From Selaginella moellendorffii (lineage: Eukaryota > Plantae > Lycopodiophyta), in assembly GCF_000143415.4 (NCBI RefSeq), contig NW_003314295.1, forward strand, positions 1 to 64,000: 64,000 nt of DNA, given 5' to 3'. Below, piece after piece: positions 1 to 64,000 of this stretch. The notes beneath the pieces were generated by a model. That model was not told the origin of the DNA. It searched no databases and worked only from the letters and a program-made list of their open reading frames with translations. The translations under genes and the position numbers were made by a program. Every line of letters starts with the position of its first letter. The first letter of the stretch is position 1.

Positions 1-778
1 GATCATGGGATGATATTTGGATATACTGTCACTGTGGATCCTTGGAACCTTGGGGGATAAATGGGGATAAAATAGCCACTAAGGGCTCTCTCATCAAACA
101 ATTGCCCCTTTTCTAGTTGGCTTAAGGGGAGAGAGATAAGGTGCGCTACAGTTGGTATCGGAGCAAATGGCACGGGTTCGATTCCCATTGATTAGTGGCT
201 ACTTAAAAATATAATATACCCTTGAGCAAGGTATATTCCTACCCCTAAATTTGAAATCGTACGTATTGGGCATCCATACGTATGTCCTTCCTCTTGTGTG
301 GAGTATCCACAGACGAAGGTATCCACTGTGGGACTGCGGTACAAGTGGATGATTAGTTGTCTCACATGGAATAGCTGATCTACACAATGGAAGGATTAGT
401 AGATTTAGTGTGGAAATGGAGGTGCTAATCGAAGGTATCCACTGTGGGACTGCGGTACAAGTGGATGATTAATTGTCTCACATGGAATAGCTAATCTACA
501 CAATGGAAGGATTAGTAGATTTAGTGTGGAAATGGAGGTGCTAGTTCCCTTTAGCTCAGTAGGGGTTGCTAGTCAATAGTCAATGAGGACATTGACATCT
601 CTGAAGGGGGGGTAAGTGTAGCGCATGTGATCATGGGATGAGATTTGGATATATTGTCACCGTGGATCCTTGGAACCTTGGGGGATAAATGGGGATAAAA
701 TAGCCACTAAGGGCTCTCTCATCAAGCAATTGCCCCTTTTCTAGTTGGCTTAAGGGGAGAGAGATAAGGTACGCTATA
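1..778 (+). mobile_element. TRIM (terminal-repeat retrotransposon in miniature), copy 1; 5' LTR clipped by the window edge
   Basis: Direct repeats at 1-150 and 618-778 (TGTAGCGCA...CGCTACA/TA). PBS TGGTATCGGAGC at 153-164 (tRNA-iMet type). [14 protein letters not shown] just before 618. The ~470-bp internal region is non-coding with two ~116-bp repeat units. Confidence 0.9.
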
Positions 779-940
779 CCAAGGCCCTGAATCTCGAGTT
801 CCACACCATATTCTTTTGGACACGTGGCATGTGACATGTGGCATCTATCACGTGGCACAAAGAGGGTTTAGGTTCTGCTTCGTGGTGTTATCCTATGATA
901 AATCACCATAGGATAAAGGGTCAAAACCATGTGCGCTACA
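779..940 (+). mobile_element. Terminal part of a host Gypsy-family LTR interrupted by TRIM copy 1
   Basis: The reverse complement matches 26528-26690 (TGTAGCGCAC.TGGTTTTGACCCTTTATCCTATGGTG...). It ends in GTGCGCTACA at 940. Confidence 0.85.
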
Positions 941-1760
941 ACTACAAAAGGATGGTTGGAGTCAATTGCATCTGACTACTTTACTTGTTGGGTGGAAGTT
1001 GGTGTTTTTGCTAGTGCTTTTGCAACTACTGTTAGATACTTCATCCTCAATCAACTGGTGTTCCAACATTCTTGTCTAGAGTGTGGATTCTTTCAGATAA
1101 TGGTCCTGCATTTATGGCTGAGGCATTTTATATTTTGACGTCTTAGTTTGGGATACATCACACTTTCACAAGTGCTTATCATCCATAGTTAAAAGGTTTG
1201 GTGGAATGGCTTGTTCGGACATTCAAAGAGATGATTGCAAAGTACATGAACTTTTAGTATTTATATTGGAATGGTTATTTACCATCTCTTCGGTATGCAT
1301 ATGTCACAGGGGTGCAGAATTATGTTGGTGCTTCACCATATAAACTTTTATATAGTCATAATTCAATATTACCAATGGAGTTGGGTTTACCTTCACGATT
1401 GCCACAAGTTGCCGATGCTAGGTTATGGGATTAATATTTGACAAGCATTCTTCCACTTATCTAAATAGAGTTTGCCGAACACCTAGGCTATGTACAAATG
1501 AGACAACAATAGCACTACAACTCACACCATCATCCATCTATAAAGTACAAAGTGGATGACTTGGTGTTAGTCTGTTTTCCCTATCTTATGATATGTGGTT
1601 TATGTAAGGGGCTCCTTGCTTAGTGGAAAGGTTTGTATCAGGTGTTGTGGCAAGTTGGACTACAAGTTTATAAGGTTCGGTATGACATCCAATAGACTGA
1701 TCCTCCAGAAATTATGCATGTGCAACAGTTAAAATGCTTTGTATAAAGAGATGAGGAACA
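941..1760 (+). mobile_element. Degenerate Ty3/Gypsy integrase remnant
   Basis: Stop-riddled frames give integrase-core-like peptides (TSAYHP, LVRTFKEMIAKY, YLPSLRYAY, GASPYKLLY) and a C-terminal MHVQQLK-type motif. Confidence 0.65.
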
Positions 1761-1902
1761 ACTAATACCACTTACAGACCCACTGATGCTTCCTTCTAAT
1801 GTTCTTTTAAATCTCAACCCATCTACAACAGAACCCTAACGGCCTTCCATTATTCCAAGAGGAGCGGATGATGTGAGGTCCAAGTGTACAACTACAATGC
1901 TA

Positions 1903-2020
1903 TATACTAATATTAGTATAGTGGGATTTTGGTAACCGTTAGATTAGTTTTAATCTGGACCACTTGTTTTTATATATAAACTAAAGTTTTTGGGTTAATT
2001 GATATGCACATTTTCTATAT
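1903..2020. repeat. Dispersed repeat end (possible non-autonomous Helitron or MITE terminus), copy A
   Basis: GTGGGATTTTGGTAACC...AGATTAGTTTTAATCTGGACCAC...GATATGCACATTTTCTATAT recurs as a reverse complement at ~34675-34785. Confidence 0.6.
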
Positions 2021-3277
2021 TCCCTTTCTATATTCTATGCACTCACACAGTGATAATCAAATTTTGTTACTTTGTTACAAATCTAGAGAGCAACTTAAAG
2101 AGAAATTATTGTTAGTAGTATATAAAAGTGCTGAGATCTTTAGTTTCTAACTATTGTTGAAAAATGAAAAATATAACAATAAGAATAACTTTTTATTTAA
2201 AAAACTATATATAATTAAATTGTATATTTTAAATAATAGTAATTTATTTTATATAAATATTGTAACAGTAATATAAAATATATTTTTTACATAATATATA
2301 TTTATTAACTATTTTTTATATATTGCTATAAAACAATTATGATACAAATTATATTGTGATATAAAAACTATTCTATTGACTATTTTATTAATAATAGATT
2401 AAATTAAAAAATATAATGGTGATTGAAATATAAATAAGAACATAGTAATAATTTTTTTGAAATATACAAGGTTTTAATTAAAATAATATTATTGAAAATT
2501 ATGAATTTTTTAAATATTTTTAAGATTTTTATAAATGTAAAGAAGTATAGCTAAGTAATGTCATTCAAAAATCTTTCAATTTTTGTCCTTCTATATCACC
2601 TTCTATGCCTATACTATTTAAGCGTTAGAAATTGTTAAAAATGACGATGGAAGAAGGAAACTTTAAACATTATTTCCCCAATATGAGACCTTAGATGATT
2701 TCCTCTATGATCCACACCTCGTACTAAGCTAAGTGTTCTTTAGGATCTATTTGTGCTTGGCACAAAACCACCATACATTATCCACCTATGAAAATCCTCA
2801 CTTACTTAGAGTGATTTTATGGAACAACAATGTGATTGAAAATAGATCTTTTGGTAAAGCAATTGACAATGATCCCACTGATTTTTCAACCTCTCCTTGC
2901 ACTATCATGAAGTCATTATGTCTGTTAGTATTTACTGCACATGGTTTTTACCCTTTATCTTATAATAATTTATTATTAGGATAACCACGAAATGAAACTT
3001 ACCCTTAGATATATGTACCAAGGGCAACGAAGTGGCACTTGAATTTTAAGGCTTTAGGCCATCAAATAAAGGGATAGAGCCAAACTCTCAATCTTATAAC
3101 TTATGGGACCGAATGAAATTAACATACTAGGAAATGTAATGAAGGTGTTTTAATAAATACAGTAAGCTATCACTTAGTAAGTATTGAGGGACTAAGCTTA
3201 ATATCATAAATTCCCAATACTAGCAAATGCAAGCCTATATAAGTTTTTCATACCAAGCCAAGTATACTTAAAAAGAA

Positions 3278-6200
3278 TGTAGCATTGGTTTTCACCTTTT
3301 ATTCTATGATGTAATAGAATAACCATAAAGCAGAACCTAAACCCTTTATGTGCAACATATTACATGCCACATGTCTAAGGACAGTGGAATGGAACTTGAG
3401 TTTCAAAGCCTTAAGCCATTGAATGAAGGAATAAAGTCAAACTCCTAAACTTACAACTAAAGAGTAAAGGAATTGAAGCATGAAATTCAGTTTAAAGAGC
3501 AAAAGGACAAAAGCATGGAATAACATAGGAATAGTTTTAGAACATTCAATTTCCAAATGCCAAGAAGCAAGTTAAATAAAGTTTCCGAACTCTAAGCCCA
3601 TTATGCTACAAACGAAGGTCCGGTACTATTCCACAATCACTAGCTCCCTGTATCTAGCACTTGCACGCAAAATGGTGTCAGACAGAGTCTGGCACAATTT
3701 TGGCATATTGGTGGCCTAACATGAGGAGGAGGGTACTCCACCGACTAGAGCAGTGTGGAGCTTGGGCTTAGACCCAAGCCAGACGCAGAACAAGGAGTGA
3801 CACAACCCAATGGGAGCCAAACTAATGTCTCAAGTGATCGGACATACATTCCAACCACTATCCCTACTATACATTTGGAACCCCCCACAGCCCCCCCGCC
3901 CCCCTCTAAGGAACACATGCTTTGGGCTTTCACCCCAAGCCTCCCTTAGTACTAGGAGTTAGCCTCTAGGACAAGTCCGAAACTTATTAAATATGGAATG
4001 GTGCTAGATTGCGAATTTGGACACAGGATGAATACCATTGTGTTCAAGCCGATCTCTACATTTTGTAAATATGCCAAATGAGTTAATCTAGACACTTTCC
4101 ATAAATAGCACTTAGGACCGAAATGAGACTAACACAAAAGGCATGATAGCGAGGGTGTTTGGCAGACATGGTAAACTATCATCTAGCGAATATTGAGGGA
4201 CTAGTCTCAATATCGCGGGGGTTCTTGATACTAGCAAGTGCAAAATAATTACAGGAGTTTCTCAAACTAGGCCAAGTATGCTCAGCAAGAAACACATAGG
4301 GTTCCTACCTTATGTTTATCTGATTTAAGTACACAGTCATTGACCAGTTTCTCAACTAGCTCAAGTGGGAACAATAAAAAGAACCAATTGTACCGATCTT
4401 CTGCCGTCATGGCAGTAAGGAAAGAGTGTCCGTAAGGATTGGCCGACAAATATCTTTCGATACCCAAAGTCACATTTGCGACACTCTCCCCCCCTTGGGG
4501 AAGATCGACGTCTTCGTTGATGCATACCCGAGTCTAGCAAATCGTCAAGGAAACAACTCCGAAAGTTAACGGAAAGCACACTATGTGGGAAACACACCGA
4601 CTTAAATGAGTTATGGACAACCTCTCCTCTACATCCAAAGACGTTAAGACTCAAACACCCTTCGGCCGTCATCGACAAGGAAATGACTAACGGAGTTAGC
4701 CACCCTTGCTGCTCCGAGTACCACTCAGCTTACAAAGGAATGATACATCCCTACCCGCAGGGATATAGGGAGAAGGCCATAGGCCCAACTTCCCCTGAGC
4801 AAAAATCAACCCCGTTGGGAAAATTTAGACAACTATTATAAACTGGTAGATGAAGTTGTCTACACGACCACGCCCCTTTTCAAAAGTAAGTCAGCGAGAG
4901 AGAGGCAGGGACTTGTGATCAGTCTATAATAGTGATCCCCATGGTTATGGATTGGACCCATGCACCAAAGTGCCAAAGTCAACCTGCCAAAACTGACCCA
5001 AGTACTAACGAACGAGAGAAACGACACTTTGATTTATAGAAATATATTACTTTATTAATTTGCAAGATTTATTAAAAGATTTACAAAAGCTAATCTTTAT
5101 TACGATTCTCATACTCCATGAGCTCACTAGCATGTGTAAGATTCCTAAGAGGTTCCCAAGTTGATTCACAAGTCAGGTAACCTTTCCACTTAACTAGATA
5201 TTCCTTGGAACGACCACCACGAGCTTTGCAAGACAAGAGAATCGCCTTGACCTCATACTCCATGTCACCATTCACAACTTCCGGAGGGGGACGAATGTCC
5301 ACAGAGCGATCCGCATCAACATGATATGGTGCTAGTAAACTGACATGAAACACATCATGTACATTGGACAACTCATCCGGAAGATCCAACTTATAGGATA
5401 CATCACCAACTCGCTTCACCACCTGATAGGGTCCAACATATCTCGGCAATAACTTCCAAGATAAACATCCCTTAATGTTCAAGTTCTAGGAAGATAGCCA
5501 CACCTGATCTCCCACTTGATAGGATACATCCCGATGATGCTGATCCTTATCATGTTGATACCTATCTTGAGCTTTGCCCATCGCCTCAGTAGCCCTAGAC
5601 CAACCTTGGCGTAGCTGCTCCGCATAAGTCTCAACAGCCGGGACCAACACTTCGGACATAGGTTTCGGTACAACAATCTATTGAGAAACCCCACGAGCAT
5701 TCCCTTGCAACATCTCCCATGGAGAACAACCTATAGCATTATGAAATGTGTTGTTATAACATATTTTCTGCTGTATCCAAATGCTCAAACTAGTCGCGTT
5801 GGTCTGCCGCGACATAGTACCGTAGATAATCCTCAACTTGAGCATTCACACATTAGGTCTGCCCATCAGTTTGAGGACGATAAGCCGTACTAAACTTCAA
5901 CTTGGTACTGAACAACTGGAACAATGTGCCCAAAACTTCCCCTTAAATCTCGAATCTCTATCTGAGATCATCTCTTCAGGAAGACCACGAACCCGCACTA
6001 CTTCATGGAAAAAGAGCTTTGCTGCTTGTTTCGCATTCACTGTTCCCACAGTTGGAATGAAGTGTGCAATCTTCGACAACCGATCCACAACCACCATCAA
6101 AGTATCATAACTCTTAGACTTCGGCAAGCAAGTGACGAAATCAAGTGTCACACTTTGAAATGGCCATGCCGGTGCTGGAATGCACTGCAACTTTCCAGCC

Positions 6201-9200
6201 TGCTTCTCAGTTCTGCGCTTACATTGCTGGCATATTGGGCAAGAACGGACATAATCCGCTACATCACCTTCCATACCAGACCAGAAAAATCCCTTTTTCA
6301 ACGAAGCCAAAGTCTTTTGCTGTCCACCATGTCCCGCTGCCGGAACATCATGATATTCCTGCAGAAAAAACTGTTGCAGATCCTTAGAGGGAAGATACAA
6401 TCTTTCTTGTTTTTAGAATATAAGCCCATCCTGAACTGAGAATGAATTTCGCATTAGGGGATCCTCTAGATCGACCTCAGCATCAGCTGCCTGCCGTCTT
6501 TTTTTCTGACAGCAACTTTTGCTACCTCGCTACCAGAGTTTTACTTTGACAACTCTGTACGGTGTAAGATTGCCTTCGCCAATGGATCACTTCCATACGA
6601 AGCCCGAACGTCCTCTAACCAGTCTGAATTAATTGCCGATATTGCCCAGAATTGAGCCTGACGACTCAACGCATCCAGAACAATATTGTCTTTACCAGGT
6701 TTATATATGATTTCAATATCATATCTAACAAGCTTCTCTTGCCAACGAGCTTGCTTCAGCGTAAGCTTAGGCTGCATAGCAAAGTAGCTCAGTGTGTTAT
6801 TATCTATATAAACCTTGGCATGTCCACCCAAGTAGTGTCTCCAATGTTCTAGGGCTGACACTATAGCAAATGTTTCTTTCTCATGTGTTGGCCATCTTCG
6901 TTGGGTCTCATCCAATTTCTTGGAATAGAACGCAACGGGACAACCATGTCACCTTAGCATAACATCAACTGCTTTGTCACAACCTTGCTGCAACACAGCA
7001 CCAGTAGCATAGCCAGATGTATCACAATGCACTTCGAAGGGTTTATCAAGATCTGGGATCCTGAGAACAGGAACCATAGTCAAGATCTCCTTCAACCGTA
7101 GAAAAGCACGCTGGCAAGCTGGTGTCCAATGAAATGGAATACTACTCTTCGTCAACTCAATTAATGGAAGAGCAATCCTTGCAAAATTGCAAACAAACTT
7201 ATGATAGTATCCTGCCAAACCAAGAAAGGAACGAACATCTGATATAGTGGTCGGGACTTCCTAAGACTTCACCGCTTCCACCTTCTTTGGATCGACTTCA
7301 ATCACGCCACCACCAACTATATGTTTGAGAAAGTTTACGTGCAATTGACCAAAAATGCATTTACTTTCCTTAGCATACAATTTGTGTTCGCGCAACTTCT
7401 GAAACACTAGCTCCAAGTGTTTCAAATGATCCTCCAATGTTTCACTAAAAACTAGAACATTGTCGATATATAGGACAATAAATGTATCCAAATAATCTTC
7501 GAATATTCTATCCATCATAGTGTTGAACGTTGCCAGAGCATTGCATAACCCGAATGGCATGACAAGGAACTCATAAGATCCATACCGAGTCTTAAAGGCT
7601 CTCTTCTCCACATCCTGATCCGCCACCCATATCTGATGATACCCGAACCGCAAATCAAGTCGCGTAAAATACTTAGCCTCTAAGAGTTGGTCAAACAAGT
7701 CATTAATGCAAGGCAAAGGATAACCATTCTTGACCATGATCTTGTTGAGTGCTCAATAGTCGATACACATCCTCATAGTTCCATCCTTTTTTATAACAAA
7801 AAGGACTGGTGCTCCATAAGGTGATTTGCTTGGTCAGATATGACCTTTGTCAAGAAGCTTTGTGAGTTGATTCTTGAGTTCAGCCATCTCCTTGATATTC
7901 AACCAATATGGAGCTTTTGTAGGTGGTTTAGAACCCGGAATAACCTCAATCCGATTATCAACCTCACGGCTAGGAGATAGCCCTGGTGGCAAATCCTTCA
8001 AGAAGATATCCTGATTCCGTGCCAACAATTCCAATATCTTCATTGGTATAAGATCAACCCCATCGCCGATTCGAACTGAGTCACCAATACCCTCAGCTTC
8101 CATCACTTGAACCCAAAATGTCTGACATCCCCTCTTAGCTGCTTTTTGAGCGGCCCTTGCAGTCAGGAACTTTGCATCCCAATTCTTTGAGGAACACTTT
8201 TGCAACTAAAAGGACACATCGGGACGTCCTTCTGACTTCAATGTAATACGACTTTATCCAGCACCATAAATCCCTTTTATATACTTGTTGAAGAAATCCA
8301 TACCAAACACCATCTGAAAATCTAGTATCTTCAACACTACCAAGTCCACTCTTTCTTTCCACTTGGATATCTTTATTAGAACATCACTCACAAACTTTCT
8401 AGATACTTGCCCACCTTCCGTAAACCAGAAGTGCATAGGCGACATTTGCTCAGCATTCAATCCTAACAAATTAACTAAGTCTTCGGATATCACGCTGTGC
8501 GTAGCTCCCGTGTCAATCATCTCTCGGATTCGGTATCCACGGACAAAGCCTACCAGATACATCAACAGATCAGTGTTTGCATTGACTGCAAGAAAAGCTT
8601 GAGGAAAGCAACGAAAGTTACTCACCTCCTCTTCCTCATAGTTTGCATATGACCAACTCGTCAACCCCTTCGACTTCACCTCCACCATCTTTCCTCATAA
8701 CATTAACACAAAACCTTGTCTTATACTTGTTGGGACATTCCGAGGACTTATATCCCGACTCTCCACAATGGAAGCAATGACCCACACTACCCATTCTGCT
8801 AGGAGCAGGTTTTGCAGGTTGCTACTGCTTGTACCCACCAGGAGGAGGAACAAAGGGCCTAGGACCAGAAGAAGTTGCTGGTGGTCTCCAACCACCACCA
8901 CCTTTGTTAACTGTTGCTTGTGAGCCTCTAGAGCGGAACTTGCCTTCCACTCTCTGTTTCTAATCACCTTGTTTATTCCCTTTATTCTTATCCGAGTTAC
9001 CAGCATACGATTGCTGATATTGTTCCATGAGTGAGTGACTAAAGGCAACTTGCTGTGCTGCCTCCTTACACTCCAGGCACGTCTTTGGCTTAAACTTCAA
9101 AATCTCATTGTGAGAAAGTGAACTTAAACTTTCCAGGAAATAACTTCGAGCATCTTCGTCACTCATATTTGCAATCATAATGTGCTTCTGAGCAAACGCA

Positions 9201-11195
9201 TTGACGTAATGCATGAGGTCCCCTCACTGCTTTAACTGCCGCAGCTCTGCGCGAAGTCTCAGACCAAGATCATCCGGCAAGTATTCCTTACGGATGCGAG
9301 ACCGCATCTTGGTCTAGCTTCTAGTCTGCCCTTTTTTAGCACACACTTGGCGCCACCAAGTTTTGGCATGATCAGTAAGAAAGGATTGCACGCACACAAC
9401 TTTCGTATGATCATCTACGTATACCGCTATGAAATAGTTTTCTATATCGTAGACCCAGTCTTCCAAAACCTAATAGTCCCGCATGCCTCTAAAATTAGGT
9501 GGTTTCGGGGGCTTGAACTTTAAAACTCGTGCAATCGGGGGCGGCTGCAGAACTTCATCATCTTTAGAACTTGAAAAGGAGTTCGGTTGTTTAGGCATAG
9601 CTGGTTTAGCTGCCTTAGCTTCTTTCTTCTTCTTCTTGTTCTCTTTCTTCAATTTGCAAATCTCCTTTCGCAAATTCTCGATCTCAACTTCTTGAGCCAT
9701 ACGCTGCAATGCCATAGCATCTAGCTCTTCCTCTTCTAACTCGGCCTCAGCCTCTTCCACAGCATCTCTAGCAGGAGTTTCCTCCTCTTGATTCTCCCGT
9801 CTAGAGGTTTCAATGTCATCAGCACGGTTCCTTTTCACCATCCCGCTAGCTACATACATGCCTCTATCAGTAACTGAGCATGCATATAACGTTCTTACTG
9901 AATGGTGCAATCCAACTAATCCTACACAGGTTGCTTCGGATCTATTAAAAAAGTCTCTGCGTATGCAACTTCCGACAAAAGTTGGATAGGAATCACTGAG
10001 ACAATTTCTCTGATACCAAATGTAGCGCACTTGAATTTGGAGCCGAACTCCAAGCCCATTGCGCTATGAATGAGGGTCTGGTACTATCCCACGAGCACCA
10101 GCTCCCCGANNNNNNNNNNNNNNNNNNNNNNNNNNNNNNNNNNNNNNNNNNNNNNNNNNNNNNNNNNNNNNNNNNNNNNNNNNNNNNNNNNNNNNNNNNN
10201 NNNNNNNNNNNNNNNNNNNNNNNNNNNNNNNNNNNNNNNNNNNNNNNNNNNNNNNNNNNNNNNNNNNNNNNNNNNNNNNNNNNNNNNNNNNNNNNNNNNN
10301 NNNNNNNNNNNNNNNNNNNNNNNNNNNNNNNNNNNNNNNNNNNNNNNNNNNNNNNNNNNNNNNNNNNNNNNNNNNNNNNNNNNNNNNNNNNNNNNNNNNN
10401 NNNNNNNNNNNNNNNNNNNNNNNNNNNNNNNNNNNNNNNNNNNNNNNNNNNNNNNNNNNNNNNNNNNNNNNNNNNNNNNNNNNNNNNNNNGGAATGCAAA
10501 ACAAGGAGCGACACAGCCCAGCGGGACCCAACTAAAGGTCCCAAGGGACCAGACAGGCATCCCAACCATTACCCTTCCCAAACATTGGGACCCCCCCAAA
10601 TCCCCCCCCCCCCCCCCCCGAGGGACACACGCTTTGGGCTTTCACCCCAAGCCTCCCTTAGTACTAGGAGTTAGCCTCTAGGACAAGTCCAAAACTTACT
10701 AAATACAGAATGGTGCTAAATTGCAAATTTGGACACGGGACGAATACCATTGTGTTAAGGCTGATCTCTACATTCCGTAGATATGCCAAATGAGCTAATC
10801 TAGACACTTTCCATAAATAGCACTTGGGACCAAAATGAGACTAACATAAAGGGCATGATAGCGAGGGTGTTTGGCAGACACGATAAACTATCATTTAGCG
10901 AATATTGAGGGACTAGTCTCAATATCACGGGGGTTCTTGATACTAGCAAGTGCAAAATAATTATAGGAGTTTCTCAAACCAAGCCAAGTATGCTCAACAA
11001 GAAACACATAAGGTTCCTACCTTATGTTTATCTGATTTAAGTATACGGTCATTGACCAGTTTCTCAACTAGCTCAAGTGGGAATGATAAAAGGAACCAAC
11101 TGTACCAATCTTCTGCCGTCATGGCAGTAAGGAAAGAGTGTCTATAAGGACTAGCCGACAAGTATCTTTTGATACCCAAAGTCACATTTGCGACA
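3278..11195 (-). mobile_element. Ty3/Gypsy chromovirus-type LTR retrotransposon, decayed
   Basis: 5' LTR 11195-10021 (contains an N gap). PBS TGGTATCAGAG immediately inside 10021. Gag 10030-8700 with a CFHC..C knuckle remnant. Protease DTGA (8254-8688), RT (7261-7737, YIDNVLV), RNase H (6541-7218), integrase (5479-6400, HHCC zinc finger) and chromodomain (5090-5482, YLVKWKG..TWEP). PPT at 4484-4500. 3' LTR 4483-~3278. Many stops and frameshifts. Confidence 0.95.
10110..10490. other. Assembly gap (N run)
   Basis: Run of N inside the 5' LTR. Confidence 1.
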
Positions 11196-12902
11196 CATTC
11201 ACGGTCACATTCACCGACGTGCGCTACAATAAGTACTCCATCAGTTAGCATGGTATGTAATTTGGGCTTAGACCCAAGCCAAACATACAACAAGGATAAG
11301 CACGCAAGCGGGAGGTATATTAAAGATGGTTTTGTATATATATACCTATATATCTGAACTTTGAATATGTCATTTTTTGCTAAAAAATTTTCCCATCACA
11401 ATAGAAATATATAGCAACAAACCAAGTAATAAAAGATAAACTCAAACCCGTATTAACCAATATAGAGAGAATAACAAGAGACTTCTTATTATAAAAATGA
11501 GTTTGGAAAATGAACACTAAATAAATTGGTGTCAAGTGAACCTCGTACTAGTATTTCTAATTTTGCATAAAAACCATTCACTACTCATATTACTCTTAGT
11601 TTCTTAAAAGAATTTTTATGTCAAAATTTTCCATTACAATAACACCAACATGATGTTGATACCAAGGCTTCTATTAAGGAAATGGAATATACCAATTTAG
11701 GAAACTGACAATGCTGATCATATGGCCAACCTCATCATATGCCTAGTAGTGAATATCACAACCATGACCACATCCTTGCCCTTATCTTGAAATATGAATA
11801 ACAATAATGTTAATCTCTATTAAAAAAAATAGATCTCCTATGGAAAGTGGAGTTAAAGCATGTGTAACAATAAATGGAAGAGGTGATATCTTATAATATT
11901 ATATCAATCGAAGAAGATCAATTGAGGCAAGTGTATATATAAGTTCTATAAGATTATGATGAAGTACTAGTCATTAACATTCTCAACTTGATCCACTCTA
12001 ACATATTATGCTCTATATGAAGCAAAACGTTTCAAAAGTAAAATCAAAATACATAATTAATTCAAACAGTCCTTGATAAAGACAATGCAATTATTGTAAT
12101 GTATTGTCAGCATGTCTAAATATATATTTGAAAACATCTGAGAAAAGATTCCAATCTGTAGAAATGGTTATGCCCAAAACATTATACCATTGTACCATAG
12201 TTTCTTATGGGAAATTTGTGTAGACATTAATCAAGCATCATCCCAAAAATGATAAATGGTAATCACCATAAAATAATTAAATCAATAATATATATCATCC
12301 CCAAAATTCCCATAGAGAAAATTTAACTAGACTTGAAGATTGGTAGTAAAGGTAAAAGATGTGTCATAAATGTTATTATCAATTGAGTTTGATTATTCAA
12401 TTGGCATCAAATAGCTGCACTAATTGCTGCTCCATTGTGAAAGGAGGAGGAGACCATTGAAAAGGAAAAAAATAAAAGAAGAAAAAAACAAAAAAAAGAA
12501 ATGGAAAAACAATAAAAAGGACAATACAAAAGCTTATTAAGGAATGAGCTTTTGTATTGTCTTCTTTATTGTTCTTATAACTCAAAAATCATAATTATAT
12601 ATAAAACTGAGTTATAAAATTGTAAAATTGAGTTATAAAACATAAATAATTTGCTGCATATTTCATGTTGCAACACTTGGTTTGCTTAATAATAATGTTA
12701 TTCTTATTTAATAATTTAACTGATTAAAATGAAAATTATAATTATAAACATGTTTATAATTTATAGACACAAAATTAATCTTATTGTATAACAACCTAAA
12801 TGGTAGAATAAAAGAGAATATACTAAAAAGTATTTATGAAAGTTTATAAATTATAAACATGTTTATGCAAAATTAATCTAAATGAATAAATGGTAAAAAG
12901 CA

Positions 12903-13550
12903 TAGCCATCTCCTGTCCTTGTACCCCTCAAGCTGCAGAGATTGCCAACAAACTTTTGGAGGTTGCCACTGAGAACTTGGTCCGCTGGCCAGCATCTATG
13001 CTGCGGCTGGGAGGCACAACGAAGCTGCTTGAGCGAGGAGCACAATGAAGCAACGATCGCTGGCCAAGATGCCAGGAGTAAGCTTGATCAAGGTCAACCA
13101 CAAGTTCGTCGTTGGAGATCCCAAGAACAAGGAGATCTACGAGGAGCTGTGGAAGATCCACAATGGTGGAGCGGGGCTACTCTCAAGACCGAGGTGAAAG
13201 AGCAGCTGGTTTAAGGACTCGCAGCGCTGTTCCTGGAGCGGTGCTCATCATCCCAAACGCGATGGTCAGCGTCTCGTTGTGCAAGCAAGTTGCGCCGACT
13301 GCCACACCGCAACCAAGCTTATACTTTGCCAAGACTTCTGGATTCCATTGTGTCAAAAAATAGAAGACGAGAGTGTGTCCACGGCTTGGGGAAGAAGCTG
13401 TAGGGGATGATCGCTACAAGCCTTCTATTGTGCTCGGTCTACGCACGCGCCCAGCAAGCTCCTCGCTGCAAGAAACGGCATGCTCTCAATCAAGTCGTGG
13501 CCTTCCTCAAGCTGGCCCGAGTGGCCGTGGCAGCACAGGGCCTGTCGCAG
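12903..13550. pseudogene. Scrambled mosaic of PPR-DYW and HECT gene fragments
   Basis: Segments match the PPR-DYW gene (48950-49745) in alternating orientations and HECT exons (44000-44280), with many small deletions. Confidence 0.85.
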
Positions 13551-13565
13551 CCTCTAAACCCTAAA

Positions 13566-16004
13566 ATGGCGATGGAGAAGGGCAAGAGAAAGGTGTGCGT
13601 TTCACTCTTTCTGTTTCTCGAGTGAGTGAGAGATTTCTGTAGAGACTGCGCACGCAAGAAACCACCCCGGAGGAGCAGCGAAGCCGGCATTCCAAGCACC
13701 GCCGCATCGACTCCTCCCAGGTATCTATCTATCGCTGCCGCAAATCTTCTTTGCTCACTTTGCTCAGCCAGGCCGGGGATCTCAAAGCCAAGCTCGAGAG
13801 CAAAGACGCGGACCTCAAAGAGGTCCACGCGCTCCGGGACGATGGCTACGGCCCTCTCCTGGCTGCGCCTTCCCTCAGCCCCGAGATCGAGAAGGCGCTC
13901 TGGAAAGCCCACCACGCCAAGATCACGGAGTTTCGCTCCCAGATGCAAAGAGCCGCCGAGAAGCAAAAGAGCGACCGCGTCGGCAAGAAGACGCTCAAGA
14001 ATGTGGTGGCGCCTTTGATCGACTTCATAGCCAGCAGCTCCAACTTCTACTCGGAGCTTGTTTCCAGGGTGAGAGTGAGGCATGGCCTCGGTGGGACCGT
14101 CTCGGATAGCTGTGACAAGAGCTTGGACGAGAGCGAGGCGAGAGAGTTCCGCGAGACTTGTCACCGGCTGCTACTGCGCCTCGGGGACTTGGCTCGCTAC
14201 AAGGAGGTGTATGGAGTGAGCCTTGGCAAGAGGAACTATTCCACCGCGGAGGACTACTACGTGCAAGCCTCGAGGCTTTGTCACTGTGAAGGTGGAGCGC
14301 ATGGACAGGTGCGAGGATCTCGATTGTTTTTCTGCTCGTTCTTTCGGTTCTAAGTGCTTGATCTCTAGCTGGCGATCCTGGCGACCCATGCGGGAGATAG
14401 AGTTCGTGCTGTGTATCACTATCTGAGGAGCTTGTTTGTGAAGATGCCGTCTCCAACGAGCCACAGCAACCTTCTCCTTCTTCTGGAGAGTAAGGTATCC
14501 ATTTATTGAGCACGATGAGAGAAGTTGATGGGGATTTTTTCAGTCGGACGCCATCGCTGAAGCCAGCCAAGGATCGTCCAACTTTGACAATCTCTTGAGG
14601 CTCTTCGAGATCTTACTCCTGAAAACTGGGTGAGTGCATTAGCTTGAGACACGCAAATGGTTTTGATACCCTTGCAGTTTCGACAATTTGCAGAAGGTGC
14701 TGGATGGCACTCTGAACGAACTCGAGCGATCGGTGGGAACTCCCTCTAAAGTTTGCGATCCAGCAGAGCCAACCATGGGAAAAGTTTTCCTGGGAATACA
14801 GATCGTGACGATACTAGCGTGCTCCATCGAAGACTTCCATCTCGGCCTCGTCTGTAAGACTTCTCCGCCAAGGAGCTCGCTGCATGAGACTCTGGCGTGC
14901 GCATTCAAAGTCGTGCGCACGCTGGCGGCGATCGGCGATCCAACCATGCTCCCGGCGCTCGTCATCTTCACAGCAGGGCTCGCAGGCAGCGAGGACACCG
15001 TGCGGGCCACCGCAGAGTCCGACGAGCTCAGGAGGAGCTTCCTGGATGCCTTGGAGCGGGCGGAGAGCTTCTTCCAGGCACTGAGTGTCTTCTCCGAGGA
15101 ATCCTTGTCAAGGCTCTCCATGAGCCAGGAGGAGCTCACGCAGGGAAGACGCGACGCTCTCTGGGAGGACCATGAGCTGCAAGGCTTTGTTCCTCTCGGC
15201 CGGTACCACGAGTCTCTGAACTTTGGCTTCCACTACCTGGCTTGCGACTCCAAGCAGCTCGACTGGAAACGTCTTCGAAGATTGGAGGCTTCCTTGCGAG
15301 CTCTCGCGGAGATGGCAGGCTTGTCCAAGGATACAACTTCCAGTCAAGCGGAAACGGTGTCCACAAGTCTGGGCTCGGTTCTGGACAGGCAGCTAGCCGA
15401 GCTCAAAGTTGATACGGGCTTGTCGAAGAACACTTCTTCTAGTCAAGCAGATGAAGAAGCAGCAACTATATCGACGAATCTCAGCTCAGCGCAGCTAGAC
15501 GATCTCAAGGTTGATATAGCAGACTTGTCAAAAGTTGGATTTCTCAACGAGGCCGAGGAAGCGGGATCCACCGAACTCGAAGAGCTTCCTGTCAAGTTCT
15601 CTCCTAGTCTGGAAGATTCATTCTTCGCAAAGCAGTTTCTAAAATCTGTAACTGGATCCACCGACTTAGTTCTTCTTGAACAAGCACCGGAGTTTCCTGA
15701 ATCACTCGAGGATGATCATGGCCAAGGCCTGAGGGATTTCGAGGACGACGTCATACCAGTAAGTTTTTTACTTGCTTGCTATACGTGCTTGGTAGAGTTT
15801 GATCGTCTTGGTGTCTTGGTGTCTAGTTTCCAGCAGGAGACGAAGGTGCCACGGACAATAGCAACGATGAGGATCTGCAAGACGATATTTATCTACCCTC
15901 GCAATCACAGGTACAATCAAGGAAAGTTTGAAATAAGTTTTGACGTTGTGTACATTTATCATGCAGGAAGATGCGTTGAACTGGAGATCGCTTAGCTCGT
16001 TTTG
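13566..16004 (+). CDS. SMG7/EST1-like TPR protein (NMD/telomerase-associated family), multi-exon
   Basis: ATG at 13566 follows an AAACCCTA telo-box. EST1-family motifs: LLLRLGDLARYKEVY, AEDYYVQA...G.AHGQ|LAILA...AVYHYLRSL, and LWEDHELQGFVPL. Short GT-AG introns. The 3' exon structure is approximate. Confidence 0.85.
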
Positions 16005-16212
16005 AGAAGATGTAAAACTAAGAGAAACAGACAACGTAGTTCAAAGGTCTTTTTTAACTTTTACTTCCACTTTGCCTTGTCAAATACTGAGCATAACAAT
16101 GTTAACTTTACATTTGTAATGTTGTTTTATTCTTTTAAATTATAGTACAAGCAAAATGGAGACGAAATGTATTTTATTTTCTATCAACTAAGAGTTTAGT
16201 ATTGGAAAAGAA

Positions 16213-17082
16213 ATGAATTTTTTTCTATATTTACTTTATGTTTTCTTCTTCCCTTTTCAAAATCTTGCTATAGATTTTGAGTATGACTATGGAATTGTGG
16301 ATGCACTTACTCTAAATAGTACACTATATATTCTAAGTCAAATTTCAGCTGCTATTATGAATATACCAAATGATAATTTAACAAGAGGTCAGCATATAAA
16401 TGTTTTAACAACTATTACCAATGGAGGAATTATTTACAATGTACAAGTTAGCTTATACTTATTTGATGAAAATACATGTACTATAAATCCGAATGGAGAA
16501 AATGAGAATGGATTTCATGCACGATATACACTTGCAACCCTTTTTACTCAAACATATGAATTATTAATAAGATTACGAGCATCATTTATTACAGTAGTTA
16601 CATATCTTTATGGGTTTGAGTATATGATAATCAATTATAGACATAATCAGGAGCAATTACTTGGATTTCATAACACACCTAGGTGCAATATCTATAAAAG
16701 TACAATGCATATCCCATATAAAAGTTTATTCTCTTCTGAGTTCTTAACATCCTCTAATGGAAAAGCAATTCTCTATTTGCATATAGATTGTAATTTGGTT
16801 TTATATGTTTATAATAATGTAAAATGGTTGACTGGCACTTCTAAGCAAGGAAGTAATTGTTATTTAAAAATACAATTTGATGGAAATATAGTGCTTTATT
16901 CGAGTGATAATAAAGCTGTATGGTCAGTGAATAAATACTGTAAACCACAACCTTATTGCCTTATGAGTACATTTTTAGTATTAAAAAATGACTGTAATTT
17001 AGTTTTATATAGAAATAGACAAAAACAATTTCATAAATATCCTTTATTGGAATTGCTATGGGAAACTAAAACTTCATGTTAG
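16213..17082 (+). CDS. Secreted protein: signal peptide, unknown ~140-aa domain, C-terminal bulb-type (GNA) mannose-binding lectin domain
   Basis: Intact intronless 289-aa ORF with a hydrophobic N-terminus. Three B-lectin subdomain motifs (HIDCNLVLY, QFDGNIVLY, KNDCNLVLY) with the following W residues. Confidence 0.75.
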   Translation: MNFFLYLLYVFFFPFQNLAIDFEYDYGIVDALTLNSTLYILSQISAAIMNIPNDNLTRGQHINVLTTITNGGIIYNVQVSLYLFDENTCTINPNGENENGFHARYTLATLFTQTYELLIRLRASFITVVTYLYGFEYMIINYRHNQEQLLGFHNTPRCNIYKSTMHIPYKSLFSSEFLTSSNGKAILYLHIDCNLVLYVYNNVKWLTGTSKQGSNCYLKIQFDGNIVLYSSDNKAVWSVNKYCKPQPYCLMSTFLVLKNDCNLVLYRNRQKQFHKYPLLELLWETKTSC

Positions 17083-18767
17083 TTTATAACTTAATTCTAA
17101 AGACGCTTAGTTTGCTTTGAATTTCCAATAAATACATTGCAGCTATTGTTTAATCTCAATTTAACATTCTTGCAAATGAACCATACATCCTAGTATCCTA
17201 GTTGAAATACATCCTAAATGTTTTTCCTTTGGCATGTTTTCAGGATATATCCATATTTCAAGATACTTATGACTTAGAGCTTGGAGTCATGATGGTTAAA
17301 CGTCACTAAATCACCACTAATATGTCCTAATATTTAACAATGTTAGAACTGGAATATTTTCCTTAATCAGCCACTTGAACTAATGCAACCTCTTGACTTT
17401 GACAATAGTAGGCAGAAATGGTTTCAAAACTAACCACACATGCATCAGGGTTCTGTCAATAGCAATGTGAAACTTTTATAGTAACACATGCCTATATAGT
17501 AAGTTCTAACTCATGAATAAGTTTTTATGTTTAAAATTACAACCTTCTTTGGAGATCTAACCAAAGCAGCCAAATAATAAAGAAGATCAATAAGAACTCC
17601 ATGGGACCATTCCTTTGGTCTTGAAATAAGAGAGCTTGGTGAAGAAATCGGATGGTTTTAATCATAGGTGCAGCATCTTGCTTAATGAGCAGGACGGAGG
17701 AGTGGTACCATTTCCGGTGGTGGCTGCTTCCACTGCCACCACCACACTGCAGCTCAAGATGAACAAGGGTATACTGTGGCTTGGGTAGTGCGATATAAAT
17801 CATATGAGGTGGGATTTTCAGTTTAAATGAACTCTTAACTCTTAACAAGTGAAGCAGACACGTCAATAATAGAATAAACTCTTTCAAATGTGTTAGTAAG
17901 CCGTTATGCTGGAATTCTGGAAGATGCTATATTTATGCTACACTCCAGTTCCTTTCTAGGAGGAATCTAGGGCTTCCCTCACGTGCTCACAAAAAAGAGA
18001 GTTGTCAGTCTAGAGGACAAGATAAACACCTTTGGGCCACTTCCAACTTATCATCCTCACTTTAAAAATTCCTAGGACTTAAGAAGAAAAAATCAATTTT
18101 TGAGGACTTAAGTTACAAGTCTTGTGTAAGTAAATCCTTAGCAATTGTTTTGCTTCGAAATTTAGAGATCATAATTTTCTCCTTCTAGTATGAAGTGTAT
18201 GATAAATAAGTTGTTCTATTGTCTTGCCTAAATGTCCATTTCTTAAAAGCTCTAAGCAAAGCAAGCTCAGGCAAACAGTTTATATTAGATTAAAGAATAT
18301 TCTAGGATATACTTGGATATTTTTGGAATATCCACTATAGCCTATGTCATCGAGTAACATCTGCAAGACAAACTTAGCACCATGACTTTTATTTGCAACC
18401 ACTTCACGATACAATAAGGTGCTCTATGGAATGCAAGAGGCAGCAAGAGTTTTTGAGAAGTTGCTATGGCAGAAGCACCAACTTTGATAAAATTGTGACA
18501 AAAAACTTTAAGGGTTTCTTAGTATAGTGGCTCTTAATTTAATGTTAGATAAAGTGCCACCATATTTACCTCATATGGTATTGGCAATACTCTGATATTA
18601 AATCCATTTGTCAAGTACTTCACCAGCTTATCAGGCCGATGAGAGGTCAAACTAGCCCTCCACAAGTAGAAGTTAGCACCACCACCAAGCTTGGAGGCAA
18701 GTGATCCGACCAAACAACAGAGGTTATTAAAGCATTTAAGATATTTATTTAAAATAAATGCTTAGGA

Positions 18768-20408
18768 TTAAACTTTAATCCATGGTTCTGGGACAAATGG
18801 CATTACATCAATTAGATATTCTGCAAGGTCCAAATACCCTGCTCTGCCAAAAACGTCAACCATGCAACTGTAATGTCGTATTATTCTCTTTAGACCATAG
18901 TCATTGGTAACAGAACAAAAATTAGAGCAAGCATCCATTACATTTCCTAAGTGGTTGCACACAAGCAAAATAGAAACAAAAGATATCTCATCAGGCATTT
19001 CAACCAAGCTCAACTCATTTAAAAGTCTTACAGCTCTTAAACCCTTACTTCCATTCAGCAATGAATTCCAAGATGCCACATTTGTCTCAGGCATTTGAGC
19101 AAAGAGCCTTTGTGCCTTTCCAGGTACCCCATTAAGAACGTATCCAGATAGCATAGTGTTCCATGATATGATATCTCGCTGCCTCATTCCATGGAACACT
19201 TGCTCCGCGATGTGCATATGCCCTGCTTGAGCATATGCAGAAACCATGATGTTACACGAGACTAGATCGTTTTCTTGCATTGAATCAAAGAGTATTTTTA
19301 CTTCATCTGTTCTATGGCAGACCAAAAGCGCGTGAAGCATGGTGTTAAAGGAAAAAATGTTCCATTCTGGCATCTGGTTAAAGACACAAACGAGTTCCTC
19401 GACTTTCCCAGTTTGGGCATAAGCATCAAGAAGAACATTCGTGGAGATAATATCGTGTTGTTCCATAGCTTGGAAGAAGCGCCTTAATTCTACTAGATTT
19501 CCATTCCGAGAGAGACCGGAGAGCATCACGGTCGAGCAAACCAGATCCAAATCCTTCATTCTACTAAACAGTTCCATTGCCTCATCCACTTGACCTCTAG
19601 AAACAAACGCAGCAAGCAGTGTGGTGCTAGAGACGATGCTCCTTTCGGGCATTTTTTCGTAGAGGATCCTGGCCTCCTCAGCATGCCCGCACAGGGAGTA
19701 AATCGCTAGCATCGAATTGCAAGACACAAGATTGTGCTCTTTCATACCCCGAAAAAACAAATCTTTGGCCTCCTCGAGATTTTCTCTTGCGTCTGAACCA
19801 TAAGCAGACAGCATTGCGTTGCAACAGGCAAGATTCCACTCGTGCATGGAGCAGTAAAACACATGCCTAGCTTTTGCAAAACGCCCACTTTGGGCATACG
19901 CTGTAAGCATGGAGCTCCACACAACAATATCTCTCTCTGGCATGTTTAGGAACAATTGTTCAGCTGAAACTAGATCAAAATCTTGACAAAACGCCTTTAG
20001 TATTGTGGATAAGGTAACCAAGTCTCTCTCCTTCATTAAACTAAGAAGTGCTTTTGCTCTTTCAACTTGCCCATCTTGGGCATATGCCAAAAGAAGAGTA
20101 TTCCAAGAAACCAGATCCCATTCTGGCATATTGTGAAACAAATATTGTGCTTCGTGCATTCTATTTGCTTTTGCAAAGAATGAAAGGAGCGCGCGGTAAG
20201 CCACCGTGCTGTGCTGGGGCATTCCATCAAATAACCGCTTCGCCTCCTCCAGATGCCCATTCTGGGCATAAGCCGTGAGGAGCAAAACCCACGAATACAA
20301 GTTCCTCTTCTCTCCGAGCGCAGAGAAGACACTCCGCGCGCGGACGACGTCGCCAGCCTTGCCGTAAGACTGAATCAAGCGGTTTGTCGCGAGCAAATCG
20401 GAAGGCAT
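18768..20408 (-). CDS. PLS-class PPR protein, ending early in the E domain
   Basis: 546-aa intronless ORF of ~31-aa repeats (F..MPE.D.VSWN.LL.AYAQ.G). It ends HYSCMVDVFGRAG...MPFVPEPWIKV*. Confidence 0.9.
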   Translation of the reverse strand: MPSDLLATNRLIQSYGKAGDVVRARSVFSALGEKRNLYSWVLLLTAYAQNGHLEEAKRLFDGMPQHSTVAYRALLSFFAKANRMHEAQYLFHNMPEWDLVSWNTLLLAYAQDGQVERAKALLSLMKERDLVTLSTILKAFCQDFDLVSAEQLFLNMPERDIVVWSSMLTAYAQSGRFAKARHVFYCSMHEWNLACCNAMLSAYGSDARENLEEAKDLFFRGMKEHNLVSCNSMLAIYSLCGHAEEARILYEKMPERSIVSSTTLLAAFVSRGQVDEAMELFSRMKDLDLVCSTVMLSGLSRNGNLVELRRFFQAMEQHDIISTNVLLDAYAQTGKVEELVCVFNQMPEWNIFSFNTMLHALLVCHRTDEVKILFDSMQENDLVSCNIMVSAYAQAGHMHIAEQVFHGMRQRDIISWNTMLSGYVLNGVPGKAQRLFAQMPETNVASWNSLLNGSKGLRAVRLLNELSLVEMPDEISFVSILLVCNHLGNVMDACSNFCSVTNDYGLKRIIRHYSCMVDVFGRAGYLDLAEYLIDVMPFVPEPWIKV

Positions 20409-20634
20409 TAATCACAGCCGTCCGATGTCCGCGGGAAAGGTTTGACTTTGAAATTTGAAGTTTAGGGCAGCGGTGGAAGCCCCATCCTGTGGTTCCTTTT
20501 GCGCGGAAAAACATGACATCAAATGCAAATACGCAACTTTACTGACGCTATTTGTAGAACGCTCTCTCCAATTAATTTCCCTTAGACTTTTTAGGCGAGG
20601 AAGAAGGAGCGATCGATCGATCTATCCATTGGCG

Positions 20635-22133
20635 ATGGCGGTGACGAAGAAGAGCGTGGGCGATCTCACGGCAGCCGATGTGAAGGGCAAGCGCGTGTTC
20701 TTGCGCGCCGATCTCAATGTCCCCCTCGACGCCGAGTTCAACATCACGGATGATACGCGGTTGCGAGCTTCGGTGCCGACGATCCAGCACCTCCGCCGCC
20801 TTGGAGCCAAGATCATCCTTGCAAGCCACCTGGTAAGCTCGATCGATCGATCAATCCCTTCCTATCTCTGGCGTTTTTCTTTCTTTCCAGGGGCGACCCA
20901 AGGGATACACCAAGAGCTGCTGCCTCGCCCCTCTCGTTGGACGCCTCTCAGAGCTTCTCGGGGTCAAGGTAGAAATTTAGGGTTCTTCGTTCTCTACAAA
21001 GTCTCTATTGACTCGCGATAGGTTGACCGCGCCGATGACTCGGTGGGCGCGGAGGTGGAGGCGAAGATCGCGGCGCTCGACGATGGCGGCGTGCTGCTGC
21101 TCGAGAATCTGCGCTTCCATCCCGAGGAGGAGAAGAACGATGCGGAGCACGCCCGGAAGCTGGGAGCGCTGGCCGATTTGTATGTCAACGACGCGTTTGG
21201 CACCGCGCACAGGGCTCACGCGTCCACGGAAGGGATCACCAAGTACTTGAAGCCTTCTGTGGCTGGATTTCTCATGCAAAAGGTAAGAGTTTGATTCTTT
21301 CTTTGCGAGCTCTTCGCTAAGTTTTGCTTTCTTCGATCGTTTCATTTGCCAGGAACTCGACTACTTGGTCGGGGCGATCTCGAATCCAAAGCGGCCCTTT
21401 GCTGCGATCGTGGGTGGCTCCAAAGTCTCGTCCAAGATCGGAGTTTTAGAGTCGCTGCTCGAGAAGTGCGACGTTTTGCTGCTGGGAGGAGGTATGATCT
21501 TCACCTTCTTCAAAGCCCAGGGCCTTTCCGTGGGCTCGTCGCTCGTCGAGGAGGACAAGCTCATCCTCGCGACCAAGCTCATGGAGAAAGCCAAGCTCAA
21601 GGGTGTCACTCTGCTGCTTCCGACCGACGTGGTCGTGGCCGATAAGTTTGCACCAGATGCCAGCAGCAAGGTACGCTCAAGAACACTTGGATTTCGTCTC
21701 TACGATCTGGTTTTTGCTGGCTAGATTGTGTCTGCTTCGGCAATTCCCGATGGATGGATGGGCCTTGATATCGGACCAGACTCCATCAAGGCGTTTAGCG
21801 AGGCTTTGGACTCCACAAACACGATCATCTGGAATGGTCCCATGGGAGTGTTCGAGTTTAAGAACTTCGCGGTTGGCACCGAGGTACGCAAGCTTTTCCA
21901 CTCACGTAGGACGCTCATGGTCGAACGGTTTGGCACAGGCCATCGCTGCAAAGCTCGCGGAGTTGAGCGACAAGGGGGTGACAACGATCATCGGCGGCGG
22001 GGACTCCGTGGCGGCGGTGGAGAAAGCGGGCGTGGCGGATCAAATGAGCCACATATCGACCGGAGGTGGCGCGAGCTTGGAGCTGCTCGAAGGGAGGATA
22101 CTTCCCGGCGTGGCTGCGCTGGACGATGCGTGA
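20635..22133 (+). CDS. PGK: Phosphoglycerate kinase, cytosolic type, 6 exons
   Basis: Exons 20635-20832, 20891-20968, 21022-21282, 21353-21670, 21725-21883, 21939-22133. Motifs [35 protein letters not shown] and [13 protein letters not shown]. No transit peptide. Confidence 0.97.
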
Positions 22134-22617
22134 GATATTTCAGTGGAAATCATTCTTTGTCTTGTTCTCTCCGGTTTTGGTGAAGAACTTGTCAAGAACT
22201 TGATGAGCGTTTGTCAATCTCGAAGAAGGGAAGCAACATTCTCTCGAAAGAAGCACTGTAGTACTACGCACGCAGATTTTCTCGAAGGTCAATGCTCTCA
22301 AAAAGAGGAAGAGAGAGAGAGTAAATGTCATGGACAAGCAATGCAAGTAAAACAATTATAGGGTTTTGGGCTCCCCCATTGGCTGTGGCGTCGGCGTTGC
22401 GGGGCGGGCATGGATCGATCGACCGGAACGAGGTATCAATCCGTGGCGCCATGGAGAATTCGCTCGCGGCGGCTCGTGGACGAGCATGGATCGGCCATAG
22501 CAATTGACTGATTGATTGGAAGCTTGCTGGGCAACGAGACGCATTAGTTTTGGTTGTTGCTTTTAGGACGAGGAGAATGGATGGGCGGCGGTGTGTCACA
22601 GTCAAGTGATTAGAGTG

Positions 22618-24431
22618 ATGGAGATTCCCGGAGAGAACGCGACTTGGACGCTGCTGTCCGACGAGGAAGAAGGCGGGCAGCAAAATCAGCCACAGCAGCA
22701 GCAGCAGCAACAGCAGCATCTCTACGCGCCGGATTTGCCTCCGCTGGGCCAGGATGCTTTCATCGATCAGGCGTTCCATCAAGCTATGGTTGCTGGTTTC
22801 GATGATTCTCCTCCCGCGGGCCTCCAAGAGTTTCCGCCGCAGCAATTCCAACCACAGGCCGACCAGCCGGGGTAACTCTATCGCTCTTACATTTCCTGGA
22901 GATTTCGTCGTTTGCTTGATCCTGGAGTGATGCGAATTCTTCGTTCCTTTTTTTTTTTTTTTTCTTGACGAATGCGCGAACGTTGTCTTTTGTTTTTGTG
23001 GTTTTCTTCCATTCGCGATGCCTTTGTTTGATTGATCCACGCTGAATTCTTGCAAACGTTTTCCTTTGGTTTGTGGTTCTCTTCCATGCACCATGCCTTC
23101 CTTAGGTTGATCCACGTTTGCTAAATTCTTGCAAACGTTTTCCTTTTCTTTGTGGCTGTAGTTTTTTGTTCTTCCTCGTTCCTCTTCTCGCATCTGATAC
23201 TAGTTTTCAATCTTTCCAGGCTAAGGTGTGGATCCGCTGCAAACGATGCGGGTGACCTTGCATCCGTGAGGAGAGTCCACAAGGCGGACAGGGAGAAGTT
23301 GCGAAGGGACAAGCTCAACGAGCAATTTACCGAGCTCGCCAGTGCATTAGGTGCCGTATCTCGACTCTCGTCTTTCACCATCTTATTTCGTCTCTTCCTT
23401 GGTTGCTCCAGATCCAGACAGGCCTAAAAATGACAAAGCAACAATTTTGAGCGATAGTGTTCAGGAACTAAACGAGCTACGAGCCGTGGTGAAGCGGCTA
23501 AAGAAAGAGCATGCAGCACTTTTGGATGAATCCCGCGACGTAAGTTTTTCTCTTTTCCTGGTTCAAGTTGTCGACGGACCGGCTTGTTTCTATTTCAGCT
23601 GTCACAGGAGAAGAGCGAGCTAAGAGAAGAGAAAGCTTTTCTCAAGTCCGAGACGGACCAACTCAACTCGCAACTCCAACAGAGACTCCGGCTCGCGCTG
23701 TCGTGGCCGGTGGATCCCTCTCTCATGCTCGGTGCGTCCGCATTTCCATATCCTCTCCCAGTCCCAGCAGCACCCGCTGCTGCTGGTCCTCCTCCTCTCG
23801 TCCCTTCGTCTCCATCACCAGCAGCTCCTCCATCCTCTCAGCCACAACAGCAGCAGCAGCAACAGCAGCCTCAAGCACCACCAACACAAGGCTCGCAAAT
23901 TCCACCACCGCCAATTCCTTTCCTTCCTCCCGGTTTGCCTCTTCCGCCACCTTACGGCATTCATCCTTACGCAATGTTTGCAAACAGGCCGCCAGCCGCT
24001 GGTTACTTCCCATACTTTTCTCCTCCTAGCTCCACCGTGGAGAGGCCGTTTGCTCAGTACGCAACTCCAGGAATGCATCCCTTCCGAGGCTACACTGGTC
24101 AGGATGGAGCCCCTGCGTTCTTCCCACCGTCTCTAGCAGCCGAAGCTCCTTACAAGCCACTCCAAGTAGCTCCGAAAGCAACCAGGGAGGACAATGCCGA
24201 GCCAGGGCCAGAATCCCAGCAGCAATCTTCCGGGTCAAGTCCGCCACCCCAAGTATGTATCAATCTTGTTTCTTCTCGTTTTGGAATCTAAGAACACGGT
24301 TTATGCAGGTGGAAGCTTCATCACCTTCTTCCGTGGAAGTAAAACAGGAGGTGCAAGTAGTACAACCACTAGTGAAAAGCTTGAGTCCCACGATTCTCGA
24401 TGGATCTAGTGATTCCAACTGTGTTGCATGA
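22618..24431 (+). CDS. bHLH-ZIP transcription factor, subgroup IVb-like (bHLH121/bHLH11 type)
   Basis: HKADREKLRRDKLNEQF.ELASAL|DPDRPKNDKATIL...LSQEKSELREEKAFLKSE. PolyQ and Pro-rich tracts. Last exon 24309-24431. Confidence 0.9.
22978..23157. repeat. Intronic ~75-bp tandem repeat (~2.3 copies)
   Basis: Unit AAACGTT...TGTGGTT..CTTCCAT...ATGCC...TTGATCCACG...AATTCTTGC. Confidence 0.75.
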
Positions 24432-25489
24432 TTAATCAAGTGGTAAAAGCCATTGAGCATCCTGAATTGGGTAAATGAATCCCACTTACAAGAGGCATGG
24501 TCTTACACAGACCTGAAGGGAATACCACTTGGCATATGCACACATTGCATAGAAATCCTGCCTGAAATCCTGGTGCAAGAGGCAATCGGCATAGTGAATC
24601 CATCCAAACTTCCAAGTGACATTTGTATATGAACTTTTTCTCTTCTTGTGCTCATTTTCTTCCCAATCAAATAGAAATCCTGGCTTAAGGATATTGATCA
24701 TGATTGCCTCATTCTGGAAAAGAAATAAAAGTTACCCCTTAATAAAGAGCTTTGCAAATTTCATGGATGTCCCACAACCCAAGCAAGTATAACAATCAAC
24801 TACATAGAACTTATACAATGCAATGGAAATTTTAAAAACAATACAGTAGGAAGTAAGGTGCATCCAAAAAGCTGGATAAATATATAGATTATATTGGTTT
24901 ATATAGTGGTTTCTAACATGTAAAAGAACCAGATTCTTAACATTTCTACACCACAAGTAGAACCTTTTGAGAGTTATGTGAGAATGTTGTAATCAACAAT
25001 GTGGAATTAAATTTACTATAGGCTGGATAATTGTATTTTTATTGCTCTAACATCATGAGGGTTGTTTTGGATCTTCCAAGCAGTCAAGGGTGGCAGAAGC
25101 ATAGAGGAGCAAGTCGTTAGCATTGCAAAAACCATCTAATATAGATACTTACAAAAATCAACATTGGTAATCAGAAAAATAATTTTCATTAGTTTATATT
25201 TATTGTTTTAAAGCTGATTTTCTTGAAGTTCATGAAACGAACAATAAAACCAACTTAAAAACCATATAAAAACCACTAAGAAGTGTTATAAAAAAGAGGG
25301 TCAAGACATGGGAGAAGGTCTACAATATGCTTTGACAAAGAGCAATTGAAGTGAAAAGCTTTTTACTCAAAGTGACACTAAAAGTGTTAGCATTGAAAAG
25401 TTTTACATATAAAAAATGATTATTTAGTTTTCTTCACTTACCTTTCATTAGGGTAGCTACAATGGTGGAGCACTTAGAGTGGGTTTAAA

Positions 25490-26480
25490 ACCCTCTATAT
25501 GAAAGCACACTTTAGGCTTTTACCCTAGTCTTAAGAATTAGTCTTTAGTATAAGCTTGAAAATTTACTAAATATGGAATGGCATTGGTGTTAAGGACATT
25601 CTTTACATTTTGTAGATATGCACTGATAAATCTAAGTATATATTATATTTAGTATATAGAACTAAAATAAGACCAACATTTGAGGCATGTGTCTGGTGTA
25701 TATAATAAGTTATTATATAGCAATATTGAGGGATTAGACTCAATATTGTAGAGGTTGTTAACACTAGTAAGTGTAAGCCAACAATATAAATTTCTCATCA
25801 CTGTATTAAGTATGCTTGACTTAATGACAACTTAGGATTTCCTTAGTGCCTGTTCAATTTAAGTGCACATGTGCTAACTAGTTTCTCAACTAACTTAACC
25901 AAAGACGAACAAAGGGAATTAATAATATTGACCTTTTACTATCATGGCAATAAGGAAATAATGTTTTTAAGGACTAATTGACAAATATGTTTTAATACCC
26001 AAAGTCATATTTGTGACACTTCCTTCCCCCCTGAAGTCATATTTATAACACTTCCTTCTTTTGTACTAATGTTTTGTATTTATTATTTCCATAATTGGAA
26101 TGAAGTGTGCAATCTTTGACAACCAATCCACAACCACCATTAAAGTGTTATAACCTTTTGACTTTGGGAAACAAATGACAAAGTCAAGTGTAACACTTTA
26201 AAATGGCTATACTGGTGTTGGAATGCATTAAAACTTCTCAATTTGCTTCTCAATTCTTCAATTACATTGCTAGTAGGTAGGGCAAGAATGATCTACTACT
26301 AAACTAAAAAAGTCCCTTTTTTACTGAGGCAAGAGCCTTTTGTGTACCACCATGTCCCATTACCAGAATATCATGATGTTCCCATATAAACAATTATCAC
26401 AAATCCTTAGATGAAAGATAAAATCTTTCTTACTTATGTAAATAAGTTTATCTTTAACTAAGAAGTGAAGCCTCACATTG
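25490..26480 (-). mobile_element. Old degenerate copy of the same Gypsy family (LTR end, PPT, integrase fragment)
   Basis: 25560-26018 parallels 3980-4483. It is followed by a PPT and then sequence matching integrase 6045-6430. Confidence 0.8.
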
Positions 26481-26980
26481 CTGTCTCATCACTTTTCTTT
26501 TAGACTACTTCCAGGATTGAGGAGCAATGTAGCGCACGTGGTTTTGACCCTTTATCCTATGGTGATTTACCATAGGATAACACCATGAAGCGGAACCTAA
26601 ACCCTCTTTGTGCCACGTGACAGATGCCACGTGTCACATGCCACGTGTCCATAGGAACCTAAGGTTCAGGGCCTTGGGCCACTGAACAAAGGAACGGTGC
26701 CAAACTCCCAAGCATGGAGCCAAGGAGTGACGGAACCGAACCACAGAGCAACTCCCGAGCATAAAGCCCAAGGAGCGAAGGGACAGGAGCCTGGAGCGAC
26801 TTGGAACAGTCCTAGAGTAACCAACATCCCAATGCTAGGACTAGCACGCAAAACGGAGCCAAACGGAGTCTGGCGCTATTTCGGCATACCGGTGGCCTAA
26901 CGCGAGGACATGGGTACTCCACCAACTAGCATGGAATGGAACTTGGGCTTAGACCCAAGTCGGACGCAGAACAAGGACAG

Positions 26981-27950
26981 TGTAGCGCACTTTATCTCTC
27001 TCCCCTTAAGCCAACTGGAAAAGGGGCAATTGCTTGATGAGAGAGCCCTTAGTGGCTATTTTATCCCCATTTATCCCCCAAGGTTCCAAGGATCTACGGT
27101 GTCCAAGGATCCACAGTGACAGTATATCCAAATCTCATCCCATGATCACATGCGCTACACTCACCCCCCCTTCAGAGATGTCAATGTCCTCATTGACTAT
27201 TGACTAGCAACCCCTACTGAGCCAAGGGGAACCAGCACCTCCATTTCCGCACTCAATCTACCAATCCTTCCATTGTGTAGACCAGCTATTCCATGTGAGG
27301 CAACTAGTCATCCACCCGTACTGCAGTCCCACGGTGGATACCTTCGTCCGTGGATACTCCACATGGCACCTCCATTTCCGCACTCAATCTACCAATCCTT
27401 CCATTGTGTAGACCAACTATTCCATGTGAGGCAACTAGTCATCCACCCGTACTGCAGTCCCACGGTGGATACCTTCGTCCGTGGATACTCCACATGGCAC
27501 CTCCATTTCCGCACTCAATCTACCAATCCTTCCATTGTGTAGACCAGCTATTCCATGTGAGGCAACTAGTCATCCACCCGTACTGCAGTCCCACGGTGGA
27601 TACCTTCGTCCGTGGATACTCCACACAAGAGGAAGGACGTACGCATGGATGCCCAATACGTACGATTTCAAATTTAGGGGTAGGAATATACCTTGCTCAA
27701 GGGTATATTATACTTTTAAGTAGCCACTAATCAATGGGAATCGAACCCGTGCCATTTGCTCCGATACCAACTGTAGCGCACCTTATCTCTCTCCTCTTAA
27801 GCCAACTGGAAAAGGGGCAATTGCTTGATGAGAGAGCCCTTAGTGGCTATTTTATCCCCATTTATCCCCCAAGGTTCCAAGGATCCACGGTGTCCAAGGA
27901 TCCACGGTGACAGTATATCCAAATCTCATCCCATGATCACATGCGCTACA
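26981..27950 (-). mobile_element. TRIM copy 2, complete
   Basis: 179-bp LTRs at 26981-27159 and 27772-27950. TSD GACAG on both sides. PBS and PPT on the minus strand. Three 131-bp internal units. Confidence 0.95.
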
Positions 27951-29042
27951 GACAGGCACACAAGCGGGAGCTAGACTATGCCTCAGGTTGGTCGGCCATG
28001 CCCGACCTACCCACTATCCTTACTATACATTTGGACTAATTGACAAATATGTTTTAATACCCAAAGTCATATTTGTGACACTTCCTTCCCCCCTGAAGTC
28101 ATATTTATAACACTTCCTTCTTTTGTACTAATGTTTTGTATTTATTATTTCCATAATTGGAATGAAGTGTGCAATCTTTGACAACCAATCCACAACCACC
28201 ATTAAAGTGTTATAACCTTTTGACTTTGGGAAACAAATGACAAAGTCAAGTGTAACACTTTAAAATGGCTATACTGGTGTTGGAATGCATTAAAACTTTT
28301 CAATTTGCTTCTCAATTCTTCAATTACATTGCTAGTAGGTAGGGCAAGAATGATCTACTACTAAACTAAAAAAGTCCCTTTTTTACTGAGGCAAGAGCCT
28401 TTTGTGTACCACCATGTCCCATTACCAGAATATCATGATGTTCCCATATAAACAATTATCACAAATCCTTAGATGAAAGATAAAATCTTTCTTACTTATG
28501 TAAATAAGTTTATCTTTAACTAAGAAGTGAAGCCTCACATTGCTGTCTCATCACTTTTCTTTTAGACTACTTCCAGGATTGAGGAGCAATGTAGCGCACG
28601 TGGTTTTGACCCTTTATCCTATGGTGATTTACCATAGGATAACACCATGAAGCGGAACCTAAACCCTCTTTGTGCCACGTGACAGATGCCACGTGTCACA
28701 TGCCACGTGTCCATAGGAACCTAAGGTTCAGGGCCTTGGGCCACTGAACAAAGGAACGGTGCCAAACTCCCAAGCATGGAGCCAAGGAGTGACGGAACCG
28801 AACCACAGAGCAACTCCCGAGCATAAAGCCCAAGGAGCGAAGGGACAGGAGCCTGGAGCGACTTGGAACAGTCCTAGAGTAACCAACATCCCAATGCTAG
28901 GACTAGCACGCAAAACGGAGCCAAACGGAGTCTGGCGCTATTTCGGCATACCGGTGGCCTAACGCGAGGACATGGGTACTCCACCAACTAGCATGGAATG
29001 GAACTTGGGCTTAGACCCAAGTCGGACGCAGAACAAGGACAG

Positions 29043-29995
29043 TGTAGCGCACTTTATCTCTCTCCCCTTAAGCCAACTGGAAAAGGGGCAATTGCTTGAT
29101 GAGAGAGCCCTTAGTGGCTATTTTATCCCCATTTATCCCCCAAGGTTCCAAGGATCCACGGTGTCCAAGGATCCACAGTGACAGTATATCCAAATCTCAT
29201 CCCATGATCACATGCGCTACACTCACCCCCCCTTCAGAGATGTCAATGTCCTCATTGACTATTGACTAGCAACCCCTACTGAGCCAAGGGGAACCAGCAC
29301 CTCCATTTCCGCACTCAATCTACCAATCCTTCCATTGTGTAGACCAGCTATTCCATGTGAGGCAACTAGTCATCCACCCGTACTGCAGTCCCACGGTGGA
29401 TACCTTCGTCCGTGGATACTCCACATGGCACCTCCATTTCCGCACTCAATCTACCAATCCTTCCATTGTGTAGACCAACTATTCCATGTGAGGCAACTAG
29501 TCATCCACCCGTACTGCAGTCCCACGGTGGATACCTTCGTCCGTGGATACTCCACATGGCACCTCCATTTCCGCACTCAATCTACCAATCCTTCCATTGT
29601 GTAGACCAGCTATTCCATGTGAGGCAACTAGTCATCCACCCGTACTGCAGTCCCACGGTGGATACCTTCGTCCGTGGATACTCCACACAAGAGGAAGGAC
29701 GTACGCATGGATGCCCAATACGTACGATTTCAAATTTAGGGGTAGGAATATACCTTGCTCAAGGGTATATTATACTTTTAAGTAGCCACTAATCAATGGG
29801 AATCGAACCCGTGCCATTTGCTCCGATACCAACTGTAGCGCACCTTATCTCTCTCCTCTTAAGCCAACTGGAAAAGGGGCAATTGCTTGATGAGAGAGCC
29901 CTTAGTGGCTATTTTATCCCCATTTATCCCCCAAGGTTCCAAGGATCCACGGTGACAGTATATCCAAATCTCATCCCATGATCACATGCGCTACA
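29043..29995 (-). mobile_element. TRIM copy 3 (duplicate of copy 2 within the tandem duplication)
   Basis: Same TSD GACAG. LTRs at 29043-29221 and 29834-29995, the latter lacking a 17-bp repeat. Confidence 0.95.
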
Positions 29996-32900
29996 GACAG
30001 GCACACAAGCGGGAGCTAGACTATGCCTCAGGTTGGTCGGCCATGCCCGACCTACCCACTATCCTTACTATACATTTGGAACCCCCCACAGCCCCCCCCC
30101 CCCCCCCCCCCCTTGAGGAACACACGCTTTGGGCTTTCACCCCAAGCCTCCCTTAGTATCAGGAGTTAGTCTCTGGGACAAGCTCGAAACTTACTAAATA
30201 TGGAATGTCCCTAGATTGTGAATTTGGACATGGGACGAACACCATTGTGTTCAGGACGATCTCTACATTCCGTAAATATGCCAAATGAGCAAATCTGGAC
30301 ACTTTCCATAAATAGCATTTGGGACCGATATGAGACTAACACAAAGGGCATGATAGCGAGGGTGTTTGGCAGACACGGTAAGCTATCATCTAGCGATATT
30401 GAGGGACCAAGCTCAATATCGCGAGGGTTCCCAACACTAGCAAGTGCAAGTCAACGAATGAGTTTCTCTAACCAGGTCAAGTATGCTTGACAAATAGCAC
30501 GTAGGAATTCCGTCCTTATGCCCATCTGGTCAAGTGCACACGTGAAGACCAGTTTCTCAACTAGCTTAGGCGGAGACTAATAACGGGCCCAGCAATACCG
30601 ACCTCCTGCCATCGTGGCAGTAAGGTAAGAGTGTCCGTAAGGACTGGTCGACAGGTAACTTTCGATACCCGAAGTCACATGCGCGACAAGCAAGATGTTG
30701 TGTTTCCCTTGTCTCAAGGATTGATATAGAGAGAATGAGGGTTCATGTTGCTTACTTCTAACTCATACATAGACTTTGAGTTCTAGCAAGTCCTTTTAGT
30801 GAAAGGTGAGAGCTTGTTGGTTTTCTTTTTCATGACTGAACAAAGTTTTATGAACTTTACAACTTGTATAGTAATTCTCCCTCCATATCCCCTTTTTTTT
30901 TTGGCCCTCATTTTTCTTTCTTTCTTTATTTTTTGCTTGATTATGCTCATACATACTATCAAATTTACAATTCTACTTTCCATGGTGTCTTTTCTCCTCA
31001 TTTACATCAATATCTAGCCTTTGTCCATGTTTCTTTCTGGATCCTTTGCCACTTAGTTCTTTGCTTTTTCATGCTAATAAATGTCCACAACTTGTTCAAT
31101 GTTGGTGTTCTTCCCTCATTGTCATGCTTGACCTTCTTTGTCCATTTCTAAGCTTGATCTAATTTTTTTTTTTAATTCATACTCACTTGGCATTCTTGTA
31201 AAATTGCCTTTAACCTCTTTGGTTTTTAGAGCTAGCCAACTATAGAGAAAAGTGTAAGTATGAAAGAGAAAGCTTTCAAAAGCTTTAGAAGTTGGGAAGC
31301 ATACTTTTTCTCATGACTTGTGCTCCAGATCTGCAATTTTTCACCTTTTTTCTCGTAGTCACTCTTGTTGAGGAGATTAGACACTCAAGTCCACTCACTC
31401 CATCATTCAGATCTTGAATGGCTCTTTTGAATCTTAAACTCATCCCTGTAGTGGGTGATATGGTAGAGTGCCCTCAGCTCTAACCACAACTCCACCTTAG
31501 CTCTAAATCGTCTGATCAACAACGGAGGTGGAAGCTATGAAGACTCACTTTGCTATTATTGTCCAGGAAACTCTTGGGATCGAGAGAGTGGAGGAGAAGC
31601 TTCTTCTAGCCAAGCAGCCTTCTACACCTTTTTAGTAGCTTTGTTGAGATTTGAGCTCCTAATTTGTGTGGTGCCCACTTCTTCTTGTTGTAGACCTTTG
31701 CTGCCCACTTCTTCTCATTGGACATGGCTGCTCTCCAATTCTTCTTGAACACTATTTTGTAAAGTATATAGAGATCAGAGATAAGATCCATTTCCAAGTC
31801 CACTTCTAACTATGTTAACTAGACTTGCAACTCGAACGGCAGTGGATCTAATAAAAGTTTTGCATCCCTCCTTAGGGCCTTTTGCAAGCTCCATGATTTT
31901 GTTCTTCTTCTTTGCACCAACCAAGATTGGATACAGGTGCTAGAAGCAAGATCTCTTGGTCATGTTCTTCACCACTTCTCTTGCCACTAGAAGATTTTGC
32001 TATTGGATTGGCACTATGATAATTTTCTCTTTGCTGCTTGGGTGATCATAATCATATTGGACTTGTCTTGCCATCATTGTTGCAGCCACAACTCATGGTC
32101 CTTCCTTCTTGCTTAGCTGATCATGGTGCCGAGGATTCTATCCACTCCCAGGAAGTGTCACCTTTGCTTCTTCCTTGTTTGGCTGAAGTGTGACATTGGA
32201 CAAAAGGCTCTTCAACCTTGGACATAGCTTATTGTTGACCACCGACGCCTCTGAATCTGCAATTTCAGTGGTATCCTTCTTTTTCCTTGTGACCAGGGCA
32301 GGCAAGCAGTCAAAGAACATGTTTTTCACCTTGTTACCTTGCTCCTTGATGGTTGTGCCTTGAAACCTCATTGTTGAACCCTATTCATCTTTAAAAAATT
32401 CATTGTATAATGAAGGATAAAACAAATCTTAATAGCAACTTAGTTGCATGTGCTTTAGGTTACAAGGCAATAATGAGGTAGTATGAGCTATAGCTGGCTT
32501 CAAGTTCCACTGTTAGCTGTAGTTCATCCCTTGGAGTTGAGAGCTCTATAACATGTTGAGCTCATGAATTGCAAGTGGTTCTAAAAGTATAGTAGGGAGA
32601 GTGTGGGGGTTGGACTCCAATAGAACCAGTTTGGCCAGGAAAGGCTAGTGTGACTTAGGAAAGCTATACTCATATGTCAGGTGATAATATAACCACTAAG
32701 GAGTCCAAGGTGAGAGTGAATACAGACGAACAAGCAGGGTAGCTTGGTGAAGTATTCAAAAGAGTTGATTCTAGCTCCCTCAGGAGATCAAATGGTCAAT
32801 GCTTCTAATTTAAATGTGGGTGGCACTACCTACTTGGATACTTGGTGTGGCTCATTGGAACTTCGCTCAAAGGTAGAAGGTGGGGAAAGTACCCATAAGG

Positions 32901-33036
32901 CTTGTATAAGGCCATGATGTTTTGAAATATCATCCCAAAGTTTTAGACTATGGAAAGGAAGAAGAGTAGTTGTGACCAAGGATACAGTCATGTGGTGAGG
33001 AAGTCCAAATGTCAATGAGACTTAGTGGTTGGGCCC

Positions 33037-34460
33037 ATAGTTACGAACACGAACACGGAATATGAACATGAGTGTTAGATTTCAAAAACCCGACCACAGA
33101 ACATGATCACGACTCACGATGGCTCACAAATATTCTAGTGAATATTCTAAGAGTATTCTATTTTTTAATTCTAGGAATATGCTACTTTTGATTATATATA
33201 AACAACTCAAACATCCTACAAATCATCATTATCTTCAACCTCACAATCTTCAACATCATCTCCATATTCCTCTTCCTCTTCTGACTCAAGCTTGTCTTCC
33301 GGATGAGGAACTGTCTCTAGTACTTTGTAGCTCACAAACTTGTTATAGTCATGGTCATTTTTGTAGGTGAAAACCAAATCTATTGTCCTGTCCACAGTAA
33401 GTCTGTTCCTCTTCTTTGAAAACACATGCTTGAAAGTGTTAAACAATCTCTCTACCAAGGATGATGAGCATGCCTGACTTAGAACTTGAATGGCCAACTT
33501 CTGAAGAGCTGAAATTTCATAACCATAATCCTCCCACCAACGTACAACTCCCTTCTTAGTGCAATTAACCTTAGCATCAATCAAGTTGAAAATGCCTCCT
33601 ATCCTTCTATAAATTAAGAGTTCATCCCATATCACATCCCTCTCATTGGATGTGAACATGCCAACAAATAAGCATTTCAATCTTTCATGACTTCTTTGTT
33701 GAAATGCTTTTCGGGTCTACTATATATGCCACGGAGTGCATGAGTGAGTGATATTTATGCCACTGGTTAGACATAATTTGATGAAGTTCCATGTACCTGC
33801 CATAATCTAACTATCCTTCCTCTAAACTTGCATTCAATTTGTTCATACACTTATATAGTTTTCCAATCATAAGTATACCATTGTCCACAAGATGAAGTAG
33901 TAGCATAACATCTTTGGACACCTCTAATATATCCTTAACTTGTTCCCAAAAATGGCCATAAAAAATGGTTTCATAATTGTCTTTGCTTGCTCTTGTCTTT
34001 GACTCAAACCTTCCTTTGCATACAGGGCATATAAACATCTGTTGTAGAGCTTCCCGAAGCTTCACTAGCCTCTCCATCATAATGAAGTTGTAGCCAAACC
34101 TCATATCACAATAGCATAGCATTCGTTTGTGAGTAAACTCTACTAGCAGTGCCACCATATGAAAGTGGTTCCTGACAAAGCTCACCAAAGCCTTCCCTCT
34201 CTCCAGAAGTGTTACCATCTATGAAAGTTCACCAAAGTCATTTAAGGCATTGTTCAAGAAATGGACAAAACATGTTGCCCATTGAATCTTTGGGTACTCT
34301 ATTTCAAAATTGCTACTGTTGTTTTGTTCACATTTTCCCCATTTGTTACAACCATAACAATGTTCTCTGCACCCACAATGCTAATGCCTTCTTTCCAGCA
34401 ATGCAAAGTTATCTCAGCTATTTTTCCTATTGAGGAAATATTGATAACCTTCAGAAAAGC
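33037..34460 (-). mobile_element. hAT-family transposase remnant (DUF659/dimerisation-domain type)
   Basis: 33216-33680 encodes WWEDYG...LQKLAIQVLSQACSSS.VERLFNTFKHVFSKKRNRL (hAT C-terminal dimerisation motif). 33811-34218 has .MRF..NFIMMERL. Frames are broken. Confidence 0.85.
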
Positions 34461-34674
34461 TACCTATCCTTAACTATATACTAGATATGCTTGGGTTTAT
34501 GGTTTAGACAATGCAAAAATTAAATTTAAACCAAAATCCTAAAAGGAAAGAAAAAAAAAAGGAAATGGAAAAAGCTAGATTTAAATGATACAAAAGTTAG
34601 ATCCAAGCAATCCAAGCACTCTTTAGGGATACTCAAAGGTACCCCTTATCTCCACCAATACGAGTGCATGAAAT

Positions 34675-34785
34675 ATATATAGAAAATGTGCATATCAATT
34701 AGCCCAAAAACCCTAGTTTATATATAGAAGCGAGTGGTCTAGATTAAAATTAATTTGATGGTTACCAAAATCCCACTTAGTATAC
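34675..34785. repeat. Dispersed repeat end, copy B (inverted relative to 1903-2020)
   Basis: Reverse-complement match to 1903-2020. Confidence 0.6.
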
Positions 34786-35033
34786 GGCATCATAATTGTA
34801 CATTTGGACCTCACAATTGCAATTATAAAATCTCATATTTAGTATTATTTATTTATACAAGTAAAATACTTACCATATATATATCATTGGTAAATAGTAG
34901 TTTTCTTCCTTTTAAATATCCAATAGAAATATTGTGCAATCCTGAAAATAGAATATAATAAATATAAAGTTAATAAAAATTATTTTAAATTTATGATATA
35001 TATTATTTTTATTACCTTTGAACTTCATCTATA

Positions 35034-35490
35034 GGTTGGATTGTGGGCTGTCAGTGTAACCAAGTGCAACAGTCAGTTCATCAGTAAAGTAGATTGTTGA
35101 TCTAAAATATTAAAATATTAAAATAATAATAATAATAATAAAATTTATCCAAATGAGATTTTCTCAATCTTTGGTTGTACATAATCGATTTGAGGCAGAA
35201 TAATTCTGTCTTGTACCATAAATCAATTGTCTTTGAGTTACCTTTGTCGAGATCATGACAGGAACATCTTATATTCTCTCCTTAAACAAAGGTAATTTGA
35301 AGGCAATTTCTTTATAGCAATCCTGCATCAAATTGATCATTCACAATTAAGGATTTTGTAATTTTTTCTACATTTTTATGTTTTAGATCAACAATCTACT
35401 TTACCAATGGATTAACTACTGCCTAAATGAACCCAAATGTTGCTAGTGACACTATATCCTTAGGTTCGCCCATTAATTTGATCCAACCAT
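35034..35490. mobile_element. Foldback/MITE-like element with long imperfect inverted repeats
   Basis: Perfect 24-bp inverted pair at 35084-35107 and 35381-35404, with imperfect pairing continuing inward and outward. Outer limits are approximate. Confidence 0.7.
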
Positions 35491-36842
35491 TGGCAGCCAT
35501 CGGATCGAGTCAGGTTCTCTGCTAGAACGTGGATGACAGCTGCCAGGTTCTGGAGAACCAGGCTACCAGTTGCCAATTCTAGAGAACCCTCTCATCCTTC
35601 TGGAACATTCTTCCATGTGTCTGTTAACAGTCTTGCCACAGCTTGTTAAGGCCATTCCACGAGCATGAGCTCGCTCGTTCCCTCCAAAATGCGCTCGCCA
35701 GGCTAATGCCTAGCTCGCCCGTTCTGAGCGGGAACATGCTCACCCTACCCAAGAACTCTTCCAAAACTCATGATCTATAGCAACCTGGCATCCCACCTTG
35801 GCATACCCTAACTTTTAGGGGTTTTTCAATTCATAAAGGTAAAGTTCTGGCACCGAGGGTGTGTTGCATCAAGAGCAATCCATCCAGTTCCAGTGGATAA
35901 CTCCAGAGATTTTTTGGATATTCACAGGTTGGTTATTCAAGTTGTGCTTTAGTTTATTTGTGGGCGGCTGATCTTCCATAGTACTGTTGGTCTTCGGTCT
36001 TTCCAAGTTCTTCAGGAACTTTTGCATTGCCAGCTACAACATCTGCCATGCTAGAAGCCTGAAGTTCCTTGTCCAAAGGAACTAGATCTTCGTTGTCCAG
36101 AACCACACCAGGATTCTCTCGCGTCCACCGAGCACAGTCGCCAACCAGAGCTTTGAAATCTTGACAGCCAGAGCTCTCACATCGCCATCCCCAGCAACGT
36201 CCACACCAGCAGCCTTGTACCCGGAAGAACTGGAAACCCAAGGAGCATGAGCTTCTTCTCGGCACCAGAGCAGTGACGTTCCATAGATCTGCCACGCAAC
36301 CAATAAATGGAGCAGCGATCTTTGGTGGAGCAGTACCATCACCTTGTGCCCTCCGAGAATGATCTTCCCAGTTCTTCCAGAGCTGCCGCGGATGATGGAT
36401 TGTACTTGGAAACAAATGCCGGGCATTTGTCCTGACGAGCGAGAAAGCTTGTGACCAGGCCGGCAATGCAGACTGGCCCTTGTCGCTATTGACAACCACG
36501 GTCGCGAAGTTGAAGATCCTTTCATCGGCATCAACCTGGCTGCGGTAGAAATTTCCAGCGACTGGAGCATCGCATTCCCCTTGAGCTCCATCGCAGGCTT
36601 ACCCTAAGCTTGAAAATCTGGAAATACTTTCCTGCCTCTGCCGCCACTGTGCCGGTAGCTCTCAGCAAAGACGCAGCTGAGAATCCACGGCGATGCAACA
36701 TTTCCCTCGCGAAATCTGGCGCTGGAAGACGATATTTCATCGAAGAAGAAAGCGTTACCGCCTTCTGCCAATTTGCTCCAGGGAAGAAAGATCCACACGC
36801 TCATCCTCGAGCGCGGCTTCGAGGATCTCCACCTCCACAATC

Positions 36843-36952
36843 TCATGCGGTAGCGTCCACGACTACTCGTGGCATTTGCCCAGAATGGGTATCTGGAGGA
36901 GGGCAAAGGGGCATTCGATCGAATGCCACAGAGCGACGTTGTGGCGTTCCAG
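36843..36952 (+). pseudogene. Isolated PPR gene fragment
   Basis: CGSVHD / LVAFAQNGYLEEGKGAFDRMPQSDVVA, about one repeat long. Confidence 0.65.
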
Positions 36953-37774
36953 GCCAGGCAGTTCCTCATGCCCAGAACAAAAGCATCCAGCTTTGCCTCT
37001 GCGGGATCTCGTGGAGGTAAAGGCTTTCGCGTTGAATCCTTGTTGACTGACCGTGCGTTGACTAGGTGTATGGCGGCAACAGGAAAGAGAGGATTGCAAT
37101 CGAGAACCAGTGTTAAGTGTTAGAGAAATCCTTTCCAAGAGAGTGTCTTTGCCTGTGAGAGCTTTTGGAACAGGAGGTCTTGATTCTTGCAGGATCGCAC
37201 GACTGGATCTTGGATCTCGTCAAGCGGCTGAAAGCATGAGTGATTGATTGATTGCCAGTCGAGCGTCTCTTTCCTTACAGTTCTTGGATCTCACTTGCGC
37301 TTCTTTCCAGATTCTTCAAAGTACGTCAAGTGCTTGATCCCTTCGTTCATAAAACTTTGCCCTGAAATATTTTGATGATTATTGCTGCGCTCTACTAGCG
37401 CAGCGCGAGGATGGGTCTTCTCTCTGGTGGTAGGATATCTGGTCAAAAATACCCATCGCGAGCAGTTCCGCATCGGCCTTTGGAGCGGTGAGAGCGATTC
37501 TTTCTTCCCGATCCTTTCGCTCTAAAGCTTTGGTTGCCAGGCGTGGCGCTGCTGGAGAATGCCGAGCTTTCGATTACTTGCAGCTCCCCTCCGCCATCAA
37601 GCAAGGTAGCGTTTGATTCTTCGTCGTGGACGATCACTCTGAAAATTTTGCCCAGGCTTTGTTGGGAGCCTATTCTTATTGCTTTGGAAGATGCTTCTCC
37701 TCGTGATGAATCGGAGGTTATGTATGGTAGAACTATTTCTCTTTTGGAAGTCTAAAGGGTGGCTTTGCTTCCAG

Positions 37775-39308
37775 TGGAGTGCTCCTCCTGGCTCACGGAG
37801 AGCGTTGACAAGGATTCCTCGGAGAAGACACTCAGCGCCTGGAAGAAGCTCTCCACCCGCTCCAAGGCATCCAGGAAGCTCCTCCTGAGCTCGTCGGACT
37901 CTGCGGTGGCCCGCACGGTGTCCTCGCTGCCTGCGAGCCATGCTGTGAAGATGACGAGCGCCGGGAGCATGGTTGGATCGCCGATCGCCGCCAGCGTGCG
38001 CACGACTTTGAATGCGCACGCCAGAGTCTCATGCAGCGAGCTCCTTGGCGAAGAAGTCTTGCAGACGAGGCCGAGATGGAAGTCTTCGATGGATCACGAT
38101 CTGTATTCCCAGGAAAGCTTTTCCCCTGCTTGGCTCTGCTGGATCGCAAACTTTAGCGGGAGTTCCCACCGATCGCTCGAGTTCGTTCAGAGTGCCATCC
38201 AGCACCTTCTGCAAATCGTCGAAACTGCAAGTGTATCAAAACCATTTGCATGTCTCAAGATAGTGCACTCACCCAGTTTTCAGGAGTAAGATCTCGAAGA
38301 ACCTCAAGAGATTGTCAAAGTTGGACGATCCTTGGCTGGCTTCAGCGATGGCATCCGACTGAAAAATCCCCATCAACTTATCTCATCATGCTCAATAAAA
38401 TGGATACCTTACTCTCCAGAAGAAGTAGAAGGTTGCTGTGGCTCGTTGGAGACGGCATCTTCACAAACAAGCTCCTCAGATAGTGATACACAGCACGAAC
38501 TCTATCTCCCGCATGGGTCGCCAGGATCGCCAGCTAGAGATCAAACACTTAGAACCGAAAGAACGAACAGAAAAACAATCGAGATCCTCGCACCTGTCCA
38601 TGTGCTCCACCTTCAAAGCCTCGAGGCGTAGTCCTCTGCGGTGGAATAGTTCCTCTTGCCAAGGCTCACTCCATACACCTCCCTGTAGTGAGCCAAGTCC
38701 CCGAGGCGCAGTAGCAGCCGGTGACAAGTCTCGCGGAACTCTCTCACCTCGCTCTCGTCCAAGCTCTTGTCACAGCTATCCGAGACGATCCCACCGAGGC
38801 CATGCCTCATTCTCACCCTGGAAACAAGCTCCGAGTAGAAGTTGGAGCTGCTGGCTATGAAGTCGATCAAAGGCGCCACCACATTCTTGAGCGTCTTCTT
38901 GCCGACGCGGTCGCTCTTTTGCGTGATCTTGGCGTGGTGGGCTTTCCAGAGCGCCTTCTCGATCTCGGGGCTGAGAGAAGGAGGCCGTAGCCATCGTCCC
39001 GGAGCGCGTGGACCTCTTTGAGATCCGCGTCTTTGCTCTCGAGCTTGGCTTTGAGATCTCTCTCGGCCTGGCTGAGCAAAGTGAGCAAAGAAGATTTGCG
39101 GCAGCGATAGATAGATACCTGGGAGGAGTTGATGCGGCAGTGCTTGGAATGCCGGCCTCGCTGGGTGGTTTCTTGCGTGTGCAGTTTCTACAGAAATCTC
39201 TCACTCATTTGAAAAATAGAAAGAGCGAAACACACACCTATCACCTTTTTGCCAGTCCACCACGACTTGTTCCTCTTGCAGCATCACAGCTATTTTGTCA
39301 AATGCCAT
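37775..39308 (-). pseudogene. SMG7/EST1-like pseudogene, paralog of 13566-16004
   Basis: Highly similar in exons and introns to 13590-15135. It carries frameshifting deletions and insertions and is truncated after ...VSQEEH. Confidence 0.92.
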
Positions 39309-39429
39309 TTAGGGTTTTTTTGGTCTTTAGTTCAGCGCCATTGTGTAAGTTGCCGAGACGATGCCTCTTCGAGCTCCAACCCGACACAAGGATATAATCC
39401 CAACAGCCCTAAGGGCCGACAGAAGCGCT

Positions 39430-42400
39430 ATGTCGCAGGAAAGGGTGCTTGTTCCTTTGATGGCTGGCAGCCGCGCACAGCTCAATGGTGAGCTCACGGA
39501 GGATTTCACTTGTGTTTCCAGGGCCGCGCTGCTTGGCCTTCTCAATACCGCGCTGAGCAATGGTAGCGGCGACGCGCAAAACATAGAGGTGACCATTTTC
39601 TCTCTTGCAAGTTGTACTAATCTTCCTTTCCCCTGCTCTCCAGCCTCTTGTGTGTCTCCTGGTCTCAACTGACGCGGAGATTGTGTTACTGGCTTTGGAA
39701 GTCATTGCCTCGATCGTGCGCTCGCATAAGCTCGCTCATGACAAGCAGACGAGCAAGATCCTGCGGGAGTTTTCTCGGGGCTGGGCGGGGAGTAACGGGC
39801 CTCTGGATTTGGAGTCCTGCATCTTTGGCGGTGACGCGGAACAAGCTCGTCTCGCATCCAGTCTCCACTTCGAGTTTTATCACGACGGGAAGCTGGAAGT
39901 CATTCAGCTGGGCATGGAAGCTCTGCGCATGGACGACTGTTTGGCTCTCTTCAACAGGCTGGTGTGCGAGTTCAACGTCCCCATGGAGCTCCGGTTTGCG
40001 TTGCTGACGAGAATCCGCTTCGCAAAGGCATTCTCGTCCACGGCAGCGAGGCAAACGTACGTGAGGATCTTGATCTTGTCTTTGGAGCTGATCCAGTGGC
40101 GGAAGCTCATGTCTAAGCAGCTGGCGGATGTCGTGGTGAGCGGCAAGGACGTTCCCGAGAGCATCCGGGTGGCGGCGCTCTATGCCTTGACGGCTTACGG
40201 GAAAAGAGACATTTTTACGCGTGCGAACAGGGAGAGGAAGGTGAAAGAGTTTCTCAGCGGGAACAGCCAGCATTCCAGTGACTTCATCCAGGCCTTGCTT
40301 TTCAACTCTTCTGTGGCCCGGCTCGATGGCAAAGACTTGGGAGTCGCAAGCATCGACAGCGTTTTGGCATGGCTGGAGGACGAGCTCGAGGGCCCTCGAG
40401 ACGGACGTATGATCAAGAGCCTACTGCTCTCCGAGGCTCTGCGTGCTCCGGGGGCTGTCCATGGCGACCAGAAGGCCCGGCTGGAGCGATGCTTGGTCAA
40501 AGTTTTCGGAAACTCCAAGCTGTTTGGAGGTGAAGTGTTTGATACAGCGGCTGGTGTGCTGCTATCTTGGGGTTGGAGTGATCAAGTAAAGGCTGCGTTT
40601 ACGGAGGCTATGGTTTCGGAAGCTATTCCGTCTGGGTGGCAGATCACAGAAGCAGCCGTCACGTACTTCTTATCAAGGATGACGCCTGGGATTCAAACGA
40701 AGACGGTGGAGTTGATTCGAAGGGACGTCGCGAGCGTCTCTGACGTCGTGCTGCTGGAAGCACTAAGCCAGGACAGTTTTACGTCGTTGCTAATCGAGGC
40801 TGGCGGCTACGAGTTTCTCCAGCAGCTCCCGGGATATGTGCTGGAAAGGCCACGAAGGAGTGCTGCGCTCAATCTCAGCGACAGCTCCTACGTAGAGATT
40901 GCCAGGAGTCTCTCCTCGGATTTTGGAAAGTGTGCTTGGCACTCGGAGCGGCTAGCCAGAGTTGTCGAGTGGCTGTTGTTCGACAACAACGGTGTCTGCA
41001 ACCTTTCCTTCCTGAAGCAGCTCTACACGCACGGGGCACTCGATAAGCTTCTGGCCAGCCTTGAAGGGCTGGGAGGGTGGTCTTCACAGGCGGCATTACC
41101 ACCACTGGACGCATACTTCTCCACTTTGAAGCAGCTCCTGGAGAATCACTCGGCCCTCGTAGGGGTGGTCGTCGACGAAAGCAGACTGGTTCACCGGATT
41201 CTCCACGCCGTTGTTGCGGTGTTTCGACTTTGTCACGGGCTGGCTACTCCAGAGGCCGCCGAAACTCTCCTCCTCACTGTCTGGAAGCGATGTGACTGCC
41301 AGGAAAGGCAGCGGGTCCTGGTTTCTCTACTCAAAGAGCTGGGACGCGGAGGTGCCGCAGCTGCTACCGTGGTAGCTCTACTCGTTACCAAAGATGGTGG
41401 TGCTGCAGCATTTGCTCGAGCCCGAGGTGGGGTGGCGAGGACGGTGCTAGAGCTGCTCGAGTCTTCAGCGTCGCCTTCAGAAGATCTGCTGCGGATCCTA
41501 AACCGTATGTTTGAAGCTCGGGGTGACGACGACAGTGGCAATCCTTTTACTCCGACAGACTTGCCCGAGCAAAGCGACGAGCTCATGGCAAGGGCAGTAG
41601 TTTGGTATGGCAACTCCCTCCGATGCAGGACTACTCTCTGCATCTCGGAGCTTGCCAAGCTTGGTGAAACACTAACGAGGAATCACAGCGTTGCACAGGA
41701 GCTGCTAAAGGCGGGTGATTTGGCTGGCCTTGTCGACGCGATTCTGGAACTAGTCTCCGCGGATCCATGCTCCAAGAGCTACGCTTTCAGGACCGTGGTT
41801 CATTTGCTGGAAGATAGACAGATGCTGTATCATAGCATGGTGCGCAAGATCTGGACGTATATGAAGATGACCTTTGACACGAAGTTTGATAGGAGCTGCA
41901 AGAGGAAGTGTGACACGGGTCTCTTCGTGACGAGCTTCTCGTCCTTGGCCTTTAGAGAGCCCGATGTTTTCATGCAAGCGTCCTTTGATACCTGTGAAGT
42001 TGACGACGAGAACTACATGCGTTTGAAGGACCCCGACGTTTACCCGGATAGTAACGCCAGTGCTGCTGCTTCGGACGTCTTCACCCGGCTGCTGGATCTT
42101 CTTTTGGACAGGCTAGACGACATTGCGTTGGAGCTCTTGACAGAGATAGTTGACGAGATCCCAGGCACACCGCAAGCCGTGGACGCCGCGATTGTTGAGC
42201 GTGTTTTGCAAAGCAGCGTGGATGCAGCCTTGGTTCGCAAGTTCGTAGGCGCCTTGATACGGCGCGAGAAAGACAGTTCCATAACTCCAGCCTTGATGAG
42301 CGCGTTCTCGTCCCAGCCGGACACGGTGAAACTGGTCTACCTCTCCAGAAATGTGCAGTGCTGCTTCCAGTATATCACCATCCCAGTGGCCGACTGCATG

Positions 42401-45215
42401 CTCAAAGCTCTCGGCGGACTCGACTTGGACCATCCAGAGGCAGGAGCCGTGGCAGCTTCGATCTTTGGGGTGCTGTCAGGATCCCGGGATGGCGATGATC
42501 TCCCAGGTCCAACTTTCGATGAGCCTAAGGTGTCGGATGATGGCGTCGCAGCTTTTCTCGTTAACTGGCGGCAGATGGGGGCTCAAAGTAGCAGTGCTGC
42601 CGAGGAAAGCTCGATCCAAGACGACGGGAAAATGGACGACGAGGAAGTGGATGACGAGGACGAGGAAGTGGATGACGAGGACAAGGACGAGGAAGTGGAT
42701 GACGAGGACAAGGACGAGGAAGTGGATGACGAGGACGAGGACTGGATGTCCTGGAAGATTGGCGAGGATGTTTTGGAGATACTCGTCAAGTTCCTGTGGC
42801 TCCATCCTGCTCATACAGGCCATTGTCTCTTGCAATTGGCCCGTCTTTTTAAAGAGCATGCTCCTTGTGCTGCGCTTTCGAAAGCTTTGCTTGGCATGGT
42901 CCTGAGGCCTGGAGCGATGCGATCTTTTGGATCACGTCTCTGGCATCGTTGTTCCATCTCCGGTAAGTTTTGGCTCCCTGTTGCTTCACCATTCTTATTT
43001 CACAGTGTTCGTTGCAGGAGTTCCAGACTTTGTGTTGGAACGAATGGTTTATATACATATCAGGCTGGTGTATCGCGGCTATTTCTTGGAAGAAGATAAT
43101 GCGGTTGCTTTCGTACCTGTGCTCGTCAATATGCTGGATAAAAATCGCAGGCTTTCGAAGCTGGCGATGAAGATGCTGAAGATCGTAGTGCAGCACCTTC
43201 ACAAAACAATCTCCATAGCTCTTTCAGAGGCGGAGGTTCACAAGCTCTGCCGTACCGTGCTTTTCACCAGCGAAAGGTAATTTATCTTCTTTTTCTCATA
43301 TAGCTTGTCCGGACGATCACCTTTTATTTGTGCTATGCTTGTTTTGTAAAACAGATCGTCGCTTGACACCTTGGCCGACTTGCTCGTCTTGAATCCCGCT
43401 CTCTCGCCAGCCGTTGCCTCGCGTTTGACGAGCTTGTCCACGGAAGTTGGCAACTGTGCCTTGGAAAGCTTAGAGCGCGGCAATCACTCATGCAACGAGA
43501 CCGTCGCTCGCCTTGCTCAACTCTTCGAGCGACTTGTAGATCAGCAAAACGTGGAAGCAAGGGAGCACCTGGTCCGAACACTAGATCCGCTGTGGAGATT
43601 TGTGCGCGAGCCACAAAACATGAGGAAGACACGACCACTCGTCGAGGCCTTCTTCCTCACTCAAGCACTCGGCTCCAGTAGCGCACCGCCAGACTCAGCC
43701 GTGACCACTCTACAAAGCATAGCCAAGAGACACCCTCGCTACCTCAAGCTCGCGCTGCCCATGCTCCGGAAGTGGCCATGCCTTTTGAGCTTGGGCTTGG
43801 AGTTCAAGCTCGAGTTTGTGCGAGGCAGCTTTACGTCTTGCACGAAATCTACACCACGTCCGCGGCTCCCCGTGACGAGGGACTGCATTCTACAGGATTC
43901 TCGCAAGGGCCTTGCGCAGCTGACGCCCGAGGTGCTCAGGATCTCCAGGAGCGTGGTTTTGGAGTTTGTGGACGAATCGAGAGATGATTTGGGTGGATTA
44001 AGACGAGAGTGGTTTCACCTTGTGTCGCGGGAGATTGGGGAGAAGCTGTTTACCACAGTTGGGGATGATCGCTACCAGCCATATCCAAGCTTGTCCGATA
44101 GCAACCTCTCGGACTTTAAGTTCGTTGGTCAGCTGGTGAGTGGTTTCTTTTTTTCTATTTTTCTCAGTGCCAACCTTTCTCTTTGTTATCAGGTAGCCAA
44201 AGCTATTGTGGACGATGAAAGGCTTGATTTACGCTTTACTCGCACCTTCTACAAGCACATACTAGGACAGGAGGTGACATACAAGGATATGGATGAAGAG
44301 TTTGTCAAGAATATTACTTGGTTGCTGGAGGTACGTTTCTTTTATTTGTTTCACTTCTCTTATGAAGGTTTTTATTATTGCAGAACAACGTTGATGAATC
44401 AATAGGCCTGACTTTTAGTGTGGATATAGAGCATTGTACATCAGGTGGAAAAACTGAGGTAACTAGAAGTTCATTTAAGCTTGTTTATAAGGCTGATTTT
44501 GGAGTATAATTACAGTTGATTACCTGTGATCTTGTGGCTGGGGGAAGAGATATCTCTGTGACTGATGCAAATAAGCACGACTACGTGATGTTATTAGGGG
44601 AATATTTGATGACAAAATCAATCAAGCCACAGCTAAATGCATTTTTGGATGGGTTTTATGAATTAATTCCTATTGGCTTGTTATCAAACCTGAATGCTGA
44701 TGACTTGGAGTTGCTCATATGTGGATCTTCTAAAATAGATGGTAAGTTTTTCATAAATTAAATTATGTATGTCTAATATAAATTCTATGTATGCAGTTCA
44801 AGATATTAAAAATGTTGCGAAATGTAAGCATCATCACCATATTTTAAAATGGTTTTGGACCACAATTAAGGGCTTTAATGAAAAAAACAAAGAAATGTTA
44901 TTGAAATTTATAACTGGAAGTCCAAAGGTAAATATATATATAACTCAAATTGATTTTTATTAACTTTTTATTTATTAGGTTCCATTTTCTGGCTTAAACA
45001 GTTTTTATATTGGTTATTTAGAAGAAGAAAATCATTATTTACCAGTTGCAAATACATGGTAAGTATTTCACTTATATTAAATTTCTTTACTAAATATATG
45101 ATTTTATTGTTATAGTGTTAATCAGATTTTGTTGCCTCTTTATAAGTCTAAGGAACAACTTAGAGAAAAATTATTATTAGCGATATACGAAGGGGCTGAG
45201 AGGTTTGGTTTTTAA
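39430..45215 (+). CDS. HECT E3 ubiquitin ligase, shortened and diverged UPL1/UPL2 (HUWE1/Tom1)-like
   Basis: N-terminal UPL1-like segments (LLVSTDAEIV, SRGW, LHFEFY, LRFALLTRIRFAKAF) and an acidic tract. C-terminal HECT domain: DLGGLRREWF, FTRTFYKHILG, LELLICG, LLKFITGS, LPVANTC (catalytic Cys codon split by an intron) and terminal EGAERFGF*. Confidence 0.88.
42636..42742 (+). repeat. Coding minisatellite (EEVDDED[KD] units) in the HECT gene
   Basis: GACGAGGAAGTGGATGACGAG[GACAAG] repeated four times. Confidence 0.9.
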
Positions 45216-47106
45216 GTTGTTCACTATAAATTTAAAATAATTCTTTTGTATAAAAATGTATAAATTTATAAAAGTGATTTCTCCAAATTGAAAAATTATA
45301 ATAATAAATTTTATAGCTTCAGAATAACATAAAATTTTAATAAAAATAGGATAAAATGGACTATGTTTTGTGGTAATGGATATACCTAAAATATGCTTAG
45401 ATATTCTAGTATATTCTATTAATTCATGCATTTAGATTAATTTATATTTATAAATTATAAAAAATAATAATTTTTAAGGTTTCAAAAGTATATTCAATAG
45501 ATAGTTTGTTTAAAAGCCCCTTTTTGGTTAAAGTTGGATTTATAATTATCTCAATATTAATTCCCAAGAGTAAAAATCTTTAGGGTTGGTTGGTTAAATA
45601 GGCTTTTGCAATTAATGACTTAATATGGCTGATATAGATATTTTGTTTTGTGCACCATTAGTGGTTGCTAATGGGTTGCCTCCTCCATTTCCAAAAAATG
45701 AATTACCTCATCAAGTGGTGGGTGCTAGTATGGATCCACTAATTGCAAAATGTTTTGGGTAGTGAGCTTTATGATGATTATAATTTTTTGGTGTAGAATA
45801 AAAAGTTCAAGGTGGTTAAAGATATAAATTGGTGATGGTGTTGAGTAGCAATTGGTAGTATTAATATATTATTTGAACTTTTTGTTACCACTTAGGGTAT
45901 TACAAGGTTTTAAACAAGCCATGGCAACCATTTGCAACATGATTTCAAGCATCACAACCCTTGTTTGATTGACCATTTTTTGGGATGGTGGATTGTTTTT
46001 TCAATAATGATTATGCATCTTTTGATGATTAATGATTTTTTATGATGGTTAATTGTTATTTTGATGGTTTTTAGTTTTTTATATTACCATATGTTCTTTG
46101 TTGTTTGTTTTGGATTGGTTTTTTGGGTTTAAGATATCAATAAAATGTTGCTGACACTTGCTTGAGCAACTTTAATTCCTTTGTATTATTGATTAGAATT
46201 TATCTAGATTAGCTAGTGTGATAATTAGCATAACCAAGTGTTTATTAGCCCTTGTGGCATTAATTGGTTCTGATAGATTTGAATGTTATTTCCTTTAGAT
46301 GATACATTTCCTTTAGCTAGTCAATGATATTTTGTGTTCTTTAAGTTATCTTTCATAAATTGTTTGGCATATTATCTACAAATTTTAGTAGTTTAGTTTT
46401 ATCATTGAGTTTTTTTGATGATATACTTGCTATTGAATTTTGTTAGATGGTTAATCCTATGACTTTAAACTAATGATCTTGGTGGTTTTTATAATTCTAG
46501 TAAATTAGATGATAATTTAATTGGAATTTGTGTTCTAATCTAAGAATAATTTATAATTTAGTCTTTAAGATATCATTATTTCTGACTTTGATATTGTTTA
46601 TCTATTGATCTTTGGATTTAGACCAATATAAGTAAATTGGCTTTAGCACTTTGTGTGCATAGTGAAATCTTTAGTTATAAAATAACTATAGTCAACTAGT
46701 CATATCACTTGCCTCTCGCTTTTGATGTTTTTTACTTTGTTAAAAGGGTATAATTGTGTAAATAACTTTAACTACCTATTTACAATAATTTATCTAAACC
46801 TTACCGATAGATTTAGTTTATTTGTTTAGCCTTTGGCTTCTCTCTCTATATCACTTATAAGCAAAGGCATATTATCTTTTGTAAATTGAGTGAAATCCAA
46901 AGTACCAAGGATGGCTAATTCCATAGTGACGGCCAGAAAGTATTTAAATGGTAGTGCATTTTCATTAGACAAAGAAGTTACCCTTTAACTCATTTAAGTT
47001 TATACATTTCTCACAAAGTGTGAATACTATAAACTTTTATTAGAGTTATTTTTTTAGTGGCAGTCTAAATTAAAGCATGCATCGACACACACATCAATCC
47101 TCTCTA

Positions 47107-48261
47107 AGGGAGGAGAGTGTCTTGAATGTGACTAGGTATCAAAAATTACTTATCAACTAGTCTTTTCAAATATTCTTTTCTTACTGCCACGATAGCAAAA
47201 GGTCAGTATTGTTGGACCCTAATTGAGAAATTAATTATCATATATGTACTTATGCTAAATGAATATAAAGTAGAAACTCCTATGTGTTTTCTTGCTAAAC
47301 ATATTTGGCCTGGTATGAAAAACTCATTTGCACTTGCTAATGTTGAGAACCATATTCAACTTAGTCCCTCAACGTTCATTAGATGATAATTTACTATGTC
47401 CACTAAGATATTCTTGCTATCATTCCCCCATATGTTAATTCCATTTGGTTCTATTGGTTATTTATGGAAAGTGTTTAGATTTGTTAGTTTAGCATATATA
47501 CAAAATGTAAAAATTATCCTGAACATAATGATATTGTTTGCATGTTTAAATTCACAATCTAATGTCATTTGATATTGAGTAAGTTTTCATAATTACCCCA
47601 AAAACTAACTCTTATGACTAAGATGAAAGCCCAAAGCATGTTTTCTTAGGGGGAGGGGGAGCTTTAAGGGTTTCCAAATGTATAATAGAAATAGTGGGGG
47701 GAGTTTTAGGGGTTTTCAAATGCCAAATGCAAAACAAGAATAAACATGTAAATAAAGAGCTAACTATACCTTTAGTTGATTAACCATGCCCAATCTACCC
47801 ACCATTTCTATTATACTTGGGTTCAAATCTAAACTCTATACCATGCTAGCTTAGACACTACAAGGTTGATTATCTATAGTTAATAAAAAATAATAAAGTT
47901 TTAGTGGAATATTTATATACTTGCGTTATGCTGAAATAGTGCCAAACTTTATTTAGCTCTATTTTATATGTTAGTCGGTGTTGGGATGCTGAATGCTTTA
48001 AGATTATTCCTATATCATCCATGCTTTTGTTCTTTTGCTTTTTTGGTTAAATGCTCAAAAATCATTTTGTGTTTTGGTTCTTTTGCTCCTTGGTTGTATC
48101 ATCGAGAGTTTAGCTTCATTTCTTCATTTAATACCCCAAGACCCTAAACTTGGGTTCCACTTTGTTGCTACCTAGCCCATATATTGGTTTGATTAAAATT
48201 TTGCTTCATAGTTAATCTATGATAAATCACTATAGGGTAAATGAAAGCTATATGTGCTACA
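47107..48261 (+). mobile_element. Ancient AT-eroded LTR of the same Gypsy family, preceded by a PPT
   Basis: AGGGAGGAGAG|TGTC...AATGTGAC at the start and ...GATAAATCACTATAGGGTAAA...TGTGCTACA at the end. Collinear with the reverse complement of the solo LTR. Confidence 0.75.
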
Positions 48262-48949
48262 AATATTTATTAACTAATTCTTTTAGATATTCTACCACTA
48301 TAAAAGATTAACATTGATAATTCCTTTTATTAGTCCCTTTTGTTTAAATGTAGTAAACTGTACTAAGCCAAATAAGCACAAAGTAGAAACTTCTATATAT
48401 TTTTTATTAAATATAATAGGTCTAACTTTTAGTTCTTTTTTGCTTTATTTTTCACTAATATAGCAAAAACCCTTATATATTGAGCATTAGTCCCTTAATA
48501 TTGCTACATGATAATTTATAGTATTTATTAAATATTCTTGTTATTATGCCCTTTATGTTTATTCTATTTTGATTCTATTAACTTACCAAAATAACACACT
48601 ATAGTGTTATTTCCACATCTAAATTTGTAATATTTTTTTAAAGCAAGCTTTCATAATTTATAAATGCAAAATTAATCTTATTTAGAATAAACTGAATTAT
48701 ACTAAGAAGTATTTAATAAAAAAGTTTATATATTATAATACAAGATTCATCTAAATGAATAAAATAGTAAAATATCCTAAAATATTTAAATATGTTAGTT
48801 ATTCCTTTATATAAAAAAAAGAAGAGGTCCTTCTAAAAAAAGTGAGTGTAGAAGAGCCTTGCCTACCTGGTAACAAAAAAGAGAAGTCAATCATCCATAG
48901 CCTGGGACAGCAGTTCCATTTAAATCCTGCAGGGGAATCTTGCGTCTTC

Positions 48950-51900
48950 TTACCAGAAGTCTCGGCAAGAGCAAACACCACCCTGGAAAACGTGGAACCG
49001 ATTCGAGTCGCGCACAACGATCTGGCGCTTGAAGATCTTGGATATAAGCTTGGTGGCGGTGTGGCAGTCGGGGCACGCCCGCAAGTTAGTGAGGACTCGC
49101 AGCGCTGTTCCTGGAGCGGTGCTCATCATCCCAAACGCGATGGCCAGCTTCTCGCTGTGCAAGCAAACCAGCTGTTCTTTCACCTCGTCGCTCAGCTCGT
49201 AATGCAGCACCTCTCCCGTGTCTGGAGAGTAGCCCCGCTCCACCATTGCGGCGTGGATCTTCCGCAGCTCCTCGTAGATGTCCTCGTTCTTGGGGTGCGA
49301 GGCATCTCCAACGACGAACTTGTGGACCCTTCCATCGATCTCGATCATGCTTACTCCTAGCAGCTTGGCCAGCGATCGTTGCTTCATCATGCTCCCCACT
49401 CGAGCAGCGTCGTCGTGCCTCCCGGCTGCGGCATAGACGCTGGCCAGCGTCACGTACGGGACCGAGCTCTCGGTGGCGAGCTCCAAGAGTTTGTCGGCGA
49501 TCTCCGCCGCTCGAGCGGCGTCGCGGTAGATCTTGCACGCGCCCAGCAAGCTCCCCCAGGCGGCCTCGCTGGGAAGAAACGGCATGCTCTCGATCAAGTC
49601 GTGGGCTTCCTCCAGCCGGCCCGAGCGGCCGAGGAGATCCACCATGCAGCAGTAGTGCTCCTGCGAGGCCTTGATCCCAAAGTCGTGGAGCATCGACACG
49701 AAGAGCTCGCGGCTCGTCTCCACGAGCCCGAGGTGGCAGCACGCAGCGAGGAGGCTCATGAAAGTTAGATCGTTGGCTCTCACTCCCTCGGAGCTCATGG
49801 CCTGGAACACGGCTAGAGCAGTCACTCCCTGCTCGTTCTGAGCGTATGCATGGACGAGCGAGTTCCAGGAGACAACGTTGCGAGAGGCCATTCGGTCGAA
49901 CAAAGCTCTTGCCTCGTCAAGATAGCCGTTTTGAGCGTAGCCCGCGAGCATTGTGTTGTAGAGAACGGTGTCTTGCTGGTGGTGCGCCGCCGCCGTGGTA
50001 GACTTCTGGAACAGGAGCTTGGCCTCCTGAATATAACCACGCTGGGCAAAACCGGCAACCATGGTACTGACCATCGCACCGTCGTCCAGCTCATGCAAGC
50101 TCGCAAACATCTTCTTGGCGTCCTGGACATGCCCGTTTTGCGTATAGGCCGCGAGCATGGCGGTGCACGAAACAACGTTCTTCTCGGGTATCTCATCAAA
50201 CACTCGTTTCGCGCTGGAGAGGAGACCATTCTGTCCGTAAGTCGCCACCATCGCGTTCCACGAGATGATGTCGCGCGCGGGCATTGCCGCGAACACGGCC
50301 TCGGCTTCTTCCAGGTGTCCGTTCGCAGCGAACGAGGAGGCCATCACATTCCACCCGAACAAGCTCCTCTCGGGCATACTGTCGAAAGTTTGCTTGGCTT
50401 TGGCCGCGGCTTCACACTGCGCGTACGCCGTCACCATTGCCGTCCACGAGATCAAGTCGTGGCTCGGCATTTTGCGAAACGTTGCTTCCGACTCGCCGAG
50501 ATGGCCCGTGGTGGCGAAAGCCGAGAGCATGCTCGTCCAGCTTACGACGTTCCTGACTGGCATCTTGTCAAAGAGGAGCTTGGCACCATGAGAATTGCCA
50601 CTGTGAGCGTAGGCTTTGATCATACTCGTCCAGGCCATTGCGTTCTTCTCCTGCATTTGATCGAACGCACTCTTGGCTTCCTCCACCAGCCCATTCTCTG
50701 CGTAAGCCTGGACGATGGTGCTCCAGGAAAGCACGTCTTTCTCCGGCATAGCATCAAACAAGGACTTTGCTTGCTCAAGCTGGGAGCTGTGAGCAAGCAC
50801 CGCCACCATGGCATTGCATGAGACCAAGTCCCACTCCGGCATCCTGTGGAACAGAAGTGTTGCTTTGGCGAAGTTTCCAGCCGAGCCAAGACCCGAGAGC
50901 ATCGAGTTCCAAGTCACGATGTTCCTCGCAAGCATCGTCTCGAAAATCCGCCATGCTTCGTGTGATTGGAAACTTTGTGTGCAGCTTGCAACCATCGCAG
51001 TGCAAGCGACCACATTCCACATCGGCATCCTGTAGAAAAACTCTCGAGCGACGGATGGTTCCTCGTTTTGTGCCCCGACTATGGCAGTCCACGAGAAAGC
51101 GTCCCTTCTCGGCATAGAATCAAAAACTTCCTTGGCTTGTTTCGTATATCCGGCTTGGGCATACGCTTGAACCATGCTGTTCCACGACACGAGGTTCTTG
51201 TCGGGCATTGCTCGAAAAATCTCTGCTGCTTCTCTTATACTTCCGCTTTGGCTGTAAACTTGCGAGAGGGAGTTCCAAGTTACTACTGACCAGTTTGGCA
51301 TCCTATCAAACACGGCCTTAGCTTCTACAAGTTGGCGGCTCTGGCCATAAACGTTGACGAGAGAGCTCCAAGACACAAGATCCCGCTGACGCATAGCTTC
51401 AAAGACTTCTTTGGCTCTAGCAACATCAAAAATTTCTCCGAGCGCTGCAACGATCGAATTCCACGACACAACATCCCACTGAGGCATCTTGTCAAAAACC
51501 ACCTTAGCTTCTTTGTAATACCCGTTCTGGGCATTCATAGAGATCATCGTGTTCCAAGAGATAACATTTCTCTCGAGCATTTTCTCAAACGCCGCTTTGG
51601 ATTCCTCCACTTTTCCCAAGGTGGCATAGGTTGGAAGCATCGCATTGCATGACGCTACGTCCCATTCTGGCCTCCTGTGAAAGATCCTCTTGGCCTCCTC
51701 CAGATACCCATTGCGGGCATACGCTACCGTGAGCAGGCTCCACGAGAGCGAATTGGAGCTCGCGGCTTCCTCAAACACGATTCTCGCCTCTCTGGGGCTG
51801 CCACATCGCCCATACATCTGGATGAGCAAATTCGCAAGGAACCTGTCCGGCCAGATGCCGCTACCGACGATCCAGGCATGGACCCGCCTGCCCTCTTCCA

Positions 51901-51964
51901 AATCTCTGGATTCGCCACAAGCGCGAACGACACTGGCGAGGAATTGGATGGAGCAGCGCGCCAT
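48950..51964 (-). CDS. PLS-E-DYW PPR protein (organellar C-to-U RNA editing factor)
   Basis: 1004-aa intronless ORF with more than 20 PPR repeats and E/E+ domains. HSEKLA and CPDCH deaminase motifs. Ends CSCRDFW. Confidence 0.96.
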   Translation of the reverse strand: MARCSIQFLASVVRACGESRDLEEGRRVHAWIVGSGIWPDRFLANLLIQMYGRCGSPREARIVFEEAASSNSLSWSLLTVAYARNGYLEEAKRIFHRRPEWDVASCNAMLPTYATLGKVEESKAAFEKMLERNVISWNTMISMNAQNGYYKEAKVVFDKMPQWDVVSWNSIVAALGEIFDVARAKEVFEAMRQRDLVSWSSLVNVYGQSRQLVEAKAVFDRMPNWSVVTWNSLSQVYSQSGSIREAAEIFRAMPDKNLVSWNSMVQAYAQAGYTKQAKEVFDSMPRRDAFSWTAIVGAQNEEPSVAREFFYRMPMWNVVACTAMVASCTQSFQSHEAWRIFETMLARNIVTWNSMLSGLGSAGNFAKATLLFHRMPEWDLVSCNAMVAVLAHSSQLEQAKSLFDAMPEKDVLSWSTIVQAYAENGLVEEAKSAFDQMQEKNAMAWTSMIKAYAHSGNSHGAKLLFDKMPVRNVVSWTSMLSAFATTGHLGESEATFRKMPSHDLISWTAMVTAYAQCEAAAKAKQTFDSMPERSLFGWNVMASSFAANGHLEEAEAVFAAMPARDIISWNAMVATYGQNGLLSSAKRVFDEIPEKNVVSCTAMLAAYTQNGHVQDAKKMFASLHELDDGAMVSTMVAGFAQRGYIQEAKLLFQKSTTAAAHHQQDTVLYNTMLAGYAQNGYLDEARALFDRMASRNVVSWNSLVHAYAQNEQGVTALAVFQAMSSEGVRANDLTFMSLLAACCHLGLVETSRELFVSMLHDFGIKASQEHYCCMVDLLGRSGRLEEAHDLIESMPFLPSEAAWGSLLGACKIYRDAARAAEIADKLLELATESSVPYVTLASVYAAAGRHDDAARVGSMMKQRSLAKLLGVSMIEIDGRVHKFVVGDASHPKNEDIYEELRKIHAAMVERGYSPDTGEVLHYELSDEVKEQLVCLHSEKLAIAFGMMSTAPGTALRVLTNLRACPDCHTATKLISKIFKRQIVVRDSNRFHVFQGGVCSCRDFW

Positions 51965-52171
51965 TCCATTCCTATCGCCATCGAAGGCCAGCCAGAGGAC
52001 GAAGAAGCACGAATATGCTCTTTTGGTGCCTTAAAGCACTCGGGAAGATTAGGGTTCTTGGGTTAGAGGGCGCTTGGCTGGAGGAGAGAGAGGTATGGAG
52101 CGGGCGCTGCGCCGGCGCCGTGGATTGATGGGTTTGTTTCTCTCTTGTCCAGGCTGCGCGAAGAATCGAAG

Positions 52172-53038
52172 ATGAAAGAAGAGTTTCGGTGCTTCATCGG
52201 CGGCCTGTCGTGGAGCACGACCGATCGCAGCTTGGAGACGGCGTTCCGGCCCTATGGATCCATCATCGAAGCCAAGGTTACATTGAGTCTGATGGATGAG
52301 ATGATTTGCTCTCTTTGGGTCGGTCTAGGCACCGGCTTCCTTGCTTGCCTTCTTTTGTGCAGAGTTTCTCAAGGTAAAGCTCTACGAGGTCGTTTAAGTT
52401 CGAGCTGGATCTTTCCCTTTGCTTGGATCCTCGTGGATCTCTCCTCTTGTACGCTGGTACTGATCGCTCGCTCTTCCCTGTAGGTGGTGTTTGATCGCGA
52501 AACCAACCGGTCCCGGGGCTTCGGCTTCGTGACTTTCGAAGACGAAGAGTCGATGGAGAATGCCATCCGGAAGATGCACAACCAGGAGCTGGAAGGCCGC
52601 TCCATCACCGTGAGCAAGGCCGAGCCGCCAAGGAGTGGTGGTGGCGGCGGCGGCGGAGGAGGAGGAGGAGGCCGAGACCGCGGCGATCGCTACGACCGAG
52701 ACCGAGAAAGAGGCGGCGGTGGTGGTGGTGGAGGAGCTAGCGGGAACTGCTTCAAGTGTGGAAACAAAGGCCACTGGGCTCGAGACTGTCCAGAGAGCGG
52801 CGGCAGCGGCGGCGGCGGTAGAGACAGGTATGGAAGTGATAGATATGGTAGCGACCGCGGAGACAGGTATGGCGATGGTAGCCGAGGCAGCGGCGGCCGC
52901 TACACTGGTGGCGGTGGTGGTGGCGGCGACCGAGGTGGCGACCGCTATGGTTCCCGGGACAGTGGCCGGAGGTCCGGACCGTATGATCGCCCCTCGAACA
53001 GGTCCTCGAATGGAGGCAGCCGAGACGATCGCTACTGA
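52172..53038 (+). CDS. RZ-1: Glycine-rich RNA-binding protein, RZ-1 type (RRM + CCHC knuckle)
   Basis: Exons 52172-52276 and 52484-53038. RNP2 CFIGGL, RNP1 [22 protein letters not shown] and a DRY/RGG-rich tail. Confidence 0.93.
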
Positions 53039-53147
53039 CACCATGGAAAGAAGAGAGAACTCACGATGATCTTGTTCGTCTTTGTTAAATACTTCACTTT
53101 CTTGGAAGATATTTTCCTCTCTGTGTGGATCTCTCTGTCGGAGATCT

Positions 53148-53578
53148 CTACTTGGTGGATTTTCGCTCGAATCCTTCGTGGACGGGCTCGTTCCAGGCGG
53201 AGGCCTCGACGCCGGTGACCCGAGCTGCCGCGGGGCCGCTGTAACACTTTTGGATCATCGCGTCCACCGCGGTGGTCTTGCCCGAGAAGACGGCCTCCAC
53301 GGAGCCATCCATTCGGTTCCTCACCCAGCCATTGATCCCGAGTTGCTTGGCGGTGTCGATGGTCCAGTTCCGGTAGAAGACGCCCTGGACCATGCCTTTG
53401 ATCTTCACATTCACCTGGAAGAAGAGATGGGCAATTGGAATGGATGGATTCGAGTTGGAGGCTCCACTCCACTCACCGTTTTGTGATCTGGGCTAGGACT
53501 GGGGCTGGCATTCCCGCTCATCCTCCGGCAGCGAGTGGTCAGGGAGGAACCTATAGCGACCGAGGACGAGCACTTCAT
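53148..53578 (-). CDS. Acylphosphatase family protein, 2 exons
   Basis: Exons 53578-53477 and 53414-53148. Signature GMVQGVFYR...GWVRNRMDGSVEA...GP.AARV. Confidence 0.92.
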
Positions 53579-53664
53579 TTGCTTCCTTTGCCTTTTAGCC
53601 TAACGACGGTGGTATATTCCGCCCCCGGCTTTCGCATATTCTCGTCATTTGGCTAATTGGGTTT

Positions 53665-55428
53665 TTAGGCATTTGCTAAGAGGACATATGCCGCAGCCCG
53701 AACTGGATCCGACTTGAGCACTTGCCTCGTCGCCCGAGCGCCTCGATTGGGATCGCGGTAGCTCCGGCACGAACCGAGCAGCGATGTCCACTCGAGAAAA
53801 TCGGGCTCGAAGGGCATTGTGGCGATGAGTTCCTGGGCGTCTTCCAGATACCCCCCGCGGCCGAGGACGTCGATCATGCAGCCGAAGTGCTGCTTGTTTG
53901 GTTGCAAGCCGAAGTCCGAGGCCATGGAGAGGAAGTGTGATCTGCTGGTGAAGACTTTGCCACCATGGCTGCATGCGAGAAGGACGAGCAGGAACGAGGC
54001 TTCGTCGGCGAGGTCGAGGGTCTTCATTGTTTTGAAGTGGTCGTAGAGAGGGCCTGTGTCCCCGCTTCGGGCATACGCAGCCAGCATTACGTTCCACGAG
54101 ATGGTGTCTGTAGAGGGCATCAAGCGGAAGGTCTTCTGGGTTTGCGAGAGATGCCCGTTTTGGGCGTAGCCGGAGAGGAGTGTGTTCCACGACGCGGTGT
54201 CACGCTCAGGCATGGAGTAGAAGACGACCTCGGCCTCCGAAGGTTGGCCGTTTTGGGAGTGAGCCGAAACCATGGCGGCCCAAGATACCGCGTCCAGCTC
54301 GGGCATCCTCTCGAACACTTGCCTGGCTTCCTGGAGATGCCCGTGTTGGGCATACGCTGTAAGCATAGCAGTGCTAGAGAAAAGGTTTTTTTCCGGCATT
54401 GAATCAAACAATGCTTGAGCTTGCTCAACGTCCCCGTTTTGGGAGAACGCTGTAAGCATTGCAGTGGCCGAGAATAAGCAGTGGCATGGCATGTTATCAG
54501 AGAGATTCTTAGCATCTTTGAGATAACCATTGTGGGTGTATGCAGCTAGCATGGCGTTGAGAAGCACGTCATCTAAAACTGGGGCGCAATCAAACAGGAG
54601 CTTAGAGCTGTGTAGATGCCCTCTTTGGGCATATGCGGTTATGATAATTGTCCAGGAGACCAGATTCCTTTCTGGCATCTCGTCGAAGATGGCTTTGGTT
54701 TCTTGAAGATCGCCATCTTGCGCGGAAGCGTCGAGGATTGTGTTCCAGGCGACGAGATCGAATTCGGGCATGCGGTGGAGCAGAAGCTTAGCATTTAAAA
54801 TATGCCCATTCATGGCATATGCGGTAAGCATTGCGGTCCAGGAGATCATGTTTCGCTGTGGCATTTCGTCAAAGAAGCGCTTGGCGTCCTCGATGCTGCC
54901 GCTCTGCGCTGCGGCAGCGAGCAATCCAGTCCACGACACGAGACTGTGCTCGGGCATGGCGGAAATCAAAGCGCGCGCTCCTTGCAAATCCCCCATACCA
55001 GCAAATGCTGACAAGGTCGCGTTCCAGGACACAAGATCTCGCTGTGGCATCTGGTGGAAAAGTTCTTGGGCTTCGCTGCCGCAGCCGTGCTGTGAGAATG
55101 CAGTGAGCATCGCGTTCCAGGAGACCAAGTTCTTGTCCGGCATCAGATCGAAGGTCTCTCGCGCCTCACGGAGATGCCCGCCGCGGGCATACGCGCAGAG
55201 CGCCAGGACCCAGGAGTAGCAATCTGTGAGCGGCATCGCGTGGAAGACGTTGCGCGCGTGGGCGGGGCTGTCGCAGCGGCCATACATCTCGATGAGCTTG
55301 TTGGAGAGGAAGATGTCGCGCGTGGGGGATTGGGGCGGTAGGCGCGCGGTGCGGGAGTGGAGCTTCTCCGCGGCGGGAAGGGATTTGCAGGCCTGGATGA
55401 GGCGCAGGCATTCGTTGCGCTCTTCCAT
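53665..55428 (-). CDS. PLS-E class PPR protein
   Basis: 587-aa intronless PPR ORF ending in the E domain (MPFEPD..WTSLLGSC...AYVLLANA*). Confidence 0.93.
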   Translation of the reverse strand: MEERNECLRLIQACKSLPAAEKLHSRTARLPPQSPTRDIFLSNKLIEMYGRCDSPAHARNVFHAMPLTDCYSWVLALCAYARGGHLREARETFDLMPDKNLVSWNAMLTAFSQHGCGSEAQELFHQMPQRDLVSWNATLSAFAGMGDLQGARALISAMPEHSLVSWTGLLAAAAQSGSIEDAKRFFDEMPQRNMISWTAMLTAYAMNGHILNAKLLLHRMPEFDLVAWNTILDASAQDGDLQETKAIFDEMPERNLVSWTIIITAYAQRGHLHSSKLLFDCAPVLDDVLLNAMLAAYTHNGYLKDAKNLSDNMPCHCLFSATAMLTAFSQNGDVEQAQALFDSMPEKNLFSSTAMLTAYAQHGHLQEARQVFERMPELDAVSWAAMVSAHSQNGQPSEAEVVFYSMPERDTASWNTLLSGYAQNGHLSQTQKTFRLMPSTDTISWNVMLAAYARSGDTGPLYDHFKTMKTLDLADEASFLLVLLACSHGGKVFTSRSHFLSMASDFGLQPNKQHFGCMIDVLGRGGYLEDAQELIATMPFEPDFLEWTSLLGSCRSYRDPNRGARATRQVLKSDPVRAAAYVLLANA

Positions 55429-55491
55429 TCATCCATCTTCTTCGTCTACAATGGTTAGGTCTCTCATATTCTCTTTCATTTTCTTCTCTCA

Positions 55492-56874
55492 ATGACGCAT
55501 TGCCACCTCTCGCTAGCGCCGCCTTGGCAGGATTGGAATGGCCGCGCGCTTGGGCGATCCGGCGCTGCTGGATTCCAATTGTTTGGGGTGGAGAGGAGGA
55601 AGAAGAACAGATTTGCAGGGAGGATCGAGGCGGTCGTGAAGCGCAGTCCAAAGCGGCTCAAGTATGACACGCCTGGACCTGGCGCTGGCAAGGTTTGTTT
55701 GCTCCATTTTGCCTTGGCAAATCCCATCCCATTCTTTCTCTTCTCCAGTCCAAAGAGATTTTCCACCTGGAGATAGATCAGTTTGGATCCAATCTCTGGA
55801 AGCTCGACCAGGTCGTCTCGCTGCTACAAGATGGTGGCGTTGGAGTCGTTCCTACAGACACCATGTATGTATCTCTATCTTTCTTCCATGAACTCTAAGA
55901 ACTTGTCTCTCGACTTTCCAGATACGCGATCGTTTGTGACTTGCACAACCGGGCTGCTATCGAACGCCTCTACAGGTTTGTGAGGTCTCGTGCTTGCAAG
56001 GGATTAGTTCTCACTGGAAGCTTGCAGGATCAAGGACATGGATGCAAAGAAGGTAAGATAGCTTTAACTTTCTCGTGTAAAAGAAGAAGATGGAAGGAGT
56101 TTTTCTTCTTGATCTTGCGCAGCCATTGAGCATTCTGTGCCGATCGTTCCAAGACATCGACAAGTATACCACGGGCTTCCCTACAAGTTTCTTCCGCGTT
56201 GCTCGCCAGTGTCTCCCTGGTCCGGTACGTAAAACTTTCATGCTTTTCCATGGTTTCCTCTTTCCAACGTTGAGGGTGTTCGTCACAGTACACTTTCATC
56301 CTCCCCGCGAGCAAAGATATGCCAAAACAGTGCACAAGATTCGGTGGAAGCGTCGCAGCGAGCTACGCCCCTCGAAAGAGCGTCGGTGTTCGCATCCCAG
56401 ACGATGCGGTGTGGAGAGAAATGGCTGGCCAGCTTGAGCATCCTCTACTTTGCACAAGGTGCTCCATTTGATCTCCTCGAAGTTTATAGCTTGCTTGTGA
56501 GTTACCAGCGTTAGGAGACCCGCCGACGATGAATGGATGCTGGATCCAGCGATCATCGCTGACACTTACGGAGTTTCTTCCGGAAGAGAGGTTTGCTTGA
56601 TTCTCATTTGCTTCTGGTGCAGCTCTCGATGGATCCATGCAGAGTGTCGACTTCATTGTGGACGGTGGAACTCGAGTCGCGAATCCCTCCACCGTGGTGG
56701 ACATGACAGGAACCATGCCTGTAGTTCTTCGAAGAGGAAAGGTTTGCGAAGTTCTCGTTTTTTAAAGTTCATACGAGCGTCGCTAAAACTTTCTTCTTTG
56801 ATATATTATAGGGAGTCCTGGAAGACTGGATGGTCGGAGATACAGACAGCGAGATTGTGAATCCATACTCGTAG
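55492..56874 (+). CDS. YrdC/Sua5/YciO-family protein with probable plastid transit peptide
   Basis: GGVGVVPTDT|YAI, PLSILC, LPGP|YTFILPA, RKSVGVRIPDD and DFIVDGG...PSTVVDMT, spread over many short exons. Confidence 0.88.
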
Positions 56875-56949
56875 CATATAACTTTCTGATGATCCTCACG
56901 GCTGTGAGGTGTCAAACGAATAATTGGAGCCTCCGGAGACAAGGAATCG

Positions 56950-58907
56950 TTAGAGCTGCGAGCCGCTAGATACCGCTGGTTGCTTGGAACTAGACCCAGG
57001 AACTGGTTGTGGAAGAGTTTGGCCATCCATCGGACTGGCTGTTGCTACTGGTGACATTCCTCGAGCTCGCGACGCCGCCAGCATCTCCGTTCTCGCCATC
57101 TCCGCGGAGAAGAGCGAGGCTGGGAGAGCTCAAACAGATAAGACGAGCAATAACTGAAAAGCTTCGTACCTCGCTTCCTTCCAACCGCGATGATCTTCTT
57201 CAGGCAATCACGGAAGTCCATGAGAATCAGTCGCTCCTGCTCGGCACACAAGCGCATGCTGCTCTCTTCTGGGCTTTGCTCCTTGCACGACGAGCCAAGG
57301 TCCTGCTCGTCGCACATAAGAGCTTGCGTTCCCGGCGAGAGCTCGCGCTGGTTCCTAGCCATTGCGGAGGTTGCTTCGGAGTCTCTCGCGGACTCCTCTT
57401 GGTCTTTCTCTTCCACATCTCGTTGTCGAGCCTGCTCTCCTTGTTGCGACTTCGTGGATTCTATCACCGGAAATATAAATAACGTTTATACGAGAGTGTG
57501 AAAGTGAAAGCAATGCTCACCAAGAAACGTTTTGGCTGTCTCGGCAGAGACAATCACGAGCAACTTGCAAAGCTCCTCCACCACCTCAGGTTGCACAACT
57601 CCCGTTAAGAGTGATCTGGAATGTAAAGTATGTAAGAGAGAAGATCACGTAGCTTCTAAGATAATAGGAACTCACCCGCGAATCGACCTTACTGCAGGAG
57701 AAGTTTGCAGTCCTGGGCCTCCCAAGGTGGTGCTGAGCAGGCTGTTAGCTGCTCTTAAAGCGTTCACTTGCGCCTGAAAGACCAGAGCTCTTCAACCAGC
57801 ACTTCTCTCTTAGAAAAAAACAAACAGAGAAACACACGACACAACGTACCTGCGTCGCTCGAGACGGCTGTTCTTTCAGCGAGTGGCCTATAAATACAAG
57901 ATCTTGTGTTCTTCTTTTCTTGGCAGCTGTTGGAGACGACGGCGGGCAGCTCAACAATCCAGTTGACGCAGAGGCAGCGCTGCCGCTGCTCGCTGGCGGG
58001 GAGAGAAGATCATGAGGCAGTATTCTCCGCTCATCACTGCCATCGAAGTTCCTACAATCCACACATCTGCAGTTCTCCGAGCAGAGTATGTTGGCCTGAA
58101 AGCACTCGCAGTACTTCTTTAAGCAGCCGGATTTCTTGCACTGGCAACCTTTGTTGTGCCTGGCTACGGTCGCTTGAGGCTCTCGTACAAGTTCCTGGAT
58201 CAAAGAGAAAACACAGATTAAAAAGTCCGAGACTGAAACGCTTTCTTACCTGGACTCCAGGACTGCTGCCAATCTTCGGTCGAAAAGCATTGGGATTCCG
58301 CTCTAGAGCTAGCTCCACAGCTTCCTGCCTTACTTTCTCATTCTCGGAATTGTTCCAGCAATTCAAGCAGTTGCATCCATCGCAATAAACACCAGAAGCA
58401 AAGCATTCACAGTACCTGTTTGATCTCAAAAGCTTCTCTTAGTAAGAAAAAACATGCAAAGCTAGCTTACTTACAGCTTTAAACAGCGAGAGTTCTTGCA
58501 ATTGCACTGCTTGGATTTCTTTGCAAAAGTTTCTCCTTTTTGTGGCTTTCTGTACGAAGAAATTGAGAACCAAAGGAAGGAAAGGAGAAGATCTTACATG
58601 GAAGCCGTAAAATCGAGCTGCCTGACGAGTTTTCTCCCGCTTAGCTGCGCCTGCGAAGGTCCGGAAGCTTCAATTCTGGAAAAAACCAAAAGGAAGTTAC
58701 AGGAACCACAAACGAAGAAAAGAACAAGAAAAAAAATCGCCGGTTACTTTTGAAACAATGGCTGTTCTTGAGTCGTTTGCCAGATCGATTGACCCAATCC
58801 TGTAAACAGCGCTCCAAGGAGTGATTTGCTAGAAAGAGGCAGAGCTTACCTTGCTGGGGGTTGTGCTCCTCAGGCTTGTCGCCCGGAGGCTGCTGGAAGG
58901 CATCCAT
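56950..58907 (-). CDS. Tesmin/TSO1-like CXC (TCX/CPP) transcription factor
   Basis: Two CXC domains ([11 protein letters not shown]|YCECFA and [18 protein letters not shown]) joined by [11 protein letters not shown]-terminal [14 protein letters not shown]...EQERLIL. Confidence 0.92.
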
Positions 58908-59325
58908 AGCGTTTGCTCCAGAAACCTAGGTCAGACACACACAAGGCAAGGGGAAATTTGGCATGGAAGGAGGAATGCGAGGGGCCGATTCGCACGATTA
59001 CCTCAAGATCAGTGCCTCTCACGCCGGGAGCTCCCCTCCATGCCAAAGATCCAGATTGGGGCAAACAACAAGGGCGCCAAAACGCTAGAACAAGGGCGGG
59101 AAGATTAAGCCGCAAAACAAACCAGGGGCGAATATTCGCCCACTAACACACGTCCATGTCTGTGCGCATTTGCCCGGACTGGGCATTTTGGGAATCTTAA
59201 GAAATCTTCGCAATGAATGAGCGATGGTTTCTCCAATTAAGCGACCAACTTGCTGTGATCAATCCAATTAACAATGTTGTGAGGCATCCCGGCTAAAGCA
59301 AAGATCTTCCATACAATCAACGCGA

Positions 59326-59495
59326 GTGGAATGGAAGAATTTTATTCTTTGCTTCGATCGTCTAATGGAAGAACTTTTCTTTCTTTGCTTCGATCGTCTA
59401 GAGTGGAATGGAAGAACTCTTCTTTCTTGCTTCGATCATCTTGAAGAACTTTTCTTTTTTTGCTTCGATCGTCTAGAAGAACTCTTATTTCTTTG
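59326..59495. repeat. ~33-42-bp intergenic minisatellite, about 5 copies
   Basis: Unit GAAGAAC/TTT..TT.TTTGCTTCGATCGTCTA. Confidence 0.85.
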
Positions 59496-59944
59496 CTTGC
59501 TCGCTTGCTCGATTCGTTTCGATCTTCGGGTTTTGGAAAATCTCGGAACTTTTGGTACGTATCTCTCAGATGAGATCCACTCGAGCAGGGATTATTTTAA
59601 TTGTCCACAGTGACCGAGAGTGGAAGTGGCAGCAGCTATACGCCTAGAGATTGGCATCTCTCCCTCCATCCGTATAGACGATGATGATAGCTTGCCAGCC
59701 AAGAACCTGCGCTGCTGCCATTTATCCTGGAACGAAAGCAAAAGCGAAAGCTTAGTTTTTCCAGATAAGCAAAGCAAAGCATCGCACAGAAGCGCGCAGG
59801 GGATAGTGTAGCACTGAAGATGAAGGCGATGGCGAGAGAAAGGAGAGAGAGACGAAGAGAGCGATAGCTAAGAAGCCAGGGAGAGGGAGAATATATAAGA
59901 GACCATCGCTCGTAGAGGTAAGGCTGGTTCCTCCCTCCATCGCC

Positions 59945-61231
59945 ATGCTCCTCCAAGTTCTCTTCTTCGCTTGCTTCCTTCTCTCCGGCGATGCTCTCCC
60001 GATCGCCAGTAGCGCCAGGGCCACCTCCACTGCTGCTGTGGATATCGAGGCCTTGAAGGAGCTCAAGGCCGCCATCGATCCTGCCACCATCGCCCCGAGC
60101 TCCTGCCTCGCGTCCTGGGATTTCTCGCACGATCCCTGTGCGTCCATCTCCACCAGCTTCTTCGTCTGTGGCTTCCGCTGCAGCAATGGAGCTCACCCAA
60201 TGCGCATCACGGAGATCACCCTCGACAACGTCGGCTACGCTGGGAGCTTGTCTCCATATCTTGGCAACTTATCCTCGTTGCAGGTCCTCGACGTCTCTGG
60301 CAATGCATTCCACGGCTCCATCCCGGAGTCGCTCAGCAATCTCCGGTCCCTGCTCAAGCTGGAGCTCTCCCAAAACTCCATCTCCGGATGGATCCCGCAG
60401 TCTCTTGGAAGGCTCGATAAACTCGAGTACTTGTCACTGGCCAGCAACGCCATCGAAGGACCGCTGCCTGCTTCGCTAAACCGGTTGCACAGTCTGGAGA
60501 GGCTCGCGGTTTCCAACAACAGGCTGAGCGGTCCCATACCGCTCATGACTGCCATGTCCAGTCTCCTGTACTTCGACGGGAGTACCAACCGGTTCTCTGG
60601 CTGGGCGCAGTCGGAGCTACCTCTCTCCTTGATGGTGATCTCGCTTCGAAACAACCAGCTCCAAGGCAGACTCCCAGAGTCTCTCACCAAGTTGGAGCAG
60701 CTCGAAGTCCTGGACCTCAGTCACAACGATCTCAGGGGCCCTGTTCCAGCTTCACTCTTCACCTTGCCTTCTCTCCAGCAGCTCAACCTCGCGTACAATC
60801 AGTTCGTATCCGTGCTCGCGACGCCGGGCTTGGCTGAATGGGAACAGGCAGCGGACAGCAGCCAGCTGATCGAGATCGACCTGAGCTTCAACCAGTTCCA
60901 GGGACGTCTTCCAGTTTTTTTTGTCCAGATGAAGCGGCTCACGGCTCTGTCCCTCGGGCATAACCAGTTCAGCGGGCTCATTCCCATAGAGTACGCGCTC
61001 AAAGCTGTCCGGATGCTCATCGGTGCGGAACCACTGATGCGTCTCTACTTGGAATCCAACTTCCTCGCCGGGGAGCTCCCTTCACCATTTCTCAGCATCG
61101 TGCCAGGGGAGGTTTCCGGTAGCTTTGTGGGGAACTGCCTTCAAAGGTGTCCCGCGGAGCTATTCTTCTGCCAAGGTGGACAGCAAAGGTCTCCTGCTGA
61201 ATGCAGCAAATTTTTCGAATCAGCACCTTGA
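59945..61231 (+). CDS. Secreted extracellular LRR protein (no kinase or TM domain)
   Basis: 428-aa intronless ORF with a signal peptide, LRRNT cap (LASWDFSHDPC), about 10 plant LxxLxLxxNxLxGxIP repeats and a Cys-rich C-terminal cap. Confidence 0.92.
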   Translation: MLLQVLFFACFLLSGDALPIASSARATSTAAVDIEALKELKAAIDPATIAPSSCLASWDFSHDPCASISTSFFVCGFRCSNGAHPMRITEITLDNVGYAGSLSPYLGNLSSLQVLDVSGNAFHGSIPESLSNLRSLLKLELSQNSISGWIPQSLGRLDKLEYLSLASNAIEGPLPASLNRLHSLERLAVSNNRLSGPIPLMTAMSSLLYFDGSTNRFSGWAQSELPLSLMVISLRNNQLQGRLPESLTKLEQLEVLDLSHNDLRGPVPASLFTLPSLQQLNLAYNQFVSVLATPGLAEWEQAADSSQLIEIDLSFNQFQGRLPVFFVQMKRLTALSLGHNQFSGLIPIEYALKAVRMLIGAEPLMRLYLESNFLAGELPSPFLSIVPGEVSGSFVGNCLQRCPAELFFCQGGQQRSPAECSKFFESAP

Positions 61232-61748
61232 TTAACTGGAATGAACAAGAAGCTCCTACTTACTTGTAGTTTATTCAAATCAATATCCATTTTGTAGAGT
61301 CGTTTTCAGCGCAGAAGCCTGCCATAATTCATACACCAGACGGCATGCAGACCGATGCCATGCCAGAGTCAAGGAATACCAGCTGTCGGTAATAGAGAGC
61401 ATTCATAAACCAAAACCAAAAACCACCTGGGTGCATATGAATAATCCATTTAAGTTGTACAAAAAAGCTTACTTGTCTTGCCTTCAAACACCAGACAAAC
61501 GACCAAGGTGGTGAGCACGACACAAGCAAAGAACCTGGCATACCTGAAAAAAATAGCTCGAGCTTCCGTCCCCGCAAAAACTTTGTCCTAAAACACAAGC
61601 AAACCTGTGCTAGCAATTTAAAAAAGAGCACTTTTATGCTCCAAAGAATGGATGCAGACTTATTCTGGAGAAGCACCAGTAATGAAAAAAAATCTTCTAC
61701 CTACCTACTTCCCGCAAGCGAACCTGTTCGCCATCCCCAAAATAAGTT

Positions 61749-63736
61749 CTATGCTTGTAAGGATCCCGCCAGCACTCGTCTTCTTTGACAGCATTCCGCC
61801 ACCGTTGGGAAAAAATATTGAGCTCGGCGAAGGAACGCTTGCGAACCTGTCCAAAACCGTTCTGCATCATCACTTTTAAAATGGAACCAGGAACTCACCT
61901 CTGATCTTGCATCGGTTCCAGACCCCAGGCTTGCCTGCAATGTATATTTGATGTTAAAGAACTTGCGAAATACACAGGACGGTTCTCATAGAATGGCACA
62001 TTTGACTTGCTTACCTTACTCTTTGCTGGACCGCCTAAAGAAGGAATGCCTCTGTGAACAATGTACTCGCTGTCTATTACTCCAACGCTCTTGGACCGGT
62101 CTCCCTGCCGTAAACATAGCTGTGAAGCATTGTAGGGAGGAACAGAAGTATACCTTTACACAATAACCAAGCTTGAAGTCCATTCCCCATCCGTGAACCA
62201 AGTCGTTCTGAAAACACGTAGGTTAAGAACCTGAAGCTTATATGTATTAGAGACACACAGACCTGGATGAGGTGCCAGACACATTTCCATGCATCTCGTG
62301 TAAAAACAGGGGCCATGCCTTCGACCCAGCTGAAAGGAAAAATTCAGGAAGAGAATGAAGAGCTTTTTACATACCCTGTACATGGTGGATCTGTGCTGTT
62401 CTCAAAACACAATGTCCCAGTCCCTTTGGGCTTTAAACTCCTCCTACAAAAGCAAAGGAAATATTTGAGCCACCAAAGCATTATATATACGTACCTGTGT
62501 ACCCTGTATCTCTTGCTTCGAATTGTTATACGATGGTGGACTTCCGACGCGTTGGGCTCTAGAGCAGGCTGTGAAATTTCTAGACGCTCGTACTTCATAA
62601 TGGCCAAATATCTATAGAGCAGAGAAGAGAAAACAAGAAACCAAATAAGTTAGCAGAAGACGTGACTCAGGCGCTCACCTATCAACATGAAAATTTTCGA
62701 CACCGAGATCTTCGTCCCAGACAAAAATGTACTCATACGGATCAACAATATCAGGGTGCAAAAAGCGCTTAGCAAACCACCTGTAGGCAGCCCGTCAAAT
62801 TGACTCTAGTGCTTTATCGATACGTACCACTTCGTTTGATTTATTGCTACAACATGGATGGCACGACTACTCCAAGGTAACTCGTTCCACTTGTCCACGA
62901 CACCGTCATAGTGAAACAGCATGATTGTGAAGTTGTGAGCGAGAAACTGCAAAGTTACACGGGGTCAGGACAACATCAGCAAAACGCAATTGATCAACAA
63001 CAACCTTCTGGACAATTCGGTCCACATAACGCTTCTGCTTTATGCCAGCCGCTACAGCGAGTAGCCCGTTGGGAACCTAAGAAAAGCTTGGCTATTGTTT
63101 GATCTTGGTCAACAACAGCACACACTACCTTCTTCCTGGAAACTCTTCCCAGCGGCTGGACCTCGAAGTTGGATGTTTGCTGGACAATTCCTCTCGGTAG
63201 TAAATCCTTTCCACCGCGCGGCCGATCCTCGCATGTTTCGAACAGTTCGGCCTGCCAAGCCAAGGATCAGAACATCCACAAGAGACACTCTAAAAGAATA
63301 AAAAAACCTGAATTTGAGGCTGTCCTATGACACCGACTCTTCTCCATTTCCAAAAGCTCTGCGAAACAAACAACCATAGCAAAAGAAAACTTGGAGAAAG
63401 AAGAAGAGATAGGAAGAACATACCCTTGGAAATGGATCGACGATAAAGTTGCTGAATATAAAGAGGGTGAACACGAGGAACGATAGCACCAAGAAAATGG
63501 ACTTGGTTCTACACAATCGAAGGCGTGATTTCCCACACTCGTGCTGCATCTTCACGTCGGCCTAGCAACAAAGGCGTCACGTTAGATCGATCGACATTTC
63601 GTGCAGCAAGAAAAGAAGGGGAAAAGAAAGCAGAAAACACTACCAAGTCCTCGAAATCTCTATGCTGCGATGAGTAATTCTTTTCCATCTGAGCCTTGGG
63701 CGTGCTGCGCAGCTTGCCACCGCCGCTCCCTTTCAT
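61749..63736 (-). CDS. DUF707 family protein, multi-exon
   Basis: N-terminal TM segment. LPRGIVQQTSN, WFAKRFLHPDIV..YEYIFVWDEDLGVENF, LEISQPALEP, VE.MAPVFTRDAWKCVWHLIQ and HGWGMDF. The start codon is approximate. Confidence 0.9.
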
Positions 63737-64000
63737 GGATTCCGACCAGCATTCCCTACCGCCGCTGCCACGCCCTTGCTCACGCTGCGATCGCGCACAT
63801 TCCCTTGCTCCACCACTTCAAATTCGAGCTATCCGTTTGCTCGGCATTATCTGCCCTACATTCGCGGCCGCGAATTCCCCCAAGAAATCAGTGAATCCAC
63901 CGATGCGCTGCTCGATCTAGCGCATCCCCACTCCCATTCTAGTACCCTAATCTACGCGCATCGCCGGCTTTGCGACACCAAAAGAAAGGCACTGGAGCTC

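Follow-up and report, generated by a model that had tools for sequence, protein, structure and literature searches.

The window, that is, the whole 64,000-nucleotide stretch of Selaginella moellendorffii DNA that was analyzed, opens with a short retroelement, two further copies of which lie on the minus strand, and also contains a decayed Ty3/gypsy chromovirus and several protein-coding genes. The short element is an ordinary non-autonomous, gene-less TRIM of this plant, whose anatomy and motif positions were read directly from the DNA (Table 1). Its LTRs are 162 bp long, have the termini TGTAGCGCA...GCGCTACA, and are 97% identical to each other within copy 1. The 5' LTR of copy 1 is without its first 12 nt because the window opens at base 1 of scaffold GL377599.1. 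The 5' flank of this copy is likewise off the scaffold, so the TSD was read from copies 2 and 3, which are bracketed by the 5-bp sequence GACAG; a paralogous empty site is present near position 3797. The PBS is one transition off the canonical plant iMet PBS. The element is 790-970 bp long and contains only short ORFs, the longest being a 126-aa antisense ORF. A second antisense ORF of 61 aa, initiated by ATG, runs over the B-box described below, the PBS, and most of the 5' LTR (3-188, minus strand; 29796-29981, plus strand); it is present in both independent copies and is probably fortuitous. A search of the protein collection with these two antisense ORFs revealed no homologues, and an exact look-up of four TRIM ORFs in the same collection found none. 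The element thus has terminal repeats of the 100-250 bp class, a PBS, a PPT, no coding capacity, a length below 1 kb, and a TSD of the 4-6 bp class, as TRIMs do. The family would be a new or uncatalogued one unless it corresponds to one of the SmoRetroS subfamilies. When the combined LTR-end and PBS pattern was used to scan metagenomes, a single unrelated contig was recovered, and a scan of viral sequences returned none.

Table 1. Positions of the TRIM features, the TRIM copies, and the chromovirus in the window.
Feature	Position	Strand	Observation
5' LTR, TRIM copy 1	1-150	+	direct repeat 1-148/629-776 (97%); alignment with copies 2 and 3
TATA-like GATAAAATAG	66-75	+	LTR sequence; putative role
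LTR segment complementary to leader	70-82; 3' LTR copy 698-710	+	inverted repeats
Two CAA motifs	95-97, 99-101	+	position 98 is G in the other LTR copies
CCCCTTTT with T4 at 109-112	105-112	+	only sense-strand T4 besides its 3' LTR twin at 737-740
A-box-like TGGCTTAAGGGG	118-129	+	2 mismatches to TRGCNNAGTGG; exact match to relaxed TRGYNNANNNGG
PBS TGGTATCGGAGC, tRNA-iMet type	153-164	+	2-nt spacer after LTR end at 150
B-box GGGTTCGATTCCC/T-arm-like hairpin GGG-TTCGATT-CCC	174-186	+	exact match; 10 nt 3' of PBS
Leader segment	192-204	+	12/13 complementary to LTR 70-82 and 698-710
Internal tandem repeat, 116 bp	314-543	+	2 units in copy 1; 3 units in copies 2 and 3
D-arm-like/A-box-like TAGCTCAGTAGG (TGGCTCAGTAGG in copies 2 and 3)	552-563	+	ca. 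40 nt before PPT
Polypurine tract (PPT) GAAGGGGGGG	603-612	+	sequence; homologous to chromovirus PPT region
3' LTR, TRIM copy 1	617-778	+	162 bp; T4 at 737-740; no B-box beyond
Decayed Ty3/gypsy chromovirus	3286-11195	-	PR, RT, RNase H, integrase (zinc finger), SH3-like domain, chromodomain
TRIM copy 2	26981-27950	-	3 repeat units; 17-bp duplication in both LTRs
TRIM copy 3	29043-29995	-	tandem-duplicate partner of copy 2; TSD GACAG

Copies 2 and 3 are carried by a 2.06-kb tandem duplication, the halves of which are 99.1% identical. Since both lie within this one duplication they represent a single insertion, and the window contains two independent insertions; the original prediction, which had cautioned that copies 2 and 3 are not independent, was right on this point. 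The duplication (25971-28035/28033-30080) comprises the whole TRIM and part of the LTR that hosts it, and may be genuine or else an artefact of assembly or haplotype. A 17-bp duplication in the 5' LTR distinguishes copies 2 and 3 from each other. The internal repeat unit is 116 bp long in copy 1 and 130 bp long in the other two copies (27235-27625; 29297-29687). The substitutions by which copy 1 stands apart from the other two recur position by position in each repeat unit, which indicates concerted evolution or unit duplication after the two subfamilies had split; nearly all of these repeat differences are transitions, the copy 1 base being A or T.

Comparison of the two independent copies revealed 96-97% identity in the LTR, 100% in the PBS, 98% in the segment 165-296, and 89% in the internal repeats. 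The block at 153-296, which is 98-100% identical between the two TRIM subfamilies, is the best-conserved part of the element.

The LTRs of the chromovirus are ca. 89% identical, and its 5' LTR contains an N-gap (10110-10490) and a long run of G (ca. 10600-10620). Two regions are common to this element and the TRIM. The first, of 28 nt, consists of the LTR end GTGCGCTACA, the spacer, and the PBS (score 39 versus 17±2.3 for shuffled sequences), and the second, of 52 nt, covers the sequence before the PPT, the PPT itself, and the start of the LTR (score 30 versus 16±2.2). Because the termini, the PBS, and the PPT region are shared, the chromovirus is a candidate helper lineage. As far as sequence goes, the link, which is new, bears the usual signature of a helper/parasite pair and gives the TRIM family a concrete candidate for its helper. 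The two independent TRIM insertions were each found within LTRs of the chromovirus family (811-940; 26528-26977 and 30011-30688); chromodomain-guided targeting to TE or heterochromatin DNA may account for this, or mere retention there. A fragment of the chromovirus RT, compared with the protein collection, had matches of at most 66% identity, with no Selaginella proteins of the same family among them. Just 3' of copy 1, on the plus strand at 1080-1400, integrase-like remnants with stops could be read by eye; this suggests that the copy 1 insertion is hosted by another decayed retroelement.

The original prediction held that this TRIM may assemble a tRNA-type Pol III promoter only at the junction of its 5' LTR and PBS, from a B-box in the leader and an A-box in the LTR. 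The B-box just past the PBS is indeed present and matches the consensus exactly. In 64 kb there are three matches to the strict consensus GGTTCGANNCC, against 0.31 expected, and all three are in TRIM copies. The motif, which sits in the internal domain and thus outside the LTR, extends into a perfect T-arm-like hairpin with a 3-bp stem and a 7-nt loop. At a similar offset past its PBS, the chromovirus has GATTCCTAT (GATTCCYAT) and no B-box.

An A-box-like motif had been placed ca. 45 nt upstream of the B-box and described as a loose match. Its position and distance stand, and so does its looseness: with two mismatches to the strict consensus TRGCNNAGTGG it is at chance level, since ca. 256 such matches are expected per window. 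The relaxed SINE-type consensus TRGYNNANNNGG is matched exactly in all six LTRs, with ca. 26 matches expected per window (both strands, 128 kb) and therefore a chance of ca. 1% that one falls in the right interval of ca. 40 nt. In the 5' LTRs of copies 2 and 3 the motif reads ...AAGAGG, the sole substitution being at an N position. From the end of the A-box to the start of the B-box there are 44-45 nt, a spacing resembling that of tRNAs with a long variable arm, and the distance from start to start, 57 nt, falls within the tolerance of type-2 promoters. Considered as a type-2 unit, then, the junction has an exact box B, a box A that is exact to the relaxed consensus but has two strict mismatches, and a gap of 45 nt. 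The TRIM contains four relaxed box-A matches in 780 nt, versus ca. 0.16 expected. The D-arm-like motif near the PPT (27213-27224 and 29275-29286, minus strand, in copies 2 and 3) is a closer fit to box A than the LTR motif; downstream of it there is no B-box at a usable distance. Relaxed A-box matches were also found in the U5 of the chromovirus (10055-10066 and 3597-3608), although that element, given its length of ca. 8 kb and its many T runs, cannot be a Pol III unit.

Two CAA motifs had been reported upstream of the A-box, and both are there. The TATA-like sequence lies ca. 30 nt upstream of a putative start at 96-108 and would suit either a Pol II gene or a plant Pol III gene. The T4 runs were found to be as reported: the two in the LTRs are the only sense-strand runs of four or more T, with none in the 624 nt between them. 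The layout recurs in copies 2 and 3, which have the same boxes and likewise no internal T4. The avoidance of T4 runs is not significant and makes a weak argument, P being ca. 0.11-0.31; a T4-free stretch of such length occurs in 11-16% of equal-sized windows of this sequence and in ca. 30% of Markov simulations run with the element's own composition. The LTR T4 also lies just upstream of the A-box. A start 10-20 nt before the A-box (ca. 98-108) would therefore place it within the first 5-15 transcribed nucleotides, so that Pol III would have to bypass the T4 of the 5' LTR and yet stop at its 3' twin.

We looked for a small-RNA ancestry of the motifs in several ways. ARAGORN predicted no tRNA-like gene in the window, and no Rfam family matched anywhere in it at gathering thresholds. 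The 5S_rRNA family had no match at gathering thresholds or at E<=10, and tRNA and SINE models likewise gave no hit. No Rfam hammerhead family matched, and the element thus does not carry the ribozyme in each LTR that marks a retrozyme. Rfam recognizes 13 nt of the B-box hairpin only, through the T-arm of its tmRNA model, and the likeness to tRNA ends there; a tRNA cloverleaf or tRNA-derived body is absent, D-arm or acceptor pairing being impossible by inspection. Identity as a tRNA, tmRNA, 5S RNA, SINE, or hammerhead is ruled out by these results. Inspection spoke against an origin of the motif by read-through of the tRNA primer, as beyond the PBS the sequence departs from the reverse complement of plant tRNA-iMet.

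B-box and T-arm sequences are near-palindromes, and the anti-PBS sequence GCTCCGATACC is only two mismatches from the B-box consensus. Promoter-like boxes next to a PBS may for these reasons arise from causes linked to reverse transcription. In a minimum-free-energy prediction, the 5' half of the PBS pairs with GATTCC of the TRIM B-box, and the analogous segment is involved in the chromovirus. This PBS/anti-PBS hairpin is not supported statistically: P was 0.16 for the duplex in the TRIM and 0.21 in the chromovirus, and local folds had z of ca. 0. The duplex between the LTR and leader segments of Table 1 is weakly supported (P was 0.028 when a narrow window was tested and 0.25 when the window was widened).

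We tentatively favor, with a confidence that stops somewhat short of even, the reading that the element depends on the chromovirus lineage and is transcribed by Pol II, and that the T-arm-like hairpin is part of its PBS/leader domain. The findings on its side are the TRIM anatomy and TSD, the two regions held in common with the chromovirus, the siting of both independent insertions in LTRs of that family, the chromovirus leader without a B-box and its U5 with relaxed A-boxes, the closeness of the anti-PBS to the B-box consensus together with the predicted pairing, the high identity of the block at 153-296, and the lack of any match to tRNA, 5S, or SINE models. The TRIM would parasitize the Ty3/gypsy chromovirus lineage with which it shares LTR termini, tRNA-iMet PBS, and PPT region. 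We infer that its full-length RNA would be made as that of the helper is, from a Pol II start in the 5' LTR. The B-box motif could then base-pair in two ways, on the one hand with the 5' half of the PBS and on the other, judging from plant tRNA-iMet, with the T-loop and stem of the primer. The hairpin may aid primer placement, the initiation of reverse transcription, or packaging, and its promoter-like look would be a by-product. There are precedents in Ty1 and Ty3, for which extended contacts of the tRNA-iMet T-arm and D-arm 3' of the PBS and 5'-3' cyclization are documented (PMC4974528). Like the extended or bipartite PBS of these elements, the TRIM has post-PBS sequence able to pair with the T-arm of tRNA-iMet. 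The complementarity between LTR/U3 and leader is analogous to CYC3/CYC5 of Ty1, as a computational likeness that is not statistically distinctive.

Several findings were counted against the Pol II reading. None of the proposed pairings is statistically distinctive. That an exact 11-mer B-box, a relaxed A-box at tRNA-like spacing, and a T4-free body should come together by coincidence has a probability of ca. 1e-5 to 1e-6 per family. Finally, the single chromovirus copy is old (its LTRs being 89% identical) and may have lost a motif.

A second possibility, which we consider rather unlikely, is that the motifs have no function at all. In that case the B-box would have arisen by chance or be a relic (for example a captured T-arm fragment, or a decayed inverted PBS), carried along by recent amplification from few master copies, and the A-box and the T4-free body would be coincidental. 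Very many LTR families have been scanned, so that rare coincidences are expected and are then picked out by a reader, and Repbase is said by Kojima to hold "not a few" LTRs with partial tRNA-like sequences (PMC10886601). Similarity to tRNA that ends at 13 nt, weak A-box and T4 statistics, and fold and duplex tests at background are all what such a reading would predict. It is harder to reconcile with an exact B-box less than ca. 25 nt from the PBS together with a properly spaced relaxed A-box, the joint probability of which is very low per family, and with the location of the B-box inside the best-conserved block of the element.

The split type-2 Pol III promoter of the original prediction, made up of the U5 A-box and the post-PBS B-box, seems to us unlikely as the promoter that drives the TRIM. 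On this account, which is built from sequence motifs, TFIIIC would bind both boxes, and Pol III would start 10-20 nt before the A-box, near the CAA at 99-101 or G104, leak through the T4 at 109-112, and stop at 737-740, which would leave an R of ca. 9-18 nt; solo and 3' LTRs would be silent because no B-box lies downstream of them. The confinement of the exact B-box to TRIM copies argues for it, as do the relaxed A-box that is exact in six LTRs with a lone substitution at an N position, the type-2-compatible spacing of 57 nt, the TATA-like and CAA motifs upstream (66-75 and 95-101), and the lack of an internal T4 in every copy in the window. Pol III-type TRIMs, both Cassandra-like and Helenus, occur in the S. 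moellendorffii genome (PMC10886601), and a tiny R is not disqualifying, because the terminal duplication of Cassandra is reported to be only 18 bp long (PMC10886601). The A-box, however, fails the strict consensus and is at chance level, T4 avoidance is not significant, and the same T4 would have to be both bypassed and used. In contrast to all Helenus families, the element shows neither a cloverleaf nor tRNA or SINE ancestry, and the candidate helper has relaxed A-boxes in its U5 without being a Pol III unit. With two independent copies to compare, the A- and B-boxes are conserved no better than their surroundings. B-box conservation is in fact uninformative here, because the comparison is limited to two independent copies that are 97-100% identical over their whole LTR-PBS-leader block.

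Canonical plant TRIMs, reportedly described by Witte et al. in 2001, have in common with the window element short LTRs, an iMet PBS, a PPT, the lack of coding sequence, a length below 1 kb, a 5-bp TSD, and a larger LTR retrotransposon, the putative helper, with shared ends; the window TRIM differs in adding the 13-mer B-box/T-arm motif 10 nt past the PBS and a variable 116-bp repeat. In S. moellendorffii, eight TRIM subfamilies with ca. 10,000 copies make up 1.19% of the genome, according to a survey in which promoters were not analyzed (Gao et al. 2016, PMC4717578). Helenus is the name given to TRIMs whose LTR contains a tRNA-derived sequence, and a class TRIMp3 has been proposed (Kojima 2024, PMC10886601). 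The only plant member of Helenus, Helenus-1_SMo, is from S. moellendorffii, and Pol III transcription is unproven for Helenus itself (PMC10886601). Helenus-1_SMo shares with the window TRIM the PBS TGGTATCGGAGC, the host genome, tRNA-type boxes A and B, and a T4 close to the end of the LTR. Its 120-bp LTR contains a full tRNA-like unit with both boxes inside, whereas the window TRIM has no tRNA-like sequence and its B-box is outside the LTR. Identity with Helenus-1_SMo was rejected: the termini differ, and the box-A segment of Helenus-1_SMo is absent from the window. The window TRIM is thus not a Helenus, because its LTR is unrelated and the Helenus tRNA-like unit does not occur in the window.

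Cassandra, the 5S-bearing TRIM reportedly described by Kalendar et al. in 2008, has an iMet-type PBS, as does the window element; a very short R would be common to the two if the latter were transcribed by Pol III. According to PMC10886601 and PMC7215508, the Cassandra promoter is a type-1 5S promoter (box A/box C) located wholly in the LTR, and its transcription is demonstrated. The window TRIM, in contrast, is without a 5S match. Were the Pol III reading true, a type-2 promoter would have been assembled across the LTR/PBS boundary without capture of a tRNA gene, giving a third, independently evolved design of Pol III LTR retrotransposon beside Cassandra and Helenus, one built from motifs. 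With this arrangement, promoter activity at solo LTRs and the 3' LTR would cease to be a problem, and TRIMp3 would gain a mechanistically distinct member in the sole plant with a known Helenus. If the Pol III reading is false, the locus serves as a caution that promoter-like boxes adjacent to a PBS can reflect reverse transcription.

The remainder of the window contains an inverted duplication of ca. 1.5 kb, the arms of which (13591-15135 and 37781-39239) are 89-95% identical. Past 64 kb, scaffold GL377599.1 is gene-dense, and TEs are unannotated in the GCA_000143415.2 record. Three intronless PPR genes, all on the minus strand, were found at 18768-20408, 48950-51964, and 53665-55428, one of them with E, E+, and DYW deaminase domains. 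They are accompanied by a HECT/DUF908 ubiquitin-ligase-like ORF (39605-44405) and an LRR gene (59945-61231), a gene content that is typical for S. moellendorffii.
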